From contig JALSJH010000009.1 of NCBI GenBank assembly GCA_026989455.1, positions 33,401 to 97,400 of the forward strand: 64,000 bases of DNA, written 5' to 3'. The notes under the pieces are model-generated. The model was not told the origin of the DNA and did no database searches. It was given only the letters and a program-made list of their open reading frames with translations. This document shows, piece after piece, positions 1-64,000 of the stretch (position 1 is its first letter; each line of letters opens with the position of its first letter). The stretch is from Chromatiales bacterium (GTDB lineage Bacteria; Pseudomonadota; Gammaproteobacteria; RBG-16-57-12). Made by a program: the position numbers and the translations under genes.

Positions 1-296
1 AACGCACCGTATTTAAGTGCTTGTACTGCCGACTCGACGTTGCCGTGAGCGGTGATTACCGCACACGGCATCTCCGGGGCTTTCAGTTGCAGGTGCTCTA
101 CTAGGCTGAGTCCATTGCCATCGGGTAGCCGCATATCGGTGAGGCAGATATGGAATTTATGTTTTTGTAGCAGGTTGTAAGCCTCTTTGAGTGTGGCGGC
201 GGTGAAGGATTCGATGCCCATGCGCCCTAGGGTCAGCATCATCAGTTCACGAATGTCGGGTTCATCATCAACAATTAAGGCTAGGTGGTTGCTCAT
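1..296 (-). CDS. pilR: Sigma54-dependent response regulator PilR, 5' part only (runs off the window start)
   Basis: Hand translation from ATG at 296: MSNHLALIVDDEPDIRELMMLTLGRMG...CLTDMRLPDGNGL...VITAHGNVESAVQALKYGA, an NtrC-type receiver domain. ATGA overlap with the pilS stop. Confidence 0.85.
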   Translation of the reverse strand, partial: MSNHLALIVDDEPDIRELMMLTLGRMGIESFTAATLKEAYNLLQKHKFHICLTDMRLPDGNGLSLVEHLQLKAPEMPCAVITAHGNVESAVQALKYGA

Positions 297-1891
297 AGTC
301 TCTGCTGTGTGGTGTCCAGGTTGCTGAAGGTGATTCGGAAGCGAGCGCCGCTGTTACTCTTTATATAGTCTAGCGTTGCATGATTGCATTCGCATAATTC
401 TCTCGCAATGTAGAGGCCGAGTCCAGTGCCGCTGTTTTCTGTGGTGTAGAAGGGTTCGAAGATGTGTTCTGCATCCGCTGGGCTAATGCCGGGGCCATGG
501 TCCTCTATATCGAGATAGGGGCGCTGGTGGGCGGGTGATATGCCATAGTGCAGCTCTACTTTAGGAGCCTTGGGGTAGTTACGGCTGTGGTGTATGGCGT
601 TATTGCAGAGGTTGGAGACGATCTGGTAGAGGTGGGTTGGATCCACGGCGATGGTTTCACTGCTGTTGATGTGGATTGCAATATCGTTGGTGTCGATTTG
701 GTTGCTGCTGGTGAGCTCGTCTAAAAAGCTTGCGAGCCACTCATTCATGGCGATGGTGGTTGGCTTGAACTCTTCACGTCGGCTCAGCTGTAAAATGCTC
801 TCAATGATGGTGTTCATGCGGTTGGAGTGGTTGCTGATGATTTCGATCAGACGCTTATCCTCTTGCTCCAACGCCGGGGACTCATCCAGCAGCTGGGCGG
901 CGTGGCTGATGGCCCCCAGCGGGTTGCGGATTTCATGGGCAATGCTGGCAGTTAGCTGGCCAAGGGAGGCGAGCTTAAGGTGTTGGACCCGCTGGGAGAG
1001 GGCGGAGCTGTCTTCTAGGAAAATAATGGTGCCGTGTTCTACTTGGCTGCCCAACAGCTTGAAGTGGGCGCTTATTTCCGTGCTGTTTTGTGCTGTTTTG
1101 AAAGGGCTGTCGGGCTGCTGCTTTGTCTCTGCCCAGTGCTGGTAGTGATGCTGTAACGAATCGGATAGCTGGTTGAGTTGGCTGCTTTTGTTCGGCTGCC
1201 CCAAGAGTTGCAAGGCGGTTTGATTGATCAGGCGGACCTGTTGGTTGTTGTCGATCACCAGAACACCCGACTGTAATAGCTGCATGACATGTTGATTCAG
1301 CTGCGCGAGATTGGCCAGATCGATGCCTCGCTGTTCGGCCAGCTGTTCGCTCTCTTTTAATCGGCGGTTAAGGGCGGCGCTGAGTAGGGCCACCGCAAAA
1401 AAAGTAGCGCCCAGTAGGCCAGCTTGTGTGTAGTTGACACTGATTTGGTCAATCAGCTGGCTGTAGCTTCGCTCCCCTAGAAGAGCCAGCGTGGCGAAGG
1501 AGGCGATAAAGGTGGCACCCCGTTCAGGCAGTAGTAGCGCGGTGCCGATAATGGTTATGATGAGCAGTATTTCAAGAGAACCCTCGCCACTGTTAAGGGC
1601 GTGAGTCAGTGTGGTGATGGCGATGATGTCGATGATGGCATAAAGATAGACCTGGGTGCCAAAGCGGGGCCACTGTTTGTGAATGGCGATTGAGCTGGCC
1701 ACCGAAAAGAGTAGGAACAGCAGGCTGGCATTTTGGAAGAGCGCTGAGTGCGTTGTCTGCAGGGTGCTATTTGCGGTGGGAAGTAGCGTTAATCCGAAAA
1801 GTGTTGTTGCCAGTATGATGCGGAAGATGTTGAACAGGCGCAGGGTGCGCCAGCGATCTGTTTGCGATGGCGCTATTGCCGGGTGAGGCAC
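293..1891 (-). CDS. pilS: Sensor histidine kinase PilS
   Basis: About six N-terminal TM helices, PAS-like region, H-box LASLGQLTASIAHEIRNPLGAISHAAQLL, G-boxes (DHGPGI, GTGLGLY). Lies directly upstream of pilR. Confidence 0.88.
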   Translation of the reverse strand: MPHPAIAPSQTDRWRTLRLFNIFRIILATTLFGLTLLPTANSTLQTTHSALFQNASLLFLLFSVASSIAIHKQWPRFGTQVYLYAIIDIIAITTLTHALNSGEGSLEILLIITIIGTALLLPERGATFIASFATLALLGERSYSQLIDQISVNYTQAGLLGATFFAVALLSAALNRRLKESEQLAEQRGIDLANLAQLNQHVMQLLQSGVLVIDNNQQVRLINQTALQLLGQPNKSSQLNQLSDSLQHHYQHWAETKQQPDSPFKTAQNSTEISAHFKLLGSQVEHGTIIFLEDSSALSQRVQHLKLASLGQLTASIAHEIRNPLGAISHAAQLLDESPALEQEDKRLIEIISNHSNRMNTIIESILQLSRREEFKPTTIAMNEWLASFLDELTSSNQIDTNDIAIHINSSETIAVDPTHLYQIVSNLCNNAIHHSRNYPKAPKVELHYGISPAHQRPYLDIEDHGPGISPADAEHIFEPFYTTENSGTGLGLYIARELCECNHATLDYIKSNSGARFRITFSNLDTTQQRL

Positions 1892-2892
1892 TAGTAGCGA
1901 CGTCCCACGCTAAAATCAAGCAGCTGATTAAGTGCGCCGCGAAACGGAGAGTCAGGCAGGTGAGTGAGTGATTCTCTGGCAACTCCAGCTTGGCGCTGGG
2001 CGATTTCAGCGGTGTAGTCGATTGCCCCAGTTGCAGTGATCGCTTCACTCACTTGGTCAATTAAACTGCGGTCACCATTAATGATGGCGTTGCGAATAGT
2101 CTCCCGCTGTTGTTCGGTGCCAGTGCGCATGGCATATATCAAGGGGAGGGTGGGCTTGCCTTCGGCGAGGTCGTCGCCTACATTTTTGCCCATCTCTTCA
2201 GCGGTGGCGCTGTAATCCAGTACATCATCTACCAATTGATAAGCGATGCCTAGGTGCAGGCCAAAATCAGCCATCGCTTTCTCTTGTGCTGGGGTGCTGT
2301 TGCTGACCACTGCGCCCAGTTGTGTTGCTGCTTCAAATAGTTTGGCTGTCTTGCAGCGGTTGGCCGCCATATAGCGCTCTTCGCTGGTGTCTGGGTTGCG
2401 GCTGTTGAGTAGCTGCATCACCTCACCCTCAGCAATAGTGTTGGTGGTGTGAGACATGATCTCCATAACGCGCATACGGTTGAGCGATACCATCATTTCA
2501 AAGGCGCGGGAGTAGAGGAAGTCGCCCACCAATACGCTGGCCTGGTCACCCCAGATGGCATTGGCGGTTTCTGAGCCGCGACGCAGCAGCGAGCTGTCTA
2601 CCACATCATCGTGCAGCAGTGTGGCGGTATGAATGAACTCGACAATGGTCGCCAGGTTGATATGCTCGCTGCCTTGGTAGCCAAGGGCGCGAGCAGTCAG
2701 CAGCAGCAGCATTGGGCGCAGACGTTTGCCACCGCTATTTATAATGTGGTGGCCCAGCTGGTTGATGAGTGCAACATCAGAGTGCAGGCTATCTGTGATC
2801 AGTTGATCAACCGAATGGCGCTCCTCTTCGATTAGCGCCTGTATTTCAGTTAGCTCACGATCGTGCTGTTTTATGGTAAGTGTGTCAGACAT
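1891..2892 (-). CDS. ispB: Octaprenyl diphosphate synthase
   Basis: GGKRLRP, HTATLLHDDVVD and QLVDDVLD motifs. Divergent from rplU as usual. Confidence 0.95.
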   Translation of the reverse strand: MSDTLTIKQHDRELTEIQALIEEERHSVDQLITDSLHSDVALINQLGHHIINSGGKRLRPMLLLLTARALGYQGSEHINLATIVEFIHTATLLHDDVVDSSLLRRGSETANAIWGDQASVLVGDFLYSRAFEMMVSLNRMRVMEIMSHTTNTIAEGEVMQLLNSRNPDTSEERYMAANRCKTAKLFEAATQLGAVVSNSTPAQEKAMADFGLHLGIAYQLVDDVLDYSATAEEMGKNVGDDLAEGKPTLPLIYAMRTGTEQQRETIRNAIINGDRSLIDQVSEAITATGAIDYTAEIAQRQAGVARESLTHLPDSPFRGALNQLLDFSVGRRY

Positions 2893-3031
2893 TAAAATAT
2901 ATTCATAATCTGGCTGTTGTTTGAGTCGATAAATCTACCTTGCCCAATCTCAGGATGCAAACGCTATCGCATTTATTCTGTGATTTTGAATGGGGTTTTA
3001 CCCTGATGATGAATTATATAGCGTAAATAAT

Positions 3032-3060
3032 TTGACGGCTGTGGCAGATGTGGTTAAACT
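3032..3060 (+). promoter_or_regulatory. Sigma70 promoter for rplU-rpmA
   Basis: TTGACG-N17-TAAACT. Confidence 0.6.
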
Positions 3061-3146
3061 TTGCCGCCTCGAATACGTATGGTTTATAAGTTTACGCATT
3101 GCGCAGCCTAATTGAGGTGGTGCGGGTGCAGAGTTGGAGATTTAAC

Positions 3147-3458
3147 ATGTACGCTGTAATCAAGACCGGCGGAAAGCAATATAAAGTATCTGAAGGCGAA
3201 ACCCTGAAGATTGAAAAACTGACTGCTGAGGTAGGTGGTACAGTGGCATTTGATGACGTTTTACTGGTTGCCGACGGTGAAGATATCAAAGTGGGCACCC
3301 CTCGAGTAGAGGGTGGCAAGGTAAGTGCTACTGTGGTTTCCCATGGTCGCGGCAAGAAAGTGATGATTATCAAGTTCAAGCGCCGTAAGCACTACCGTAA
3401 GCAGGCGGGTCATCGCCAGTCATATACTGAGGTCCAGATTACCGGAATCTCGGCTTAA
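3147..3458 (+). CDS. rplU: 50S ribosomal protein L21
   Basis: [14 protein letters not shown]...GHRQSYT. Start moved to ATG 3147, which follows a GGAG RBS. Confidence 0.97.
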
Positions 3459-3480
3459 CTAATTTGTAAGGGGTTTAGCA

Positions 3481-3738
3481 ATGGCACATAAGAAAGCGGG
3501 TGGTAGTACTCGTAACGGTCGCGATTCTGTCTCCAAACGCTTGGGTGTCAAGCGTTTTGGCGGTCAAGTGGTGGCTGCTGGTAACATTCTGATCCGTCAG
3601 CGTGGCACACATTTCCACCCGGGTCTGAATGTCGGCATTGGTAAAGATGATACACTTTTTGCAAAGGCAGATGGTCGTGTTGTTTTTGAAGTGAAAGGCC
3701 CTAAAAATCGCAAGTTTGTGAGCGTATTGGCGGCTTAG
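3481..3738 (+). CDS. rpmA: 50S ribosomal protein L27
   Basis: [16 protein letters not shown]. Confidence 0.98.
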
Positions 3739-3763
3739 ATAGAAAAGCGTGATTCTGAAAAAG

Positions 3764-3792
3764 AAGCCCTGCCTTTTTGGTGGGGCTTTTTT
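3764..3792 (+). terminator. Intrinsic terminator after rpmA
   Basis: AAGCCCTGCC/GGTGGGGCTT stem followed by a T-run. Confidence 0.75.
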
Positions 3793-3810
3793 GTTATTTC
3801 AGCCCTATAA

Positions 3811-6019
<2,209 letters not shown>

Positions 6020-6035
6020 GCGGGGTTGTTTGCAG

Positions 6036-6070
6036 GCATAAAAAAACCCGCGATGCGGGTTTTTTTATGC
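6036..6070. terminator. Bidirectional terminator between proB and rpsT
   Basis: GCATAAAAAAACCCGC-gat-GCGGGTTTTTTTATGC between convergent genes. Confidence 0.85.
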
Positions 6071-6085
6071 GCAGCTTCTATTTTA

Positions 6086-6349
6086 CTAAGCTGCAGATTT
6101 GATGCGTGCATTGAGGCGGCTCTTGGTGCGAGCGGCTTTGTTTGCATGGATCAAGCCCTTGCGAGCGGCCTTGTCAATCGCAGGTGCTGCGGCCTTGTAA
6201 GCGCTTTCAGCGAGTGCTTTATCACCACCGTCCAGGGCTTTTAGCACTTTCTTGATGGTAGTGCGCATCTCACTGCGTTGAGAAGCGTTCAATTGACGAC
6301 TCTTCTCTGCCTGGCGGGCACGTTTTTTAGCTTGTGCTGAATTTGCCAA
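6086..6349 (-). CDS. rpsT: 30S ribosomal protein S20
   Basis: MANSAQAKKRARQAEK...HANKAAR, TTG start. Confidence 0.97.
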   Translation of the reverse strand: MANSAQAKKRARQAEKSRQLNASQRSEMRTTIKKVLKALDGGDKALAESAYKAAAPAIDKAARKGLIHANKAARTKSRLNARIKSAA

Positions 6350-6406
6350 AGGTCTACTCCTAAAATTTTCCGTTGAATATTGTTCGATCGATACCGAAGG
6401 TCGGCT

Positions 6407-6435
6407 AATATGCGTCCTTTTTACTGGTTTGTCAA
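6407..6435 (-). promoter_or_regulatory. Sigma70 promoter for rpsT
   Basis: Minus strand TTGACA-N17-CATATT. Confidence 0.65.
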
Positions 6436-6702
6436 CGTTGTCACCGATTTTTTATCCCTACCCCCTGGATGGGAATGAGAGGTAATTTGTAACATATTGA
6501 TTTAACAGCAAAACAAAAAACAGGAGCCGCGTCTATTGGTTCGGCGCTATTTTTTGTTTTGCTATGGGATCAAGCGCTTGTGCAACATATCATGTCTCTA
6601 TCCGGGGGTTTGGGATTATCATCACCATCGATAAATTGATGGAGTCTGGTATCGTATAGGCTGTTTTTATTCAATGCCCAATCTATTTTATAAGGCTAAC
6701 AA

Positions 6703-8283
6703 GTGAGTTTGAAGCTTCTGCGTTCTGCGGCGACAGTGAGTGCTGTGACGATGATATCCCGGGTGCTCGGTTTTGTGCGGGATATATTGATCGCACGCCT
6801 TTTCGGCGCGGATGCAGGTACCGATGCCTTCTTGGTGGCGTTTAAAATCCCCAATTTTTTACGTCGACTGTTTGCTGAAGGGGCATTCTCCCAAGCCTTT
6901 ATTCCCGTGTTATCCGAATACAAGGAGGCGCGAGGCAAAGAGGCGGTGCGTGAGTTGGTGCAGCGTACCGCAGGTACGCTGGGTGGTGTGCTTTTTCTGG
7001 TGAGTCTGCTGGGTGTGATTGCGGCACCCCTGCTGATTTTACTGTTTGCACCGGGTTTTGCCGGTGATGAGTATAAGCATGGGCTCGCGTCAGATATGTT
7101 GATGCTGACTTTCCCCTATATCTTTTTTATCTCGCTGGTGGCGCTGGCTGGTGGGGTATTAAATACCTTTGGCCGCTTTGGTGTGCCCGCGTTTACACCG
7201 GTATTCCTTAATTTGAGCCTGATTGGCTGTGCGGTATGGCTTGCTCCCCATATGCAGGAGCCAATCACCGCCCTTGCCTGGGGAGTGCTGATTGCCGGTG
7301 TTGCCCAGCTGCTATTTCAAATTCCCTTTTTGATGCGCCTCGGTGTCTTTGGACTGCCCAAATGGGGTGGCCAAGATGAGGGTGTGAAGCGGATAATGAC
7401 CTTGATGATTCCGGCCATTATTGGGGTCTCGGTAGTTCAGATTAACCTGTTGTTTGATACTATCATCGCCTCTTTTTTAGTGACCGGCAGCGTCTCGTGG
7501 CTCTACTACTCTGACCGTTTGGTAGAGTTTCCCCTGGGTGTGTTTGGCATTGCGTTGGCCACGGTGGTGTTGCCGATGCTTTCAAAACAGGTGGCCCGTG
7601 AGGATGAGAGTGGCTTTTCGGAGACTATGGATTGGTCACTGCGTTGGGTGTTTTTGATTGCGGTTCCTGCCACGCTGGGGCTGGTAATGATGGCGGGGCC
7701 GATGCTTGCGACACTGTTTTTCTATGGTGCATTTAACGAGAACGACCTTGAAATGGCGAGCTTGAGTATGATGGCATATGGCAGTGGATTGTTGGGCTTT
7801 ATTCTGGTCAAGGTGTTGGCTCCTGGGTTCTATGCTCGCCAAGATACCAAAACACCGGTGAAGATAGCGATTAAGGCGGTGTTAATTGGCATGTTGCTGA
7901 ATGTGCTATTTGTGGTGCCTATGGTGTGGTTTGATATTGCAGGTGCCCATGCCGGACTGGCGTTGGCGACAGCTTGTACAGCCTTTATCAATGCGGGCTT
8001 GCTCTATTATCTGTTACGCAAAGAGCAGATTTTTGTATTGCAAAGTGGCTGGAGAAGCTTTCTGCTGAAGGTAGCGACAGCGGCATTGGTGATGAGCGCG
8101 CTGCTCTACTTCTATTCGCCTGCACTTGAGCAGTGGATGGCGTGGGGGGGATGGCATCGTGCGGGGTGGTTGCTTTTCTGGGTAACAGCGGGCATGGCAA
8201 GCTACTTTTCAACCCTGTTATTGCTGGGTGTTCGGGTTAAAGATCTACTGGGACGGCCAAAAAACAGTGTTTCTGGCGGTTAA
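6703..8283 (+). CDS. murJ: Lipid II flippase MurJ (MviN)
   Basis: SRVLGFVRD and IPNFLRRLFAEGAFSQAF motifs, polytopic membrane protein, rpsT-murJ-ribF synteny. Confidence 0.96.
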   Translation: MSLKLLRSAATVSAVTMISRVLGFVRDILIARLFGADAGTDAFLVAFKIPNFLRRLFAEGAFSQAFIPVLSEYKEARGKEAVRELVQRTAGTLGGVLFLVSLLGVIAAPLLILLFAPGFAGDEYKHGLASDMLMLTFPYIFFISLVALAGGVLNTFGRFGVPAFTPVFLNLSLIGCAVWLAPHMQEPITALAWGVLIAGVAQLLFQIPFLMRLGVFGLPKWGGQDEGVKRIMTLMIPAIIGVSVVQINLLFDTIIASFLVTGSVSWLYYSDRLVEFPLGVFGIALATVVLPMLSKQVAREDESGFSETMDWSLRWVFLIAVPATLGLVMMAGPMLATLFFYGAFNENDLEMASLSMMAYGSGLLGFILVKVLAPGFYARQDTKTPVKIAIKAVLIGMLLNVLFVVPMVWFDIAGAHAGLALATACTAFINAGLLYYLLRKEQIFVLQSGWRSFLLKVATAALVMSALLYFYSPALEQWMAWGGWHRAGWLLFWVTAGMASYFSTLLLLGVRVKDLLGRPKNSVSGG

Positions 8284-8363
8284 AGTGACGCGGGGGGTTA
8301 AGTTGTAGTGGCTGCTGCTGTTATACTCGCTCCTTTCTTTTTATATAGGTCTCGTTTAAGTAT

Positions 8364-9317
8364 ATGGAGCTGATTCGTGGATTACATAATCTACGTGACC
8401 GACATCGCGGTTGCGTGTTAACGATTGGTAATTTTGATGGCGTGCACCTTGGTCACCAATCGGTGTTGGGGCGCTTGGCTGAAAAAGCGGCTGAGCTGGA
8501 CCTGCCCGCAGTGGTGATGATTTTTGAACCCCAGCCACAAGAGTTTTTTGCGCCTAGTGATGCCCCAGCGCGGTTGAATCGACTGCGTGAAAAATTGATG
8601 TCATTTACACGCTTCGCTGTCGACCGGGTGGTCTGCATTCATTTTGATCAGCGATTCTCTGAAATGACAGCTGAGCAGTTTATTGATCTGCTGGTGCATA
8701 AGCTGGGTGTGCGTTATCTGGTAGTGGGTGATGATTTTCGTTTTGGACACCAACGCCGAGGGGACTTTTCAATGTTGCAGAGTGCTGGACGTGATCATGG
8801 CTTTGATGTGGTCAATATGCACACCTGTAATATTGATCAGAGCCGCATTAGCAGCACCCGTCTGCGAGACTCTTTGCAGCAGGGCGACCTGCAAAAGGCC
8901 AAAAAGTTGTTAGGTCGCCCCTATCGAATCTGTGGGCGTATTGCCCATGGCGATAAACGTGGTCGCCAATTGGGGTTTCCCACAGCAAACGTGCATCTGC
9001 ACCGTATTTCAGTGCCGCTGCAAGGGGTGTTTGCGGTGGAGGTGTTCGGCCTTGAGGGAGAACCATTGGCCGGTGTGGCCAATATCGGTACCCGTCCCAC
9101 GGTGGGTGGTGGTTGCCAACCGATTTTAGAGATACATCTGCTGGACTTCTCCCGGGAGATCTACGGGCGTTATGTCCAAGTTGATATTTTGTGCAAAATA
9201 CGCCAAGAGCAGCGTTTTGAATCACTGGATGCGTTGAAAGCGCAGATTGATTGTGATGTCACTACGGCAAAAACATTTTTTAGTAACCATCACCAGCCTG
9301 TTGAGCTGGGCGCATAA
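8364..9317 (+). CDS. ribF: Riboflavin kinase / FAD synthetase
   Basis: IGNFDGVHLGH, ISSTRLR and GFPTAN motifs. Confidence 0.97.
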   Translation: MELIRGLHNLRDRHRGCVLTIGNFDGVHLGHQSVLGRLAEKAAELDLPAVVMIFEPQPQEFFAPSDAPARLNRLREKLMSFTRFAVDRVVCIHFDQRFSEMTAEQFIDLLVHKLGVRYLVVGDDFRFGHQRRGDFSMLQSAGRDHGFDVVNMHTCNIDQSRISSTRLRDSLQQGDLQKAKKLLGRPYRICGRIAHGDKRGRQLGFPTANVHLHRISVPLQGVFAVEVFGLEGEPLAGVANIGTRPTVGGGCQPILEIHLLDFSREIYGRYVQVDILCKIRQEQRFESLDALKAQIDCDVTTAKTFFSNHHQPVELGA

Positions 9318-9338
9318 AGCGTTAAAAGAGAGACGGAT

Positions 9339-12158
9339 GTGAGCGACTATAAAGCAACCTTGAATTTACCAAAAACAGATTTCCCGATGCGGGGTAATCT
9401 GGCTAATCGTGAGCCTGAGTTCCTTAAGCGCTGGGCGGCTCAGGATCTCTATGCCAAGCAGCGATCTGCCGGGCAAGGGCGACCTCAATTTATTCTGCAT
9501 GATGGCCCGCCCTATGCGAATGGCAATATTCATATTGGTCATGCGGTTAATAAGGTGCTGAAAGATATTATTATCAAATCAAAGGTGATGAGCGGCTTTG
9601 ATGCCCCTTTTGTGCCGGGCTGGGACTGCCATGGTTTGCCGATTGAGTTAATGGTTGAAAAGAAGGTGGGTAAAGCGGGCCACAAAGTAGATGCGAAAAC
9701 TTTCCGCCAGAAGTGCCGTGAGTATGCAGCCAAGCAGGTGAATGGCCAGCGTGAAGATTTCAAACGTCTGGGTATCTTTGCCGAGTGGGAGAACCCCTAT
9801 CTGACCATGGACTTCAAATTTGAAGCCGATATTATCCGCGCGCTGGGCAAGATTGTTGAGAATGGCCATCTGCACAAAGGCTCCAAGCCGGTTCACTGGT
9901 GTGTCGACTGCGGCTCTGCACTGGCGGAGGCTGAGGTGGAGTATGAAGATAAAACTTCGCCGGCAATTGATGTGCGCTTTAGTGTGGTCGACGATGCCGA
10001 CTTTTTGAGTCGCTGTAGCCATGTGGAGGGTCATGAGGGGCATGGCGTAATATCTACGGTTATTTGGACCACAACACCGTGGACATTGCCCGCCAATCAG
10101 GCGGTCTCACTTAATCCCGAGTTTGAATATGCGGTGGTACAGACACCCAATGAGCGACTGCTGCTGGCAGAGAGCTTGCTGAAAGATGTGATGGCTCGTT
10201 ATGAGATCGATGAGTACCGTGTGATTGCATATTGCAAGGGATCTGATTTAGAGGGTATTAAGTTACAACACCCCTTCAGCGATCGCGAAGTACCGATTAT
10301 TGTGGGTGATCATGTGACATCTGAGGCGGGCACCGGCGCGGTGCATACCGCACCGGGACATGGCCAGGATGATTATGTGGTGGCATCACGGTATGGGCTG
10401 GCGGTGGTTAATCCGGTGGGTGGAGATGGTAAGTTCTTGCCGGATACCGAGCACTTTGCCGGGCAGCATGTTTTTAAGGCCAATGACAGCGTATTGGAGC
10501 TGTTAAAAGCGAAGGGGAAGTTGATACGTGCAGAGGCAATACGCCATAGCTATCCCCACTGCTGGCGACACAAAACACCGATTATTTTTCGCGCTACTCC
10601 ACAGTGGTTTATCAGTATGCAGCAAAATGGCCTGCGTGATACCGCGCAAGCTGAAATTCAGAAAACAGAGTGGCTGCCTGAGTGGGGTAAAGCGCGTATT
10701 GAAGGAATGGTGAATAATCGCCCTGACTGGTGCATCTCCCGCCAGCGGACTTGGGGTGTGCCGATTGCGCTTTTTGTCCATAAAGAGAGCCAGGCACTGC
10801 ACCCAGATAGCGCAAAGTTGATCGAGCAGGTGGCTCTCCGGGTTGAAACGCAGGGGATCGATGGCTGGTTCGAAATGGATGCCGCGGAACTGCTGGGCGA
10901 AGAGGCAGCTCAGTATGAAAAAGTGACCGATACCCTCGATGTCTGGTTTGATTCAGGGGTGACTCACCATGCGGTGCTGGCACGTCGTGATGGGTTGGCT
11001 TATCCGGCAGATCTCTACTTGGAAGGTTCAGACCAGCACCGTGGTTGGTTTCAGTCATCACTGCTGACCTCTGTGGCTATTAATGGCCAAGCTCCCTATA
11101 AATCGGTGCTGACTCACGGCTTTACTGTGGATGCTAAAGGGCAGAAGATGTCCAAGTCCAAGGGTAATGTGGTCGCACCTCAAAAAGTGGTTAATAACCT
11201 GGGTGCCGACGTATTGCGCTTGTGGGTTGCGGCGACGGATTACCGTGGTGAAATGACCGTCTCCGATGAGATTCTCAAACGCACCTCAGACACTTACCGC
11301 CGAATCCGTAACACCGCACGCTTTCTGCTGGCTAATTTGAATGGCTTTGATCCAGCAACCGATAAGCTGCAACCCTCAGAGATGATTGCTCTGGATCGCT
11401 GGGTGATTGAGCGTACAGCACAGCTCCAACTCGAGCTGCAGGATGCTTACAATAAATATGAGTTTCATCACATCTACCAGAAAGTACAAAACTTCTGCTC
11501 AGTAGATATGGGTTCATTCTATCTGGATGTGGTGAAAGATCGCCAATACACCACCCAGGCAGACTCTATCGCTCGCCGCAGCTGTCAGACTGCACTCTAT
11601 CATGTGGTTGAGGCGCTCTCTCGCTGGCTGGCACCGATTTTAAGCTTTACCGCCGAGGAGATTTATCAGCACATTCCCGGTAAACGCAGTGAGAGTGTCT
11701 TTCTGGAGCAGTGGTATTGTCTGCCTGAGACGGGTGAACAGGCGATGGACAGTGAATTCTGGAGCCAGGTGATTGCCATCCGAGTAGCGGTGACTAAGGC
11801 GCTGGAGCCATTGCGTGAATCGAAAGCGATAGGCTCATCACTGGATGCTGAGGTTGACCTCTACTGTGGTCGCGAAATCTATGATCGACTCGCCTTGCTG
11901 GATGATGAGCTTCGCTTCGCGTTGATCACCTCCTATGCGCGTATTCACACCACAGAGACCATACCCAGCCACTCAACCCACATTACGTTAGAGAGCAATG
12001 ATGAGCTGTGGATTGTGACGAAAGCATCGACACACGCCAAATGCGGGCGCTGCTGGCACCACCGTGAAGAGGTCGGCAGCCATGCTGAACACCCCGAGCT
12101 GTGCAGCCGCTGTATTGAGAACGTGGCAGGCGAGGGGGAGCAGCGTCAATATGCTTAA
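9339..12158 (+). CDS. ileS: Isoleucine-tRNA ligase
   Basis: [20 protein letters not shown] and a C-terminal CGRCW...CSRC zinc finger. Confidence 0.98.
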
Positions 12159-12633
12159 GTGGTTGTGGCTAACGGCACTGATTTTTACGCTGGATCTGGC
12201 GACTAAGTTTTGGGTCTCCAGCACTCTGTCGCTTTATGAGGTGATTCCGGTGACCTCCTTTTTCAATATCGTACTGGCACACAATAGTGGCGCCGCTTTT
12301 AGTTTTTTGGCCGATGCCGGTGGCTGGCAACGCTGGTTTTTTACCGCTATTGCGCTGCTGGTCAGTGTGGTGATTGTGGTGTGGCTTAAACGCCTTCCGG
12401 TTAATGAAAAGCTTCAGGCGGTCGGACTGGCATCTATACTCGGTGGTGCGCTGGGCAATGTCTTTGATCGGATTGCACACGGCTACGTGGTGGATTTCCT
12501 CGATTTTCACTATAAAAGCTACCACTGGCCCGCCTTTAATGTGGCCGACATGGCGATTATGATGGGTGCCGCTCTACTTATTTGGCACACTATTTTTTGT
12601 TCGCAGGAAGTTGGAAAGTCTGAGGTTAAATGA
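12151..12633 (+). CDS. lspA: Lipoprotein signal peptidase II
   Basis: [24 protein letters not shown] and WPAFNVAD motifs. Start at ATG 12151 overlaps the ileS end. Confidence 0.95.
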
Positions 12634-12646
12634 TTTATTAGCTTCC

Positions 12647-12812
12647 CTAGGAGCCTGTCCGAGAATAGAAGATCTACTACGGAAAAGCCCTTTTGGCTCA
12701 TTTCTACGCTCATTTTCGTTAAATATGAACAACTATTTGCCTTAAATGACGAAAAAATGGACTCAAAATGGCTTTCCCTCGCTACGACCCCTATTCTCGG
12801 ACAAGCTCCTAG
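12647..12812. mobile_element. MITE-like element A (166 bp)
   Basis: 22-bp terminal inverted repeats CTAGGAGCCTGTCCGAGAATAG / CTATTCTCGGACAAGCTCCTAG (1 mismatch), CTAG at both ends, internal arms also self-complementary, non-coding. Confidence 0.8.
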
Positions 12813-12902
12813 ACAGGGGCAATGAAGTTCGAACTGTACGATGAAATGTTAGCTGAACGTGGCCAATAAGATTGTATTTTTTTTGAAATTAAAGAGGACA
12901 CT

Positions 12903-13148
12903 ATGAAAATTAAAGCCAGTTCCATTCCGATAGAGTTATTGAATCGTATCAAAAATCCAGACCCGATCGCAGGTGAAGATATTTTGATTGAAAATGATGA
13001 CGGGTCATTATTAGGTGTTATTTTGCAGCCAAAGGCATATGAGTTCTTTCTTGAGAAAATTGAAGAGAGAGAAGATGCGTTGGATAGTTCATTAAATGAG
13101 CCTTACGATAAAAACTCCAAAACTTTAGATGACCTGTTAGGAGAATAA
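12903..13148 (+). CDS. Putative Phd/YefM-like antitoxin
   Basis: 81 aa, acidic. GEDILIENDDGSLLGVILQPKAYEFFLEKIEERED resembles the Phd/YefM beta-strand/helix pattern. AGAGGA RBS; upstream of a RelE gene. Confidence 0.6.
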   Translation: MKIKASSIPIELLNRIKNPDPIAGEDILIENDDGSLLGVILQPKAYEFFLEKIEEREDALDSSLNEPYDKNSKTLDDLLGE

Positions 13149-13151
13149 AAT

Positions 13152-13298
13152 ATGAATGGCCATGAAAATCAAAAAGAGACAGAGGAAGAAAAAGAAAAAA
13201 GAATGAACCAGGAAGCGACAATGGAGAAGTTGAAAACGCCTAACCATAACATCAAACAACTAAAAACATTGGAAGAGCTTTTAAGGGAGAAGCGTTGA
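13152..13298 (+). CDS. Small charged protein (48 aa), possible second antitoxin or antitoxin-tail duplicate; not in the ORF track
   Basis: MNGHENQKETEEEKEKRMNQEATMEKLKTPNHNIKQLKTLEELLREKR*. AGGAGA RBS lies in the end of the upstream ORF; its TGA overlaps the RelE ATG (TGATG). Confidence 0.6.
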   Translation: MNGHENQKETEEEKEKRMNQEATMEKLKTPNHNIKQLKTLEELLREKR

Positions 13299-13552
13299 TG
13301 TATACAGTTCGTTTTTCAAAAAAGGCTGAGAAAGCTCTTAATAAAATAGATCATGTTATGAAGCGTCGAGTTTTACAGAAAATAGAAAATATTACAGCTA
13401 GCCCAAAAAACGGGCCAAATATTAAAAAAATACAAGGGTTTTATGATCGCTATCGTTACAGAATAGGTGATTTCAGAGTGATCTATGAGGTCATCGATTC
13501 TGACTTAGTGGTATGGGTATTGGAATCTGACTGGCGTGGCAACATTTACTAA
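13298..13552 (+). CDS. RelE/StbE-family type II toxin
   Basis: MYTVRFSKKAEKAL...IKKIQG..DRYRYRIGDFRVIYEV...RGNIY is a classic RelE pattern; basic, 84 aa. Confidence 0.88.
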   Translation: MYTVRFSKKAEKALNKIDHVMKRRVLQKIENITASPKNGPNIKKIQGFYDRYRYRIGDFRVIYEVIDSDLVVWVLESDWRGNIY

Positions 13553-13655
13553 CCATTTACACCGGTTTTTTTGTGAAATTCACATGTTGAATTAATATCT
13601 TACAAGATATTTTCGCGTATTTATGAGCTATCTGAGTTAATTTGAGTAACAAACA

Positions 13656-14591
13656 ATGAAAGTCATTCTCGCTAACCCTCGCGGCTTCTGTGCTGGTGTT
13701 GACCGTGCTATCGAAATTGTCGAAAAGGCGTTGGAGATCTATGGGGCTCCCACCTATGTGCGCCACGAAGTGGTGCATAATCGTTTTGTGGTTGAGAGTC
13801 TGAAGGCGAAAGGGGCGATCTTTGTTCAGGAGGTGGATCAGGTGCCGGATGACAATCTGGTGATCTTCTCAGCCCACGGTGTTTCGCAACAGGTACGCAA
13901 AGAGGCGAAGCAGCGTGGTTTGCGGATCTTGGATGCCACCTGTCCGCTGGTTACCAAAGTGCACTTAGAGGTGATGCGATACGCCAAAGATAAACGGGAT
14001 GTGGTGTTGATTGGCCATGCCGGTCACCCGGAAGTTGAAGGCACCATGGGTCAATATAAGGGCGCTGGAGAGATGTACTTGGTGGAGACCCCGGAGGATG
14101 TTGCTAAGCTTAAAGTGGCAGACGGTGAAAACCTTGCCTTTGTTACTCAGACCACACTCTCCATGGATGATGCCATGGTGGTGATTGAGGCGCTGCGCCA
14201 GCATTTTCCGACAATTATTGGCCCGAAAAAAGATGATGTCTGTTATGCCACCCAGAATCGTCAGGATGCGGTGAAGCGTCTGGCAAAAAACTGTGACCTG
14301 GTGCTGGTAGTCGGCTCACCCAATAGCTCTAATTCAAACCGCTTGCGGGAAGTGGCCGAGCGCCACGGAATTTCTGCCTACCTGATCGATAACGCAGATG
14401 AAATTGATGCCCGCTGGTTGGAAGGCAAGCTGTGTGTGGGGGTCACCGCAGGTGCATCGGCTCCTGAGGTGTTGGTGGTGGCGGTTATCGATAAACTGAA
14501 GAGCCTGGGTGCAACGTCGGTGAAAAGTGACAATGGCGAGCCAGAGACGATTGAGTTTCCCATTCCCAGGGAACTCACCGCGAGAGGTTAA
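13656..14591 (+). CDS. ispH: 4-hydroxy-3-methylbut-2-enyl diphosphate reductase
   Basis: [31 protein letters not shown] and SSNSNRL motifs. Confidence 0.97.
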
Positions 14592-14598
14592 ATCGCAC

Positions 14599-14762
14599 TA
14601 AGGAATCTCGGATTAAGTCTGGATGAATTTAGGCTGAGAGGAAATTGCTCTCATTAGTTCCGAAATGCGTAGTAATAGCTGTTCTATTGGTGCAATTTTC
14701 GGGACTAATGAGGGCGATTTCAGCCAGCATAAAATATTCATGACTTGATCAGAGCTTCCTTA
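14599..14762. mobile_element. MITE-like hairpin element B, copy 1
   Basis: Imperfect TIRs TAAGGAATCTCGGATTAAGTC / GACTTGATCAGAGCTTCCTTA. 14601-14760 aligns ungapped with 38321-38480 (15 differences in 160 nt by hand). Confidence 0.85.
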
Positions 14763-14766
14763 AAGG

Positions 14767-15219
14767 TCATGGATCGATTAACCGGGCACTCTCCATAAAC
14801 GAGGATGAGCTGATCTGGGTGACGAGTTGAATAGAGGTATTCTCGCTCACACCACCTGTGGCAGAGGTGTAATCATCCCACTCTACGGTCACCTCAATAG
14901 TGGCTCCTGTACCACTTCTGGTGATTTCCCAAGTCCGCATATAGTGCTCATTGATACCCGCCTGCACCGCCCCGTTAATCGTATCTGACCCACCTGCTAG
15001 AAGTGCGAAGTCGTGACTTCTCAAACGCTCTATTTTATCCTGAGCCAGATTGATTGCGATGGTTCTGTTTTTGGCCAGCGCGCTGCTTTGTATCAGCTGA
15101 CCCTGGAACTTAGCCATGGCCATTAAGCCGGTAGAGAGAATCACCAGTGTGATCAATACCTCAAGCAGTGAAAAGCCTTGTTTTTTATGGTGACTGCTAG
15201 TGAGTAAACTTATCGACAT
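14767..15219 (-). CDS. Type IV minor pilin, PilV/PpdC-like
   Basis: Prepilin motif KKQG|FSLLEVLITLVILSTGLMAM. Probable start ATG 15219. Confidence 0.8.
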   Translation of the reverse strand: MSISLLTSSHHKKQGFSLLEVLITLVILSTGLMAMAKFQGQLIQSSALAKNRTIAINLAQDKIERLRSHDFALLAGGSDTINGAVQAGINEHYMRTWEITRSGTGATIEVTVEWDDYTSATGGVSENTSIQLVTQISSSSFMESARLIDP

Positions 15220-15233
15220 GCCAGACCCCGGGT

Positions 15234-16304
15234 TTAAAAGTCGCGCCAACCACCGGCAACTCGAGCAACCGGACCGACGGCCTTGCCCACATTGTTCAAA
15301 ATAGCAGGCTTATAGTGGATGCAGAGCACCTCATTCGCTAAAAAATCACCTTCAACAACCATCGCACCATTGATTGTAGCCGCGCCTCCATCTGTATGGA
15401 AGTTGCCAGAGGTGTAGATGAGCCCATTGTAAACAGCATTTCCTGCCATGGTGAGGTCGCCATCAACAACCATTAAAATAGGTTTGCCAGCGGTGCCAAG
15501 CACGCCGTTTCCCGCTATTCTAATATCACCCTCAAACCACGCAATACCACCCGCTGTATCGATGAAATACCCCGCACTACAGTGACTACAGGCAATCTTA
15601 GTAGCCATCTCTTTGAGTTCGGTTTTGCTCATCTTGAAGGTGCTGTTAAAGAGTGACTCTGGGCTTGTGGATCTGTTTTGTGCAGAGAGTGTAATGCGGC
15701 TGTTTTTGCAGTCGGGTTCACTGGCAGGGAGAGATGTTTCCAGGGTGGTTTTTGTGGTTGAAATAGCCTCACTATTATTGGCTTGGCGCAACTTTGGTAG
15801 CGTAACATTGCCCCCAGTGATGAGTCCTTCGCTGGGTACATTCATCGCCAGTGGTAGTAGTTGAATGGTTTGGCTGATGGTTTTTGTGCTGCTGTTGTCA
15901 TCAGACTGGCCAGTGGCGGTGATAACGATCAGCTGAGTGTCGTGTTGAATAGGGTTTGAGTAGCTTATGTGGTAACTGGCGTTATTGGAAAGCACTACGC
16001 TGGGCTGAATCAGCTTATTGCTGTCGATAAACCCATCCGCATCACTCACCTCATTACCATCCGCAAGCAGAGTTCTGTTGGCAACGGTTTGCAGTTCAGT
16101 GATCGCAGCCTCCAATCCGGCCTGAGCAGCTTCATAGGCAAGTTTGCTACGATAATCATTAGCCGCTATTTGAGTCTCTATCACTGTGTTTTGTGCGGCG
16201 TAGAGCGTCATCATGGTGATGGAGAATAGCAGAATAAGGGAGATCATCAGTGTGGCGACGCCCCGTTGTTTTTGTGCGCTCTGTTGCTGTTTCAAAAACA
16301 TCAT
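15234..16304 (-). CDS. Type IV minor pilin, PilX-like
   Basis: KQRG|VATLMISLILL lacking Glu5 (typical of PilX), AYEAAQAGLE, and a Gly-rich repetitive C-terminus. Confidence 0.8.
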   Translation of the reverse strand: MMFLKQQQSAQKQRGVATLMISLILLFSITMMTLYAAQNTVIETQIAANDYRSKLAYEAAQAGLEAAITELQTVANRTLLADGNEVSDADGFIDSNKLIQPSVVLSNNASYHISYSNPIQHDTQLIVITATGQSDDNSSTKTISQTIQLLPLAMNVPSEGLITGGNVTLPKLRQANNSEAISTTKTTLETSLPASEPDCKNSRITLSAQNRSTSPESLFNSTFKMSKTELKEMATKIACSHCSAGYFIDTAGGIAWFEGDIRIAGNGVLGTAGKPILMVVDGDLTMAGNAVYNGLIYTSGNFHTDGGAATINGAMVVEGDFLANEVLCIHYKPAILNNVGKAVGPVARVAGGWRDF

Positions 16305-17032
16305 ATGCCAACCTCACAGGCTACGCCTGGGCAATAGCGGTGGTTAGCGATATGGGTGGTGTTTTGCAGGGTGGATGAAACAGTGGGGTCATTGGCGAGT
16401 TGGCCGCTGAGGGTGATGGTAATGACTCGAATAGAGAGTACGCCATTGGCCGTTGCTACAGTGCGACTGCTTGTAGCATCGAACGATAGCTGGGTTATGT
16501 TGCTCATAAGCGGGTTGCTTAAGCGCCGCCAGCCACCCGCTGCGCAGCCTGCACCGGAAAAGCGCCGGGCAATGAAGCCAATACCATCATCGCTGATATG
16601 GCGTTTGTAACCGTAGTTTTCGCTGGTCTGAACAATCCCATCAGGTGTTGCTGGGTTAGCGCCATTTTCATAATCATAGCTAAACAGAACGCAGTCGTTG
16701 GCTTGCAGGTTGCGGCCTATTTCGATCGGTGAAAAAGGATTGATCTGATGGGTGCAACCGGCACTCACTGCGGCAGTGGCTGAGAGGTTTCTTGCTGCCA
16801 AGGTGCAGTGTGCATCGCGGAAGTAACCGGCACGACGAAGGTCGCTGCTGATCAACTCCATGATGCTTCGCATCTCCTGGTGGAGTCGGGTGGTTTGTAG
16901 CGCGGAGCGGTTGGTGGCCACACTGTTTACAAACAGTGTGATAATGGTGCTGATTACCGTGAGCCCTAGCAGCATGGCAATCATCAGCTCAACTAGGGTA
17001 ACGCCCCGCTGGTTTTTAAGGGTGATAAGCAT
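16301..17032 (-). CDS. Type IV minor pilin, PilW/PpdB-like
   Basis: NQRG|VTLVELMIAMLLGL and DLRRAGY motifs. Start ATG 17032 with AAGGAG RBS. Confidence 0.82.
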   Translation of the reverse strand: MLITLKNQRGVTLVELMIAMLLGLTVISTIITLFVNSVATNRSALQTTRLHQEMRSIMELISSDLRRAGYFRDAHCTLAARNLSATAAVSAGCTHQINPFSPIEIGRNLQANDCVLFSYDYENGANPATPDGIVQTSENYGYKRHISDDGIGFIARRFSGAGCAAGGWRRLSNPLMSNITQLSFDATSSRTVATANGVLSIRVITITLSGQLANDPTVSSTLQNTTHIANHRYCPGVACEVGI

Positions 17033-17078
17033 GGGTAATCCTCCTTGATTACTCACTATTTGCATCCATGCAAAGTAG
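17033..17078 (-). promoter_or_regulatory. Two tandem CsrA/RsmA-type CANGGANG hairpins on the pilW leader
   Basis: Minus strand ctactttgCATGGATGcaaatag and gagtaatCAAGGAGGattaccc; the second loop is the SD sequence. Confidence 0.6.
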
Positions 17079-17167
17079 ATTAGATAATTCAATCCACAGC
17101 TAAGAATAGAACATATTTCCCCTGGTGACTCAAGTTTCAATATCGGGACAGATAGGAGACGTCCATT

Positions 17168-17653
17168 TTATTGCTTGATCAGATCAGGGAAGCCGAGGGC
17201 ATCGACGACTATTTGGTAGGTTATTCCATTATTTGTGAGCCGATAGCGGCCAGCGCGAGTGCCTCCCCGGGTGCCCGAAAATGTAACCGAGTGATTGGCA
17301 AATGTTGAGCTGAGTTGGACGTTTTTGAAGTGGCTGCTGTGGGTGACTCTGCTGGGGATGTTGTCTATGCGGCACTGTTCAGCGACAGTGCAGTCGCAAC
17401 GACCACTATCTGATTGCGCGTAACACCAGGATTTATCTTCGGAGATAGTGGCAGAAAGTGTGATGCGGGTATGGCGTTTAATCGCCTCACTGCGGGTCAG
17501 TTGTAACGCGGCATAAAAACGCTCTGCCGCCCCTTGAAGGCGCTGTTTGTCGATGATGTTGCTAAAGGCCGGAGCCGATACAGAGGCAATAATCGCAATA
17601 ATGCCGATCGTTATTAGCAGCTCAGCCAGCGTGACTCCATGCTCTTTGTTCAT
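17168..17653 (-). CDS. Type IV minor pilin, FimT/GspH-like
   Basis: EHG|VTLAELLITIGIIAII and LQLTRSEAIKR motifs. Confidence 0.82.
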   Translation of the reverse strand: MNKEHGVTLAELLITIGIIAIIASVSAPAFSNIIDKQRLQGAAERFYAALQLTRSEAIKRHTRITLSATISEDKSWCYAQSDSGRCDCTVAEQCRIDNIPSRVTHSSHFKNVQLSSTFANHSVTFSGTRGGTRAGRYRLTNNGITYQIVVDALGFPDLIKQ

Positions 17654-17807
17654 CGTTTGCCTCCCTGGCGATGTGACTCGATTATAATAGTACAGAAATA
17701 TTGCGCTGTAATGCTCAAGTATTATTCTACTTTTGTCGATTACGGTAGTTAGTCCACCTGTTGCTTGTTATTGAGTAATGTTAATGCTGTTTTATCGGGG
17801 AGTGTTT

Positions 17808-18221
17808 ATGCGAAGTGTTCAAAATCAGCAGGGGTTTACGTTGATTGAATTGATGGTTTCGGTGGCGATTGTGGCGATCATTGCATCCATTGCTTACCCC
17901 GCTTATACCGACTCGGTGTTAAGGTCTGGGCGGGCGGATGCGACCACCGCACTACTTCAGTTACAGATGGATCAAGAGAAACATCGGGCTAATAACCCAA
18001 CTTACGCGACGGCGGTCACCGGTGGCGGAGAACTTGGGTTGAGCTGGTCAAGTGATGTCACTGCAAAAGGTTATTATACCCTTGCCATCGCTGCCGCTGA
18101 TGCCGCCACATTTACCGCAACGGCTACGGTCGTTACCGGAACCCGTCAGGAGGCGGATACCGCCTGTGAAATCATTACGATTGATCAGGATGGAGCCGCA
18201 GGGGATCTGGATTGCTGGTAG
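17808..18221 (+). CDS. Type IV minor pilin, PilE-like
   Basis: QQG|[28 protein letters not shown] motif, C-terminal C...CW. Confidence 0.85.
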
Positions 18222-18882
18222 CAAGGGTTGCTTCTGTTCTCTTGCGCTTGCTTTGATCCAGCCAGTTTTTTGCCGCAATTAATAGCCCCAGACCAATAAA
18301 GGCACCTGGGGGGAGAATTGCCAGCAAAAATCCTTGGTAGTCATCAAACAGGGTGATGGTGAGCCAGGCAGCCCCACTACCAAACATTAAATGAGCCTGA
18401 TCAAAGAGCGTGCCTTGCCCCAGCAACTCCCGCAGTGCCCCCAATACCACCAGTACTGCCATAAAGCCCAAGCCCATCATTAAACCGTCCCAGAGTGCAT
18501 AGCCGGGGCTGTTTTTAGAGGCGAATGCTTCTGCGCGGGCGATGATTGCGCAGTTGGTGACGATGAGCGGGATAAAGATGCCGAGTATTTTGTGTAGATC
18601 GTGCATGAAGGCACTCATCAGCAGATCGATTGCGGTGACAAATGAGGCGATGATCATGACAAAAACCGGCACCCGCACTTCAGGCCTAACCCAGTAACGA
18701 ATCAGCGAGACGGTGAGGTTGGAGCAGAGCAGCACCAGCAAGGTCGCCAAACCCAGGCCGAGTCCGTTGATGGTGTTATTGCTCACCGCCAGCAGCGGGC
18801 AGAGCCCCAGCAGTTGAACAAAGGCGACATTGTTTTGCCATAATCCTTGTTCGGCAATATCCCGATAGCTGGTGTTACTCAC
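18175..18882 (-). CDS. rnfE: Rnf/Rsx complex subunit E
   Basis: [20 protein letters not shown] and ILPPGAF motifs. Confidence 0.95.
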
Positions 18883-19522
18883 GGCTCTCTACCTCGCGGG
18901 GCATGGATGGGGTGTTGAAAATCATCTCTCGGTGTTGCTGGAAATACTTTAGCGTATGGTGAACCGCCTTCACGATGGCGCGAGGGGTAATGGTGGCACC
19001 GGTGAACTGATCAAAAACCCCGCCATCCTTTTCTACCCGCCACTGTTCACTGCTTAGCGTGGAGAGCGAGTGGTTGTTAAAACTCAAAATCCAGTCAGAA
19101 CGCTGAGCCTCAATATCATCACCCAGTCCGGGGGTCTCATGGTGTTGAAGAACCCGCACACCTGCCAAACTGCCATCGTAGTTGATCGCCACCAGCAGCT
19201 TGATCGCCCCGCCGTAGCCATTGGGTGCAATAGAGGTGAACAGTGCGGCAACTGGCTCTCCTGATTTGCGGGCACGGTATACTCGAGTGGGTTTGTGGCT
19301 ACCGAGCAGCGCTTTATCGGTGACCTCGATCACATCATGATAGAGGTCGTTGTCGCACCGCTCATGTGGAACCAGCTCATGCAGGCTGCGCAGCAGTGCT
19401 TCGCGGTGTGCTTGTTCGATTCGCTCTTCAGTCGCTTCGTAAGTCACCGCAACCAAGGTGCTGCCAATAATCGCAAATCCGCCAAGAATCGCGCCGGTAA
19501 TGAGTATCTGCCTCACGATCAT
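18875..19522 (-). CDS. rnfG: Rnf/Rsx complex subunit G
   Basis: HETPGLG and the FMN-attachment motif FTGATIT. Confidence 0.95.
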
Positions 19523-20559
19523 GAGTTTCGACCCCTGCCAAATACTCTAGGTTGGGTGTAGTAGTCGAGGGTAGGTGCCAGCATGTTCATCAACAATACT
19601 GCAAAGGCAACACCCTCCGGGTAGCCTCCCCAGCTGCGAATAATGTAAACCAATATGCCGATGCCGATGCCAAAGAGGATGCGGCCCCGATTGGTGGTAC
19701 TGGCAGTAACCGGGTCGGTGGCGATAAAAAATGCCCCCAGCATTGCGCCGCCACTGAGCAGGTGAAAGAGTGGGCTGGCGTAGCGCTCAGAGTCGATGAG
19801 CCAGAACACGCCCGCAATTAAGGCAAGGCTGGCAAGCATCGCCACAGGTATGTGCCAGTGAATCACTTTTTTGTAGATTAACCAGCAGCCGCCCACCAAA
19901 AAGGCGAGATTGATCCACTCCCAGCCTGATCCGGCCAGTTGCCCAAAAATTGTGTTGTCATGGATGATCTCGCTGATGACGTGGTTCTGTGTTAGCTGGG
20001 TTTTGAGGTGATCAAGGGGGGTTGCCATCGAGATGGCATCCGGGTTAATGCCGTTGGCTAATGTCCCCGTTAGAGTCGCCGAGAGTGCTCCAACGAAGCT
20101 GATGCTCTCTCCGCTGATGGCTTCGGGTGGCAACCAGGTGGTCACCTCGCGGGGAAAAGAGATTAGCACCACCACATAGCCAATCATCGCTGGGTTGAAG
20201 GGGTTGAAACCCAAGCCACCATAAAGGTGCTTGGCAAATACGATGGCAAAAAAAACAGCGACGACTAATAGCCACCAGGGAGCCAGTGGTGGCAAGGCCA
20301 GTGCCAGTAAAACGGCGGTTAAAACCGCGCTGAAATCACCCAGATTAGACCCCAGTGGTCGTTTGCGCAGCCGTAACGCGATGGCTTCGAATGTGAGTGC
20401 CGCCAGTACCGCAATGAGGATGTTGACAATAATGCCCCAGCCGAAAAAAACAACATAGAGGGTAATCGCCGGAAGCAGTGCCCACAATACGCGTTGCATC
20501 AGTTGGCTTAGCTGATCACCTGAATGAATATGGGGCGAGCTGGGTGTGTTGAGCTGCAT
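19519..20559 (-). CDS. rnfD: Rnf/Rsx complex subunit D
   Basis: KHLYGGLGFNPFNPAM, ATPL and FFIATDPVT motifs. Confidence 0.95.
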   Translation of the reverse strand: MQLNTPSSPHIHSGDQLSQLMQRVLWALLPAITLYVVFFGWGIIVNILIAVLAALTFEAIALRLRKRPLGSNLGDFSAVLTAVLLALALPPLAPWWLLVVAVFFAIVFAKHLYGGLGFNPFNPAMIGYVVVLISFPREVTTWLPPEAISGESISFVGALSATLTGTLANGINPDAISMATPLDHLKTQLTQNHVISEIIHDNTIFGQLAGSGWEWINLAFLVGGCWLIYKKVIHWHIPVAMLASLALIAGVFWLIDSERYASPLFHLLSGGAMLGAFFIATDPVTASTTNRGRILFGIGIGILVYIIRSWGGYPEGVAFAVLLMNMLAPTLDYYTQPRVFGRGRNS

Positions 20560-22134
20560 TTAGGTATTTCCCCCGGATTCTGGTTTTTCGGGGCTGGCTT
20601 CTGCCGCCTGTTGTTTTTTTGCCTTGACCCGCGCCATAGCGTCTTCTATCGCCTGCTTTTTGTCACTGTTTTCACTGTTGTTGGCCGCCACCTTGGCGGC
20701 TTTTGCTTTGTGGCGGGCCTTTTTTTCAGCCTTTTCTCGTTCGATGCGGAGCTGGCGGAATTGATGGCGCTCTTTAGCCAGTTCAGCCTGCTTTTTCTCC
20801 TGCTCGGCTTGCCAGATTGAGGTCTTGGCAAAGCGGAAATACTGCACTAAGGGGATCTGGCTGGGGCAGACATAATCACAACAGCCACACTCGATGCAAT
20901 CAAATAGATTGTAGTCCTGCACTTTATCAAAATCTTTGGCGCGACTGTGCCAGTAGAGTTGTTGTGGTAACAGGTTAATCGGGCAGACATCGGCACAGCT
21001 TCCACAGCGAATACAGGCGTGGGCTTGCTGTTTGTCGAGCAGGGGCACGGTTTTTTTATCGGTTACCAGCAGGCAGTTACTGGTTTTTATCAGTGGTATT
21101 TCAACGGAGTTGAGGGAAAAGCCCATCATCGGGCCGCCGTGAATAATGCGCTCCACAGATGACTCTTCAACGCCCGCTTGAGCTAACAACTCAGCGGCAC
21201 TGATACCGAATGGAATCTCATAATTGGCAGGTTTTTTTAGAGCGCCGGTAACGGTGGTGATGCGGCTGATCAGCGGCTCCCCTAGGCAGATGGCGCGGTA
21301 TACGGCGGCGGCTGTCCCGACATTATGCACCACCACCCGTTTTTCGATAGGCAGCGCTTTGGGGGGGATCTCTTTGCCGGTTAATATTTTGATCAGCTGT
21401 TTTTCACCGCCGGTTGGATAGCGTGTGGGCACCTCGATGACCTCAACCTCAACCGCAAGTTCCTTTATGGCACCGCGCAGTGCAGCGGCGGCTTCGGGCT
21501 TATTATCTTCAATGCCGATAACGCAGTTTTTTGCGACCAGCGCATGTTTCATGATCATTAACCCTTTAATGATCTCTAAAGGGCGTTCCCTCATTAATAT
21601 ATCGTCACAGGTGATATAGGGCTCACACTCCGCGCCATTCAAAATAAGGGTTTCGACCACTCGGTCGTTGCCGAGAGTCAACTTTAGAAAGCTTGGGAAG
21701 CCAGCGCCGCCTAACCCGACCACTCCGGCGTTACGAATGTAATCACGGATCTGATCCGGTGAGTAGTCGTGACAATCACCCACTGGTTTGCGGTGGTCAC
21801 ACCAGGCATCGTTGCCATCGGTTTCAATGACGATGCAGGGCGCTTTTAACCCAGAGGGGTGAGGGATTGCATATTCGCCGATCTCAATAACCCTGCCTGA
21901 CGTGGGGGCGTGTACCGGCGCACTAATGAGGCTGGCCGCCTTGGCAATCATCTGCCCTTTGAGTACCGAGTCACCCACCTCAACAATGGGGGTTGAAGGG
22001 GTGCCAATATGTTGCTGTAGTGGCAGCGTCAGGCGTTGGGGCAGTGCCGCTTTCTGGATCGGCAGGCGGGTGCTCTGTTGTTTATGTTCAGGGAGTTTGA
22101 CTCCGCCCTTATATTGGAACAACTGGCGAATCAC
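20560..22134 (-). CDS. rnfC: Rnf/Rsx complex subunit C
   Basis: [19 protein letters not shown] and two 4Fe-4S motifs (CIRCGSC, CIECGCC). GTG start at 22134 overlaps the rnfB stop. Confidence 0.95.
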
Positions 22135-22682
22135 TTGCGCGCCTCCAGTGTGTGAATGGGGTAGGGCCATTTCCAGTTCTGTGCGGTCTGCTTTACCGGC
22201 TGCATGACGATGCAATCAACCGGGCAGGGGGGAATGCAGAGCTCGCAGCCCGTGCACTCTGATTCGATGACGGTGTGCATCTGCTTGGCAGCTCCCAGAA
22301 TGGCATCGACCGGGCAAGCTTGTATGCAGAGGGTGCAGCCAATGCAGGTATCTTCAATGATAAAGGCGACGGTCGCCTCAGGTTCGGCCTCATGTTCGGT
22401 GCCGAGTGGTTGAGGGTCGACACCGAGCAGGTCGGCCAGAGCCAGCATGGTGGCTTCTCCACCGGGCGGGCACTGGTTGATGTTAGCTTCGCCACTGGCG
22501 ATGGCTTCGGCATAAGGGCGGCAACCAGGGTAGGAGCACTGTCCGCACTGGGTTTGCGGCAGTACATTGTCGATTTGATCAACAATGGGATCACCCTCTA
22601 CTTTAAAGCGAATAGCGGCATAGCCGAGAATCAGCCCAAAAACAGTGGCCAGCAGCGTGAGTATGATAATGGCTGTTAGCAC
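22131..22682 (-). CDS. rnfB: Rnf/Rsx complex subunit B
   Basis: [26 protein letters not shown] and CTGCELC motifs. Confidence 0.96.
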
Positions 22683-22686
22683 GCGA

Positions 22687-23268
22687 CTATCCCTTCACCA
22701 GGCCAGAAAAGCCCATAAAGGCCAGCGACATGAAGCCTGCGGTGATCAGTGCGATCGGTGCGCCACGAAATATTTCGGGCACATCGGCAACTGCGATGCG
22801 CTCGCGAATGGCGGAAAAGAGGATCAAAACCAGCGAAAATCCAACCGCAGCACCAAAGCCATAAATTGCCGATTGCAGGAAGGTCATCTCCTCCTGAATG
22901 ATCAGCAATGCAACCCCCAGTACCGCGCAGTTGGTAGTGATCAGTGGCAGAAAGATACCGAGCACCTGATAGAGCAGCGGACTGGTTTTGTGCACCACCA
23001 TTTCGGTAAACTGAACCAGTGCCGCAATCACCAGTATAAAGGCGATGGTGCGTAGAAACTCAAGCCCAAAAGGGATTAGCAGATAGGTGTTTATCAAATA
23101 ACTGCATACGGAAGAGAGGGTTAATACGAAAGTGGTGGCCAGCGCCATGCCGGTGGCGGTCTCCAGTTTGCGAGAAACGCCCATGAAGGGGCATAGGCCA
23201 AGGAACTTGACCAAGACGAAGTTGTTGACCAAGACAGTGCTGACTAAAATCAGCAAGTACTCTGTCAT
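22687..23268 (-). CDS. rnfA: Rnf/Rsx complex subunit A
   Basis: [18 protein letters not shown] and [12 protein letters not shown] motifs. Confidence 0.96.
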
Positions 23269-23489
23269 CTGTGCAGCTCCCCACTCTCTTCAGGTTGAGC
23301 GCTCTGTACGATTCATATTTTCGCTTTGTTGGAGCGAAAACTATTGTTCGTGCAAAGTCCCCAGGTTATGTGAATTCTCATTTTGCCGTTATCTGTCGAC
23401 TGTCGCAAAGCAATGTTTTATATGAGCCTATAAAAAAGCCCATAACATTTTTTTATGGCCTTGATAAAAGTAAGGCGGGTTGGTGGTGA

Positions 23490-25523
23490 CTATTTTACCT
23501 GCATGCCCGGTTGAGCACCTTCATCAGGGCTGAGAATCCACAGCTCTTCACCGCCTGGCCCGGCTGCAAGCACCATTCCCTCCGATAGGCCAAAGCGCAT
23601 CTTTCTCGGGGCAAGGTTGGCCACCACTACCGTTAATTTTCCTTTCAGCTGCTCGGGTGTGTAGGCTGACTTTATACCGGCGAAGACAGTGCGGCTCTCA
23701 CCGCCAATGTCGAGCGTTAGTTGCAGTAGCTTATCGGCTTTTTCGACCCGTTCAGCGGCAACGATTCTGGCAATGCGCAGGTCGATTTTGGCGAAATCAT
23801 CAAAGCTGATCTCCTCTTTGATTGGGTTCTCAGTGAGAGGGCCTGTGGGTGCGGGTGGGGTGATCGCTTGCATATGTTGTTGCGACGCTGCCAGCATCGC
23901 ATCCACTTTATCTCTCTCTACCCGAGTCATCAGCGGTTTAAACTTGTTGATCTCATGGCCAAGTAATGGATTTTTTATCTCACGCCAAAGTATTTCACCG
24001 CTATTCAGAAACAGTTCTGACTTTTCGGTGGTCACCGGCAGTACTGGTTTGAGGTAGCCTATAATGACCCGGAATAGGTTGATGCCCATTGAGCAGATGG
24101 CGTGTAGCTGCTCATCTTCGCCCTCTTTTTTGGCCACCACCCACGGCTGTTGTTCATCAATATACTGATTTGCTTTGTCTGCCAGCGCCATGATGCTGCG
24201 CATAGCGTGACCAAATTCACGATTCTCATATTGGCTGGCGATGGTGTCGCCCTGGGCGATAAACTCAGCGAAAAGTGCTGGCTCACTGAGGTTTTCGGTG
24301 AGTCTGTTGTTGAAGCGTTTGCGGATGAACCCCGCACAACGACTGGCGATATTGACCACCTTTCCAACCAAGTCTGAGTTGACTCTTAACATGAAGTCTT
24401 CCATGTTCAGGTCCATGTCGCTCAGGTCACTGCCCATTTTTGCCGCCAGGTAATAGCGCAGATGCTCCGGATTAAGATGCTCCAAATAGGTGCGCGCCAT
24501 AATAAAGGTGCCACGGGATTTGGACATTTTAGCACCGTTGACCGTCAGAAAGCCGTGACAAAAGACTGCAGTAGGGGTGCGTAAATTGGCACCCTTTAGC
24601 ATGGCGGGCCAAAACAGGGTGTGAAAGTAGGCAATATCTTTACCGATGAAATGGTAAAGCTCAGCTTTACTCTCTGGCCCCCAAAAGTCATCAAAGTTAA
24701 GGTCGTCCCGTTGTGCGCAGAGGTTTTTGAAGCTGGCCATGTAGCCCACTGGGGCATCTAGCCACACATAGAAGTATTTACCGGGTTGGTCTGGAATCTC
24801 AAAGCCGAAGTAGGGAGCATCACGGGAGATGTCCCACTCTTGCAGGCCGCCTTCGAACCATTCGTTGAGTTTATTGGCCACCTCTTTCTGTACGTGCCCC
24901 TCGGTCGACCAGTGCTTTAACATGGTCTCGAAATCGCCCAGCTTGAAAAAGAAGTGCTCGGACTCTTTCTCGATAGGCTTGGCTCCGGAAAGTGCAGAGA
25001 CGGCATTTTTTAGTTCAGTGGGTGAGTAGCTGGCACCGCACGCCTCACAGTTGTCACCGTATTGATCGGCTGCGCCACATTTTGGGCACTCACCTTTGAT
25101 AAAGCGATCGGGTAGGAACATCTCTTTTTCTGGATCATAGGCCTGCTTGATTACCCGGCTATTGATATGTCCCGCCTCACGCAGGCGCGTGTAGATCATG
25201 GCAGAGAGTGTTTTGTTCTCTTCTGAATGGGTGCTGTGGTAGTTGTCAAAACCGATGGAGAAGCCCGCAAAGTCGGCCTGATGCTCACGTTTACTCTTTT
25301 CGATCAGCTGCTCCGGGGTGATGCCTTCCTTTTGCGCGCGCAGCATGATGGGAGTGCCGTGGGCATCATCGGCACAGACAAAAATAGAGTGATGGCCGCG
25401 CATCTTTTGGAAGCGGTTCCAGATGTCAGTCTGGATATGCTCTAGCATGTGACCCAAGTGGATGGGGCCGTTGGCGTAGGGCAGGGCGCTGGTAATCAGG
25501 ATGGTTCTGCTTTGATTGCTCAT
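23490..25523 (-). CDS. metG: Methionine-tRNA ligase
   Basis: [13 protein letters not shown], zinc knuckle, KMSKS and a C-terminal tRNA-binding domain. Confidence 0.98.
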
Positions 25524-25708
25524 GGTTTGGCTGTTCTTCTGTGGCGTTAGGCGTTCGCCTTTGTGTGGCTATCCGCGTAAAGCGTGCAATTTTGCAATAA
25601 ATCTACAAGTTTTGCACCGCTTTCGGGTAATATTGCGATTAATTGTGTAGATGGTGAGCTTTGTGCTGAAATCATGAGTTGTACCAAATATCTTGCCCCG
25701 GAGGTTTT

Positions 25709-26791
25709 ATGAGCAGTATTCAGCAGTCACAAGTCGAACAGGCTTTGGCGACCTATATCGACCCCTATTTGAAGCGAGACCTGCTCTCTGTCGGTGCTCT
25801 GAAGGGTGTGGAGATCGATGGGGAAAAGGTTCGTTTAAGCCTTGAGCTGGGCTTTCCTTGTGTGGGCCATCATGCGGCATTAGTTGATGGCATAACGGCC
25901 GCCTTACACGGATTTTCTGATGTTTCAGTGTCAATAACCACTAAAATCACCAGCCACTCTGTGCAGCGTGGTGTGACACCCCTGCCGGGGGTGAAAAATA
26001 TTATTGCTATTGCTTCGGGTAAAGGTGGGGTAGGGAAATCAACCACGGCGGTTAATCTGGCGCTGGCGCTTAAGCTGGAAGGTGCCAAGGTGGGTATTCT
26101 GGATGCGGATATTTATGGACCCAGTCAGCCTATGATGCTGGGGTGTCACCAGCGCCCACAATACGCTGAAGGCGAAAAAATGAAACCTTTGGTAAGTCAC
26201 GGTATTGAGTCGATGTCGATTGGTTATTTAATCGATGAAGATACGCCAATGGTGTGGCGTGGTCCTATGGTTGTTTCAGCGTTGCAGCAGCTGTTAAACG
26301 ATACCGCGTGGCAGGAGCTTGACTATTTGATTATCGACTTGCCTCCGGGTACTGGAGATATTCAGTTAACGCTGGCACAGAAGGTGCCGGTTACCGGTTC
26401 CGTGATTGTGACGACACCGCAGGATATTGCGTTGTTGGACGCACGCAAGGCGATCAGCATGTTTGAAAAGGTGTCGGTGCCGGTGATGGGTATTATTGAA
26501 AATATGAGTACCCATGTCTGTAGCCATTGCGGCCACGAAGAGCCTATTTTTGGTGAGGGTGGGGCTGCGCGTATGGCTGAGCAGTATGGTGTCGAAGTGC
26601 TGGGTTCCATGCCGCTGGATATTCGTATTCGCGAAAACCTTGATAGAGGGATGCCAACAGTGGCGGTTGAGCCTGATGGTGAGTTAGGCCTGCGCTATCG
26701 TGAGATGGCGCGTCGTATTTCGGCGCTTATCGCCTTAATGGGTAAGGATTACTCATCGAAGTTCCCCAAAATCGTGATACAAAATAAGTAA
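25709..26791 (+). CDS. apbC: Fe-S cluster carrier ATPase ApbC/Mrp
   Basis: SGKGGVGKST, DLPPGTGD and ENMS..CSHCG motifs. Divergent from metG; start follows a GGAGG RBS. Confidence 0.95.
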   Translation: MSSIQQSQVEQALATYIDPYLKRDLLSVGALKGVEIDGEKVRLSLELGFPCVGHHAALVDGITAALHGFSDVSVSITTKITSHSVQRGVTPLPGVKNIIAIASGKGGVGKSTTAVNLALALKLEGAKVGILDADIYGPSQPMMLGCHQRPQYAEGEKMKPLVSHGIESMSIGYLIDEDTPMVWRGPMVVSALQQLLNDTAWQELDYLIIDLPPGTGDIQLTLAQKVPVTGSVIVTTPQDIALLDARKAISMFEKVSVPVMGIIENMSTHVCSHCGHEEPIFGEGGAARMAEQYGVEVLGSMPLDIRIRENLDRGMPTVAVEPDGELGLRYREMARRISALIALMGKDYSSKFPKIVIQNK

Positions 26792-26792
26792 C

Positions 26793-26922
26793 GACTCAGC
26801 GTATTCATCTTTTGCTGCAACGCTTGGTTATTTTTGTACTCAATCGGCCATATATTTCCTATATGCTCCCTCTTTGCGTGCGAAAATGTCTCGATTTGAG
26901 GGGAATTTAAACACGCTGAATA
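26793..26922. repeat. Degenerate ERIC-like/MITE-like element (130 bp)
   Basis: Degenerate TIRs (GACTCAGCGTATTCATCTT vs AATTTAAACACGCTGAATA) and a central CATATA-tttcc-TATATG hairpin followed by CTCCC. Confidence 0.45.
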
Positions 26923-26956
26923 GTCAGCAAAATAATTAATAGAGAGGGCCGAGTTG

Positions 26957-27523
26957 ATGAGCATTAAGTCAGACAAGTGGATCCGTCGCATGGCAAAGAG
27001 CGATGGCATGATTGAGCCGTTTGAACCGGGCCAAGTGCGAGAGGAGAATGGGCAGCGCATTATCTCTTATGGCACCTCTAGCTATGGCTACGATGTGCGC
27101 TGCTCTGATGAGTTTAAGATCTTCACCAACATTAACTCCGCGATTGTCGATCCAAAAAACTTCGATGAGAACAGCTTTGTGGATGTGCAGTCTGATGTCT
27201 GCATTATTCCGCCAAATTCATTTGCGCTGGCGCGAACAGTCGAGTATTTCCGCATTCCCCGTAGTGTCTTAACGATTTGCCTAGGGAAATCAACCTATGC
27301 CCGCTGCGGTATTATCGTCAATGTTACGCCGCTGGAGCCAGAGTGGGAGGGGCATGTGACGCTGGAGTTCTCGAATACCACACCACTGCCCGCCAAAATA
27401 TATGCTAATGAAGGTGTCGCGCAGATGTTGTTTTACGAATCCGATGAGGTTTGCGATGTGTCGTATAAGGATCGCGGTGGTAAATACCAAGGTCAGCGAG
27501 GCGTTACACTGCCAAAGGCGTAA
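26957..27523 (+). CDS. dcd: dCTP deaminase
   Basis: [20 protein letters not shown] and GKSTYARCG motifs. Confidence 0.97.
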
Positions 27524-27734
27524 TCACTATTTGTTGAATAGTCTGGTTTGTTAGTCATTTTTATACTCTTCTATTGTGGTCAGCGGGGAACTGCTGCTAT
27601 ACTGCGCCACCATTGAAGTGCGGGCTCCCTCTGGGAAAGATAGTAACGCACTTGGAGTCGTCTGACGGGGTGATGGCAGTATGCTCGGTGATGATGTCGT
27701 TGTAGTATCGCTTTTGCGACTAATTTAAGACTCA

Positions 27735-27760
27735 GAGGCCCCGTCATGGGGCTTTTTGTT
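27735..27760 (+). terminator. Intrinsic terminator/attenuator upstream of rimP
   Basis: GAGGCCCC-gtcat-GGGGCTTT followed by TTG TT. Confidence 0.7.
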
Positions 27761-27800
27761 AGCTGCAGGGAAGCCTGCTGGCTATATAGAGTTGTAATAG

Positions 27801-27828
27801 GTGGGCCATTGGCCCATTTTTTGTTTTT
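27801..27828 (+). promoter_or_regulatory. rimP leader hairpin
   Basis: TGGGCCA-t-TGGCCCA followed by a T-run immediately 5' of rimP, matching the GGGC...GCCC leader hairpin typical of this locus. Confidence 0.6.
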
Positions 27829-27841
27829 GAAGGTGGCCGTT

Positions 27842-28297
27842 GTGCGTAAAGCATCTGATAAGTTATACGAAATAATTACCCCGGTAGTTGAAGCACTTGG
27901 CTATGAGCTGGTGGGTATTGAGTATATTTCTCAGGGAAAACACTCGGTGCTGCGGCTCTATATCGATAGTGAAAAAGGTATCGTTGTCGATGACTGCGCT
28001 GAGGTGAGCCACCAGGTGAGTGGTGTGCTGGATGTCGAAGACCCCGTTAAGGGCGTTTACCATCTGGAGGTCTCCTCACCGGGTTTGGACAGGCCGCTAT
28101 TTAACGAAGAGCATTATGAGCGTTTTGCGGGACATCAAGCCAAAATACAGCTAACCGCGCCGCTGAATGGGCGGCGTAAGTTTCAAGGTGTTTTGCTTGG
28201 TTTGAAAGCGGGTGGAGTGGCAATTGTTGTAGATGATACTGAATATCTACTGCCCTTTGCTTCTATAGATAAAGCGAATTTGGTCCCCGAATTCTGA
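27842..28297 (+). CDS. rimP: Ribosome maturation factor RimP
   Basis: LRLYID, DDCAEVS and YHLEVSSPGLDRPL motifs; probable GTG start. Confidence 0.95.
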   Translation: MRKASDKLYEIITPVVEALGYELVGIEYISQGKHSVLRLYIDSEKGIVVDDCAEVSHQVSGVLDVEDPVKGVYHLEVSSPGLDRPLFNEEHYERFAGHQAKIQLTAPLNGRRKFQGVLLGLKAGGVAIVVDDTEYLLPFASIDKANLVPEF

Positions 28298-28322
28298 TAT
28301 TGAGGCCGCTGGAGGCAGTGAT

Positions 28323-29819
28323 ATGAGTAAAGAGATTTTGATGGTTGTTGATGCCGTTTCCAATGAGAAGGGTGTTGAGAGCGAAATCATATTTGAGGCA
28401 ATTGAAGCGGCGCTGGCGATGGCGACCAAAAGGCTTCATAGCGAAGATATGAATATTGAAGTGGTCATTGATCGTAAGAGTGGTGACTACGAAACTTTTC
28501 GCGTGTGGAACGTGGTTGACTATCCTGATCTAGAAGATCCTGAAAGTGAACTGACCATGGTTGATGCAGTCGATTACGACGAAAATGCTCAGGTGGGTGA
28601 TGTCATCAAAGAGCCTATGGAGTCTGTTGAGTTTGGGCGTATTGCAGCGCAGACAGCCAAGCAGGTGATTGTGCAGAAGGTTCGTGAAGCTGAGCGTGCG
28701 CAAATTGTAGAGCTGTATGAGCACCGCAAGGGTGAGTTGATTACCGGTGTGGTTAAGCGCCTTGATAAAGGCGGTGTCATACTGGATATGGGTAACCACG
28801 CTGAGGCGAGCATTACCCGGGAAAATATGATTCCCCGTGAGGCGGTTCGTCCAGGTGATCGAATTAGAGGCTTGCTTTTTGATGTGCGCGCCGAGAGTCG
28901 TGGCCCGCTACTACATGTGAGTCGCAGCCACCCCGACCTTTTAATCGAGCTGTTTAAGCTGGAAGTTCCGGAAGTGGGTGATGATGTGATTAGCATCATC
29001 AGTGCGGCCAGAGACCCCGGTGTACGCGCTAAAATAGCGGTGCGTAGTAACGATGATCGAATTGATCCGGTGGGGGCTTGTGTCGGTATGCGAGGCTCTC
29101 GTGTGCAGTCGGTCTCTAACGAGTTAGCGGGTGAGCGGGTTGATATCATTCTGTGGGATGAAAACCCTGCGCAGTTTGTTATTAACGCAATGTCTCCAGC
29201 TGAAGTGAGTTCAATCGTTGTTGATGAAGATGCGCACAGCATGGACATTGCGGTGGTTGATGAGCAGCTCTCACAAGCGATTGGCCGTAATGGACAAAAT
29301 ATCAGGTTGGCGACAGAGCTGACCGGGTGGACGCTGAATGTGATGGGTGAATCACAGGCGGCTGAGCAGAGTGAGATGGAAGCAAAGGCCGCGCAGGCGC
29401 TGTTTGTTGATAAGCTCGATGCAGATGAAGATGTGGCGGCAATTTTGTATCAGGAAGGCTTTAGTAGTATTGAAGAGATTGCCTATGTGCCCCATGCCGA
29501 GTTGCTGGAAATTGAAGAGTTTGATGAAGATATTGTTGATGAACTGCGTAATCGTGCTCGAGATGTCCTGCTGACCCAGGATATTTCAAAAGAGGAGCAT
29601 GCTGATGATAAACCAGGCGTAATAGAGTTGATCGATTTGGAGGGTATGGATGAGGCGCTCTACCAGCTGTTAACCGCTCGCGGTATCAATAGTTGGGAAG
29701 AATTGGCGGAACTCTCCATAGATGATTTTGATGATGTAGACGGTGTTGATGAAACACGTGCGGGTGCCTTGATTATGGCCGCTCGCGCACCATGGTTTGC
29801 AGAAGAGAGCAATAAATAA
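28323..29819 (+). CDS. nusA: Transcription factor NusA
   Basis: FGRIAAQTAKQVI, S1/KH domains, DPVGACVGMRGSRV. Confidence 0.98.
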   Translation: MSKEILMVVDAVSNEKGVESEIIFEAIEAALAMATKRLHSEDMNIEVVIDRKSGDYETFRVWNVVDYPDLEDPESELTMVDAVDYDENAQVGDVIKEPMESVEFGRIAAQTAKQVIVQKVREAERAQIVELYEHRKGELITGVVKRLDKGGVILDMGNHAEASITRENMIPREAVRPGDRIRGLLFDVRAESRGPLLHVSRSHPDLLIELFKLEVPEVGDDVISIISAARDPGVRAKIAVRSNDDRIDPVGACVGMRGSRVQSVSNELAGERVDIILWDENPAQFVINAMSPAEVSSIVVDEDAHSMDIAVVDEQLSQAIGRNGQNIRLATELTGWTLNVMGESQAAEQSEMEAKAAQALFVDKLDADEDVAAILYQEGFSSIEEIAYVPHAELLEIEEFDEDIVDELRNRARDVLLTQDISKEEHADDKPGVIELIDLEGMDEALYQLLTARGINSWEELAELSIDDFDDVDGVDETRAGALIMAARAPWFAEESNK

Positions 29820-29840
29820 GTAGCTCAAGGGGTAGGTGTT

Positions 29841-32426
29841 ATGTCTAGCGTAACAGTCAAACAATTTGCTGAGGCAGTCTCTGTTCCGGTTGAACGATTA
29901 CTTTCTCAGTTGTCAGAGGCTGGGTTGTCAGCTGAGACAGCGGACGCGTTGATTAGTGATGATGAGAAGGTTCTTTTGCTGGATTTTTTGCGCAAAAGTG
30001 GTGATGGAGTGAAAGAAAAGGCAGTTTCATCGCCTAAGAAAATCACGCTTAATCGCAAATCGACCAGTGAGCTGCGCCAGTCATCATCCCAAGGTGGTCG
30101 TTCAAAGACGGTCAGTGTTGAGGTGCGTAAAAAACGTACCTACGTCAAGCGCAGTGCGGCGGTAGATGAAACACCGACACCTAGCCCAGAAGAGAGCTCT
30201 GTTGAAACAGTCGCAGAGGTTGTTGCAAAGCCACCCGAGCCAGAAAAATCTGAAGAGACGCTGAAGCAAGAGATGCGTGAACGTGCCATTGAGCAGGCGC
30301 GTGTCACTGCGGCGACAGAGGCCAGTAAGAAGGCTAAGCTGAAAGGCGATGTGCTTGAAGAGGTGCGTCGACTCGCCGCTGAAGAGTCGAACCGTAAAAA
30401 GGCAGAGGAGGAGGCGCGCCTGTTGATTGAAGCGCGTAACGCCGTTAAGAGCACGGCAGCGCCTGCATCCGAGAAAAAAGCGGATGACACTAACCCGCGC
30501 AACAATAAGCGCAGGGGTAAGGGTGGCGATCGTGAAACCAAGTATGGCCGCAAAGAGCTGCATGTGGCAAAAGGCAAATCGGGTCGACGTGGTGGCAAGA
30601 AAGGCAAGCGTGCTCGTATGGTTGTTGATGATAATCAAGAGCATGGCTTTACAGCGCCTACGGCTCCAATTGTGCGCGAAGTGGCTGTGTCGGAGACCAT
30701 TGCGGTTGCCGAACTGGCTCAACGCATGGCCGTTAAGGCTGCGGATGTTATCAAGGCGATGATGAATATGGGCACCATGGTGACCATAAATCAGGTGCTG
30801 GATCAGGAGACTGCCTCCATTGTGATTGAAGAGATGGGGCATAAAGTCAAGCTGATCAATGAAGATGCGATTGAAGATGAAATTGTAGGCCTAGTTGATG
30901 AAGATAACGGTGAGCGGGTTTCTCGGCCACCGGTTGTTACCATTATGGGGCATGTCGATCACGGTAAAACGTCACTGCTTGATTATATTCGAACCACTAA
31001 GGTTGCAGCGGGTGAAGCCGGTGGCATCACCCAGCATATCGGTGCATACCATGTGGATACACCAAAAGGAACCATCTCATTCCTCGATACTCCAGGGCAC
31101 GCAGCGTTTACTGCAATGCGTGCTCGGGGTGCTAAAGCAACCGATATCGTGGTGCTTGTGGTTGCCGCAGATGATGGCGTGATGCCGCAAACAAAAGAGG
31201 CCATTCAGCATGCGAAAGCAGCTGAAGTACCCCTTATTATTGCAGTTAATAAGTGTGATAAAGATGAGGCAGATCCTAAACGCGTCATGCAGGAGCTGGT
31301 GGCGGAAGAGGTTATCCCGGAAGATTGGGGTGGTGAGCATATGTTTATTCAGGTCTCCGCCAAAACCGGACAAGGTGTTGATGAGTTGCTGGACAGCATC
31401 TTACTGCAGACCGAGATCCTTGAACTCACAGCCGTTACTGATGCACCGGCAAGAGGCGTTGTTATCGAGTCACGTCTCGATAAAGGTCGGGGGCCTGTGG
31501 CGACCATTTTGGTTCAAAACGGTACCTTGAAAAAAGGGGATATCGTGCTGGCGGGTCTGGAGTATGGTCGAGTGCGTACCATGCTTGATGAAAACGGCAA
31601 GCTGGTGACCAATGCAGGGCCATCGATGCCGGTTGAAATACTCGGTCTATCCGGTGTTCCTTCTGCAGGTGATGAGGCCATTGTGGTTGCCAATGAGCGT
31701 AAGGCGCGAGAAGTGGCGATGTTCCGCCAAGGCAAGTTCCGCGAAATAAAACTGGCGCGCCAACAGAAGGCTAAGCTGGAAAATATGTTCAACACTATGG
31801 CTGAAGGCAAAGTCAGTACCATGAACCTAGTTATTAAAGCCGATGTTCAAGGTTCATCTGAGGCACTCTCCGATGCGCTGCGTAAGCTCTCAACGGATGA
31901 GGTTCGAGTTAATATCGTCGCCAGTGGTGTGGGTGGTATTACCGAATCTGATATGAACCTGGCGATGGCATCCAGTGCCGTGGTGATTGGTTTCAATGTT
32001 CGTGCCGAAATATCGGCCAAGCGTTTAGCTGAAAATGAAGAGATTGAACTGCGTTACTACAGCGTGATTTATGATGCGATTGACGAGGTTCGCCATGCCA
32101 TGACAGGCATGTTGGCACCTGAGTTCAAAGACGTGGTGGTGGGTATGGCTGAAGTTCGTGACGTGTTCAGCGCGCCAAAAATTGGTTTGATTGCTGGGTG
32201 TATGGTCATGGAAGGTGCGGTCAGACGCAGTAGCCCGATTCGAGTGCTGCGTGACAATGTTGTCGTCTACGAAGGTGAGCTCGAATCATTGCGCCGCTTC
32301 AAAGATGATGTCAATGAGGTCAAGAGCGGCACCGAGTGTGGCATCGGCGTGAAAAACTACAATGACGTTCAAGTGGGTGACCAGATTGAAGTCTATGATC
32401 GTATCGAGGTTAAACGTACACTTTAA
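29841..32426 (+). CDS. infB: Translation initiation factor IF-2
   Basis: [18 protein letters not shown] and NKCD motifs. Confidence 0.98.
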
Positions 32427-32842
32427 TGGCGACGCGTAACTACAAACGAACGGACCGTGTGGCGGATCAGATTCAACGTGAGCTGGCTCAGTTGATTGCT
32501 CGCCAGGTAAAAGACCCGCGTGTGGGTATGGTGACGATTACGGGTGTTGATGTCACTCGTGAGTTTGATCATGCGAAGATATTTTTCACCGTTATGGATG
32601 CAGATCAAGCCACGATTAAAGAGACCTCGACTGGATTGACTAAGGCGGCGGGCTTTCTGCGAAGAGAGTTGGGGCGTGCTATTCGTCTGCGAACGGTTCC
32701 GCAACTTCATTTTCACTATGACAGTTCCATCGAGCACGGCGCTCACCTCTCCAACCTGATTGAGCAGGCGGTTAAAAGTGATAAACGGCTTGCCGATGAT
32801 GCGGATGAGGGTATTGATTTGCCTGAAAACGACAAGCGGTAG
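32426..32842 (+). CDS. rbfA: Ribosome-binding factor A
   Basis: [18 protein letters not shown] and LRTVPQLHF motifs. Confidence 0.97.
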
Positions 32843-32850
32843 GTCGGCAG

Positions 32851-33768
32851 GTGGCTCGGCGTAAGAGAGGTCGTGACCTCAGTGGTGTTCTGCTTCTGAA
32901 TAAACCGCTGGGTGATAGCTCCAACGGCATATTACAGCGTGTAAAGCGCCTTTATAATGCCAATAAAGCGGGGCATACTGGCGCGCTTGATCCACTGGCA
33001 AGTGGCATGTTGCCGATCTGTTTTGGTGAGGCTACCAAGTTTTCAAGTTATCTGCTGAATTCTGATAAGTGCTATATTGCGACCTGCAAACTGGGTGCCA
33101 CCACCACCACGGGTGATGCCGAGGGAGAAGTGGTTCAACAACGCCCGGTAGGGGTGTATAGTAGGGCGCTAATGGCGCAAGTGGTTGCGCGCTTTAGCGG
33201 TGAAATTGAACAGATACCTCCCATGTATTCGGCCCTCAAACATAAGGGGCAGCCGCTGTACAAATTGGCAAGGCGAGGTGAAGAGGTTGAGCGTAAAGCA
33301 CGCTCTATAACGATACATCGCTTGGATATCCTGCGTCACGAAGGTGATGAGCTGGATATTCGGGTCTGTAGTTCCAAGGGAACGTATATACGAACCCTTG
33401 CTGAGGATATCGGTGAGTTCCTCGGTTGTGGTGCCCATTTAACTGCCCTTCATCGTGAATGGGTGGCAGGATACGAAGATCATCCAATGGTCTCTCTTGC
33501 GCTGGTTGAGCAGCTGGCTGAGCAGGGATTTGAACAACTGGATGAGAAATTGTTACCGATGGAAGCCGCACTGAAAGACTTTCCGCAGGTTGAGCTTGAT
33601 GCCGATGCCTCGTTTTACATCTGTCGCGGTCAACAGGTGTTTGTAGCGAATAGCCCCCCTTGTGGTCTGTTACGGCTCTATTCGCATGAAAAAGCCTTTT
33701 TGGGTTTGGGTGAAGTTCAGAGTGATGGACGAATCGCCCCCAAACGGCTTGTTAGCAGCGTTGAGTAA
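32851..33768 (+). CDS. truB: tRNA pseudouridine(55) synthase
   Basis: KAGHTGALDPLASG, PPMYSALK and KGTYIRTL motifs. Confidence 0.97.
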   Translation: MARRKRGRDLSGVLLLNKPLGDSSNGILQRVKRLYNANKAGHTGALDPLASGMLPICFGEATKFSSYLLNSDKCYIATCKLGATTTTGDAEGEVVQQRPVGVYSRALMAQVVARFSGEIEQIPPMYSALKHKGQPLYKLARRGEEVERKARSITIHRLDILRHEGDELDIRVCSSKGTYIRTLAEDIGEFLGCGAHLTALHREWVAGYEDHPMVSLALVEQLAEQGFEQLDEKLLPMEAALKDFPQVELDADASFYICRGQQVFVANSPPCGLLRLYSHEKAFLGLGEVQSDGRIAPKRLVSSVE

Positions 33769-33832
33769 TCATCAGCTGCTTAATTAATTTAAACTTATCC
33801 TGTACAGCAGGAGATTATTAGGAGTTTTACCA

Positions 33833-34102
33833 ATGGCATTAACTGCTCAAGATAAACAAGCTATTGTCAACGATTACAAGCGTGGCGAGAGTGATACAGG
33901 CTCCCCCGAGGTTCAGGTTGCACTGCTGACTGCGCGTATCGAAGACCTCTCTGGTCACTTTAAAGAGCACAAGCATGACCACCACTCACGCCAAGGTCTG
34001 CTGCGTTGTGTTAACCAGCGTCGCAAATTATTAAGCTACCTGAAAAACAAAGATCTGGGTCGCTACCGCGATTTGATCTCTCGTTTAGGTCTGCGTAAGT
34101 AA
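33833..34102 (+). CDS. rpsO: 30S ribosomal protein S15
   Basis: [22 protein letters not shown]. Confidence 0.98.
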
Positions 34103-34141
34103 ATTAACAATAATCTATGGCCTTATCTCAAGGAGCCTGAC

Positions 34142-36229
34142 GTGACGACAGCAACAGTAAAAACTTTCCAGTACGGCCAGCATACTGTCAAATTGGAAAC
34201 AGGTGAAATTGCCCGCCAGGCCTCAGGTGCCGTGATGATCAGCATGGGTGACACCACCCTGCTGGTTACCTGTGTTGCAAAGAAAGAGGCCGTCGAAGGG
34301 CGTGATTTTTTTCCGCTGACGGTTAACTATCAAGAGCGTACTTACTCTGCGGGCAAGATTCCGGGTGGTTTTTTCAAGCGTGAAGGCAGGCCGACTGAGA
34401 AAGAGACGCTGACCTGTCGACTGATCGACCGCCCACTGCGTCCGTTATTTCCTAATGGATTTATCAATGAGGTGCAAATCGTTGCTACGGTGGTCTCCCT
34501 CGATCCTGAAATTGATCCTGACATCCCCGCAATCATCGGTGCCTCGGCAGCTGTTGCGTTATCGGGTTGTCCGTTTTCCGGAGTTATAGGCGCAGCGCGT
34601 GTTGCTTATGTTGATGGTCAGTATTTGCTGAACCCTGATCGTACCGTGTTGGCTACTTCTGACCTGGACCTTGTGGTTGCCGGGACGGAAAGTGCGGTGC
34701 TGATGGTTGAGTCGGAAGCGAAAGAGCTCTCTGAAGAGGTGATGTTGGGGGCCGTAGTCTACGGACACGAGCAGCTGCAAACGGCGATTAAGGCGATAGA
34801 TGAACTGGTTGCTGAGGTGGGTGTCACAAAGTGGGAGTGGCAAGCGCCTGTAGAGGATGCCGAATTGAAGGCAGCCGTGGCTGAGATTGCTGAAACATCG
34901 GTCACTGCGGCGTATCAAATCAGTGACAAGCAGGCGCGTTATGCAGCACTGGATGAGGTTCGTGGTGATCTGGTGGCCAAATTGGCATCTGAAACGTCTC
35001 AGTGGAGTGCGGAGGCGGTTAAAGCAGCGCTGAGTAAACTTGAAAAATCGGTTGTGCGCACACGGATTATCGAAGGTAACCCTCGCATTGATGGTCGCGA
35101 TAGCCACTCTGTGCGTCCCATCACGGTCACTACTGGTTTATTGCCTCGTGTCCACGGTTCATCACTCTTTACCCGCGGTGAAACACAAGCAATTGTAGCG
35201 GTTACACTGGGTACAGAGCGTGATGCACAGGTGATTGATGCGATTGAAGGTGAACGTAAAGATCCCTTCATGTTGCACTACAATTTCCCACCTTACTGTG
35301 TAGGTGAGACGGGTATGGTGGGTAGTCCGAAGCGACGTGAAATTGGTCATGGTCGTCTGGCAAAGCGCGGTGTTGCTGCGGTTATGCCGACACTTGACGA
35401 GTTTCCCTATGTTGTCCGCGTTGTATCAGAAATCACCGAGTCAAACGGCTCCAGCTCGATGGCTTCAGTGTGTGGCTCGAGTTTGGCATTGATGGATGCC
35501 GGGGTGCCGATAAAAGCACCTGTTGCCGGTATCGCCATGGGGTTGATTAAAGAAGAGAGTGGCTTTGCGGTGCTGAGTGATATTCTGGGTGATGAGGATC
35601 ACTTGGGCGATATGGACTTTAAAGTGGCCGGTACTAATGGTGGTGTCACTGCATTGCAGATGGATATTAAAATCGATGGCATCACAAAAGAGATCATGGA
35701 GGCCGCTTTAGAGCAAGCCAAGGCGGGTCGCCTGTATATTTTGGGTGAAATGGCCAAGGTTATTCATGACTCCCGTGAAGATGTCTCTGATTTTGCACCT
35801 CGCATTCTGACGATTAAAGTTAACCCGGATAAAATCCGTGACATCATCGGCAAAGGCGGTGCAACGATCCGTGCGCTGACTGAGGAGACCGGCACCAGTA
35901 TCGATATTTCTGATGATGGTGTGGTTAAGATCGCTTCTGTTGATGGTTTGGCAGCAAAAGAGGCTGTAAAGCGTATTGAACAGATTACCGCAGATGTTGA
36001 AGTGGGTTCAATCTACGAAGGTACGGTATCCAAGTTGATGGATTTCGGTGCTTTTGTGAATATCCTTCCTGGCAAAGATGGCCTGGTACACATCTCACAG
36101 ATCTCTGTTGAGCGCGTTGAAAAGGTCAGTGACAAATTGTCAGAGGGTGATGTGATCAAAGTGAAGGTGCTTGAGATTGACAAGCAGGGTCGCATTCGCT
36201 TGAGTATGAAGGCAATCACTGAAGGCTGA
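34142..36229 (+). CDS. pnp: Polynucleotide phosphorylase
   Basis: [30 protein letters not shown], plus KH and S1 domains. Confidence 0.98.
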
Positions 36230-36248
36230 TTTTAGCTTTAGTTTTTTG

Positions 36249-36281
36249 TACAGGAGAGGGGCTTTTAGCCCTTTTTCTGTA
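36249..36281 (+). terminator. Terminator after pnp
   Basis: TACAGGAGAGGGGCT-ttt-AGCCCTTTTTCTGTA hairpin. Confidence 0.7.
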
Positions 36282-36408
36282 TGTGGTTGTTGACTCTTTC
36301 GGGGTGATTGCATGTGATCTACCTATTTCCCCCAGAAAGGCAGCGGTGGGTGGCGTGTTCTAGCGCGCTGAGTTCTAGCCGATTGAATAGAGAGGCAAGG
36401 CAACGGTT

Positions 36409-37311
36409 ATGAGTGTTGAGCAATTAAACGCAGAGTTTGCTATTTCTGGTCAACTTGAATTTATTCAGGGTAAGGGTGGTCTGCCCTTTATCGCCATTGA
36501 TAATGGCGCAGCGTGTGCCCTGATCTCAATCTATGGCGGACAAGTGCTGCGTTTTAAGCCCGCAGGGACTGCTGATGATCTCCTGTTCTTGAGTGATAAA
36601 GCTCATTATGTTCAAGGCCAGGCTATTAAGGGTGGAGTGCCGATCTGTTGGCCTTGGTTTGGTGATGACCCTGAAAATAGAGGCCGAGCAGCCCACGGCT
36701 TTGCGCGCAATCGAATGTGGCGTGTCATAGCGACTGAAGGTTCGGATGAAGGCGTCACCAAGGTGACGTTGGGTTTTTCTGATTCGGAGGATACTCGCAA
36801 AATTTGGCCGCACTCGTTTGATCTTCGTCTGGAAATTAGCGTGGGGCAGTCGTTGGGTTTGAGCTTGGTGACGCGCAATATGGGTGATCAGCCCTTGGTG
36901 ATTACCCAAGCGCTGCACACCTATTTTAGTGTAACTGATATTAATCGAGTCTTCATAACCGGTCTGGATGGGGTCGGTTATCTGGATAAGGTCGATGACT
37001 TTAACCAGAAACAGCAGTGTGGAGACCTCTCAATCAGCGGCGAAGTGGACCGAATTTATACCGATGTACCTGCGGTATTGGCGATAAATGATGTGGCACG
37101 GCCACGGGCTGTGCAAATTGAATCCAGCGGCAATAAAACCTCAGTGGTTTGGAATCCGTGGAGAGACAAAACCGCCAACATGGCTGATCTGGATGATGAA
37201 GCTTATCAGCACTTTGTCTGTGTCGAAACAGCTAATGCAGCGGATGACCGCATTGAGATAGCTGCAGGTGAGTCGTATCAATTAACCGCTTATTACCGGG
37301 TTGCTGAGTAG
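36409..37311 (+). CDS. D-hexose-6-phosphate mutarotase (YeaD/aldose 1-epimerase family)
   Basis: AIKGGVPICWPWFG, HGFARN, ALHTYF, VVWNPW and FVCVE motifs. Confidence 0.92.
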   Translation: MSVEQLNAEFAISGQLEFIQGKGGLPFIAIDNGAACALISIYGGQVLRFKPAGTADDLLFLSDKAHYVQGQAIKGGVPICWPWFGDDPENRGRAAHGFARNRMWRVIATEGSDEGVTKVTLGFSDSEDTRKIWPHSFDLRLEISVGQSLGLSLVTRNMGDQPLVITQALHTYFSVTDINRVFITGLDGVGYLDKVDDFNQKQQCGDLSISGEVDRIYTDVPAVLAINDVARPRAVQIESSGNKTSVVWNPWRDKTANMADLDDEAYQHFVCVETANAADDRIEIAAGESYQLTAYYRVAE

Positions 37312-38238
37312 CTAGCTCCTATGGTTGGACTCCTCCTCACGTATGCAGTTGAGCAGCGCTTGTAAGTCCTTTTTACGTGCGTAGGTGGGGCGCCATACTA
37401 AGGCGATCTGTCGGTGTGGCCCTGGTTCTGATAGCGGGCGTAAGTGGATGTTGCTCTGCTCTACCAACATACTCTCTGCCGCCATATCAGGAATAAAAGT
37501 TATCCCCTGACCACCTGCAACCATCTCTATCATTGTGTAGAGGCTAGTGCCTTGGATTGCAGCACGTTGGCGCGACGATTGCCAATGGCAGGCAGCGAGC
37601 GCATGATCACGCAGACAGTGCCCCTCCTCCAACAGCATGATTTCATCAGCAGGCAACTGATCAGACGACATCGCTTGATGACTGCTTGCCAGTGGATGGT
37701 CTGGCGGGAAGGCGATGCAAAAGTTCTCTTCGCTGATCAATTCATGCTCTAACCCCTTTAAATTGTAGGGTAGAGCCATGATCGCGCAGTCAATCTGACC
37801 ACTGCTTAACCGCTCCAGCAGCGATGCGCTTCGCTCTTCGATGAGCAGTAGCTTCAGCTTTGCAAAGTGTTTGCGAATACCGGGCAAAACCTTGGGCAGT
37901 AAAAAGGGGCCAATGGTAGGAATGACACCTAACCTAAGCTGCCCGACCAAGGTACCCATTTCACCTTTGGCGGTCTCTACGATCTCATTAGCCTGCTCTA
38001 TCAACTGTCGAGCTTTAGGCTCCAACATATAACCCAAAGGTGAGATAAGCACCTTTCGTTTGTTGCGTTCAAACAGCGCTCCGCCCAGCATCGCTTCCAG
38101 CTCTTGTATGCCAGAGCTCAAAGTGGACTGGGTGACAAAGCAGCGCTCAGCCGCATGACCAAAGTGTTTTGACTCAATTACTGCAAGAAAGTATTGCAGC
38201 TGGCGCATGGAGGGTAAGTTAATAATCGAAATTTCCAA
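37312..38238 (-). CDS. oxyR: Hydrogen peroxide-sensing LysR regulator OxyR
   Basis: HFGHAAERCFVTQSTLS HTH, IPTIGPFLLP, and EEGHCLRDHALAAC with both redox cysteines. Start uncertain (TTG 38238 or ATG 38208). Confidence 0.9.
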   Translation of the reverse strand: MEISIINLPSMRQLQYFLAVIESKHFGHAAERCFVTQSTLSSGIQELEAMLGGALFERNKRKVLISPLGYMLEPKARQLIEQANEIVETAKGEMGTLVGQLRLGVIPTIGPFLLPKVLPGIRKHFAKLKLLLIEERSASLLERLSSGQIDCAIMALPYNLKGLEHELISEENFCIAFPPDHPLASSHQAMSSDQLPADEIMLLEEGHCLRDHALAACHWQSSRQRAAIQGTSLYTMIEMVAGGQGITFIPDMAAESMLVEQSNIHLRPLSEPGPHRQIALVWRPTYARKKDLQALLNCIREEESNHRS

Positions 38239-38319
38239 TCACAGTTAGTTAATTAATTCATTGGATCTACTTTATAGATTTTCTTAGACTAGCTCCAGTT
38301 TAAATATCTTTCATCACAC

Positions 38320-38480
38320 AAGGAATCTCTGATTAAGTCTGGATGAATTTAGGCTGAGAGGAAATTGCTCTCATTTATTCCGAAATGCGCAGTAATAGTC
38401 ACTCTATTGGTGCAATTTTCGGGATAAATGAGGGCGATTTCAGCCAGCATAAAGCATTCATGACTTGAGCAGGGCTTCCA
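38320..38480. mobile_element. MITE-like hairpin element B, copy 2
   Basis: Ungapped match to 14601-14760; lies between oxyR and the ccp RBS. Confidence 0.85.
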
Positions 38481-38493
38481 CAAGGAGCAATCT

Positions 38494-39507
38494 ATGAAAA
38501 AATCTATCTTTGCCCTCGCAATGCTGGCCGCTGGCTCAGTGCATGCCTTGGAGGCGATACCGAGTGTCGTACAAGTGCCTGCTGATAATCCAATGAGTAT
38601 GGCGAAAGTTGAACTGGGAAAGCAGTTATATTTTGACCCACGGCTCTCAATCGACGGCACCGTCTCGTGTAACACTTGCCACAATGTAATGGCGGGTGGT
38701 GCCGATGATCGCCCAACATCAGTGGGTGTTAATGGTCAGCGGGGTGGTCGAAATGCCCCCACTGTTTGGAATGCCGCTCTGTTGAGTGCTCAGTTTTGGG
38801 ATGGCCGCGCTGCAACACTGGAAGATCAGGCCAAGGGGCCACCACTGAACCCAATCGAAATGGGCATGCCTTCTGAACAGGCCGTTGAAGAGCGCCTCAG
38901 CAGTATTCCTGGCTATAAAGTCCAGTTTGAATCGATTTTCGGAGAGGTCTCTTACGATAATATGGCTAAAGCCATTGCTGCCTATGAGCGCACCTTGATT
39001 ACAATGAATAGCCCTTTTGACCGTCATGTGAATGGCGATAAAATGGCAATGAGTAAGCAAGCGGTTAAAGGTATGCAGCGTTTTGAAGAGATAGGTTGTG
39101 TGAGTTGTCACTCAGGAGTTAACTTTGCTGGCCCTAAAATGACCCTAGGTGAAGGCTTCTATCAAAAATTCCCTCTTTTTGAAAATGATGACATCGCTAA
39201 ATATAACCTGGACGAAGATAAGGGTCGTTACGAAGTCACAAAAGATGCCGCGGATATGAATAGCTGGCGTGTTCCCTCGCTGCGCAATATTGCGGTAACA
39301 GCCCCCTATTTTCACAATGGTGCAGTAAAAACTCTGCATGAGAGTGTGCGTATCATGGCCGTCTCACAGTTGGGTGTGGAGTTGAAGCCGAGTGAGGTTG
39401 AGGAGATTGTTGCTTTCTTAAACAGCCTGACAGGTGAGTTCCCTGAACAGACCATGCCTAGGTTGCCAGGAGTGGCAGGTGAGAGCTTGGTGGGTAGTAT
39501 AAAGTAA
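38494..39507 (+). CDS. Di-haem cytochrome c peroxidase (bacterial CCP/MauG family)
   Basis: Signal peptide, CNTCH and CVSCH haem motifs, QFWDGRA, NPIEMGM, VPSLRNIAVTAPYFHNG. Confidence 0.93.
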   Translation: MKKSIFALAMLAAGSVHALEAIPSVVQVPADNPMSMAKVELGKQLYFDPRLSIDGTVSCNTCHNVMAGGADDRPTSVGVNGQRGGRNAPTVWNAALLSAQFWDGRAATLEDQAKGPPLNPIEMGMPSEQAVEERLSSIPGYKVQFESIFGEVSYDNMAKAIAAYERTLITMNSPFDRHVNGDKMAMSKQAVKGMQRFEEIGCVSCHSGVNFAGPKMTLGEGFYQKFPLFENDDIAKYNLDEDKGRYEVTKDAADMNSWRVPSLRNIAVTAPYFHNGAVKTLHESVRIMAVSQLGVELKPSEVEEIVAFLNSLTGEFPEQTMPRLPGVAGESLVGSIK

Positions 39508-39517
39508 CCCACTGCTT

Positions 39518-39559
39518 TGCCACAAAAAAACCCGGCCTAGTGCCGGGTTTTTTGTGGCA
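39518..39559 (+). terminator. Terminator after ccp
   Basis: TGCCACAAAAAAACCCGGC-ctagt-GCCGGGTTTTTTGTGGCA. Confidence 0.85.
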
Positions 39560-39633
39560 CTTAAAACCATTATATTTAGATTTTGTGATGGGTAGCATGG
39601 CAGCTATCTTTTTATAACCTATACTTTTCTCCT

Positions 39634-41847
39634 ATGCAGAGTAAAAGATATCGTCTTGAGTGGAATAGCGGTATGAGTGTCGGTATCGATGTGATCGATA
39701 ACGAACACAAGGTGCTGATTGAGATGGTCGCCCGATTATCAGATGCCATTGATAACAATGATGCTGATGAGGTGGTACTGGAGATATTCGAACGCCTTGA
39801 ACTCTACGTAAAAGAGCACTTCTCCCGGGAAGAGGCGTTGATGGCAACACTCAACTATGCGCGCTTGCCCCCCCACAAAAAACAACATCAGAAATTTATA
39901 AAGAAAATATCCGAATTTAAAACGACGCTACAAGAGAACTACTCCATCGCCGTTGCAGAAGAGGTTAACCTGTTTCTATTCAACTGGTTAACCAATCACA
40001 TCCTGATTGAAGATATGCGTTTCTCCCTGCCGGCCTATGAGCGTGGCTTGAGCGATTACCAGGCCAGAAAATTAACCGGATTAAAGGGTTTTGCTATCTG
40101 GCTGGGCAGCAATATTCCTCTCAGACAGCGAATAGTGTTGGCCGCATTGATCCCCATTGGCGGCATACTGCTGTTGAGTTTTTTCATACTTTTTTCGGGC
40201 TATCAACAGTTAGGCGAGATGAAATCGCTGTTGGTAAAAAACAAGCTGCTGCAGACAGTCAATGAGCTTACCCATCACTTACAAACCGAACGCGGCCTCT
40301 CCCTAGGTTATCTAGCCGCTGAGAACGACTACTATTTTAGTAAGCTTGTAGATCAGCGCCGTCTCAGTGATCACTCTATTGCACAGTTTAATGATGAGTT
40401 ACAGCGCAGTTATGCAGTAACGCTTGGGGAGGGTGTTTTATTGCCCATCGAGCAGGCTCGGCAACAGCTTCTTCAATTGAAACAATGGCGTGAAAAAGTG
40501 GACAAAAAAGTGGCTGTGGAGGGTGAGGTTAAGCAGTTTTACACGGTGCTGATTGCCGACCTTCTTGATCTTCCGGGTACCCTATTACAACTCGAAGTAG
40601 CCTCTAATATCGCCTTGAAAATGGCCGCCTTCACTTCGGTGTTGCGCCTTCGGGAGTCGGGGGCATTGCAGCGTGATTTGGGTGTTGAGGTGATCGATGC
40701 AGTGTACTTTAGTGAGGAGGATCACACTGTTTTTGCCCGCTTGTCAGGTGAGCAGAGTGGCATCAACCATTTAATTGAGCAGCTGTTAACCCGTGAGCAG
40801 AGGGATAAATTTCTCGCGCTGTACCAGCTTGAAGCTGCCGCAGTGCAATCTTATCAGGTACAGATATACCAGGCAGCGGCTGATGGTCGGCTAACTCACC
40901 TGAGTAGCCAGCGCTGGTTTGAATTGATGTCAAACAAGCTGGATAAGTTGAAAATGATCGCCAATCAGTTGGCCGCAGATGTTGAGTCTCGCATTCACCA
41001 TAAGATTCAAATATTAACCACAAGGCTCAGTTACTACGCTTTCGGGCTCTTGGTTATTTTGGCGCTGATCTCATGTTCATCCTGGTTATTGAGTTACAGC
41101 ATAATCTCTCCTGTACACCGCGTTACCCGGGCAATGAAGCGCTTGGCGCAGGGGTATCGGGATTTTCATTTTTTCGATAAATTTGCCAAAGATGAGCTGG
41201 GTGAGATGGTGGGTGCCTATGAGGCTTGCCGCATCAACCTGCTGCGGGCTGATATTGCCGAAACGGTTCACTCCCGGCGACAAGACTTTAATCTGAAAAC
41301 AAAAATTAGGGAGCGGGAGCATTATAGAGTGCTCTCATCAGTTGATCCTTTAACCGGAGTACTGAATCGGCGTGAATTCAATAAGCGTGCCCAATATGAG
41401 ATTGAGATGGCGTGGCGTTATGGTCGGCCCTTTTCCCTGATGATGATCGACCTTGATCATTTCAAAAAAATAAATGACCTGTACGGCCACGGGGGAGGTG
41501 ACAAGGTTCTCAAGGAGTTTTGCAATACCTGTTATCGCACTATTCGAGAGATTGATATTCTGGCCCGTGTCGGAGGGGAGGAGTTCGCTATTCTTATGCC
41601 GGAGACAAATGCCAGGCAAGCCTACGAGCTGGCAGAGCGGATACGCAGTGCGGTTAGTAAATTATCGATTCCTGTGAATGGCGCAGAAGCCTCTGTTACG
41701 GTCAGTATTGGGATCGTTGAGTGGTCATCGGCACATCAAAAAGAGGTCGGAAAAGTATTGACTGATGCAGATGCAGCACTCTATCAAGCTAAAAATTCAG
41801 GAAGAAACCGAAGCGTAATCTACACTCCCCCCCGAGGCGAAGCCTGA
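39634..41847 (+). CDS. Diguanylate cyclase with architecture hemerythrin - TM - NIT-like sensor - TM - HAMP - GGDEF
   Basis: Hemerythrin ligands H25, H62, E66, H81, H85, H122, D127. TM at about 167-189; ELTHHLQTERGLS NIT-like motif; second TM; HAMP (SPVHRVTRAMKRLAQG...DELGEM); DPLTG, DLDHFKKIND, RxxD and GGEEF. Confidence 0.85.
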   Translation: MQSKRYRLEWNSGMSVGIDVIDNEHKVLIEMVARLSDAIDNNDADEVVLEIFERLELYVKEHFSREEALMATLNYARLPPHKKQHQKFIKKISEFKTTLQENYSIAVAEEVNLFLFNWLTNHILIEDMRFSLPAYERGLSDYQARKLTGLKGFAIWLGSNIPLRQRIVLAALIPIGGILLLSFFILFSGYQQLGEMKSLLVKNKLLQTVNELTHHLQTERGLSLGYLAAENDYYFSKLVDQRRLSDHSIAQFNDELQRSYAVTLGEGVLLPIEQARQQLLQLKQWREKVDKKVAVEGEVKQFYTVLIADLLDLPGTLLQLEVASNIALKMAAFTSVLRLRESGALQRDLGVEVIDAVYFSEEDHTVFARLSGEQSGINHLIEQLLTREQRDKFLALYQLEAAAVQSYQVQIYQAAADGRLTHLSSQRWFELMSNKLDKLKMIANQLAADVESRIHHKIQILTTRLSYYAFGLLVILALISCSSWLLSYSIISPVHRVTRAMKRLAQGYRDFHFFDKFAKDELGEMVGAYEACRINLLRADIAETVHSRRQDFNLKTKIREREHYRVLSSVDPLTGVLNRREFNKRAQYEIEMAWRYGRPFSLMMIDLDHFKKINDLYGHGGGDKVLKEFCNTCYRTIREIDILARVGGEEFAILMPETNARQAYELAERIRSAVSKLSIPVNGAEASVTVSIGIVEWSSAHQKEVGKVLTDADAALYQAKNSGRNRSVIYTPPRGEA

Positions 41848-42068
41848 TGGTGTAGAGTAGCGGTACACTACTGCTCCCTGCAATCCCCTCTTTTACATAA
41901 AAAAATACCTTTTACCGCCAAAGATCGAGTGCGATACTTGGTTTCACGTCGTTGTTACGTCAAAAAAATAGCGCCCGCTGTTTCATGGGGGGGTAAGGTC
42001 GGATATAAACGGGTATCGAACGTAGTTATTTTTTGTATCTATTTGTTTTTATATGATAAATGAAAAGT

Positions 42069-42084
42069 GGGCGCAAAATTTGCA
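42069..42084 (+). promoter_or_regulatory. Sigma54 (-24/-12) promoter of the fliL operon
   Basis: GGGCGC-AAAAT-TTGCA. A partial FleQ-box-like GTCAAAAAAATAGC lies at 41959-41972 with an AT-rich spacer between them. Confidence 0.65.
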
Positions 42085-42116
42085 TTTTGTGACGCAAGTT
42101 TAATGGAGAGTGAGTT

Positions 42117-42656
42117 ATGGCGAAGCCAGAAGAGCTTGATTTGGCAGATAAAGGCGCAAAAGGCGGTAGCAAAAAGATTATTTTAATCGCCGTGCTGGTG
42201 CTTGTCGGGATGTTAGTGCTCGTGGGTACTATGGTTGGCACACTGTGGGCGTTAGGTGTTATTCCATCGCAACAGGGGGAGTCTGCACAGGTTTCCGAGG
42301 CGCAGGTTGAAGCAAGCGCCGAAGAAGAGCCAAAAGGGCCTGCTGTTTATATGAAGGTTGAGCCTCCTTTTGTGGTTAATTTTGATGGGCAGGGGAAAGC
42401 GCGCTTCCTGCAGGTGACGATGGAGCTTGTGGGGCATGATGAATCGGGGCTGGAGGATGCGATGCACCACATGCCCGCCATCCGCAATGCAATGCTGTTG
42501 ATTTTAAGCAGTCAAAGTTATGACGTGCTGAGTACTGTGGAGGGGAAGGAGCAGCTGCGGCAGCAGGCGTTGGCTGAAGTGCAGGTCATTCTTGAGCGTG
42601 AAGTGGGTCACTCCGCCGTTGAAGATCTCTATTTGACCAGCTTGGTGATGCAGTAG
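42117..42656 (+). CDS. fliL: Flagellar basal body protein FliL
   Basis: N-terminal TM, PFVVNF, RFLQV and C-terminal SLVMQ. Confidence 0.92.
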   Translation: MAKPEELDLADKGAKGGSKKIILIAVLVLVGMLVLVGTMVGTLWALGVIPSQQGESAQVSEAQVEASAEEEPKGPAVYMKVEPPFVVNFDGQGKARFLQVTMELVGHDESGLEDAMHHMPAIRNAMLLILSSQSYDVLSTVEGKEQLRQQALAEVQVILEREVGHSAVEDLYLTSLVMQ

Positions 42657-42665
42657 GAAAGTACC

Positions 42666-43679
42666 ATGTCAGCTAACGACTTACTCTCACAAGATGAAAT
42701 CGATGCGCTGTTACACGGCGTAGATGATGGCGATGTTGAGACCGATAATATGGCCGATGATGGCCAGCCTCACAGCTACGACTTTACATCCCAGGATCGT
42801 ATTGTGCGGGGGCGGATGCCGACCCTGGAGATGATTAACGAACGTTTTGCCCGTTTTTTTCGTTTTAGTATTTTCAATATGTTGCGTCGTTCGCCGGAGA
42901 TCACCACCAGTGGTGTCGAAATGATCAAGTTTGGTGAATATGTCCACACTCTTTATGTTCCGACCAGCTTGAATATGATCAAGGTAAAGCCACTGCGTGG
43001 AACTGCGCTGTTTGTTATTGACCCTAAATTAGTCTTTATTCTGGTGGATAACTTTTTTGGCGGCGAAGGGCGTTTTCATGCGCGTATTGAGGGGCGGGAG
43101 TTTACACCGACGGAGCAGCGTATTACCCATATGTTGTTGCAAGAGGCGTTCAACGATATGCGAAAATCCTGGGCTCTGGCGATGGATGTGGAGTTTGAGT
43201 ACCAGAGTACAGAGGTTAATCCGCAGTTTGCCAACATTGTAAGTCCTACCGAAGTTGTGGTGGTGAGTAAATTCCATGTCGAGTTGGAGGGTGGCGGTGG
43301 CGATTTTCACATTACCATGCCTTACTCAATGCTGGAGCCGATTCGTGAGCTGTTGGATGCGGGAGTCCAGAGTGATCGTTCAGAACGAGATGATCGCTGG
43401 ACTGATGCGCTGCGTGAGGGTGTTCAGGATGCACTGGTGGAGGTCGACTGCCCTCTGACCCGGGCAACTATGTCGCTGCGGGATGTTGTCAAGTTACAAG
43501 CGGGTGATGTTATTCCCATTGAGATGCCGGAGTCGTTAACCGGATATATTGAAGGCTTGCCGATGTTTCGTGGCCAATATGGCAGCCATAAAGGTAATGC
43601 GTGCCTGAAAGTAGATGAAATTATCTCTCGCCCTGAACAGAAACCGAGCCTAACCATAGGAGGCGATGCCGATGAGTGA
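42666..43679 (+). CDS. fliM: Flagellar motor switch protein FliM
   Basis: LLSQDEIDALL, DRIVRGRMPTLE. Confidence 0.97.
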   Translation: MSANDLLSQDEIDALLHGVDDGDVETDNMADDGQPHSYDFTSQDRIVRGRMPTLEMINERFARFFRFSIFNMLRRSPEITTSGVEMIKFGEYVHTLYVPTSLNMIKVKPLRGTALFVIDPKLVFILVDNFFGGEGRFHARIEGREFTPTEQRITHMLLQEAFNDMRKSWALAMDVEFEYQSTEVNPQFANIVSPTEVVVVSKFHVELEGGGGDFHITMPYSMLEPIRELLDAGVQSDRSERDDRWTDALREGVQDALVEVDCPLTRATMSLRDVVKLQAGDVIPIEMPESLTGYIEGLPMFRGQYGSHKGNACLKVDEIISRPEQKPSLTIGGDADE

Positions 43680-44130
43680 TGACAAAAACCAGGATGAGAT
43701 GGCTGACTCTTGGGCGGCAGCTCTTGATGAGCAGACCGGCGAGAGTGCTGATGCTGCAGATGCCGAAGCGGGTGATGCTTGGGCTGATGCCTTGAATGAG
43801 CAGGCAGAGGCGGAAGTGGCACCGCTACAGGAGATGTCTGAGAACTCAACATTTGCATCTGCGGAGGGTGACGTAAATCTGGATATGATCCTGGATATAC
43901 CGGTTGATATTTCAATGGAGATCGGGCGCACCAAGATCAGCATTCGTAACCTTCTGCAGCTCACCCAAGGCTCGGTTGTTGAGCTGGACAGGCTGGCGGG
44001 TGAACCCCTCGATGTGATGGTTAATGGCACACTCATTGCACACGGCGAAGTGGTGGTGGTTAATGAGAAATTTGGTATCCGCCTAACTGATGTGATTAGC
44101 GCCACAGAACGCATTAAGCGTTTGAAATAG
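43672..44130 (+). CDS. fliN: Flagellar motor switch protein FliN
   Basis: ILDIPVDISMEIG...GEVVVVNEKFGIR. Confidence 0.97.
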   Translation: MSDDKNQDEMADSWAAALDEQTGESADAADAEAGDAWADALNEQAEAEVAPLQEMSENSTFASAEGDVNLDMILDIPVDISMEIGRTKISIRNLLQLTQGSVVELDRLAGEPLDVMVNGTLIAHGEVVVVNEKFGIRLTDVISATERIKRLK

Positions 44131-44131
44131 C

Positions 44132-44599
44132 ATGTTTAAACGCCTATTCACATTACTGGTATTGGCTCTGTTCCCACTATTGGCGATTGCCGGGGGTGAG
44201 GTGAGCAGTACCGATGCAACCGCTCAAACAGGCGTACTGGATATTGGCAGTGCGATACGGTTAATTCTGGGGCTGTTTGTGGTGCTCTTTCTCATCATCG
44301 CTAGCGCCTGGTTGTTTAAACGGTTTGGCCGCTGGCAGGGCGGCTATACCGACCAGCTGAAAATTGTCGGTGGTCTGGCCGTGGGGGCGCGTGAACGTAT
44401 CGTTTTAGTTCAGGTGGGTGAACAACAGCTGTTGATTGGTATCGCACCGGGAAATATTCGCACCCTGCATGTGCTGGATGAGCCACTTCCTTCGGTAGAT
44501 CTTGGCAGTGCGGGCAAACCGATAGTCGAGAAGTTTGCAGCGGTTCTTAAAAAACAACGTAACGGGCGAGCGGTGAATGAAGCTTCTACAGAAAAATAG
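44132..44599 (+). CDS. fliO: Flagellar biosynthesis protein FliO
   Basis: TM segment, [20 protein letters not shown], position between fliN and fliP. Confidence 0.9.
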
Positions 44600-45347
44600 C
44601 CTCTCCTTTATTTTGGTTGTAGTGGCGCTGCTGTTAATGCTGCTGCCGACACTCTCCATGGCAGCGGAGGGTGTCCTGCCTGCAGTAACCGTGACAGATA
44701 ATCCTGACGGTTCAAAAACCTACTCCGCAACCCTGCAAATTCTCTTTTTGATGACCATACTCAGCCTGCTGCCAGCAGCGCTGATCATGATGACCTCTTT
44801 TACACGAATTATTATTGTACTGGCGGTATTGCGGCACGCTATCGGGCTGGCGCAATCACCTTCCAACCAAATTTTGATTGGTCTGGCACTGTTTCTTACA
44901 CTATTTGTGATGGCTCCGGTATTTGAAAAGGTCAATGAGATGGCGGTTCAACCCTACTTGGCAGATGAGATGAACCTTCAGGATGCGGTTGTGGCGGGGA
45001 GCGCCCCATTTCGTGAGTTTATGCTCAACCAGACCCGGGATAATGACCTAGAAGTGTTTGCAAAAATATCAGGTACCGAGCACATCGCCTCACGGGAAGA
45101 GATTCCTTTTACCTTGCTGTTGCCCTCATTTGTAACCAGTGAGTTGAAAACAGCATTCCAGATCGGTTTTATGATTTTCCTGCCTTTTTTAATTATCGAT
45201 CTGGTGGTTGCCAGTGTGTTGATGGCCATGGGCATGATGATGCTCTCGCCCATGATGATCTCACTGCCCTTTAAATTGATGCTGTTTGTCTTGGTTGATG
45301 GCTGGGTGCTGATTATGGGCACCCTCGCGTCAAGCTTCTACATGTAG
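44577..45347 (+). CDS. fliP: Flagellar export protein FliP
   Basis: [22 protein letters not shown] and [15 protein letters not shown] motifs. Confidence 0.97.
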
Positions 45348-45356
45348 GAGGAAGAT

Positions 45357-45626
45357 ATGACGTCGGAAACGGTTCTCACTATTGCTCGACATGCCATTGA
45401 AGTGGCGGTATTGATGGCGCTGGTACTGTTAGTGCCGGGGTTGATTATCGGTTTATTGGTTGCTGTCTTTCAAGCGGCTACACAGATCAATGAGATGACA
45501 CTCAGCTTCGTGCCTAAATTAATTTTCACTTTTGGGGTGCTACTCTTTGCTGGACCATGGTTGCTAAACCTGTTGGTTGATTATACGCGTGGGCTGTTTA
45601 TGAGCATCCCCTCGATGATTGGTTAG
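45357..45626 (+). CDS. fliQ: Flagellar export protein FliQ
   Basis: FQAATQINEMTLSFVPK. Confidence 0.97.
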   Translation: MTSETVLTIARHAIEVAVLMALVLLVPGLIIGLLVAVFQAATQINEMTLSFVPKLIFTFGVLLFAGPWLLNLLVDYTRGLFMSIPSMIG

Positions 45627-45631
45627 ATACC

Positions 45632-46408
45632 GTGCACTTCACAACGCCAGAGCTCACCGCCATGGTGGGTGCTTATCTGTGGCCTTTTTTTCGTATTGCT
45701 GCCATGTTGATGGCGATGCCTCTGATCGGCACAAAAACAGTACCCAAACAGGTGCGCCTCGGCTTTGCTCTAGTTTTAACGCTGATCATAGCGCCGCTGG
45801 TGCCCGATGTCCCTCAGGTTGATCCTCTCTCCATAGAAGCGGTTCTGATTGTTTTTCAGCAGGTGTTGATCGGTGTTGCGATGGGTTTTGTGCTGCAACT
45901 GGTGTTTGCTGTTTTTCTGGTCGCTGCACAGGTGATCTCCATGCAGATGGGACTAGGCTTTGCGATGATGATTGACCCCCAGTCAGGTACTAGTGTTCCC
46001 GTTTTGGGACAGCTATTTTCGATTGTGGTGACACTGGTATTCCTATCACTGGATGGTCACTTGCTGCTCATCGAAATGCTGGCGAACAGTTTTCATACCC
46101 TTCCTATCTCCACCTCAGGCATCACATCCAATGGTTTTTGGCTGATCGCCTTATGGGGGCGGGAAGTTTTTTCCGGTGCTGTTTTGGTGGCGTTGCCTGC
46201 CATTGCGGCACTGCTGTTTGTTACGCTCACGCTGGGTGTGATGACCCGAGCAGCCCCGCAGTTTAATATTTTTGCGGTGGGTATTCCGATTAGCCTTATC
46301 TGGGGAATGATGATCATTTATATCATTTTACCCGGCTTGATTGAGCAGATTGATGATCTGTTTATGAGTGGCTTTCAACTCATCAGTCGTCTGCTGGGTG
46401 GTGCGTAA
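45632..46408 (+). CDS. fliR: Flagellar export protein FliR
   Basis: WPFFRI, QMGLGFA..IDP and RAAPQFNIF motifs. Confidence 0.96.
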   Translation: MHFTTPELTAMVGAYLWPFFRIAAMLMAMPLIGTKTVPKQVRLGFALVLTLIIAPLVPDVPQVDPLSIEAVLIVFQQVLIGVAMGFVLQLVFAVFLVAAQVISMQMGLGFAMMIDPQSGTSVPVLGQLFSIVVTLVFLSLDGHLLLIEMLANSFHTLPISTSGITSNGFWLIALWGREVFSGAVLVALPAIAALLFVTLTLGVMTRAAPQFNIFAVGIPISLIWGMMIIYIILPGLIEQIDDLFMSGFQLISRLLGGA

Positions 46409-47544
46409 TGGCTCAGGACGATAGTGGTGAACGCACCGAAGAACCTACCTCAAAACGACTGCAGGAGTCCCGTGAAAAGGGGCAGATCCCTCGATCTCGT
46501 GAATTAAATACCCTGATGATTTTGATTGCCAGCGTAATGGGGCTTCACCTGTTGGGCGCTGGAATTATTGAGGAGATTTCATCCATCTTCAAAACCACCC
46601 TGCAAATTAGCCGTGAAGAGATTTTTGACGTTAGTATCTTACTCGTGGTGTTGAAACGGGTGTTAATTGATGCGCTGCTGATGCTGGTGCCCTTTTTTGC
46701 ATTGGTCGCTGTGGTTGCCATTCTCTCGGCGGTCATGTTGGGAGGCTGGAGTTTTAGTGTGAAATCGCTTGGCTTCAAAGCCTCCAAAATGGATCCCGTC
46801 AAAGGTATTGGCAGAATGTTTGGTGTCAAAGGATTGATGGAGCTGGTGAAAGCGTTGGCCAAGTTTTTCCTGATCGCAACCGTGGCCGGATTCTTATTGT
46901 GGGTTCAGCTGGAGGAGTTTCTCCAGCTGGGAATGCAGACCGTTGAAGTGGGGATGGCACACTTTGTGGATATCCTCTTCTGGGTGATGCTTATTTTGGT
47001 GCTCTCGCTGGTGGTGGTTGCGGCCCTCGATGTCCCTTTTCAGCTATGGGACCATAAGCGGCAGCTGAAAATGAGTATGCAAGAGATCAAGGATGAAACC
47101 AAACAGGCTGAGGGTAGCCCCGAGATGAAAGGGCGGATTCGACAGCTACAGATGGAGGCCGCTCAACAGCGCATGATGCAAGACGTACCAACGGCTGACG
47201 TGGTCATTACCAATCCGGATCACTATGCGGTAGCGCTCAGTTACAACCAGAATGAGAGTGGTGCTCCCAAGGTGGTTGCCAGTGGTGTTGACCTAATTGC
47301 ACTGCAAATTCGCGCGATTGCTAAAGAGCATGATGTGCCTATTGTAGAGGCTCCGCCTCTGGCGCGTGCCATCTATCACAGTGCTGAGATTGGAGCCGAA
47401 ATTCCGGCAGGTCTCTATGTCTCAGTCGCCAAAATTTTGGCTTATGTCTACCAAGTTGATTTGTACCAGCAACAGCAAGGGGGTAAGCCCACCTCATTAA
47501 AAGAGAGTGACTTACCTATTCCTGATGATTTACGCAGAGATTGA
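46408..47544 (+). CDS. flhB: Flagellar export protein FlhB
   Basis: ERTEEPT, GQIPRSREL, and the autocleavage site ITNPDHYAVAL. Confidence 0.96.
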   Translation: MAQDDSGERTEEPTSKRLQESREKGQIPRSRELNTLMILIASVMGLHLLGAGIIEEISSIFKTTLQISREEIFDVSILLVVLKRVLIDALLMLVPFFALVAVVAILSAVMLGGWSFSVKSLGFKASKMDPVKGIGRMFGVKGLMELVKALAKFFLIATVAGFLLWVQLEEFLQLGMQTVEVGMAHFVDILFWVMLILVLSLVVVAALDVPFQLWDHKRQLKMSMQEIKDETKQAEGSPEMKGRIRQLQMEAAQQRMMQDVPTADVVITNPDHYAVALSYNQNESGAPKVVASGVDLIALQIRAIAKEHDVPIVEAPPLARAIYHSAEIGAEIPAGLYVSVAKILAYVYQVDLYQQQQGGKPTSLKESDLPIPDDLRRD

Positions 47545-47550
47545 TTGTTG

Positions 47551-49656
47551 ATGTTTGAGTTAAAAAAAATCACTCAATTTTTTAAAATGATAATGAGCAA
47601 TGGCTTGGGTGCGCCGCTGTTAATGCTGGCGATGCTGGGCATGGTGGTGGTGCCGATGCATCCACTTATGCTGGATGCGCTGTTTACCTTTAATATTGCG
47701 CTGGCACTGCTGGTTCTACTTGCTGCCGTCTACGTCAAGCGCCCGCTTGATTTTGGCGTATTTCCAGCTGTTCTGCTGATTGCTACCCTGATGAGACTGG
47801 CCCTTAATGTAGCCTCCACACGGATCGTTTTGCTTGAAGGCCATACCGGAACAGATGCCGCAGGCTATGTGATTGAGGCTTTTGGTGAGTTTGTTATCGG
47901 TGGTAACTACGCAGTAGGTATTGTGGTCTTTGCCATATTGGTCATTATCAACTTTGTGGTGGTGACCAAAGGTGCCGGGCGCATATCCGAGGTGAGCGCA
48001 CGCTTTACCCTCGACTCCATGCCGGGTAAGCAGATGGCGATTGATGCTGACTTGAATGCTGGCATGATCGATGCGGAGACCGCCAAGCAGCGCCGATCAG
48101 AGGTGGTGCAGGAGGCTGACTTTTATGGCTCCATGGACGGTGCCAGCAAATTTGTGCGTGGTGATGCCATTGCGGCGATCATGATTCTGTTTATTACCCT
48201 CATTGGTGGCTTGGCGATTGGCATGGCGCAGCATGATATGCCCTTTGGAGAGGCGGTGCGTAACTTCAGTCTACTGACCATCGGTGACGGGCTGGTGGCA
48301 CAAATTCCATCACTGCTGCTCTCGACTGCGGCGGCGATTGTAGTGACCCGCGTCTCCTCAGAACAGGATATGGGTGGCCAGGTGGCCGATCAGCTATTGC
48401 AGCCTAGGGCGTTAGCGGTGACGGCCGGTATTATGGTGGTGATGGGGGTTATTCCGGGTATGCCTAACATCGCTTTTTTAAGCTTAGCGGCGCTCTGTGG
48501 TGCGGGTGCTTATTGGGCTAAACAGCGTCTCGCCCGGTTGCCAGAGATGGCCCTAGCGGGAGGGGGCACGGCTGGGCAGGCTGCGGTTTCGCCGGTTGAA
48601 TCAGTGCCACCGGAGCCTGAGGTTAAAGAGTTGGGGTGGGACGACGTACCACCCGTTGACCTAGTAGGGCTGGAGGTTGGCTATCGCTTGATTCCGATGG
48701 TGGATAAATCCCAGGGTGGTGAGTTAATGGGGCGCATCAAAGGTGTCCGTAAAAAACTCTCACAAGAGTTGGGTTTTTTGATTCCGCCGGTACATATTCG
48801 GGATAACCTGGATCTCGCACCGAATGCTTATCGCCTTATATTGATGGGGGTTACGATTGCGGAAGATGAAGTATTTCCTGATCGTGACCTGGCGCTGAAT
48901 CCAGGGCAGGTGTATGGCAGCCTGCAAGGGGCCGAGTGCCGTGATCCCGCCTTTGGCTTGGAGGCGGTCTGGATCGATAGTGGACAGAAAGAGAGTGCAC
49001 AAACACTGGGGTATACCGTGGTCGACCCCAGCACCGTGGTGGCAACACATTTGAGTCATATCTTGCAACGTCATGCCCATGAGCTGCTCGGTCGTGAAGA
49101 GGTTCAGCACCTATTGGATAACCTGGCTAAAAAAGCCCCCAAACTGGTGGAGGAGCTGGTGCCCAATGCGCTGCCATTGGGGGCTGTGTTGAAGGTGTTG
49201 CAAAACTTGCTGGTGGAAAATGTCACTATCCGGGATATTCGTACCATCGCCGAAACATTGGCGGATTATGCACCACAAAGCAAAGACCCTCTCTTTTTGA
49301 CCGGTGTGGTGCGGGTCTCACTGGGGCGCGCTATCCTGCAAAGCATTGCGGGGCCGGCAGTTGAGCTGGAGGTGATGACGCTCGCCCCTAATCTGGAGCA
49401 GATACTGCAACGCTCGGTACAGCAGGCAGGTGAGGGTGGGATAGAGCCGGGTATGGCGGACAAGTTGCACACTGCACTGCAAGAGCACACGCAGCGCCAG
49501 GAGTCATTAGGCAAGCCCGCGATACTTCTGGTCTCCGCACCGATACGTCCCCTAGTGGCGCGATTTGTGCAGCACTCAATCCCAGGGGTGAGTGTGCTCT
49601 CATACAACGAAGTACCAGATGATAAACAGATTAAAATTATCGCCACGATTGGATAG
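47551..49656 (+). CDS. flhA: Flagellar export protein FlhA
   Basis: RISEVSARFTLDSMPGKQMAIDADL, FYGSMDGASKFV. Confidence 0.97.
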   Translation: MFELKKITQFFKMIMSNGLGAPLLMLAMLGMVVVPMHPLMLDALFTFNIALALLVLLAAVYVKRPLDFGVFPAVLLIATLMRLALNVASTRIVLLEGHTGTDAAGYVIEAFGEFVIGGNYAVGIVVFAILVIINFVVVTKGAGRISEVSARFTLDSMPGKQMAIDADLNAGMIDAETAKQRRSEVVQEADFYGSMDGASKFVRGDAIAAIMILFITLIGGLAIGMAQHDMPFGEAVRNFSLLTIGDGLVAQIPSLLLSTAAAIVVTRVSSEQDMGGQVADQLLQPRALAVTAGIMVVMGVIPGMPNIAFLSLAALCGAGAYWAKQRLARLPEMALAGGGTAGQAAVSPVESVPPEPEVKELGWDDVPPVDLVGLEVGYRLIPMVDKSQGGELMGRIKGVRKKLSQELGFLIPPVHIRDNLDLAPNAYRLILMGVTIAEDEVFPDRDLALNPGQVYGSLQGAECRDPAFGLEAVWIDSGQKESAQTLGYTVVDPSTVVATHLSHILQRHAHELLGREEVQHLLDNLAKKAPKLVEELVPNALPLGAVLKVLQNLLVENVTIRDIRTIAETLADYAPQSKDPLFLTGVVRVSLGRAILQSIAGPAVELEVMTLAPNLEQILQRSVQQAGEGGIEPGMADKLHTALQEHTQRQESLGKPAILLVSAPIRPLVARFVQHSIPGVSVLSYNEVPDDKQIKIIATIG

Positions 49657-49689
49657 TCATCTCTCCAGCGCGGGTGAAAGGGGTTAGCG

Positions 49690-51090
49690 ATGAAAATTAA
49701 GCGTTATTTTGCGGCTGATATTCGCCAGGCGATTCGCCTCGTTCGTGAAGAGCAGGGGCCCGACGCGGTGATTCTTTCCAATCGCAGTGTTGAGGGTGGC
49801 GTTGAGATCGTCTCGGCAGTTGACTACGATGAGTCACTCTTTGAAGAGCAAACCGCTGAATCGGTAGCCCCTCCAACCGTAAAACCCGCTGTTGTAGCGA
49901 CGCAGAGTGAACAACGTTCTCGCTTTGATGATCACTTTCGTGATGATGAGTATCACCCCGCCCCGACACCTCAAAAGCGTGTCAATAAGGGGGCTGCAGA
50001 TCGCTCTTCCCGGGCAGTGCCTGAAAAAAGAGCCGAGCAGATGCGTCAAAATCGTGTTGCACCCCCAACAGAGGCGGCGGTATCACCTGCAGGTCGTCAA
50101 ATTTCCGGCAGTACGCGAACCCACCGCGCACCTCAAATGGAGTGGAGCCAAGACCCGGTATTGGTGGGTATGAAAAATGAGCTGACAGAGTTGCGCGGTT
50201 TAGTTGAGCAGCAGTTGAGTGGTTTTGCATGGGGAAGTGTAGTGCGCCAGCACCCGTTGCACGCACGTCTAATGCGCCAGCTAATGACGCTGGGCTTAAG
50301 CGCACAGGAGAGCAAGCAAATCGCCGCCGCGGTGAATGAAAAACAGACCTTTGATCAAGCGTGGCGCTTGGCATTAGCGATCATGGAGCAGCGCTTGATG
50401 ATGACAGAGGATGATATTTTGAGTGATGGCGGCATGGTTGCGCTGGTAGGGCCAACCGGTGTCGGTAAAACCACCGCCATTGCGAAACTGGCGGCACGCT
50501 ATACGTTGCGCCACGGAGCAGGCCGGGTGGCGCTGATTACCACCGATAATTATCGCATTGGTGCTCAGGAGCAGTTGCGCACTTTCGGCCAGATTTTGGG
50601 TGCCCCGGTCTATGTGGCCAAAAACTATCAAGAGCTGGCGCAGACGATTGAGGCGATTGATGACAAAGATCTGATACTGATCGATACCGCAGGGATGAAC
50701 CCCCAAGACCTTCGATTAACAGAGCAACTATCCCAGCTGCGAAGCTCGGTGCATGAGGTGAAGTGTTATCTGGTTCTCTCGGCAAATAGTCAGGCCGCTG
50801 GGCTGGAGGTGGCCGTGAATACCTTTGAAAAAGTGGGTTTGCAAGGGTGTATTATCAGCAAGATTGATGAAACAACCAGTCTTGGTGAGGTACTATCGAC
50901 CGTGTTGACTCACAACTTGCCCATCGCCTATATCAGCGACGGGCAGCAGGTTCCAGAGGACCTTCACCCCGCTCGCTCACATGATTTAGTGGCACGTTGT
51001 CTTGCGATGGCTGAGAAACAGAACAACCCCCTCTCCGATGAAATGGTTGAACTTCAATATGGAAAGGTGGCCATGAATGCTAATGTCTGA
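49690..51090 (+). CDS. flhF: Flagellar SRP-family GTPase FlhF
   Basis: MKIKRYFA, GPTGVGKTT, DTAG and GQQVPEDL motifs. Confidence 0.96.
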   Translation: MKIKRYFAADIRQAIRLVREEQGPDAVILSNRSVEGGVEIVSAVDYDESLFEEQTAESVAPPTVKPAVVATQSEQRSRFDDHFRDDEYHPAPTPQKRVNKGAADRSSRAVPEKRAEQMRQNRVAPPTEAAVSPAGRQISGSTRTHRAPQMEWSQDPVLVGMKNELTELRGLVEQQLSGFAWGSVVRQHPLHARLMRQLMTLGLSAQESKQIAAAVNEKQTFDQAWRLALAIMEQRLMMTEDDILSDGGMVALVGPTGVGKTTAIAKLAARYTLRHGAGRVALITTDNYRIGAQEQLRTFGQILGAPVYVAKNYQELAQTIEAIDDKDLILIDTAGMNPQDLRLTEQLSQLRSSVHEVKCYLVLSANSQAAGLEVAVNTFEKVGLQGCIISKIDETTSLGEVLSTVLTHNLPIAYISDGQQVPEDLHPARSHDLVARCLAMAEKQNNPLSDEMVELQYGKVAMNANV

Positions 51091-51961
51091 AGGCTATGAT
51101 CAGGCAGAAGGACTTCGTCAAATGAGTAAAGCAAACCCGGTTAGAGTGTTGGCGGTTGCCAGTGGTAAGGGCGGAGTGGGTAAAACAAATATTTCGGTCA
51201 ACCTCGCGGTGAGCCTTGCCCAGTTAGGTCGCCGAGTGATGGTGATGGATGCCGATCTGGGGTTGGCGAATCTTGATGTTATGCTGGGTCTTCATCCGCA
51301 ATATAACCTCTCACATGTGCTGAGCGGCAAACGAACACTGGAGGAGATCATACTCACAGGCCCGGCGGGTATTCGTATTGTCCCCGCCGCGTCTGGCATA
51401 CAAAACATGGCAGAGCTGGAGCCGGCACAGCATGCCGGTTTAATCCGCTCATTCAGTGAGTTAAGCCATACGCTGGATGTACTGATCATCGATACCGCAG
51501 CCGGAATTTCAGATAGCGTGGTTAGCTTTAGCAAGGCAGCACAAGAGGTGCTGGTGGTGGTATGTGATGAGCCCGCTTCACTCACCGATGCTTATGCGCT
51601 GATTAAACTATTAAGCCGTGAACATGGGCTGTTTCGTTTCCGAATTATAGCAAATATGGCAGGCTCTACTCAGGAGGGGCGTGAGCTGTTCAAAAAGCTG
51701 ACACGGGTCACCGATAAGTTTTTAGATGTGATGCTGGACTTTGTTGGCGTAGTTCCCTACGATGAATACCTGCGAAAATCCGTGCGCAAACAACGAGCTG
51801 TGGTTGAGGCGTTTCCTAGAAGCAAAGCCTCGATGGCCTTTAAAGAGATGGCCAAACGCATTGAAAATTGGCCAGTGCCCAGTGGGCCTGGAGGCCACGT
51901 TGAGTTCTTTGTTGAGCGACTAATACAAGCAGGGCGAAACAGTGAAGAGGGGAAACTATGA
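51083..51961 (+). CDS. flhG: MinD-like flagellar number regulator FlhG/FleN
   Basis: DQAEGLR, SGKGGVGKT and EPASLTDAYALIK motifs. Confidence 0.95.
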   Translation: MSEGYDQAEGLRQMSKANPVRVLAVASGKGGVGKTNISVNLAVSLAQLGRRVMVMDADLGLANLDVMLGLHPQYNLSHVLSGKRTLEEIILTGPAGIRIVPAASGIQNMAELEPAQHAGLIRSFSELSHTLDVLIIDTAAGISDSVVSFSKAAQEVLVVVCDEPASLTDAYALIKLLSREHGLFRFRIIANMAGSTQEGRELFKKLTRVTDKFLDVMLDFVGVVPYDEYLRKSVRKQRAVVEAFPRSKASMAFKEMAKRIENWPVPSGPGGHVEFFVERLIQAGRNSEEGKL

Positions 51962-52692
51962 GTGGCGTTGCCATGCCTAAAGCTCCAAGAAGTGATATTG
52001 CCATCCCTGATAAGATGGTTAAAAAGTATGCCACCTTGGTAAAGCGAATAGCTTATCACCTGATGGGGCGACTGCCGCCTACGGTTCAGGCGGATGACCT
52101 GATTCAATCAGGCATGATTGGTTTACTAGAAGCGGCACGTAATTATGATGAAACTCAGGGTGCCAGCTTTGAAACCTATGCCGGCATTCGTGTGCGAGGC
52201 TCGATGCTGGATGAGATTCGTAAAAATGATTGGGTGCCCCGTTCAGTACACAAAAAAACCCGCATGGTGGCTGAGGTTGTCAGAGAGATTGAGAACCGTA
52301 CCGGGCGCGATGCCCGTGATCATGAGATTGCCGAAGGACTTGGCTTTACCATGAAGGAGTATCACAAAATACTCAAAGACACCGGTGGGCAGCGGGTATT
52401 TAGTTTTGATGAAATCGGCTTGGATGGTACCTCACTTTCTGAAACCTATGCAGATGAGCGTACCGGTCCCTACGAAGGTTTACAGACCGCTGGCTTTCGT
52501 GATCATCTGATGGATGCCATTGCGGGCTTGCCTGAGAGAGAGCGTTTGGTGATGGGTTTGTACTACGACGAAGAGCTCAATTTGCGAGAGATCGGAACCA
52601 TCTTGGGGGTGAGTGAATCCCGGGTCAGTCAAATTCACAGCCAAGCCGTTATTCGTCTGCAAGCGCGCCTAACACCTTGGACTCGGGGCTGA
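51958..52692 (+). CDS. fliA: Flagellar sigma factor (sigma28)
   Basis: DDLIQSGMIGL, DWVPRSV, LYYDEELNLREIG. Confidence 0.97.
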   Translation: MSGVAMPKAPRSDIAIPDKMVKKYATLVKRIAYHLMGRLPPTVQADDLIQSGMIGLLEAARNYDETQGASFETYAGIRVRGSMLDEIRKNDWVPRSVHKKTRMVAEVVREIENRTGRDARDHEIAEGLGFTMKEYHKILKDTGGQRVFSFDEIGLDGTSLSETYADERTGPYEGLQTAGFRDHLMDAIAGLPERERLVMGLYYDEELNLREIGTILGVSESRVSQIHSQAVIRLQARLTPWTRG

Positions 52693-52717
52693 TTTATCAA
52701 TTAAATAAAAAAGCACC

Positions 52718-52745
52718 TAAACTAAACTCCACTATAGGCCGAATA
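52718..52745 (+). promoter_or_regulatory. Possible sigma28 promoter for cheY
   Basis: TAAA-N16-GCCGAATA, compared with the consensus TAAA-N15-GCCGATAA. Confidence 0.45.
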
Positions 52746-52860
52746 GTAATCCATAGAGAGCTTTGCACGAGAAATAGTTTCCATTTCTGCAAGGCAAAAA
52801 TGATCGAACAAAGCTCTCCCCCTAGTTTATTACTTCAGATAATTACAAGGTGAGCTTTCA

Positions 52861-53253
52861 ATGCCTGCAAATCCTAATATGAAGATCCTTATTGTGGATG
52901 ATTTTTCCACAATGCGACGCATCATAAAAAATCTTCTTCGAGATTTGGGTTACAACAACACAGCCGAGGCGGACGACGGCCAGACCGCGCTACCCCAGTT
53001 ACAAAACGGCAACTTTGATTTTTTGGTAACTGATTGGAACATGCCGGGCATGACCGGCATCGAACTTCTTAAGCATGTTCGAGCTGATGAAAATCTCGCC
53101 AAGTTACCTGTCTTGATGGTGACGGCAGAAGCCAAGCGCGAACAAATTGTTGATGCTGCGCAATGCGGTGTTAATGGCTACATCATCAAACCCTTTACAG
53201 CAGCCACTCTCAAAGAAAAAATCGACAAAATATTTGAACGCATAGACGGTTAA
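52861..53253 (+). CDS. cheY: Chemotaxis response regulator CheY
   Basis: [23 protein letters not shown]. Confidence 0.97.
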
Positions 53254-53296
53254 CACGGCTCCCATGTTTCCCCTTATCTAGGACGACTCTTTAAAT

Positions 53297-54025
53297 ATGT
53301 GCGATTCAAATACCCACCCAGAGATGCTCTCTATAGCTGAAAAGCTAGTGGTCGAATTAAAGGCTGGAAATGATGAGCAAGTGACACTGCTGGTCGATGA
53401 GCTGGCTCATATTAGAGAGGGTGAGCTGTTTCAGGAGATCGGCAAGCTAACTCGGGAGCTACACAGCTCAATTGCCAGCTTCGAGGTGGACTCGGCGCTT
53501 TGTGATATTACCAAAAGCGATATTCCCGATGCAAAAGAGCGCCTGAGTTACGTTATTACCATGACCAATCAATCCGCCAACAAAACACTGACGGCGGTTG
53601 AAAATGCCATTCCTCACTGTGAAATGTTACAGGAGAAGTCCATTGAACTGCGAGCCGAGTGGAAGCGTTTCGTAAATCGAGAAATGAGTGCAGAAGAGTT
53701 TCGCCGGGTAAGTAAAACCCTTGAAGTGTATTTGTCTGAAAGCGAAGGAGAGTTGGACTCGGTTAAAGGTGCGCTAAATGAGATTTTGATGGCTCAGGAG
53801 TTTCAGGACCTGACCAGTCAAATTATCAATCGTGTGATCAAAATGGTTGAAGAGGTAGAGGCTCATCTGGTCAATATGATAAAGGCCACGGGTGGTATGC
53901 CGATTGCGGACAAAAAAGATGAAAAAGGTAAGTTGGAGGGGCCGCAAGTTCCCAGCTTATCCAAATCTGATACGGTGAGTGGGCAGGATGAAGTGGATGA
54001 CCTGCTCTCTAGTCTAGGCTTTTAA
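53297..54025 (+). CDS. cheZ: CheY phosphatase CheZ
   Basis: AQEFQDLTSQII and C-terminal QDEVDDLLSSLGF. Confidence 0.95.
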   Translation: MCDSNTHPEMLSIAEKLVVELKAGNDEQVTLLVDELAHIREGELFQEIGKLTRELHSSIASFEVDSALCDITKSDIPDAKERLSYVITMTNQSANKTLTAVENAIPHCEMLQEKSIELRAEWKRFVNREMSAEEFRRVSKTLEVYLSESEGELDSVKGALNEILMAQEFQDLTSQIINRVIKMVEEVEAHLVNMIKATGGMPIADKKDEKGKLEGPQVPSLSKSDTVSGQDEVDDLLSSLGF

Positions 54026-54034
54026 GGGTTAATT

Positions 54035-56152
54035 ATGTCGTTTGATGCTGATGACGAAATACTTCAGGACTTTCTGGTTGAGGCGAGCGAGATCCTTGAG
54101 GAGCTATCTGAGCAACTGGTCGAGTTAGAACACTCCCCCGATGATAGCGAACTGCTGAATACTGTTTTTCGTGGCTTTCATACCATTAAGGGCGGTGGAA
54201 GCTTTCTCAGCCTTACAGGCTTGGTGCAGGTTTGTCATAGTGCGGAAGATCTTTTTAATCTTTTGCGCAATGGTGAGCTTTCAGTCAATGCAGAGTTGAT
54301 GGATGTGGTTTTGCGGGTTCTGGATGTGGTGAATGAGCAGTTTGATCAGCTGCGCGAGGGGATAGAACCCTCACTGGCACCACCCGAATTATTGCAACAA
54401 CTTGAAGCGCTGAAGTCGCCAGGCTCAGCGAAAACTGAACCCGTAGCCGCGCCCGCACCTGAAACAGAGACTGCCCCAGCTACACCCGCTGTGGAAGAGT
54501 CGGCGAGTGCCAGTGACGATGTTTTTTTCGAAGCGGATGCGATCACTGATAGCTCGAGTGATTCCGATGAAATCACCGATGAAGAGTTTGAAAATCTGCT
54601 GGATCTGTTGCAGGGTGAGGATGGCAAAGAGGTGGCAACCGCGCCGGCATCCGATGAGATCACTGATGATGAGTTCGAAGCGCTACTCGACCAGCTACAT
54701 GGTAAATCAGGCGCACCTGCCCCCGTTACCGAAACTAAAGCAGTGCCGCCAACTCCCCCTGCTCCCAGCGCCAGCAGTGATGCTGATGAGATCAGCGAAG
54801 ATGAGTTTGAGGCGCTGCTGGATAAAATTCACGGTAAAAGCGGAGAGTCGACTCAAAGCACCCCGGCAACCGCTCCGAAAAACCCACCAGAAACCTCTGC
54901 CGCTAACGAACCCGCAAAGGCTGCTTCGCCAGCGGCTGCAAAAGAGCCTGTGAAAGCGGCAACTCCTAAACCTAAAGCAAAAAAACCAACCGCACCCCAG
55001 GCTGAAACAACGGTGCGGGTAGATACCAGTCGCCTAGATGACATCATGAATATGGTGGGTGAATTGGTGTTGGTCAGAAACCGTCTTGCAACACTTGAAG
55101 CGGTTCAAGTGGATGAGGAGATGGCGAAAGCGGTTGCCAACTTGGATGTAGTCACCGCTGACCTACAATCTGCTGTAATGAAAACCCGTATGCAGCCAAT
55201 CAAGAAAGTCTTTGGTCGTTTTCCGCGGGTTGTGCGCGATCTGGCGCGCAGCCTGAAAAAGGAAGTCGATCTGGTGCTGGAGGGAGAAGAGACCGATCTG
55301 GATAAAAACTTGGTTGAAGCGCTTGCTGACCCACTGGTTCACCTAGTGCGTAACGCGGTTGATCACGGTATTGAAATGCCGGATAGCCGTGTTAAGGCGG
55401 GAAAAGAGCGGATAGGAACCGTTGTTCTTTCGGCCGAGCAGGAGGGTGATCACATTCTTCTGACCATTTCAGATGATGGCGGCGGCATGGATGCGGATGT
55501 GTTGCGTAATATCGCGGTGAAGAAAGGTGTTCTGGAGCCGGATGCGGCCGCTCGTCTGAGTGACCAAGAGTGTTTTCAATTGATTTTTGCACCCGGATTT
55601 TCCACCAAGGATGAAATTTCAGACATATCCGGTCGTGGTGTCGGTATGGATGTTGTCAAGACCCGTATCGTACAGCTAAATGGCTCTGTTGAGATCAACT
55701 CTGAGCTGGGTGTAGGCACCACGCTACAGATAAAAGTACCGCTGACATTGGCGATTATGCCAACCCTAATGGTTTCACTTAAAAAACAGACTTTCGCCCT
55801 GCCACTGGTTAATGTGAATGAGATTTTTCATCTGGATCTTCGCCACACCAATGTGATCGATGGCCAGTGTGTCATTATGGTGAGAGAGAAAGCACTGCCC
55901 CTCTTTTATCTCGCGGATTGGCTGGTAGGTGGTAGTGAGCAGAAGGATGAGGGGCACGTTGTGGTGGTCAGTGTGGGTTCACAAAAAGTGGGCTTCGTGG
56001 TTGATCAGCTGGTTGGTCAGGAGGAGGTTGTGATTAAACCACTGGGCAACATGCTGCTTGGGACGGGTGGCTTAGCAGGCGCTACAATCCGGGGTGATGG
56101 GAAAATTGCATTGATTCTGGATGTGCCCAGCTTGATGAAATCTTACGCCTGA
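54035..56152 (+). CDS. cheA: Chemotaxis histidine kinase CheA
   Basis: HPt FRGFHTIKG, HLVRNAVDHG, SGRGVGMDVV and a C-terminal CheW-like domain. Confidence 0.97.
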   Translation: MSFDADDEILQDFLVEASEILEELSEQLVELEHSPDDSELLNTVFRGFHTIKGGGSFLSLTGLVQVCHSAEDLFNLLRNGELSVNAELMDVVLRVLDVVNEQFDQLREGIEPSLAPPELLQQLEALKSPGSAKTEPVAAPAPETETAPATPAVEESASASDDVFFEADAITDSSSDSDEITDEEFENLLDLLQGEDGKEVATAPASDEITDDEFEALLDQLHGKSGAPAPVTETKAVPPTPPAPSASSDADEISEDEFEALLDKIHGKSGESTQSTPATAPKNPPETSAANEPAKAASPAAAKEPVKAATPKPKAKKPTAPQAETTVRVDTSRLDDIMNMVGELVLVRNRLATLEAVQVDEEMAKAVANLDVVTADLQSAVMKTRMQPIKKVFGRFPRVVRDLARSLKKEVDLVLEGEETDLDKNLVEALADPLVHLVRNAVDHGIEMPDSRVKAGKERIGTVVLSAEQEGDHILLTISDDGGGMDADVLRNIAVKKGVLEPDAAARLSDQECFQLIFAPGFSTKDEISDISGRGVGMDVVKTRIVQLNGSVEINSELGVGTTLQIKVPLTLAIMPTLMVSLKKQTFALPLVNVNEIFHLDLRHTNVIDGQCVIMVREKALPLFYLADWLVGGSEQKDEGHVVVVSVGSQKVGFVVDQLVGQEEVVIKPLGNMLLGTGGLAGATIRGDGKIALILDVPSLMKSYA
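54566..54838 (+). repeat. Three acidic peptide repeats in the CheA linker
   Basis: DEITDEEFENLLDLLQG / DEITDDEFEALLDQLHG / DEISEDEFEALLDKIHG. Confidence 0.85.
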
Positions 56153-56162
56153 TGGAGGCTGA

Positions 56163-57320
56163 ATGTCGGTACGTGTACTGGTAGTTGATGATTCGAGATT
56201 TTTTCGCAAGCGTATCGAAGAGATTCTTAAAGTTGATAGTGGGATAGAGATTGTTGGTTTTGCCGTAAACGGCAAAGAGGCGGTTGAAATGGCCGCCGAA
56301 CTCAAGCCTGATGTGATCACCATGGACGTGGAGATGCCAGTAATGGATGGCATTACGGCGGTGCGAATGATTATGAAACGCAGGCCGGTGCCAATTTTGA
56401 TGTTCTCCTCATTAACAACCGATGGCGCGCAATCGACACTGGATGCACTGGATGCGGGTGCGCTGGACTTTATTCCCAAACGATTTGAAGATATCTCCAG
56501 TAACAGTGATGAGGCGAAGTTATTGCTGCGCCGAAGGGTTAAGGAGATTGCCCGTCGAGGTCGCGCTATCAATATGCGGATTCGACACGGTGCTGTCGTT
56601 GCACGCCCTGCGTCAACTGCAGCGGCCGAATCTCCTAGCTCAATGGTTCCCCGTAACAAGCCTATCCCTCGGGTGCCGATTCGCTCCCATGACTTACCCA
56701 AACAAACGCCCCCCACCGCGACCTTCTCGCGGGCGCATGCCAGCGAGGCGGCAGATATTAAACTATTGGCAATTGGCACTTCAACCGGCGGTCCTGTTGC
56801 TCTGCAAAATGTATTAACGGCGCTACCTGCCAACTTCTCACTACCCATTCTCATGGTTCAGCACATGCCTGGCACCTTTACGCCTGCATTTGCTCAGCGC
56901 CTGAATCAGGTGTGTGCGATTACCGTCAAAGAGGCGCAGGAGGGTGACCTGTTGCAACCGGGCGTGGCTCTGCTTGCGCCGGGTGGTATGCAGATGAGGG
57001 TTGCACGTCGTGGTAGTCAATATATTGTCAAGGTAGAGGATGGCGACCCCCAACTTAATTACAAACCGAGTGTCGATGTCACCTTTGCTTCGATTGCCGC
57101 TAACTTCAGTGGGCGTACGTTGGGGGTCATACTGACGGGTATGGGGGCGGATGGGCGTGAGGGGTGTCGTGCACTTAAACAGAAAAAAGCTGAAATCTGG
57201 GCCCAGGATGAAAAAAGTTCCGTGGTATATGGCATGCCTTTTGCTGTTTTTGAGGCAGGGTTGACCAATAGAGTTCTCCCGCTTACTGAAATAGGCCCGG
57301 CCATATTGCAAGGAGTATAA
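56163..57320 (+). CDS. cheB: Chemotaxis methylesterase CheB
   Basis: Receiver domain plus GTSTGGP, QHMP and LTGMGADG. Confidence 0.97.
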   Translation: MSVRVLVVDDSRFFRKRIEEILKVDSGIEIVGFAVNGKEAVEMAAELKPDVITMDVEMPVMDGITAVRMIMKRRPVPILMFSSLTTDGAQSTLDALDAGALDFIPKRFEDISSNSDEAKLLLRRRVKEIARRGRAINMRIRHGAVVARPASTAAAESPSSMVPRNKPIPRVPIRSHDLPKQTPPTATFSRAHASEAADIKLLAIGTSTGGPVALQNVLTALPANFSLPILMVQHMPGTFTPAFAQRLNQVCAITVKEAQEGDLLQPGVALLAPGGMQMRVARRGSQYIVKVEDGDPQLNYKPSVDVTFASIAANFSGRTLGVILTGMGADGREGCRALKQKKAEIWAQDEKSSVVYGMPFAVFEAGLTNRVLPLTEIGPAILQGV

Positions 57321-57322
57321 CA

Positions 57323-58063
57323 GTGGATTATATAGCCCTAGTGGGCTTGGCGCTCGGGCTGCTTGCCGTGCTAGCGGGACAGCTTGTTGAGGGTGGATCA
57401 CTCTTAACGTTGATCAATGGCCCGGCTTTTCTTATTGTCGTCGGTGGCACACTGGGAGCCACCATCCTGCAGTCGCGCTTGCCGGTCTTTAAACAGAGCA
57501 TACGCTCTCTGCCCACGGTATTTACACCACTTGATCTCGATGACAAGCAGATCCTCAGAAAAGTGATGCGCTGGTCAACCGTGGTACGCAAAGAGGGTTT
57601 TCTGGGGCTGGAACCCATCATGAATCGAGAGCAAGATCCTTTTGCTAAAAAAGCGCTCTCCTACCTAGTTGACGGCATTGTTCCGGCTAGTCTGCGTGAT
57701 GCGCTGGAGATGGAAATCTCCCTGAGACAAGAGTCGGAAATTGAATCGGCAAAGGTTTTCCTCGCCATGGGTGGTTATGCGCCTACCATTGGTATTATTG
57801 GTGCGGTAATGGGGTTGATCCATGTGATGCACAACTTGACCGAACCTGAGCTGCTGGGTGCCGGTATTGCCACCGCATTTGTGGCCACAATTTACGGTGT
57901 TGGATTTGCGAACCTGGTTTTTATTCCCATCTACAATAAGCTCCGCAGCCTCACTGCGATCCGATGCCGTTACCGTGAAATGTTGATGGAGGGGGTGGTG
58001 GCCATTGCGGAAGGCGAAAACCCTCGATTTATCGAATCAAAACTAAAAAGCTTTCAAACATAG
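57323..58063 (+). CDS. motC: Flagellar stator A subunit (MotC/MotA family)
   Basis: GGYAPTIGIIGAVMGL, AFVATIYG; follows cheB as motC does in Pseudomonas. Confidence 0.85.
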   Translation: MDYIALVGLALGLLAVLAGQLVEGGSLLTLINGPAFLIVVGGTLGATILQSRLPVFKQSIRSLPTVFTPLDLDDKQILRKVMRWSTVVRKEGFLGLEPIMNREQDPFAKKALSYLVDGIVPASLRDALEMEISLRQESEIESAKVFLAMGGYAPTIGIIGAVMGLIHVMHNLTEPELLGAGIATAFVATIYGVGFANLVFIPIYNKLRSLTAIRCRYREMLMEGVVAIAEGENPRFIESKLKSFQT

Positions 58064-58069
58064 ACTGCC

Positions 58070-58927
58070 ATGGCACGTAAATATCGCAAGCGTCACATGG
58101 AGCAAGACCCAGATATACATGAACGCTGGATGGTCTCCTACGCTGATTTCATTACCCTGCTGTTTGCCTTCTTTGTGGTTATGTACGCCATTAGCATCAG
58201 TAAAGAGGGGACACTGAGCGTGGTGAGTGATTCGATTGAGCGGGCATTTACCCCACAAGATAGAAGTAAAGCGACCTCTGAAGCGGATGCTACCTCTTCA
58301 ACAGGTAATGCCCCCAGTCTCATTGACCTGAATGGCGGAGAGGGTGTGCTTGATGGGCATGAATCACCATCGCCTCCGGTACCGGAAATATCTGAATCAA
58401 TGGCAAAGTTACAAGAGCTGGCAACTCAGGGGGTGATGAAGCCGGTTGTTGATGAGGTAGAGAAAGCGCTCGAATCCCTGATTGAAGAGGGGGGGGTCAA
58501 CATTTCCAGTGATGACCTTTGGGTGCAGATCGACATCGAAAGCAACCTGCTCTTTGAGAGTGGTTTAGCTCAGCTCAATAACAACGTCACCTCGACGATG
58601 CGTTCACTTGCGCGGGTGCTCGAGCAATTCCCCCATAATATCCAGGTGGAGGGGTACACCGACAATATCCCGATTCAGAACGAAATTTACCCTTCAAACT
58701 GGGAGCTGTCGGCTGCCCGCTCAGCCAGTGTGGTTCACCTTTTTGCGCAAAATGGAGTGGATCCAAGGCGGATGTCGGCTGTCGGCTTTGGTGAGTTTCG
58801 GCCAGTGGCAGGGAATGATACCCCACAAGGACGCGCTAAAAACCGGCGTGTGGTTATTGTAGTTTTGGCAGATCAACAGGCGGGTCGACTGATTGATCTT
58901 CAGCAGCAATTGCAACTGAATGACTAA
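58070..58927 (+). CDS. motD: Flagellar stator B subunit (MotD/MotB family)
   Basis: WMVSYADFITLLFAFF, NWELSAAR and NRRV (OmpA-like) motifs. Confidence 0.85.
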   Translation: MARKYRKRHMEQDPDIHERWMVSYADFITLLFAFFVVMYAISISKEGTLSVVSDSIERAFTPQDRSKATSEADATSSTGNAPSLIDLNGGEGVLDGHESPSPPVPEISESMAKLQELATQGVMKPVVDEVEKALESLIEEGGVNISSDDLWVQIDIESNLLFESGLAQLNNNVTSTMRSLARVLEQFPHNIQVEGYTDNIPIQNEIYPSNWELSAARSASVVHLFAQNGVDPRRMSAVGFGEFRPVAGNDTPQGRAKNRRVVIVVLADQQAGRLIDLQQQLQLND

Positions 58928-59099
58928 TAAATTAATCCCTTTGTGATGGCTTTTGCTTCCCATTCTAGATGGATTGAAATCTACACCAATCCTCATATCC
59001 CTATGTTTTTTAAGTATTTATACATTATTTGACCTTCCCACTGTCAGCACGGAAATAGATATCCCCCTGAGCATGGCGACTTCAGTGTATATTTTAGGG

Positions 59100-59126
59100 T
59101 AAGTGAATCGATTGTTGTGACGATAA
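59100..59126 (+). promoter_or_regulatory. Sigma28 promoter upstream of the MCP gene
   Basis: TAAG-N15-GACGATAA. Confidence 0.65.
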
Positions 59127-59201
59127 CAGCGGGTATAACCAAAAAAACTTTTACGCATAGGATAAATATAGCGTGATGAAGCATTGTATGGAGGGAGCTG
59201 G

Positions 59202-60398
59202 GTGAAGGGTCGTGATCGAATATTTTTGGGTGTGGTCTTAACACTTATTGTGGCGGGAGTCATGTCTCAGTTCTCCTCTCCTCTCTATAGCATCCCCCTG
59301 CTTTTTGTGGTCTCAGGATACTGGGTCTATAGCCTCTTGCGGATGAAAAACAGTGCTGAAACGGCGGCCAAAACAGCACTAAATAATGCTCGCCAAGAGA
59401 TAAAACAGAAAATCATCGAAATCAACCAAGAGACGGCTCAATTTGGTGTGGCACAAATCAGTGCGGTTTCTGAAGGGTTGGGAAGTGCTCGCACTATTAT
59501 CTCCAGCGCGGTAGAGGGCTTGTCCATGGGTTTTCAGGGGATGGAGAGTAAATCCCGGCTCCAGCTCGATTTGAGTCTACAGATGATGCAGCGTTTGTCT
59601 CCTGATGATGGTGCCGATGGGAAAAGCTTGGCAGATGAAGTGTCAGATATCATGGGGATGTTTACGGAAAATCTAACCATGATGCGAGATGATAGCTTGG
59701 CCATGGTTACGTCGCTGAACGCGATGAAGGAGTATATTTCCGAGGTTGATCGTCTACTTCATGAGATTGATGGTATTAGTGCACAAACAAACCTGCTGGC
59801 ACTCAATGCGGCCATTGAAGCGGCAAGAGCGGGTGAGCAGGGGCGCGGTTTTGCGGTAGTGGCGGATGAGGTGCGTGCCCTCTCGACACGAAGTCATCTG
59901 TTCAGTGAGCAGGTCAGAGGCAAGTTCACCGTGGTTAAAAGGGAGATGGAGGTGGCCAGTCGTGTGGTGGGTAAGATGGCCTCCCGTGATATGACAATGT
60001 CTCTCAACTCTAAAGACCACCTTAATGACTTGATGCAAGATATTGAGGATATTAATCTCTATGTGGCGCAGAAGCTTAACGAAGTCTCCGGTGTTTCTGA
60101 AGAGCTGGCGGTCGATGTGGGCAATGCGGTGCGCTCACTCCAATTTGAGGATATATCACGACAGCTGTTAGAGCATATGGAGCACCGTGTACAGGGTCTG
60201 AACCAAGTGATTGGCTGTGTGACTCAATTTGAGAGTGACATGGTTGAGATAATGGCCTCTACTGGTGGTCAGCAAGAGGTGCTCTATTTTGAGCGCATTG
60301 AGCAGTTGCAAAACCAGCTCAGTGACATTATGGCCGCTATTCGTGATACCCCTGTCAGTCATGAAAATATGGATGAAGGAGAGGTAGAGTTATTTTAA
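59202..60398 (+). CDS. Atypical methyl-accepting chemotaxis protein
   Basis: Hairpin tip [31 protein letters not shown] and two closely spaced N-terminal TMs. GTG 59202 follows GGAGGGAG (the ORF track starts at TTG 59184). Confidence 0.85.
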
Positions 60399-60481
60399 CA
60401 GTCGCTGGTTTCTATCCGAGGGTTTGGGATATATAATGGTGAGCTTTTATCAAGTCCCCTTACATTAGGTTGGAAACGCCC

Positions 60482-63400
60482 ATGTCAACGCACACCTCCC
60501 GTGCACAGCAACTCAGTGATGCTCTCGAACAACGTATTTTGATTCTCGATGGTGCCATGGGTACGATGATTCAGGGGTATTCCTTGGATGAGCGGGGTTA
60601 TCGTGGGGCGCGTTTTAGCGACTGGCATTGTGATGTAAAAGGCAATAATGACCTGTTAGTGCTCTCTCAGCCTGACATCATTAAGGCAATTCACAGTGAA
60701 TACCTCGAAGCAGGCGCTGATATTCTGGAGACCAATACCTTCGGTGCCACCACCATCGCAATGGCTGATTACGATATGCAGTCACTTGCTTATGAGATGA
60801 ATGTGGCTGGTGCTCGTTTGGCCCGTGAGGCGTGTGATGCGTGTGAAACCCCGGAGCGCCCCCGCTTTGTAGCGGGCGTACTCGGCCCTACCAATCGTAC
60901 CTGCTCTATCTCTCCTGATGTCAATGATCCCGGCGCACGCAATGTCACTTTTGATGAGCTGGTGGAGACATACTGCGCAGCGACCCGAGGCTTAATTGAG
61001 GGTGGCTCCGACATCATTCTGATCGAAACCATCTTTGATACCCTGAATGCCAAAGCGGCTATTTTTGCGGTACAGAGTGTCTATGAAACGTTAGGCGTTG
61101 AGTTGCCGATTATGATCTCTGGCACCATTACCGATGCCTCGGGTCGAACCCTGTCGGGACAGGTGACAGAAGCATTTTATAACTCACTGGCACATGCTAA
61201 ACCGATCTCCATTGGTTTGAACTGTGCACTGGGTGCCGATGAACTGCGTCAATATGTAGAAGAGCTGTCACGGGTGGCAAACTGCTATGTGAGTGCTCAC
61301 CCCAACGCCGGGCTACCCAACCCACTGGCACCTACCGGCTATGATGATACCCCGGAGAATATGGCGGGCTTGATCGGCGAGTGGGCCGAGAGTGGTTTTT
61401 TGAATATTATTGGTGGATGTTGTGGTACATCACCGGCTTTTATCAAAGCCATTGCGGATGCGGTGGCGGGGATTTCGCCCCGCAAAATACCCGATAACCC
61501 TGTCGCCTGCCGTCTGTCAGGCCTTGAGCCACTCAATATTTTTCCAGAATCACTGTTTGTTAACGTCGGTGAGCGCGCCAACGTAACGGGATCGGCGATG
61601 TTCAAGCGGCTGGTGCTGTCGGGTGACTATGATCAAGCGCTGGGTGTTTGCCGTAATCAAGTTGAAAATGGTGCGCAGATTATCGATGTCAATATGGATG
61701 AGGCGATGCTGGATGGTAAACAGGCGATGGTGACCTACTTGAACCTGGTCGCCTCCGAGCCAGACATCTCCAAAGTACCGGTTATGGTTGACTCCTCCAA
61801 GTGGGAGATAATTGAAGAGGGGCTGAAGTGCATTCAAGGGAAAGGGGTGGTCAACTCGATCTCGCTGAAAGAGGGTAAAGCGCAGTTTGTAAAGTATGCG
61901 ACTCTGATTAAGCGCTATGGTGCCGCAACGGTGGTAATGGCATTTGATGAGAAGGGTCAGGCCGATACTTTTGAGCGCAAAACAGAGATTTGTAAGCGCT
62001 GCTACGACATCTTGGTCAATGAAGTGGGCTTCCCGCCGGAAGATATTATTTTTGACCCTAATATTTTTGCCATTGCCACCGGTATTGATGAGCATAATAA
62101 CTATGCGGTGGATTTCATCGAAGCGACCCGTTGGATTAAGCAGAATCTGCCCCACGCCATGGTCAGTGGTGGGGTCTCAAACGTCTCCTTCTCCTTTCGT
62201 GGCAACAACCTGGTACGTGAAGCGATTCACGCAGTATTTCTCTACCACTGTTTTAAAGCCGGTATGGATATGGGCATTGTCAACGCGGGTCAATTGGCAG
62301 TTTATGATGACCTGCCTGACGAGCTGCGAGAGGGGGTGGAAGATGTGGTGCTTAACCGCCGTCCGGATGGTACCGATCGGCTGCTGGCGATTGCTGAAAA
62401 GTACCGTGGTGATGGCATTGAGGCAAAAAAAGAGGACTTGGCGTGGCGAGAGTGGCCCGTGGGCAAACGGCTGGAACACGCGCTGGTGAAGGGCGTTGAT
62501 GCCTATGTCACCGAGGATGCTGAAGAGGCGCGCCTCTCCTTTGAACGACCGATTCATGTGATTGAAGGCCCGCTGATGGATGGTATGAATGTGGTGGGTG
62601 ATCTGTTCGGCGAGGGGAAGATGTTTCTGCCGCAGGTGGTGAAATCTGCCCGGGTGATGAAAAAGGCGGTCGCACATTTGATTCCATTTATTGAGGAGGA
62701 GAAAGCGGAGGGTGCTAACAAGAGTAATGGCAGAATATTGATGGCCACGGTAAAAGGTGATGTACACGATATTGGTAAAAATATCGTCGGCGTGGTGTTG
62801 CAGTGTAATAACTTCGAAGTTGTGGATTTAGGGGTTATGGTCTCTACCGCAACCATTCTGGAGGAGGCGAAAAAGCATCAAGTAGATGTGATCGGCCTCT
62901 CTGGGTTGATAACCCCCTCACTGGAGGAGATGACCCATATTGCCAAAGAGATGCAGCGTCTTGGTATGAGCACGCCGGTGATGATTGGGGGAGCGACAAC
63001 CTCCAAAGCACATACCGCAGTCAAGATAGCCAACAACTGCGACCACCCCATTGTGTGGGTGAAGGATGCTTCCCGCGCCGTGGGTGTGGCCCAAAGCCTG
63101 ATCTCTCCTGAGCTGCGGGGCAAGTTTGTTGATAAACTGCAAGCTGATTATCAGCGAGTGCGAGAAGGATTTGCAGCACGGCAAAAAGAGGCGAGCTCGG
63201 TCTCTTTGAGTGAAGCTCGCGCCAATAAAACATCGATTGACTGGAGTAGCGGCGTTGCTTCGACTCCCAACACGCTTGGGGTGCAGGTTTTTGAGGGTTA
63301 CCCACTAGCAGAAATTGTTGAGTATATCGACTGGACACCCTTTTTCCACGCTTGGGAGTTGAAGGGGCGCTATCCAAATATTCTGGATGATGCCACCAAG

Positions 63401-64000
63401 GGCGAAGAGGCGCGCAAAGTATTTGCTGATGCCCAGGTGATGCTTAAACAGATTATCGAGCAAGCGTGGCTCAAGGCCAACGCGATTGTTGGCCTGTTTC
63501 CCGCCAATGCGGTGGGTGATGATGTTGAAATATATGAAGATGAGTCTCGCCAGAACCGGTTAGAGACCTTCCATTTTTTGCGGGTTCAGAAGCAGCAGCC
63601 AAAAGGTAAGGCAAACCGCTCCTTATCTGATTTTATTGCCCCTAAAGAGAGCGGTCAGCCTGACCATATGGGCTTTTTCGCACTCACCACCGGCTTGGGG
63701 ATTGATAAAAAACTGAGTGAATTTGAAGCGGCTCATGATGACTACAGTGCCATCATGCTGAAGGTGCTGGCCGATCGACTTGCCGAAGCGTTTGCCGAGT
63801 TGATGCACCAAAAGGTGCGCAAACAGCTGTGGGGCTACGGTTCCGCCGAAGCGCTGAGCAATGAGCAGTTAATCATGGAGGATTACCAAGGAATTCGACC
63901 GGCGCCCGGCTATCCAGCCTGCCCAGAACATACTGAAAAAGGGGTCATCTGGAAGCTGCTGAATGTGGCAGATAGCATCGGCCTTGAGCTAACCGAAAGT
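60482..64000 (+). CDS. metH: B12-dependent methionine synthase, 3'-truncated by the window end
   Basis: Hand translation: [49 protein letters not shown] (B12-binding), [12 protein letters not shown]. In frame to the window end; missing from the ORF track because there is no stop codon. Confidence 0.97.

Follow-up and report, generated by a model that had tools for sequence, protein, structure and literature searches.

A gene on the forward strand of the window (the whole stretch of DNA that was analysed, 64,000 nucleotides) reads from an ATG start through 737 codons without an internal stop, while the opposite strand is interrupted by many stops. Profile searches with Pfam and NCBIfam together recovered four domains in the translation, namely hemerythrin, NIT, HAMP and GGDEF, of which HAMP is sub-threshold, and the AF2 model of the whole protein reached a mean pLDDT of 87.1. 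We therefore describe the product as a hemerythrin-TM-NIT-TM-HAMP-GGDEF diguanylate cyclase (hereafter the cyclase); its features are collected in Table 1. No Shine-Dalgarno sequence was seen upstream of the ATG at 39634, and a database protein 99% identical to the cyclase has its start called at M14. Because W10 is conserved in 43 of the 46 rows of the family alignment (some rows are duplicates, e.g. L003 and P0005), the alignment favours the longer form over a start at M14. One further gene of the family, L036, is intact with an open frame of 731 aa.

Table 1. Features of the cyclase gene and its flanks (positions in the window; residues in the 737-aa translation).
Feature	Residues	Positions	Strand	Basis
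Perfect inverted repeat GCCACAAAAAAACCCGGC / GCCGGGTTTTTTGTGGC, between peroxidase gene and cyclase gene		39519..39558	.	read by eye
Whole gene, hemerythrin-TM-NIT-TM-HAMP-GGDEF diguanylate cyclase	737 aa	39634..41847 (stop codon included)	+	ORF list, translation
Bacteriohemerythrin, four-helix bundle, di-iron ligands	8-136	39655..40041	+	NCBIfam NF033749, ligands, AF2
Short helix, hemerythrin-TM1 linker	150-160	40081..40113	+	AF2 helix 150-160; function inferred only
TM1	~167-189	40132..40200	+	Kyte-Doolittle peak 2.72 at window 167
Periplasmic NIT domain (periplasmic region 190-465, ~276 residues)	211-450	40264..40983	+	Pfam PF08376, NasR match
TM2	~466-488	41029..41097	+	Kyte-Doolittle windows 460-474 above 1.6
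HAMP-like linker	485-530	41086..41223	+	Pfam HAMP sub-threshold, AF2
Long signalling-helix-type helix, HAMP to GGDEF	531-568	41224..41337	+	AF2 helix 521-569; name from position
GGDEF catalytic domain	569-726	41338..41811	+	Pfam, motifs, Foldseek
I-site RxxD (REID)	638-641	41545-41556	+	located in translation
GGEEF motif	647-651	41572-41586	+	located in translation
Sigma-54-type promoter look-alike, GG-N10-GC, GGGCGCAAAATTTGCA, ahead of fliL		42069..42084	+	read by eye

The neighbours of the cyclase gene include a di-haem peroxidase-family gene (Pfam CCP_MauG; the best NCBIfam match, the MbnH family, scores 225 bits, under its cut-off of 362.85) and a divergent LysR regulator resembling OxyR (its OxyR match of 225 bits is under the cut-off of 329). 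Both adjoin the cyclase gene in all three genomes of the genus that carry it; in one genus-mate the peroxidase gene lies 5.2 kb away, and at the other 39 loci compared the peroxidase neighbour is absent. The inverted repeat between the two genes, which a pattern scan did not list, resembles an intrinsic terminator for both directions, which makes co-transcription of cyclase and peroxidase unlikely. An operon with the peroxidase and the regulator was set aside as a genus-only arrangement with a hairpin terminator in between; it leaves a weak hint for an oxidant as the signal, taken up below. Downstream, fliL-flhA follow the cyclase gene in the host and in genus-mate G002, but do so neither in the other genus-mate nor at any of 40 loci of other genomes. 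By comparison with the sigma-54 consensus, the candidate promoter ahead of fliL would mark the downstream edge of the cyclase transcription unit. On these grounds a flagellar operon was rejected as a conserved functional link.

The N-terminal domain was matched by Pfam Hemerythrin (PF01814; residues 17-129, E 1e-15, 58.9 bits against a cut-off of 25.3) and by the NCBIfam profiles for bacteriohemerythrin, NF033749 (residues 8-131, 115.4 bits against 84) and TIGR02481 (109.2 bits against 51.75). AF2 places four helices at residues 19-40, 45-72, 78-101 and 105-136 (block pLDDT 77-91). The ligands follow H-HxxxE-HxxxH-HxxxxD (H25, H62/E66, H81/H85, H122/D127), the seven-ligand motif given in PMC9388753, at positions matching the ligands of DcrH, whose hemerythrin (PDB 2AVK) is the closest solved relative (E 2e-14). 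Six of them (H25, H62, E66, H85, H122 and D127) are present in all 46 rows of the alignment, while 41 of the 46 have H81; judged from the alignment, the di-iron ligands are under strong conservation across the family. By analogy, we infer that the domain is a di-iron O2/redox sensor.

At the other end of the protein, the GGDEF domain scores 169.3 bits with Pfam PF00990 (E 7e-50, cut-off 23.8) and 175.6 bits with NCBIfam TIGR00254 (cut-off 37.4). A Foldseek search with the whole protein returned 103 matches at E<=0.001, all those listed being GGDEF proteins, and one of them (3ign) superimposes with TMt 0.97 and rmsd 0.9 over 165 columns. The I-site R638-E-I-D641 is followed by ILARV and then by GGEEF, which places it five residues upstream. 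GGEEF and D641 are kept in 46/46 family rows and R638 in 44/46. An RxxD I-site marks product-inhibited cyclases, and membership of the GGDEF family does not need it. From its motifs, the domain is predicted to be catalytically competent and to carry a product-inhibition I-site. The same genome yields 16 GGDEF and 8 PilZ matches in profile searches.

Because the two hydrophobic segments found by Kyte-Doolittle analysis flank residues 190-465, this region lies between two membrane passes, and domain logic shows the N-terminus to be cytoplasmic, the NIT region periplasmic and the GGDEF domain cytoplasmic. In the AF2 model an unbroken helix (163-229) leads from TM1 into the NIT domain, and a second one (425-505) spans TM2. 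The segment after TM2 was matched by Pfam HAMP (PF00672) at E 2.3e-4 and 21.9 bits, below the 25-bit cut-off; among the 54 family members scanned, 24 have HAMP at E<=0.001, and P493 is conserved in 90% or more of the family rows. A 15-residue connector separates the helix that ends at residue 505 from the one that starts at 521, a geometry consistent with HAMP in a monomer model, which cannot show the four-helix bundle. The long helix that leads on to the GGDEF domain is named by its position after the S-helix concept (PMC1592074). Taken together, the profiles and the Kyte-Doolittle segments agree with the domain order and topology put forward in a sequence-only reading of this DNA, including the two TM helices around an extracytoplasmic stretch; each of the seven di-iron ligands that it named is present in the translation, and so are the intact GGEEF and the RxxD I-site. 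Its HAMP domain stands as a HAMP-like linker after TM2, which by sequence falls under the Pfam cut-off.

The periplasmic region had been called NIT-like over ~270 residues. The two strings quoted for it, ELTHHLQTERGLS and LRESGALQR, were both located in the translation, and the region proved to be more than NIT-like, namely a full-length Pfam NIT domain (E 2e-34; 120.4 bits, with the cut-off at 24.9; covering positions 1-238 of the 239 in the profile) with the conserved features HxLQxERG (214-221), R286, E341, R347 and W428. The family profile of this part matches Klebsiella oxytoca NasR (PDB 4AKK), whose NIT domain is the only one with a solved structure, at E 4.4e-35; sequence identity to NasR is 22%. 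Since the whole-protein Foldseek search gave GGDEF structures alone, the NIT part was modelled separately (AF2 pLDDT 91.8); two NasR chains were the only matches of this model at E<=0.001 (TM 0.86-0.87, rmsd 2.5 Å over 272-276 columns), the next having E>=0.04. Profile and model comparisons thus both identify the NIT part as a true NasR homologue. R220 and R347 of the cyclase align to R50 and R176 of NasR, in which the substitutions R50A and R176A abolished the response to nitrate (PMC9581486; the role of the arginines also in PMC7496416). R220 is found in 46/46 family rows as part of an invariant E219-R220 pair, and the family consensus GxERAxG matches GQERALG of NasR. R347 is found in 43/46 rows and is replaced in two close relatives, by S (L003/P0005) and by Q (P0004). 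The counterpart of NasR E175 is Q346, and that of NasR R236 is not conserved.

Several known systems share parts of this architecture, and the comparison that the sequence-only reading drew with Bhr-DGC and with NasR-type NIT proteins holds. Vibrio cholerae Bhr-DGC (Schaller et al. 2012, per PMC9388753) likewise joins an N-terminal bacteriohemerythrin, with the same ligand motif, to an active C-terminal GGDEF domain, and is about ten-fold more active in the diferrous state (0.77 per min, as opposed to 0.073; PMC9388753); it sets the precedent for c-di-GMP synthesis under redox control. In Bhr-DGC, a soluble protein, the hemerythrin runs directly into the GGDEF domain, whereas in the cyclase two TM helices, the NIT domain, HAMP and the signalling helix lie between the two, in all ~430 residues with two membrane passes. 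The cyclase may work like Bhr-DGC, but this distance makes coupling through the same simple linker impossible. NasR itself is a cytoplasmic NIT-ANTAR protein in which NIT inhibits the RNA-binding ANTAR domain, while the NIT domain of the cyclase is periplasmic, between TM helices, and would signal through HAMP. In NIT chemoreceptors, two TM helices likewise flank a periplasmic NIT domain and HAMP comes next, but the output is that of a chemoreceptor and there is no hemerythrin. For the receptors of Pectobacterium atrosepticum and Dickeya dadantii, KD values for nitrate and nitrite are in the micromolar range (Monteagudo-Cascales et al. 2023; Galvez-Roldan et al. 2023, via PMC12358799). PA4520 of P. 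aeruginosa bound neither anion, its mutant retained nitrate taxis, and its authors considered that NIT is perhaps a superfamily with differing ligands (PMC6381276); because of PA4520, membership of the NIT family does not fix the ligand. Desulfovibrio vulgaris DcrH (periplasmic domain-HAMP-MCP-hemerythrin) is also a two-compartment receptor with a cytoplasmic hemerythrin, which is C-terminal there, with a periplasmic domain that is not NIT and a chemotaxis output. E. coli Aer, finally, has a cytoplasmic redox sensor before its membrane anchor, a hairpin, that signals sideways to HAMP (PMC13232288, PMC9668731); its sensor is an N-terminal PAS-FAD and it has neither hemerythrin nor periplasmic sensor, and its output is that of a chemoreceptor. 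For an N-terminal hemerythrin that is to reach HAMP/GGDEF, Aer offers the best mechanistic analogy.

The sequence-only reading had put the cyclase forward as the best candidate for a novel system, and this does not hold in the sense of a one-off: the same architecture recurs in dozens of marine bacteria, with ~38 species genomes carrying it, and the carriers include Sedimenticola, Sulfurimonas and Sulfurovaceae. In a 1.84-billion-protein library clustered at 50% identity, 68 of the 150 top-ranking representatives aligned in one stretch over the hemerythrin-NIT module, so that at least 68 clusters carry it. Both hemerythrin and NIT were found in 54/54 scanned members and GGDEF in 51/54. We read this pairing as a sign of selection on the two inputs together. 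In the class of 820-840 aa, MCPsignal replaces GGDEF in 7/7 tested members, and the three longer members scanned (1068-1170 aa) comprise one PAS-GGDEF-EAL and two PAS-histidine kinase-receiver proteins. As judged from these sequences, hemerythrin-TM-NIT-TM-HAMP is a portable input cassette to which evolution has coupled other outputs as well, namely those of chemoreceptors, GGDEF-EAL proteins and histidine kinases. In the NIT tree, NIT receptors with and without hemerythrin are intermingled, the label needing at least three changes on starred branches; NIT is accordingly able to act without hemerythrin and the two inputs are perhaps mechanistically unlinked. The other part of the novelty claim fared better. 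No characterised protein with the full hemerythrin-TM-NIT-TM-HAMP-GGDEF architecture was found in the literature, and two reviews, in the parts available, name as characterised hemerythrin sensors only Bhr-DGC, Bhr-HD-GYP, DcrH and P1B-5 ATPases (PMC9388753, PMC8846402); S2 Fig of PMC4919030, a list of hemerythrin architectures, may already include the domain combination.

What nitrate means to the host was read from its genome, which is 99.35% complete. NapA and NarG were not found above cut-off, nor were NirS, NirK, NrfA and NosZ found. The genome encodes an assimilatory NirB and two NasA/NasC-like enzymes; in these two NapA-like proteins, one of which adjoins nirB, the profile match begins at NapA position 41-42, and they are therefore taken to lack an export signal. 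With NirB and the signal-less NasA/NasC-like enzymes but no respiratory reductase detected, nitrate is probably a nitrogen source in this organism, and the physiological point of sensing it is less obvious here. Other carriers differ: among 37 other carrier genomes, NapA is above cut-off in 19, NarG in 13 and either in 28, against 21, 15 and 31 of the 121 genomes of a class-wide sample, a comparison uncorrected for kinship, genome size and habitat and with a NarG count in the sample that takes in two unpublished genomes, G082 and G159. Nap and Nar are both missing from genus-mate G041 and from five genomes of Neptuniibacter. The idea that the cyclase compares two electron acceptors, as the sequence-only reading had it, is thus partly supported: it remains viable for the family as a whole and does not suit the host.

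We consider it somewhat more probable than otherwise that the cyclase is a two-input c-di-GMP synthase, responding to a periplasmic nitrate/nitrite-like anion and to cytoplasmic O2/redox. The enzyme would be an inner-membrane diguanylate cyclase, very probably a dimer, whose NIT domain would use R220 and R347 to bind a small oxyanion, with nitrate, nitrite or both as the likeliest ligand. The resulting change could pass along the continuous helix 425-505 and TM2 to the HAMP linker, which would adjust the register between the paired GGDEF halves and thereby the rate of c-di-GMP synthesis. The hemerythrin, by analogy with Bhr-DGC, would switch between diferrous and diferric forms with O2 or cellular redox and bias the same output, acting either through TM1 or by sideways docking on HAMP/GGDEF, as the PAS domain of Aer does on HAMP. 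Inside O2/redox and outside N-oxyanion would then jointly set c-di-GMP, which through PilZ and other receptors would shift the balance between swimming and attachment. Docking of two copies of the hemerythrin (residues 1-162) with two copies of HAMP-GGDEF (485-737) was predicted with a score of 0.55 (best of three controls 0.02; contacts agreeing to at least 81% between runs; partner pLDDT at least 74). Of 80 solved complexes 58 reached the mark, as did 2 of 110 mismatched pairs; with scores of no more than 0.60, those reaching it were just 7 of the 80 and both of these mismatches, and the job differed from the calibration in its own alignment, its multiple copies and its use of two parts of one chain. 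The model lends weak support to docking of the hemerythrin on HAMP-GGDEF.

Other readings account for part of these data. The enzyme and its topology could be as described and the NIT ligand another small anion or periplasmic cue, 'nitrate' being then just a family name. PA4520, the low identity to NasR with E175 exchanged and R236 not kept, the two close relatives without R347 and a host in which respiratory nitrate/nitrite reductases were not found all speak for this; it has to contend with the NasR-essential arginine pair, with the invariant E219-R220 in a consensus shared with NasR, with the use of nitrate by the host through NirB and NasA-like enzymes and with the higher share of Nap/Nar among carriers, uncorrected for kinship, and we regard it as unlikely, if a serious contender. 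Distinctly unlikely, in our estimate, is that the hemerythrin reports an oxidant or ligand other than O2, such as H2O2/oxidative stress, nitric oxide or iron availability, with N-oxyanion sensing linked to stress rather than to oxygen tension. Hemerythrin-like di-iron proteins bind NO, and the peroxidase and OxyR-like genes accompany the cyclase gene within the genus; the peroxidase gene is nevertheless parted from it by the terminator-like hairpin, lies at a distance in one genus-mate and is missing at the other 39 loci compared, and nothing in the cyclase sequence tells O2 from other oxidants.

That the host uses the cyclase at oxic-anoxic interfaces as a logic gate weighing two respiratory electron acceptors, with O2 read in the cytoplasm and nitrate/nitrite in the periplasm, is the proposal of the sequence-only reading, and it draws on the Nap/Nar counts and on carriers such as Sedimenticola and Sulfurimonas. 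We judge it improbable, given the uncorrected association, the genus-mate and Neptuniibacter genomes without Nap and Nar, and a host that combines NapA-like enzymes without export signal with the lack of detected respiratory reductases. Least expected, and in our view very improbable, is a hemerythrin that is no signal input at all and serves as a local O2/iron buffer or as a dimerisation or stability module, with NIT alone regulating. The interleaving of hemerythrin-less receptors in the NIT tree would suit such a role, but all di-iron ligands are strongly conserved, the N-terminal position of the hemerythrin is kept across four output classes and the docking prediction lends weak support to contact between the domain and HAMP-GGDEF.

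Within the two-input reading, a more specific and speculative version can be drawn, which we think has a lesser chance of being right: the cassette would be an AND/veto gate in which hemerythrin, placed ahead of TM1 and docked on HAMP/output, gates the periplasmic nitrate/nitrite signal in a redox-dependent manner, reused for c-di-GMP, chemotaxis and phosphorelay. If true, a hemerythrin acting on HAMP in the manner of Aer would be a first case, and so would a defined receptor that integrates O2/redox and N-oxyanions in one polypeptide. The few characterised hemerythrin sensors (DcrH, Bhr-DGC, Bhr-HD-GYP and P1B-5 ATPases) all have a single known input. With an outside and an inside sensor on one enzyme, the family is a compact test case of how bacteria integrate several environmental cues in c-di-GMP signalling, for which nature supplies variants with four outputs and hemerythrin-less relatives as controls. 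Should the cyclase turn out to be single-input with an accessory domain, it would be just one further annotated domain combination; if nitrate/nitrite and O2/redox are its inputs, the family would help to account for the choice that marine bacteria make, in gradients of oxygen and nitrate, to swim or to settle.

The cyclase gene is a single open reading frame with an ATG start that translates cleanly over 737 codons; many stops interrupt the opposite strand. Pfam and NCBIfam matches, motifs and hydrophobic segments (see the table) bore out the sequence-only reading in all checkable details; the seven di-iron residues it had named are all present at their positions, and its term "NIT-like" for the periplasmic region, right about the NIT signature, understated what Pfam identifies as a full NIT domain. 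Since the GGDEF domain follows TM2 and HAMP and needs cytoplasmic GTP, the two membrane passes place the N-terminal hemerythrin in the cytoplasm and residues 190-465 in the periplasm; this topology rests on domain logic, the charges flanking the hydrophobic segments not being decisive. An AlphaFold2 model of the whole protein computed with a 46-row family alignment (mean pLDDT 87.1) contains one unbroken helix from TM1 into the NIT domain (163-229) and another from the NIT domain via TM2 into the first HAMP helix (425-505), followed by a 15-residue connector and a helix leading into the GGDEF domain (521-569). Judged from its sequence, the product is a real, intact membrane diguanylate cyclase which is probably active.

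Features of the cyclase and its gene (window coordinates for DNA, residue numbers for protein)
Feature	Position	Evidence or remark
Cyclase gene	window 39634-41847 (+)	single open reading frame
Bacteriohemerythrin	residues 8-131	NCBIfam, 115 bits vs 84
Hemerythrin	residues 17-129	Pfam, E 1e-15
TM1	residues ~167-189	hydrophobic segment
NIT	residues 211-450	Pfam, E 2e-34, 238/239 profile positions covered
TM2	residues ~466-488	hydrophobic segment
HAMP	residues 485-530	Pfam, sub-threshold (21.9 bits vs cut-off 25)
GGDEF	residues 569-726	Pfam, E 7e-50
GGEEF motif	residues 647-651	REID five residues upstream
Hairpin	window 39519-39558	perfect, 17-bp arms; found by eye
GG-N10-GC look-alike	window 42069-42084	33 nt upstream of fliL start; found by eye
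infB-rbfA-truB ... pnp block	window 29841-36229	conserved; upstream; names from reading of translations

The hemerythrin domain aligned with that of DcrH (E 2e-14) with every ligand position in register. Six of the di-iron ligands are invariant across the family alignment; the fourth, H81, is replaced by Q in all five Sedimenticola rows (L033, L034, L035, L038 and L040), which keep the other six, a clade-specific change of the predicted di-iron site. The only characterised hemerythrin-cyclase, V. cholerae Bhr-DGC, is reported to work about ten times faster when diferrous than when diferric and to respond to redox state, not ligand binding (PMC9388753). As two membrane passes separate hemerythrin and GGDEF in the present cyclase, a signal would have to travel via TM1 or by direct contact with HAMP/GGDEF; the latter route resembles that described for Aer, whose N-terminal PAS domain acts on its HAMP by direct contact (PMC13232288, PMC9668731). 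Complex prediction for hemerythrin (1-162) and HAMP-GGDEF (485-737), two copies each, gave a score of 0.55 (best control 0.02) with a contact agreement of at least 81% and a partner pLDDT of at least 74, in a set-up that differs from the calibration. Of 80 solved complexes, 58 passed the mark for such predictions, as did 2 of 110 mismatched pairs; with a score of 0.60 or less it was passed by only 7 of the 80 solved complexes, plus both of these mismatched pairs. The model thus hints faintly, as a lead, that the hemerythrin may dock on the HAMP/GGDEF part.

For the NIT domain, a single-sequence comparison with NasR (PDB 4AKK) gave an E-value of 1e-4, and a family profile of 38 members matched NasR over the entire NIT domain (E 4.4e-35). 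Residues 192-464 modelled separately (pLDDT 91.8, pTM 0.91) superposed on NasR with TM scores of 0.86-0.87 and an rmsd of 2.5 Å, and NasR chains were the only hits at E<=0.001 in a fold search with this model. The exchanges R50A and R176A are reported to abolish the nitrate response of NasR (PMC9581486); these arginines align with R220, invariant over the 46 family rows, and R347, conserved in 43 of them, the exceptions being close relatives (S in L003 and P0005, Q in P0004). NasR E175, predicted together with R176 to line the pocket (PMC7496416), corresponds to Q346, and R236 of NasR has no conserved counterpart in the cyclase family. Reports on other NIT domains diverge: the periplasmic domain of P. 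aeruginosa PA4520 is described as binding neither nitrate nor nitrite (PMC6381276), so that the family name is no safe guide to the ligand, and a table in PMC12358799 lists NIT domains of Pectobacterium and Dickeya chemoreceptors that bind both with KD values of 2-47 micromolar. On balance, we rate the chance that nitrate/nitrite is the ligand here, as predicted, at roughly even or somewhat better.

The combination of domains is not confined to this organism, contrary to the proposal of a novel system in the sequence-only reading. Hemerythrin, NIT and GGDEF occur together in at least 11 clusters and one truncated form among the 120 matches listed when 5.8 billion proteins were searched with a word index, and a scan covering 185,579 species, each represented by a single genome, yielded 39 near full-length loci. 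Carriers in the species scan include Pontibacterium, Neptuniibacter, Marinobacterium, Oceanospirillum, Motiliproteus, Sedimenticola, Colwellia, Litorilituus and Moritella, Piscirickettsiaceae and Methylococcales MAGs, and three Campylobacterota (Sulfurimonas, Sulfurovaceae and Campylobacterales). In an exhaustive phmmer search of 1.84 billion representatives with residues 1-470, at least 68 of the best 150 hits, a lower bound, aligned in one stretch over the hemerythrin-NIT input cassette. A domain scan of 54 proteins spanning both domains detected NIT and Hemerythrin in all and GGDEF in 51, the other three being short fragments. In one of the 39 loci, that of Neptuniibacter sp. QD37_6 (complete genome; L014, 8001-10181), an in-frame TAA interrupts the match at residue 375, within NIT, and the frame stays open for 351 codons beyond it; the gene is intact in four sister Neptuniibacter genomes, and by sequence the locus is a naturally occurring allele, either null or split. 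Two matches in a MAG of an uncultured delta proteobacterium (L057, L058) compress query residues 8-735 into only ~1.1 kb (E ~1e-38) and probably encode soluble proteins that lack NIT and join hemerythrin to GGDEF in the manner of Bhr-DGC. Our literature search turned up no publication that characterises a member, in keeping with the earlier statement that none with the full architecture was known; the reviews PMC9388753 and PMC8846402 do not mention a NIT-hemerythrin protein, and NIT is not named in the main text of the survey PMC4919030. The family is recurrent, and experimental work on any member was not found.

The same N-terminal cassette also precedes other outputs: an MCP signalling domain in all seven proteins tested from a class with 12 members and lengths of 820-840 aa, PAS-GGDEF-EAL in one protein and PAS-histidine kinase-receiver in two, so by domain content it is reused with several outputs. 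In a quickly built maximum-likelihood tree for the NIT region (76 rows, two rows without the anchor motif dropped), one clade (SH-aLRT 93) united the 12 hemerythrin-MCP proteins with nine of ten hemerythrin-less NIT receptors, whose placement is biased by their selection for similarity to the query, and was nested among hemerythrin-GGDEF proteins under midpoint rooting. At least three changes of the hemerythrin label are required on well-supported branches, which implies that hemerythrin was gained or lost and outputs were exchanged inside one NIT subfamily.

The genes upstream of the cyclase gene encode a divergent OxyR-like LysR regulator and a member of the di-haem peroxidase family (CCP_MauG in Pfam; its best NCBIfam match, the MbnH family, falls below the cut-off). 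The hairpin between peroxidase and cyclase genes, bordered by runs of A and of T and not listed by the pattern scan, looks like a bidirectional intrinsic terminator. Downstream, a 269-nt gap leads to fliL-fliM-fliN-fliO-fliP-fliR-flhB-flhA-flhF; it contains the GG-N10-GC sequence that resembles a sigma-54-type -24/-12 element, and a GGAG ribosome-binding site precedes the fliL ATG. With the hairpin on one side and this element on the other, the cyclase gene looks monocistronic. Two of the three other genomes of the genus carry an orthologue. One, 90% identical (G002; L117 on contig C38), has the order lysR-ccp, cyclase, fliL-flhA, with ~5.2 kb inserted at 10186-15378 where the window has a peroxidase-cyclase gap of 126 nt; the other keeps lysR-ccp-cyclase and lacks the flagellar genes. 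Among 40 loci from other genomes, flagellar neighbours were kept at none and lysR-ccp only at L003. The search did not detect the hemerythrin-NIT module in the remaining 38 relatives, and one further relative (G025) matched in the hemerythrin part only. In two Neptuniibacter genomes (L008, L010) pnp lies directly upstream of the orthologue.

The window's own genome (2.37 Mb in 116 contigs, completeness 99.35%) contained neither NapA nor NarG above cut-off, and NirS, NirK, NrfA and NosZ were not found in it. It encodes NirB (975 bits), followed by a molybdoenzyme of 695-731 aa, and a second molybdoenzyme of 882 aa with a BFD-type C-terminus; both scored best, below cut-offs, against formate dehydrogenase-alpha, NasC and NasA models and begin at NapA profile position 41-42, and so lack an export signal. 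Together, this gene content indicates nitrate assimilation rather than respiration, and the suggestion that the cyclase compares two electron acceptors, O2 or NO inside and nitrate/nitrite outside, does not fit this genome. NIT matched only once more in the genome (partial, E 6e-6), in a 316-aa ORF whose start overlaps by 7 nt the end of a 385-aa MCP-signalling ORF upstream of it. This pair (L099, contig C58, 5440-7541 (-)) adjoins the 882-aa NasA/NasC-like molybdoenzyme (1093-3741 (-)); the order, MCP-signal gene then NIT gene, is unusual, and the two ORFs may represent a cytoplasmic nitrate chemoreceptor that has been split or permuted. Among 37 other carriers, three of which belong to another phylum than the class sample, NapA exceeded the cut-off in 19, NarG in 13 and either in 28, vs 21, 15 (a count that takes in the unpublished genomes G082 and G159) and 31 of 121 genomes in an even class-wide sample. 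This association of carriers with Nap/Nar (76% vs 26%, raw figures that take no account of kinship, genome size or habitat) is suggestive. A dual-input logic, in which the cyclase would combine hemerythrin and NIT signals, is a plausible hypothesis.
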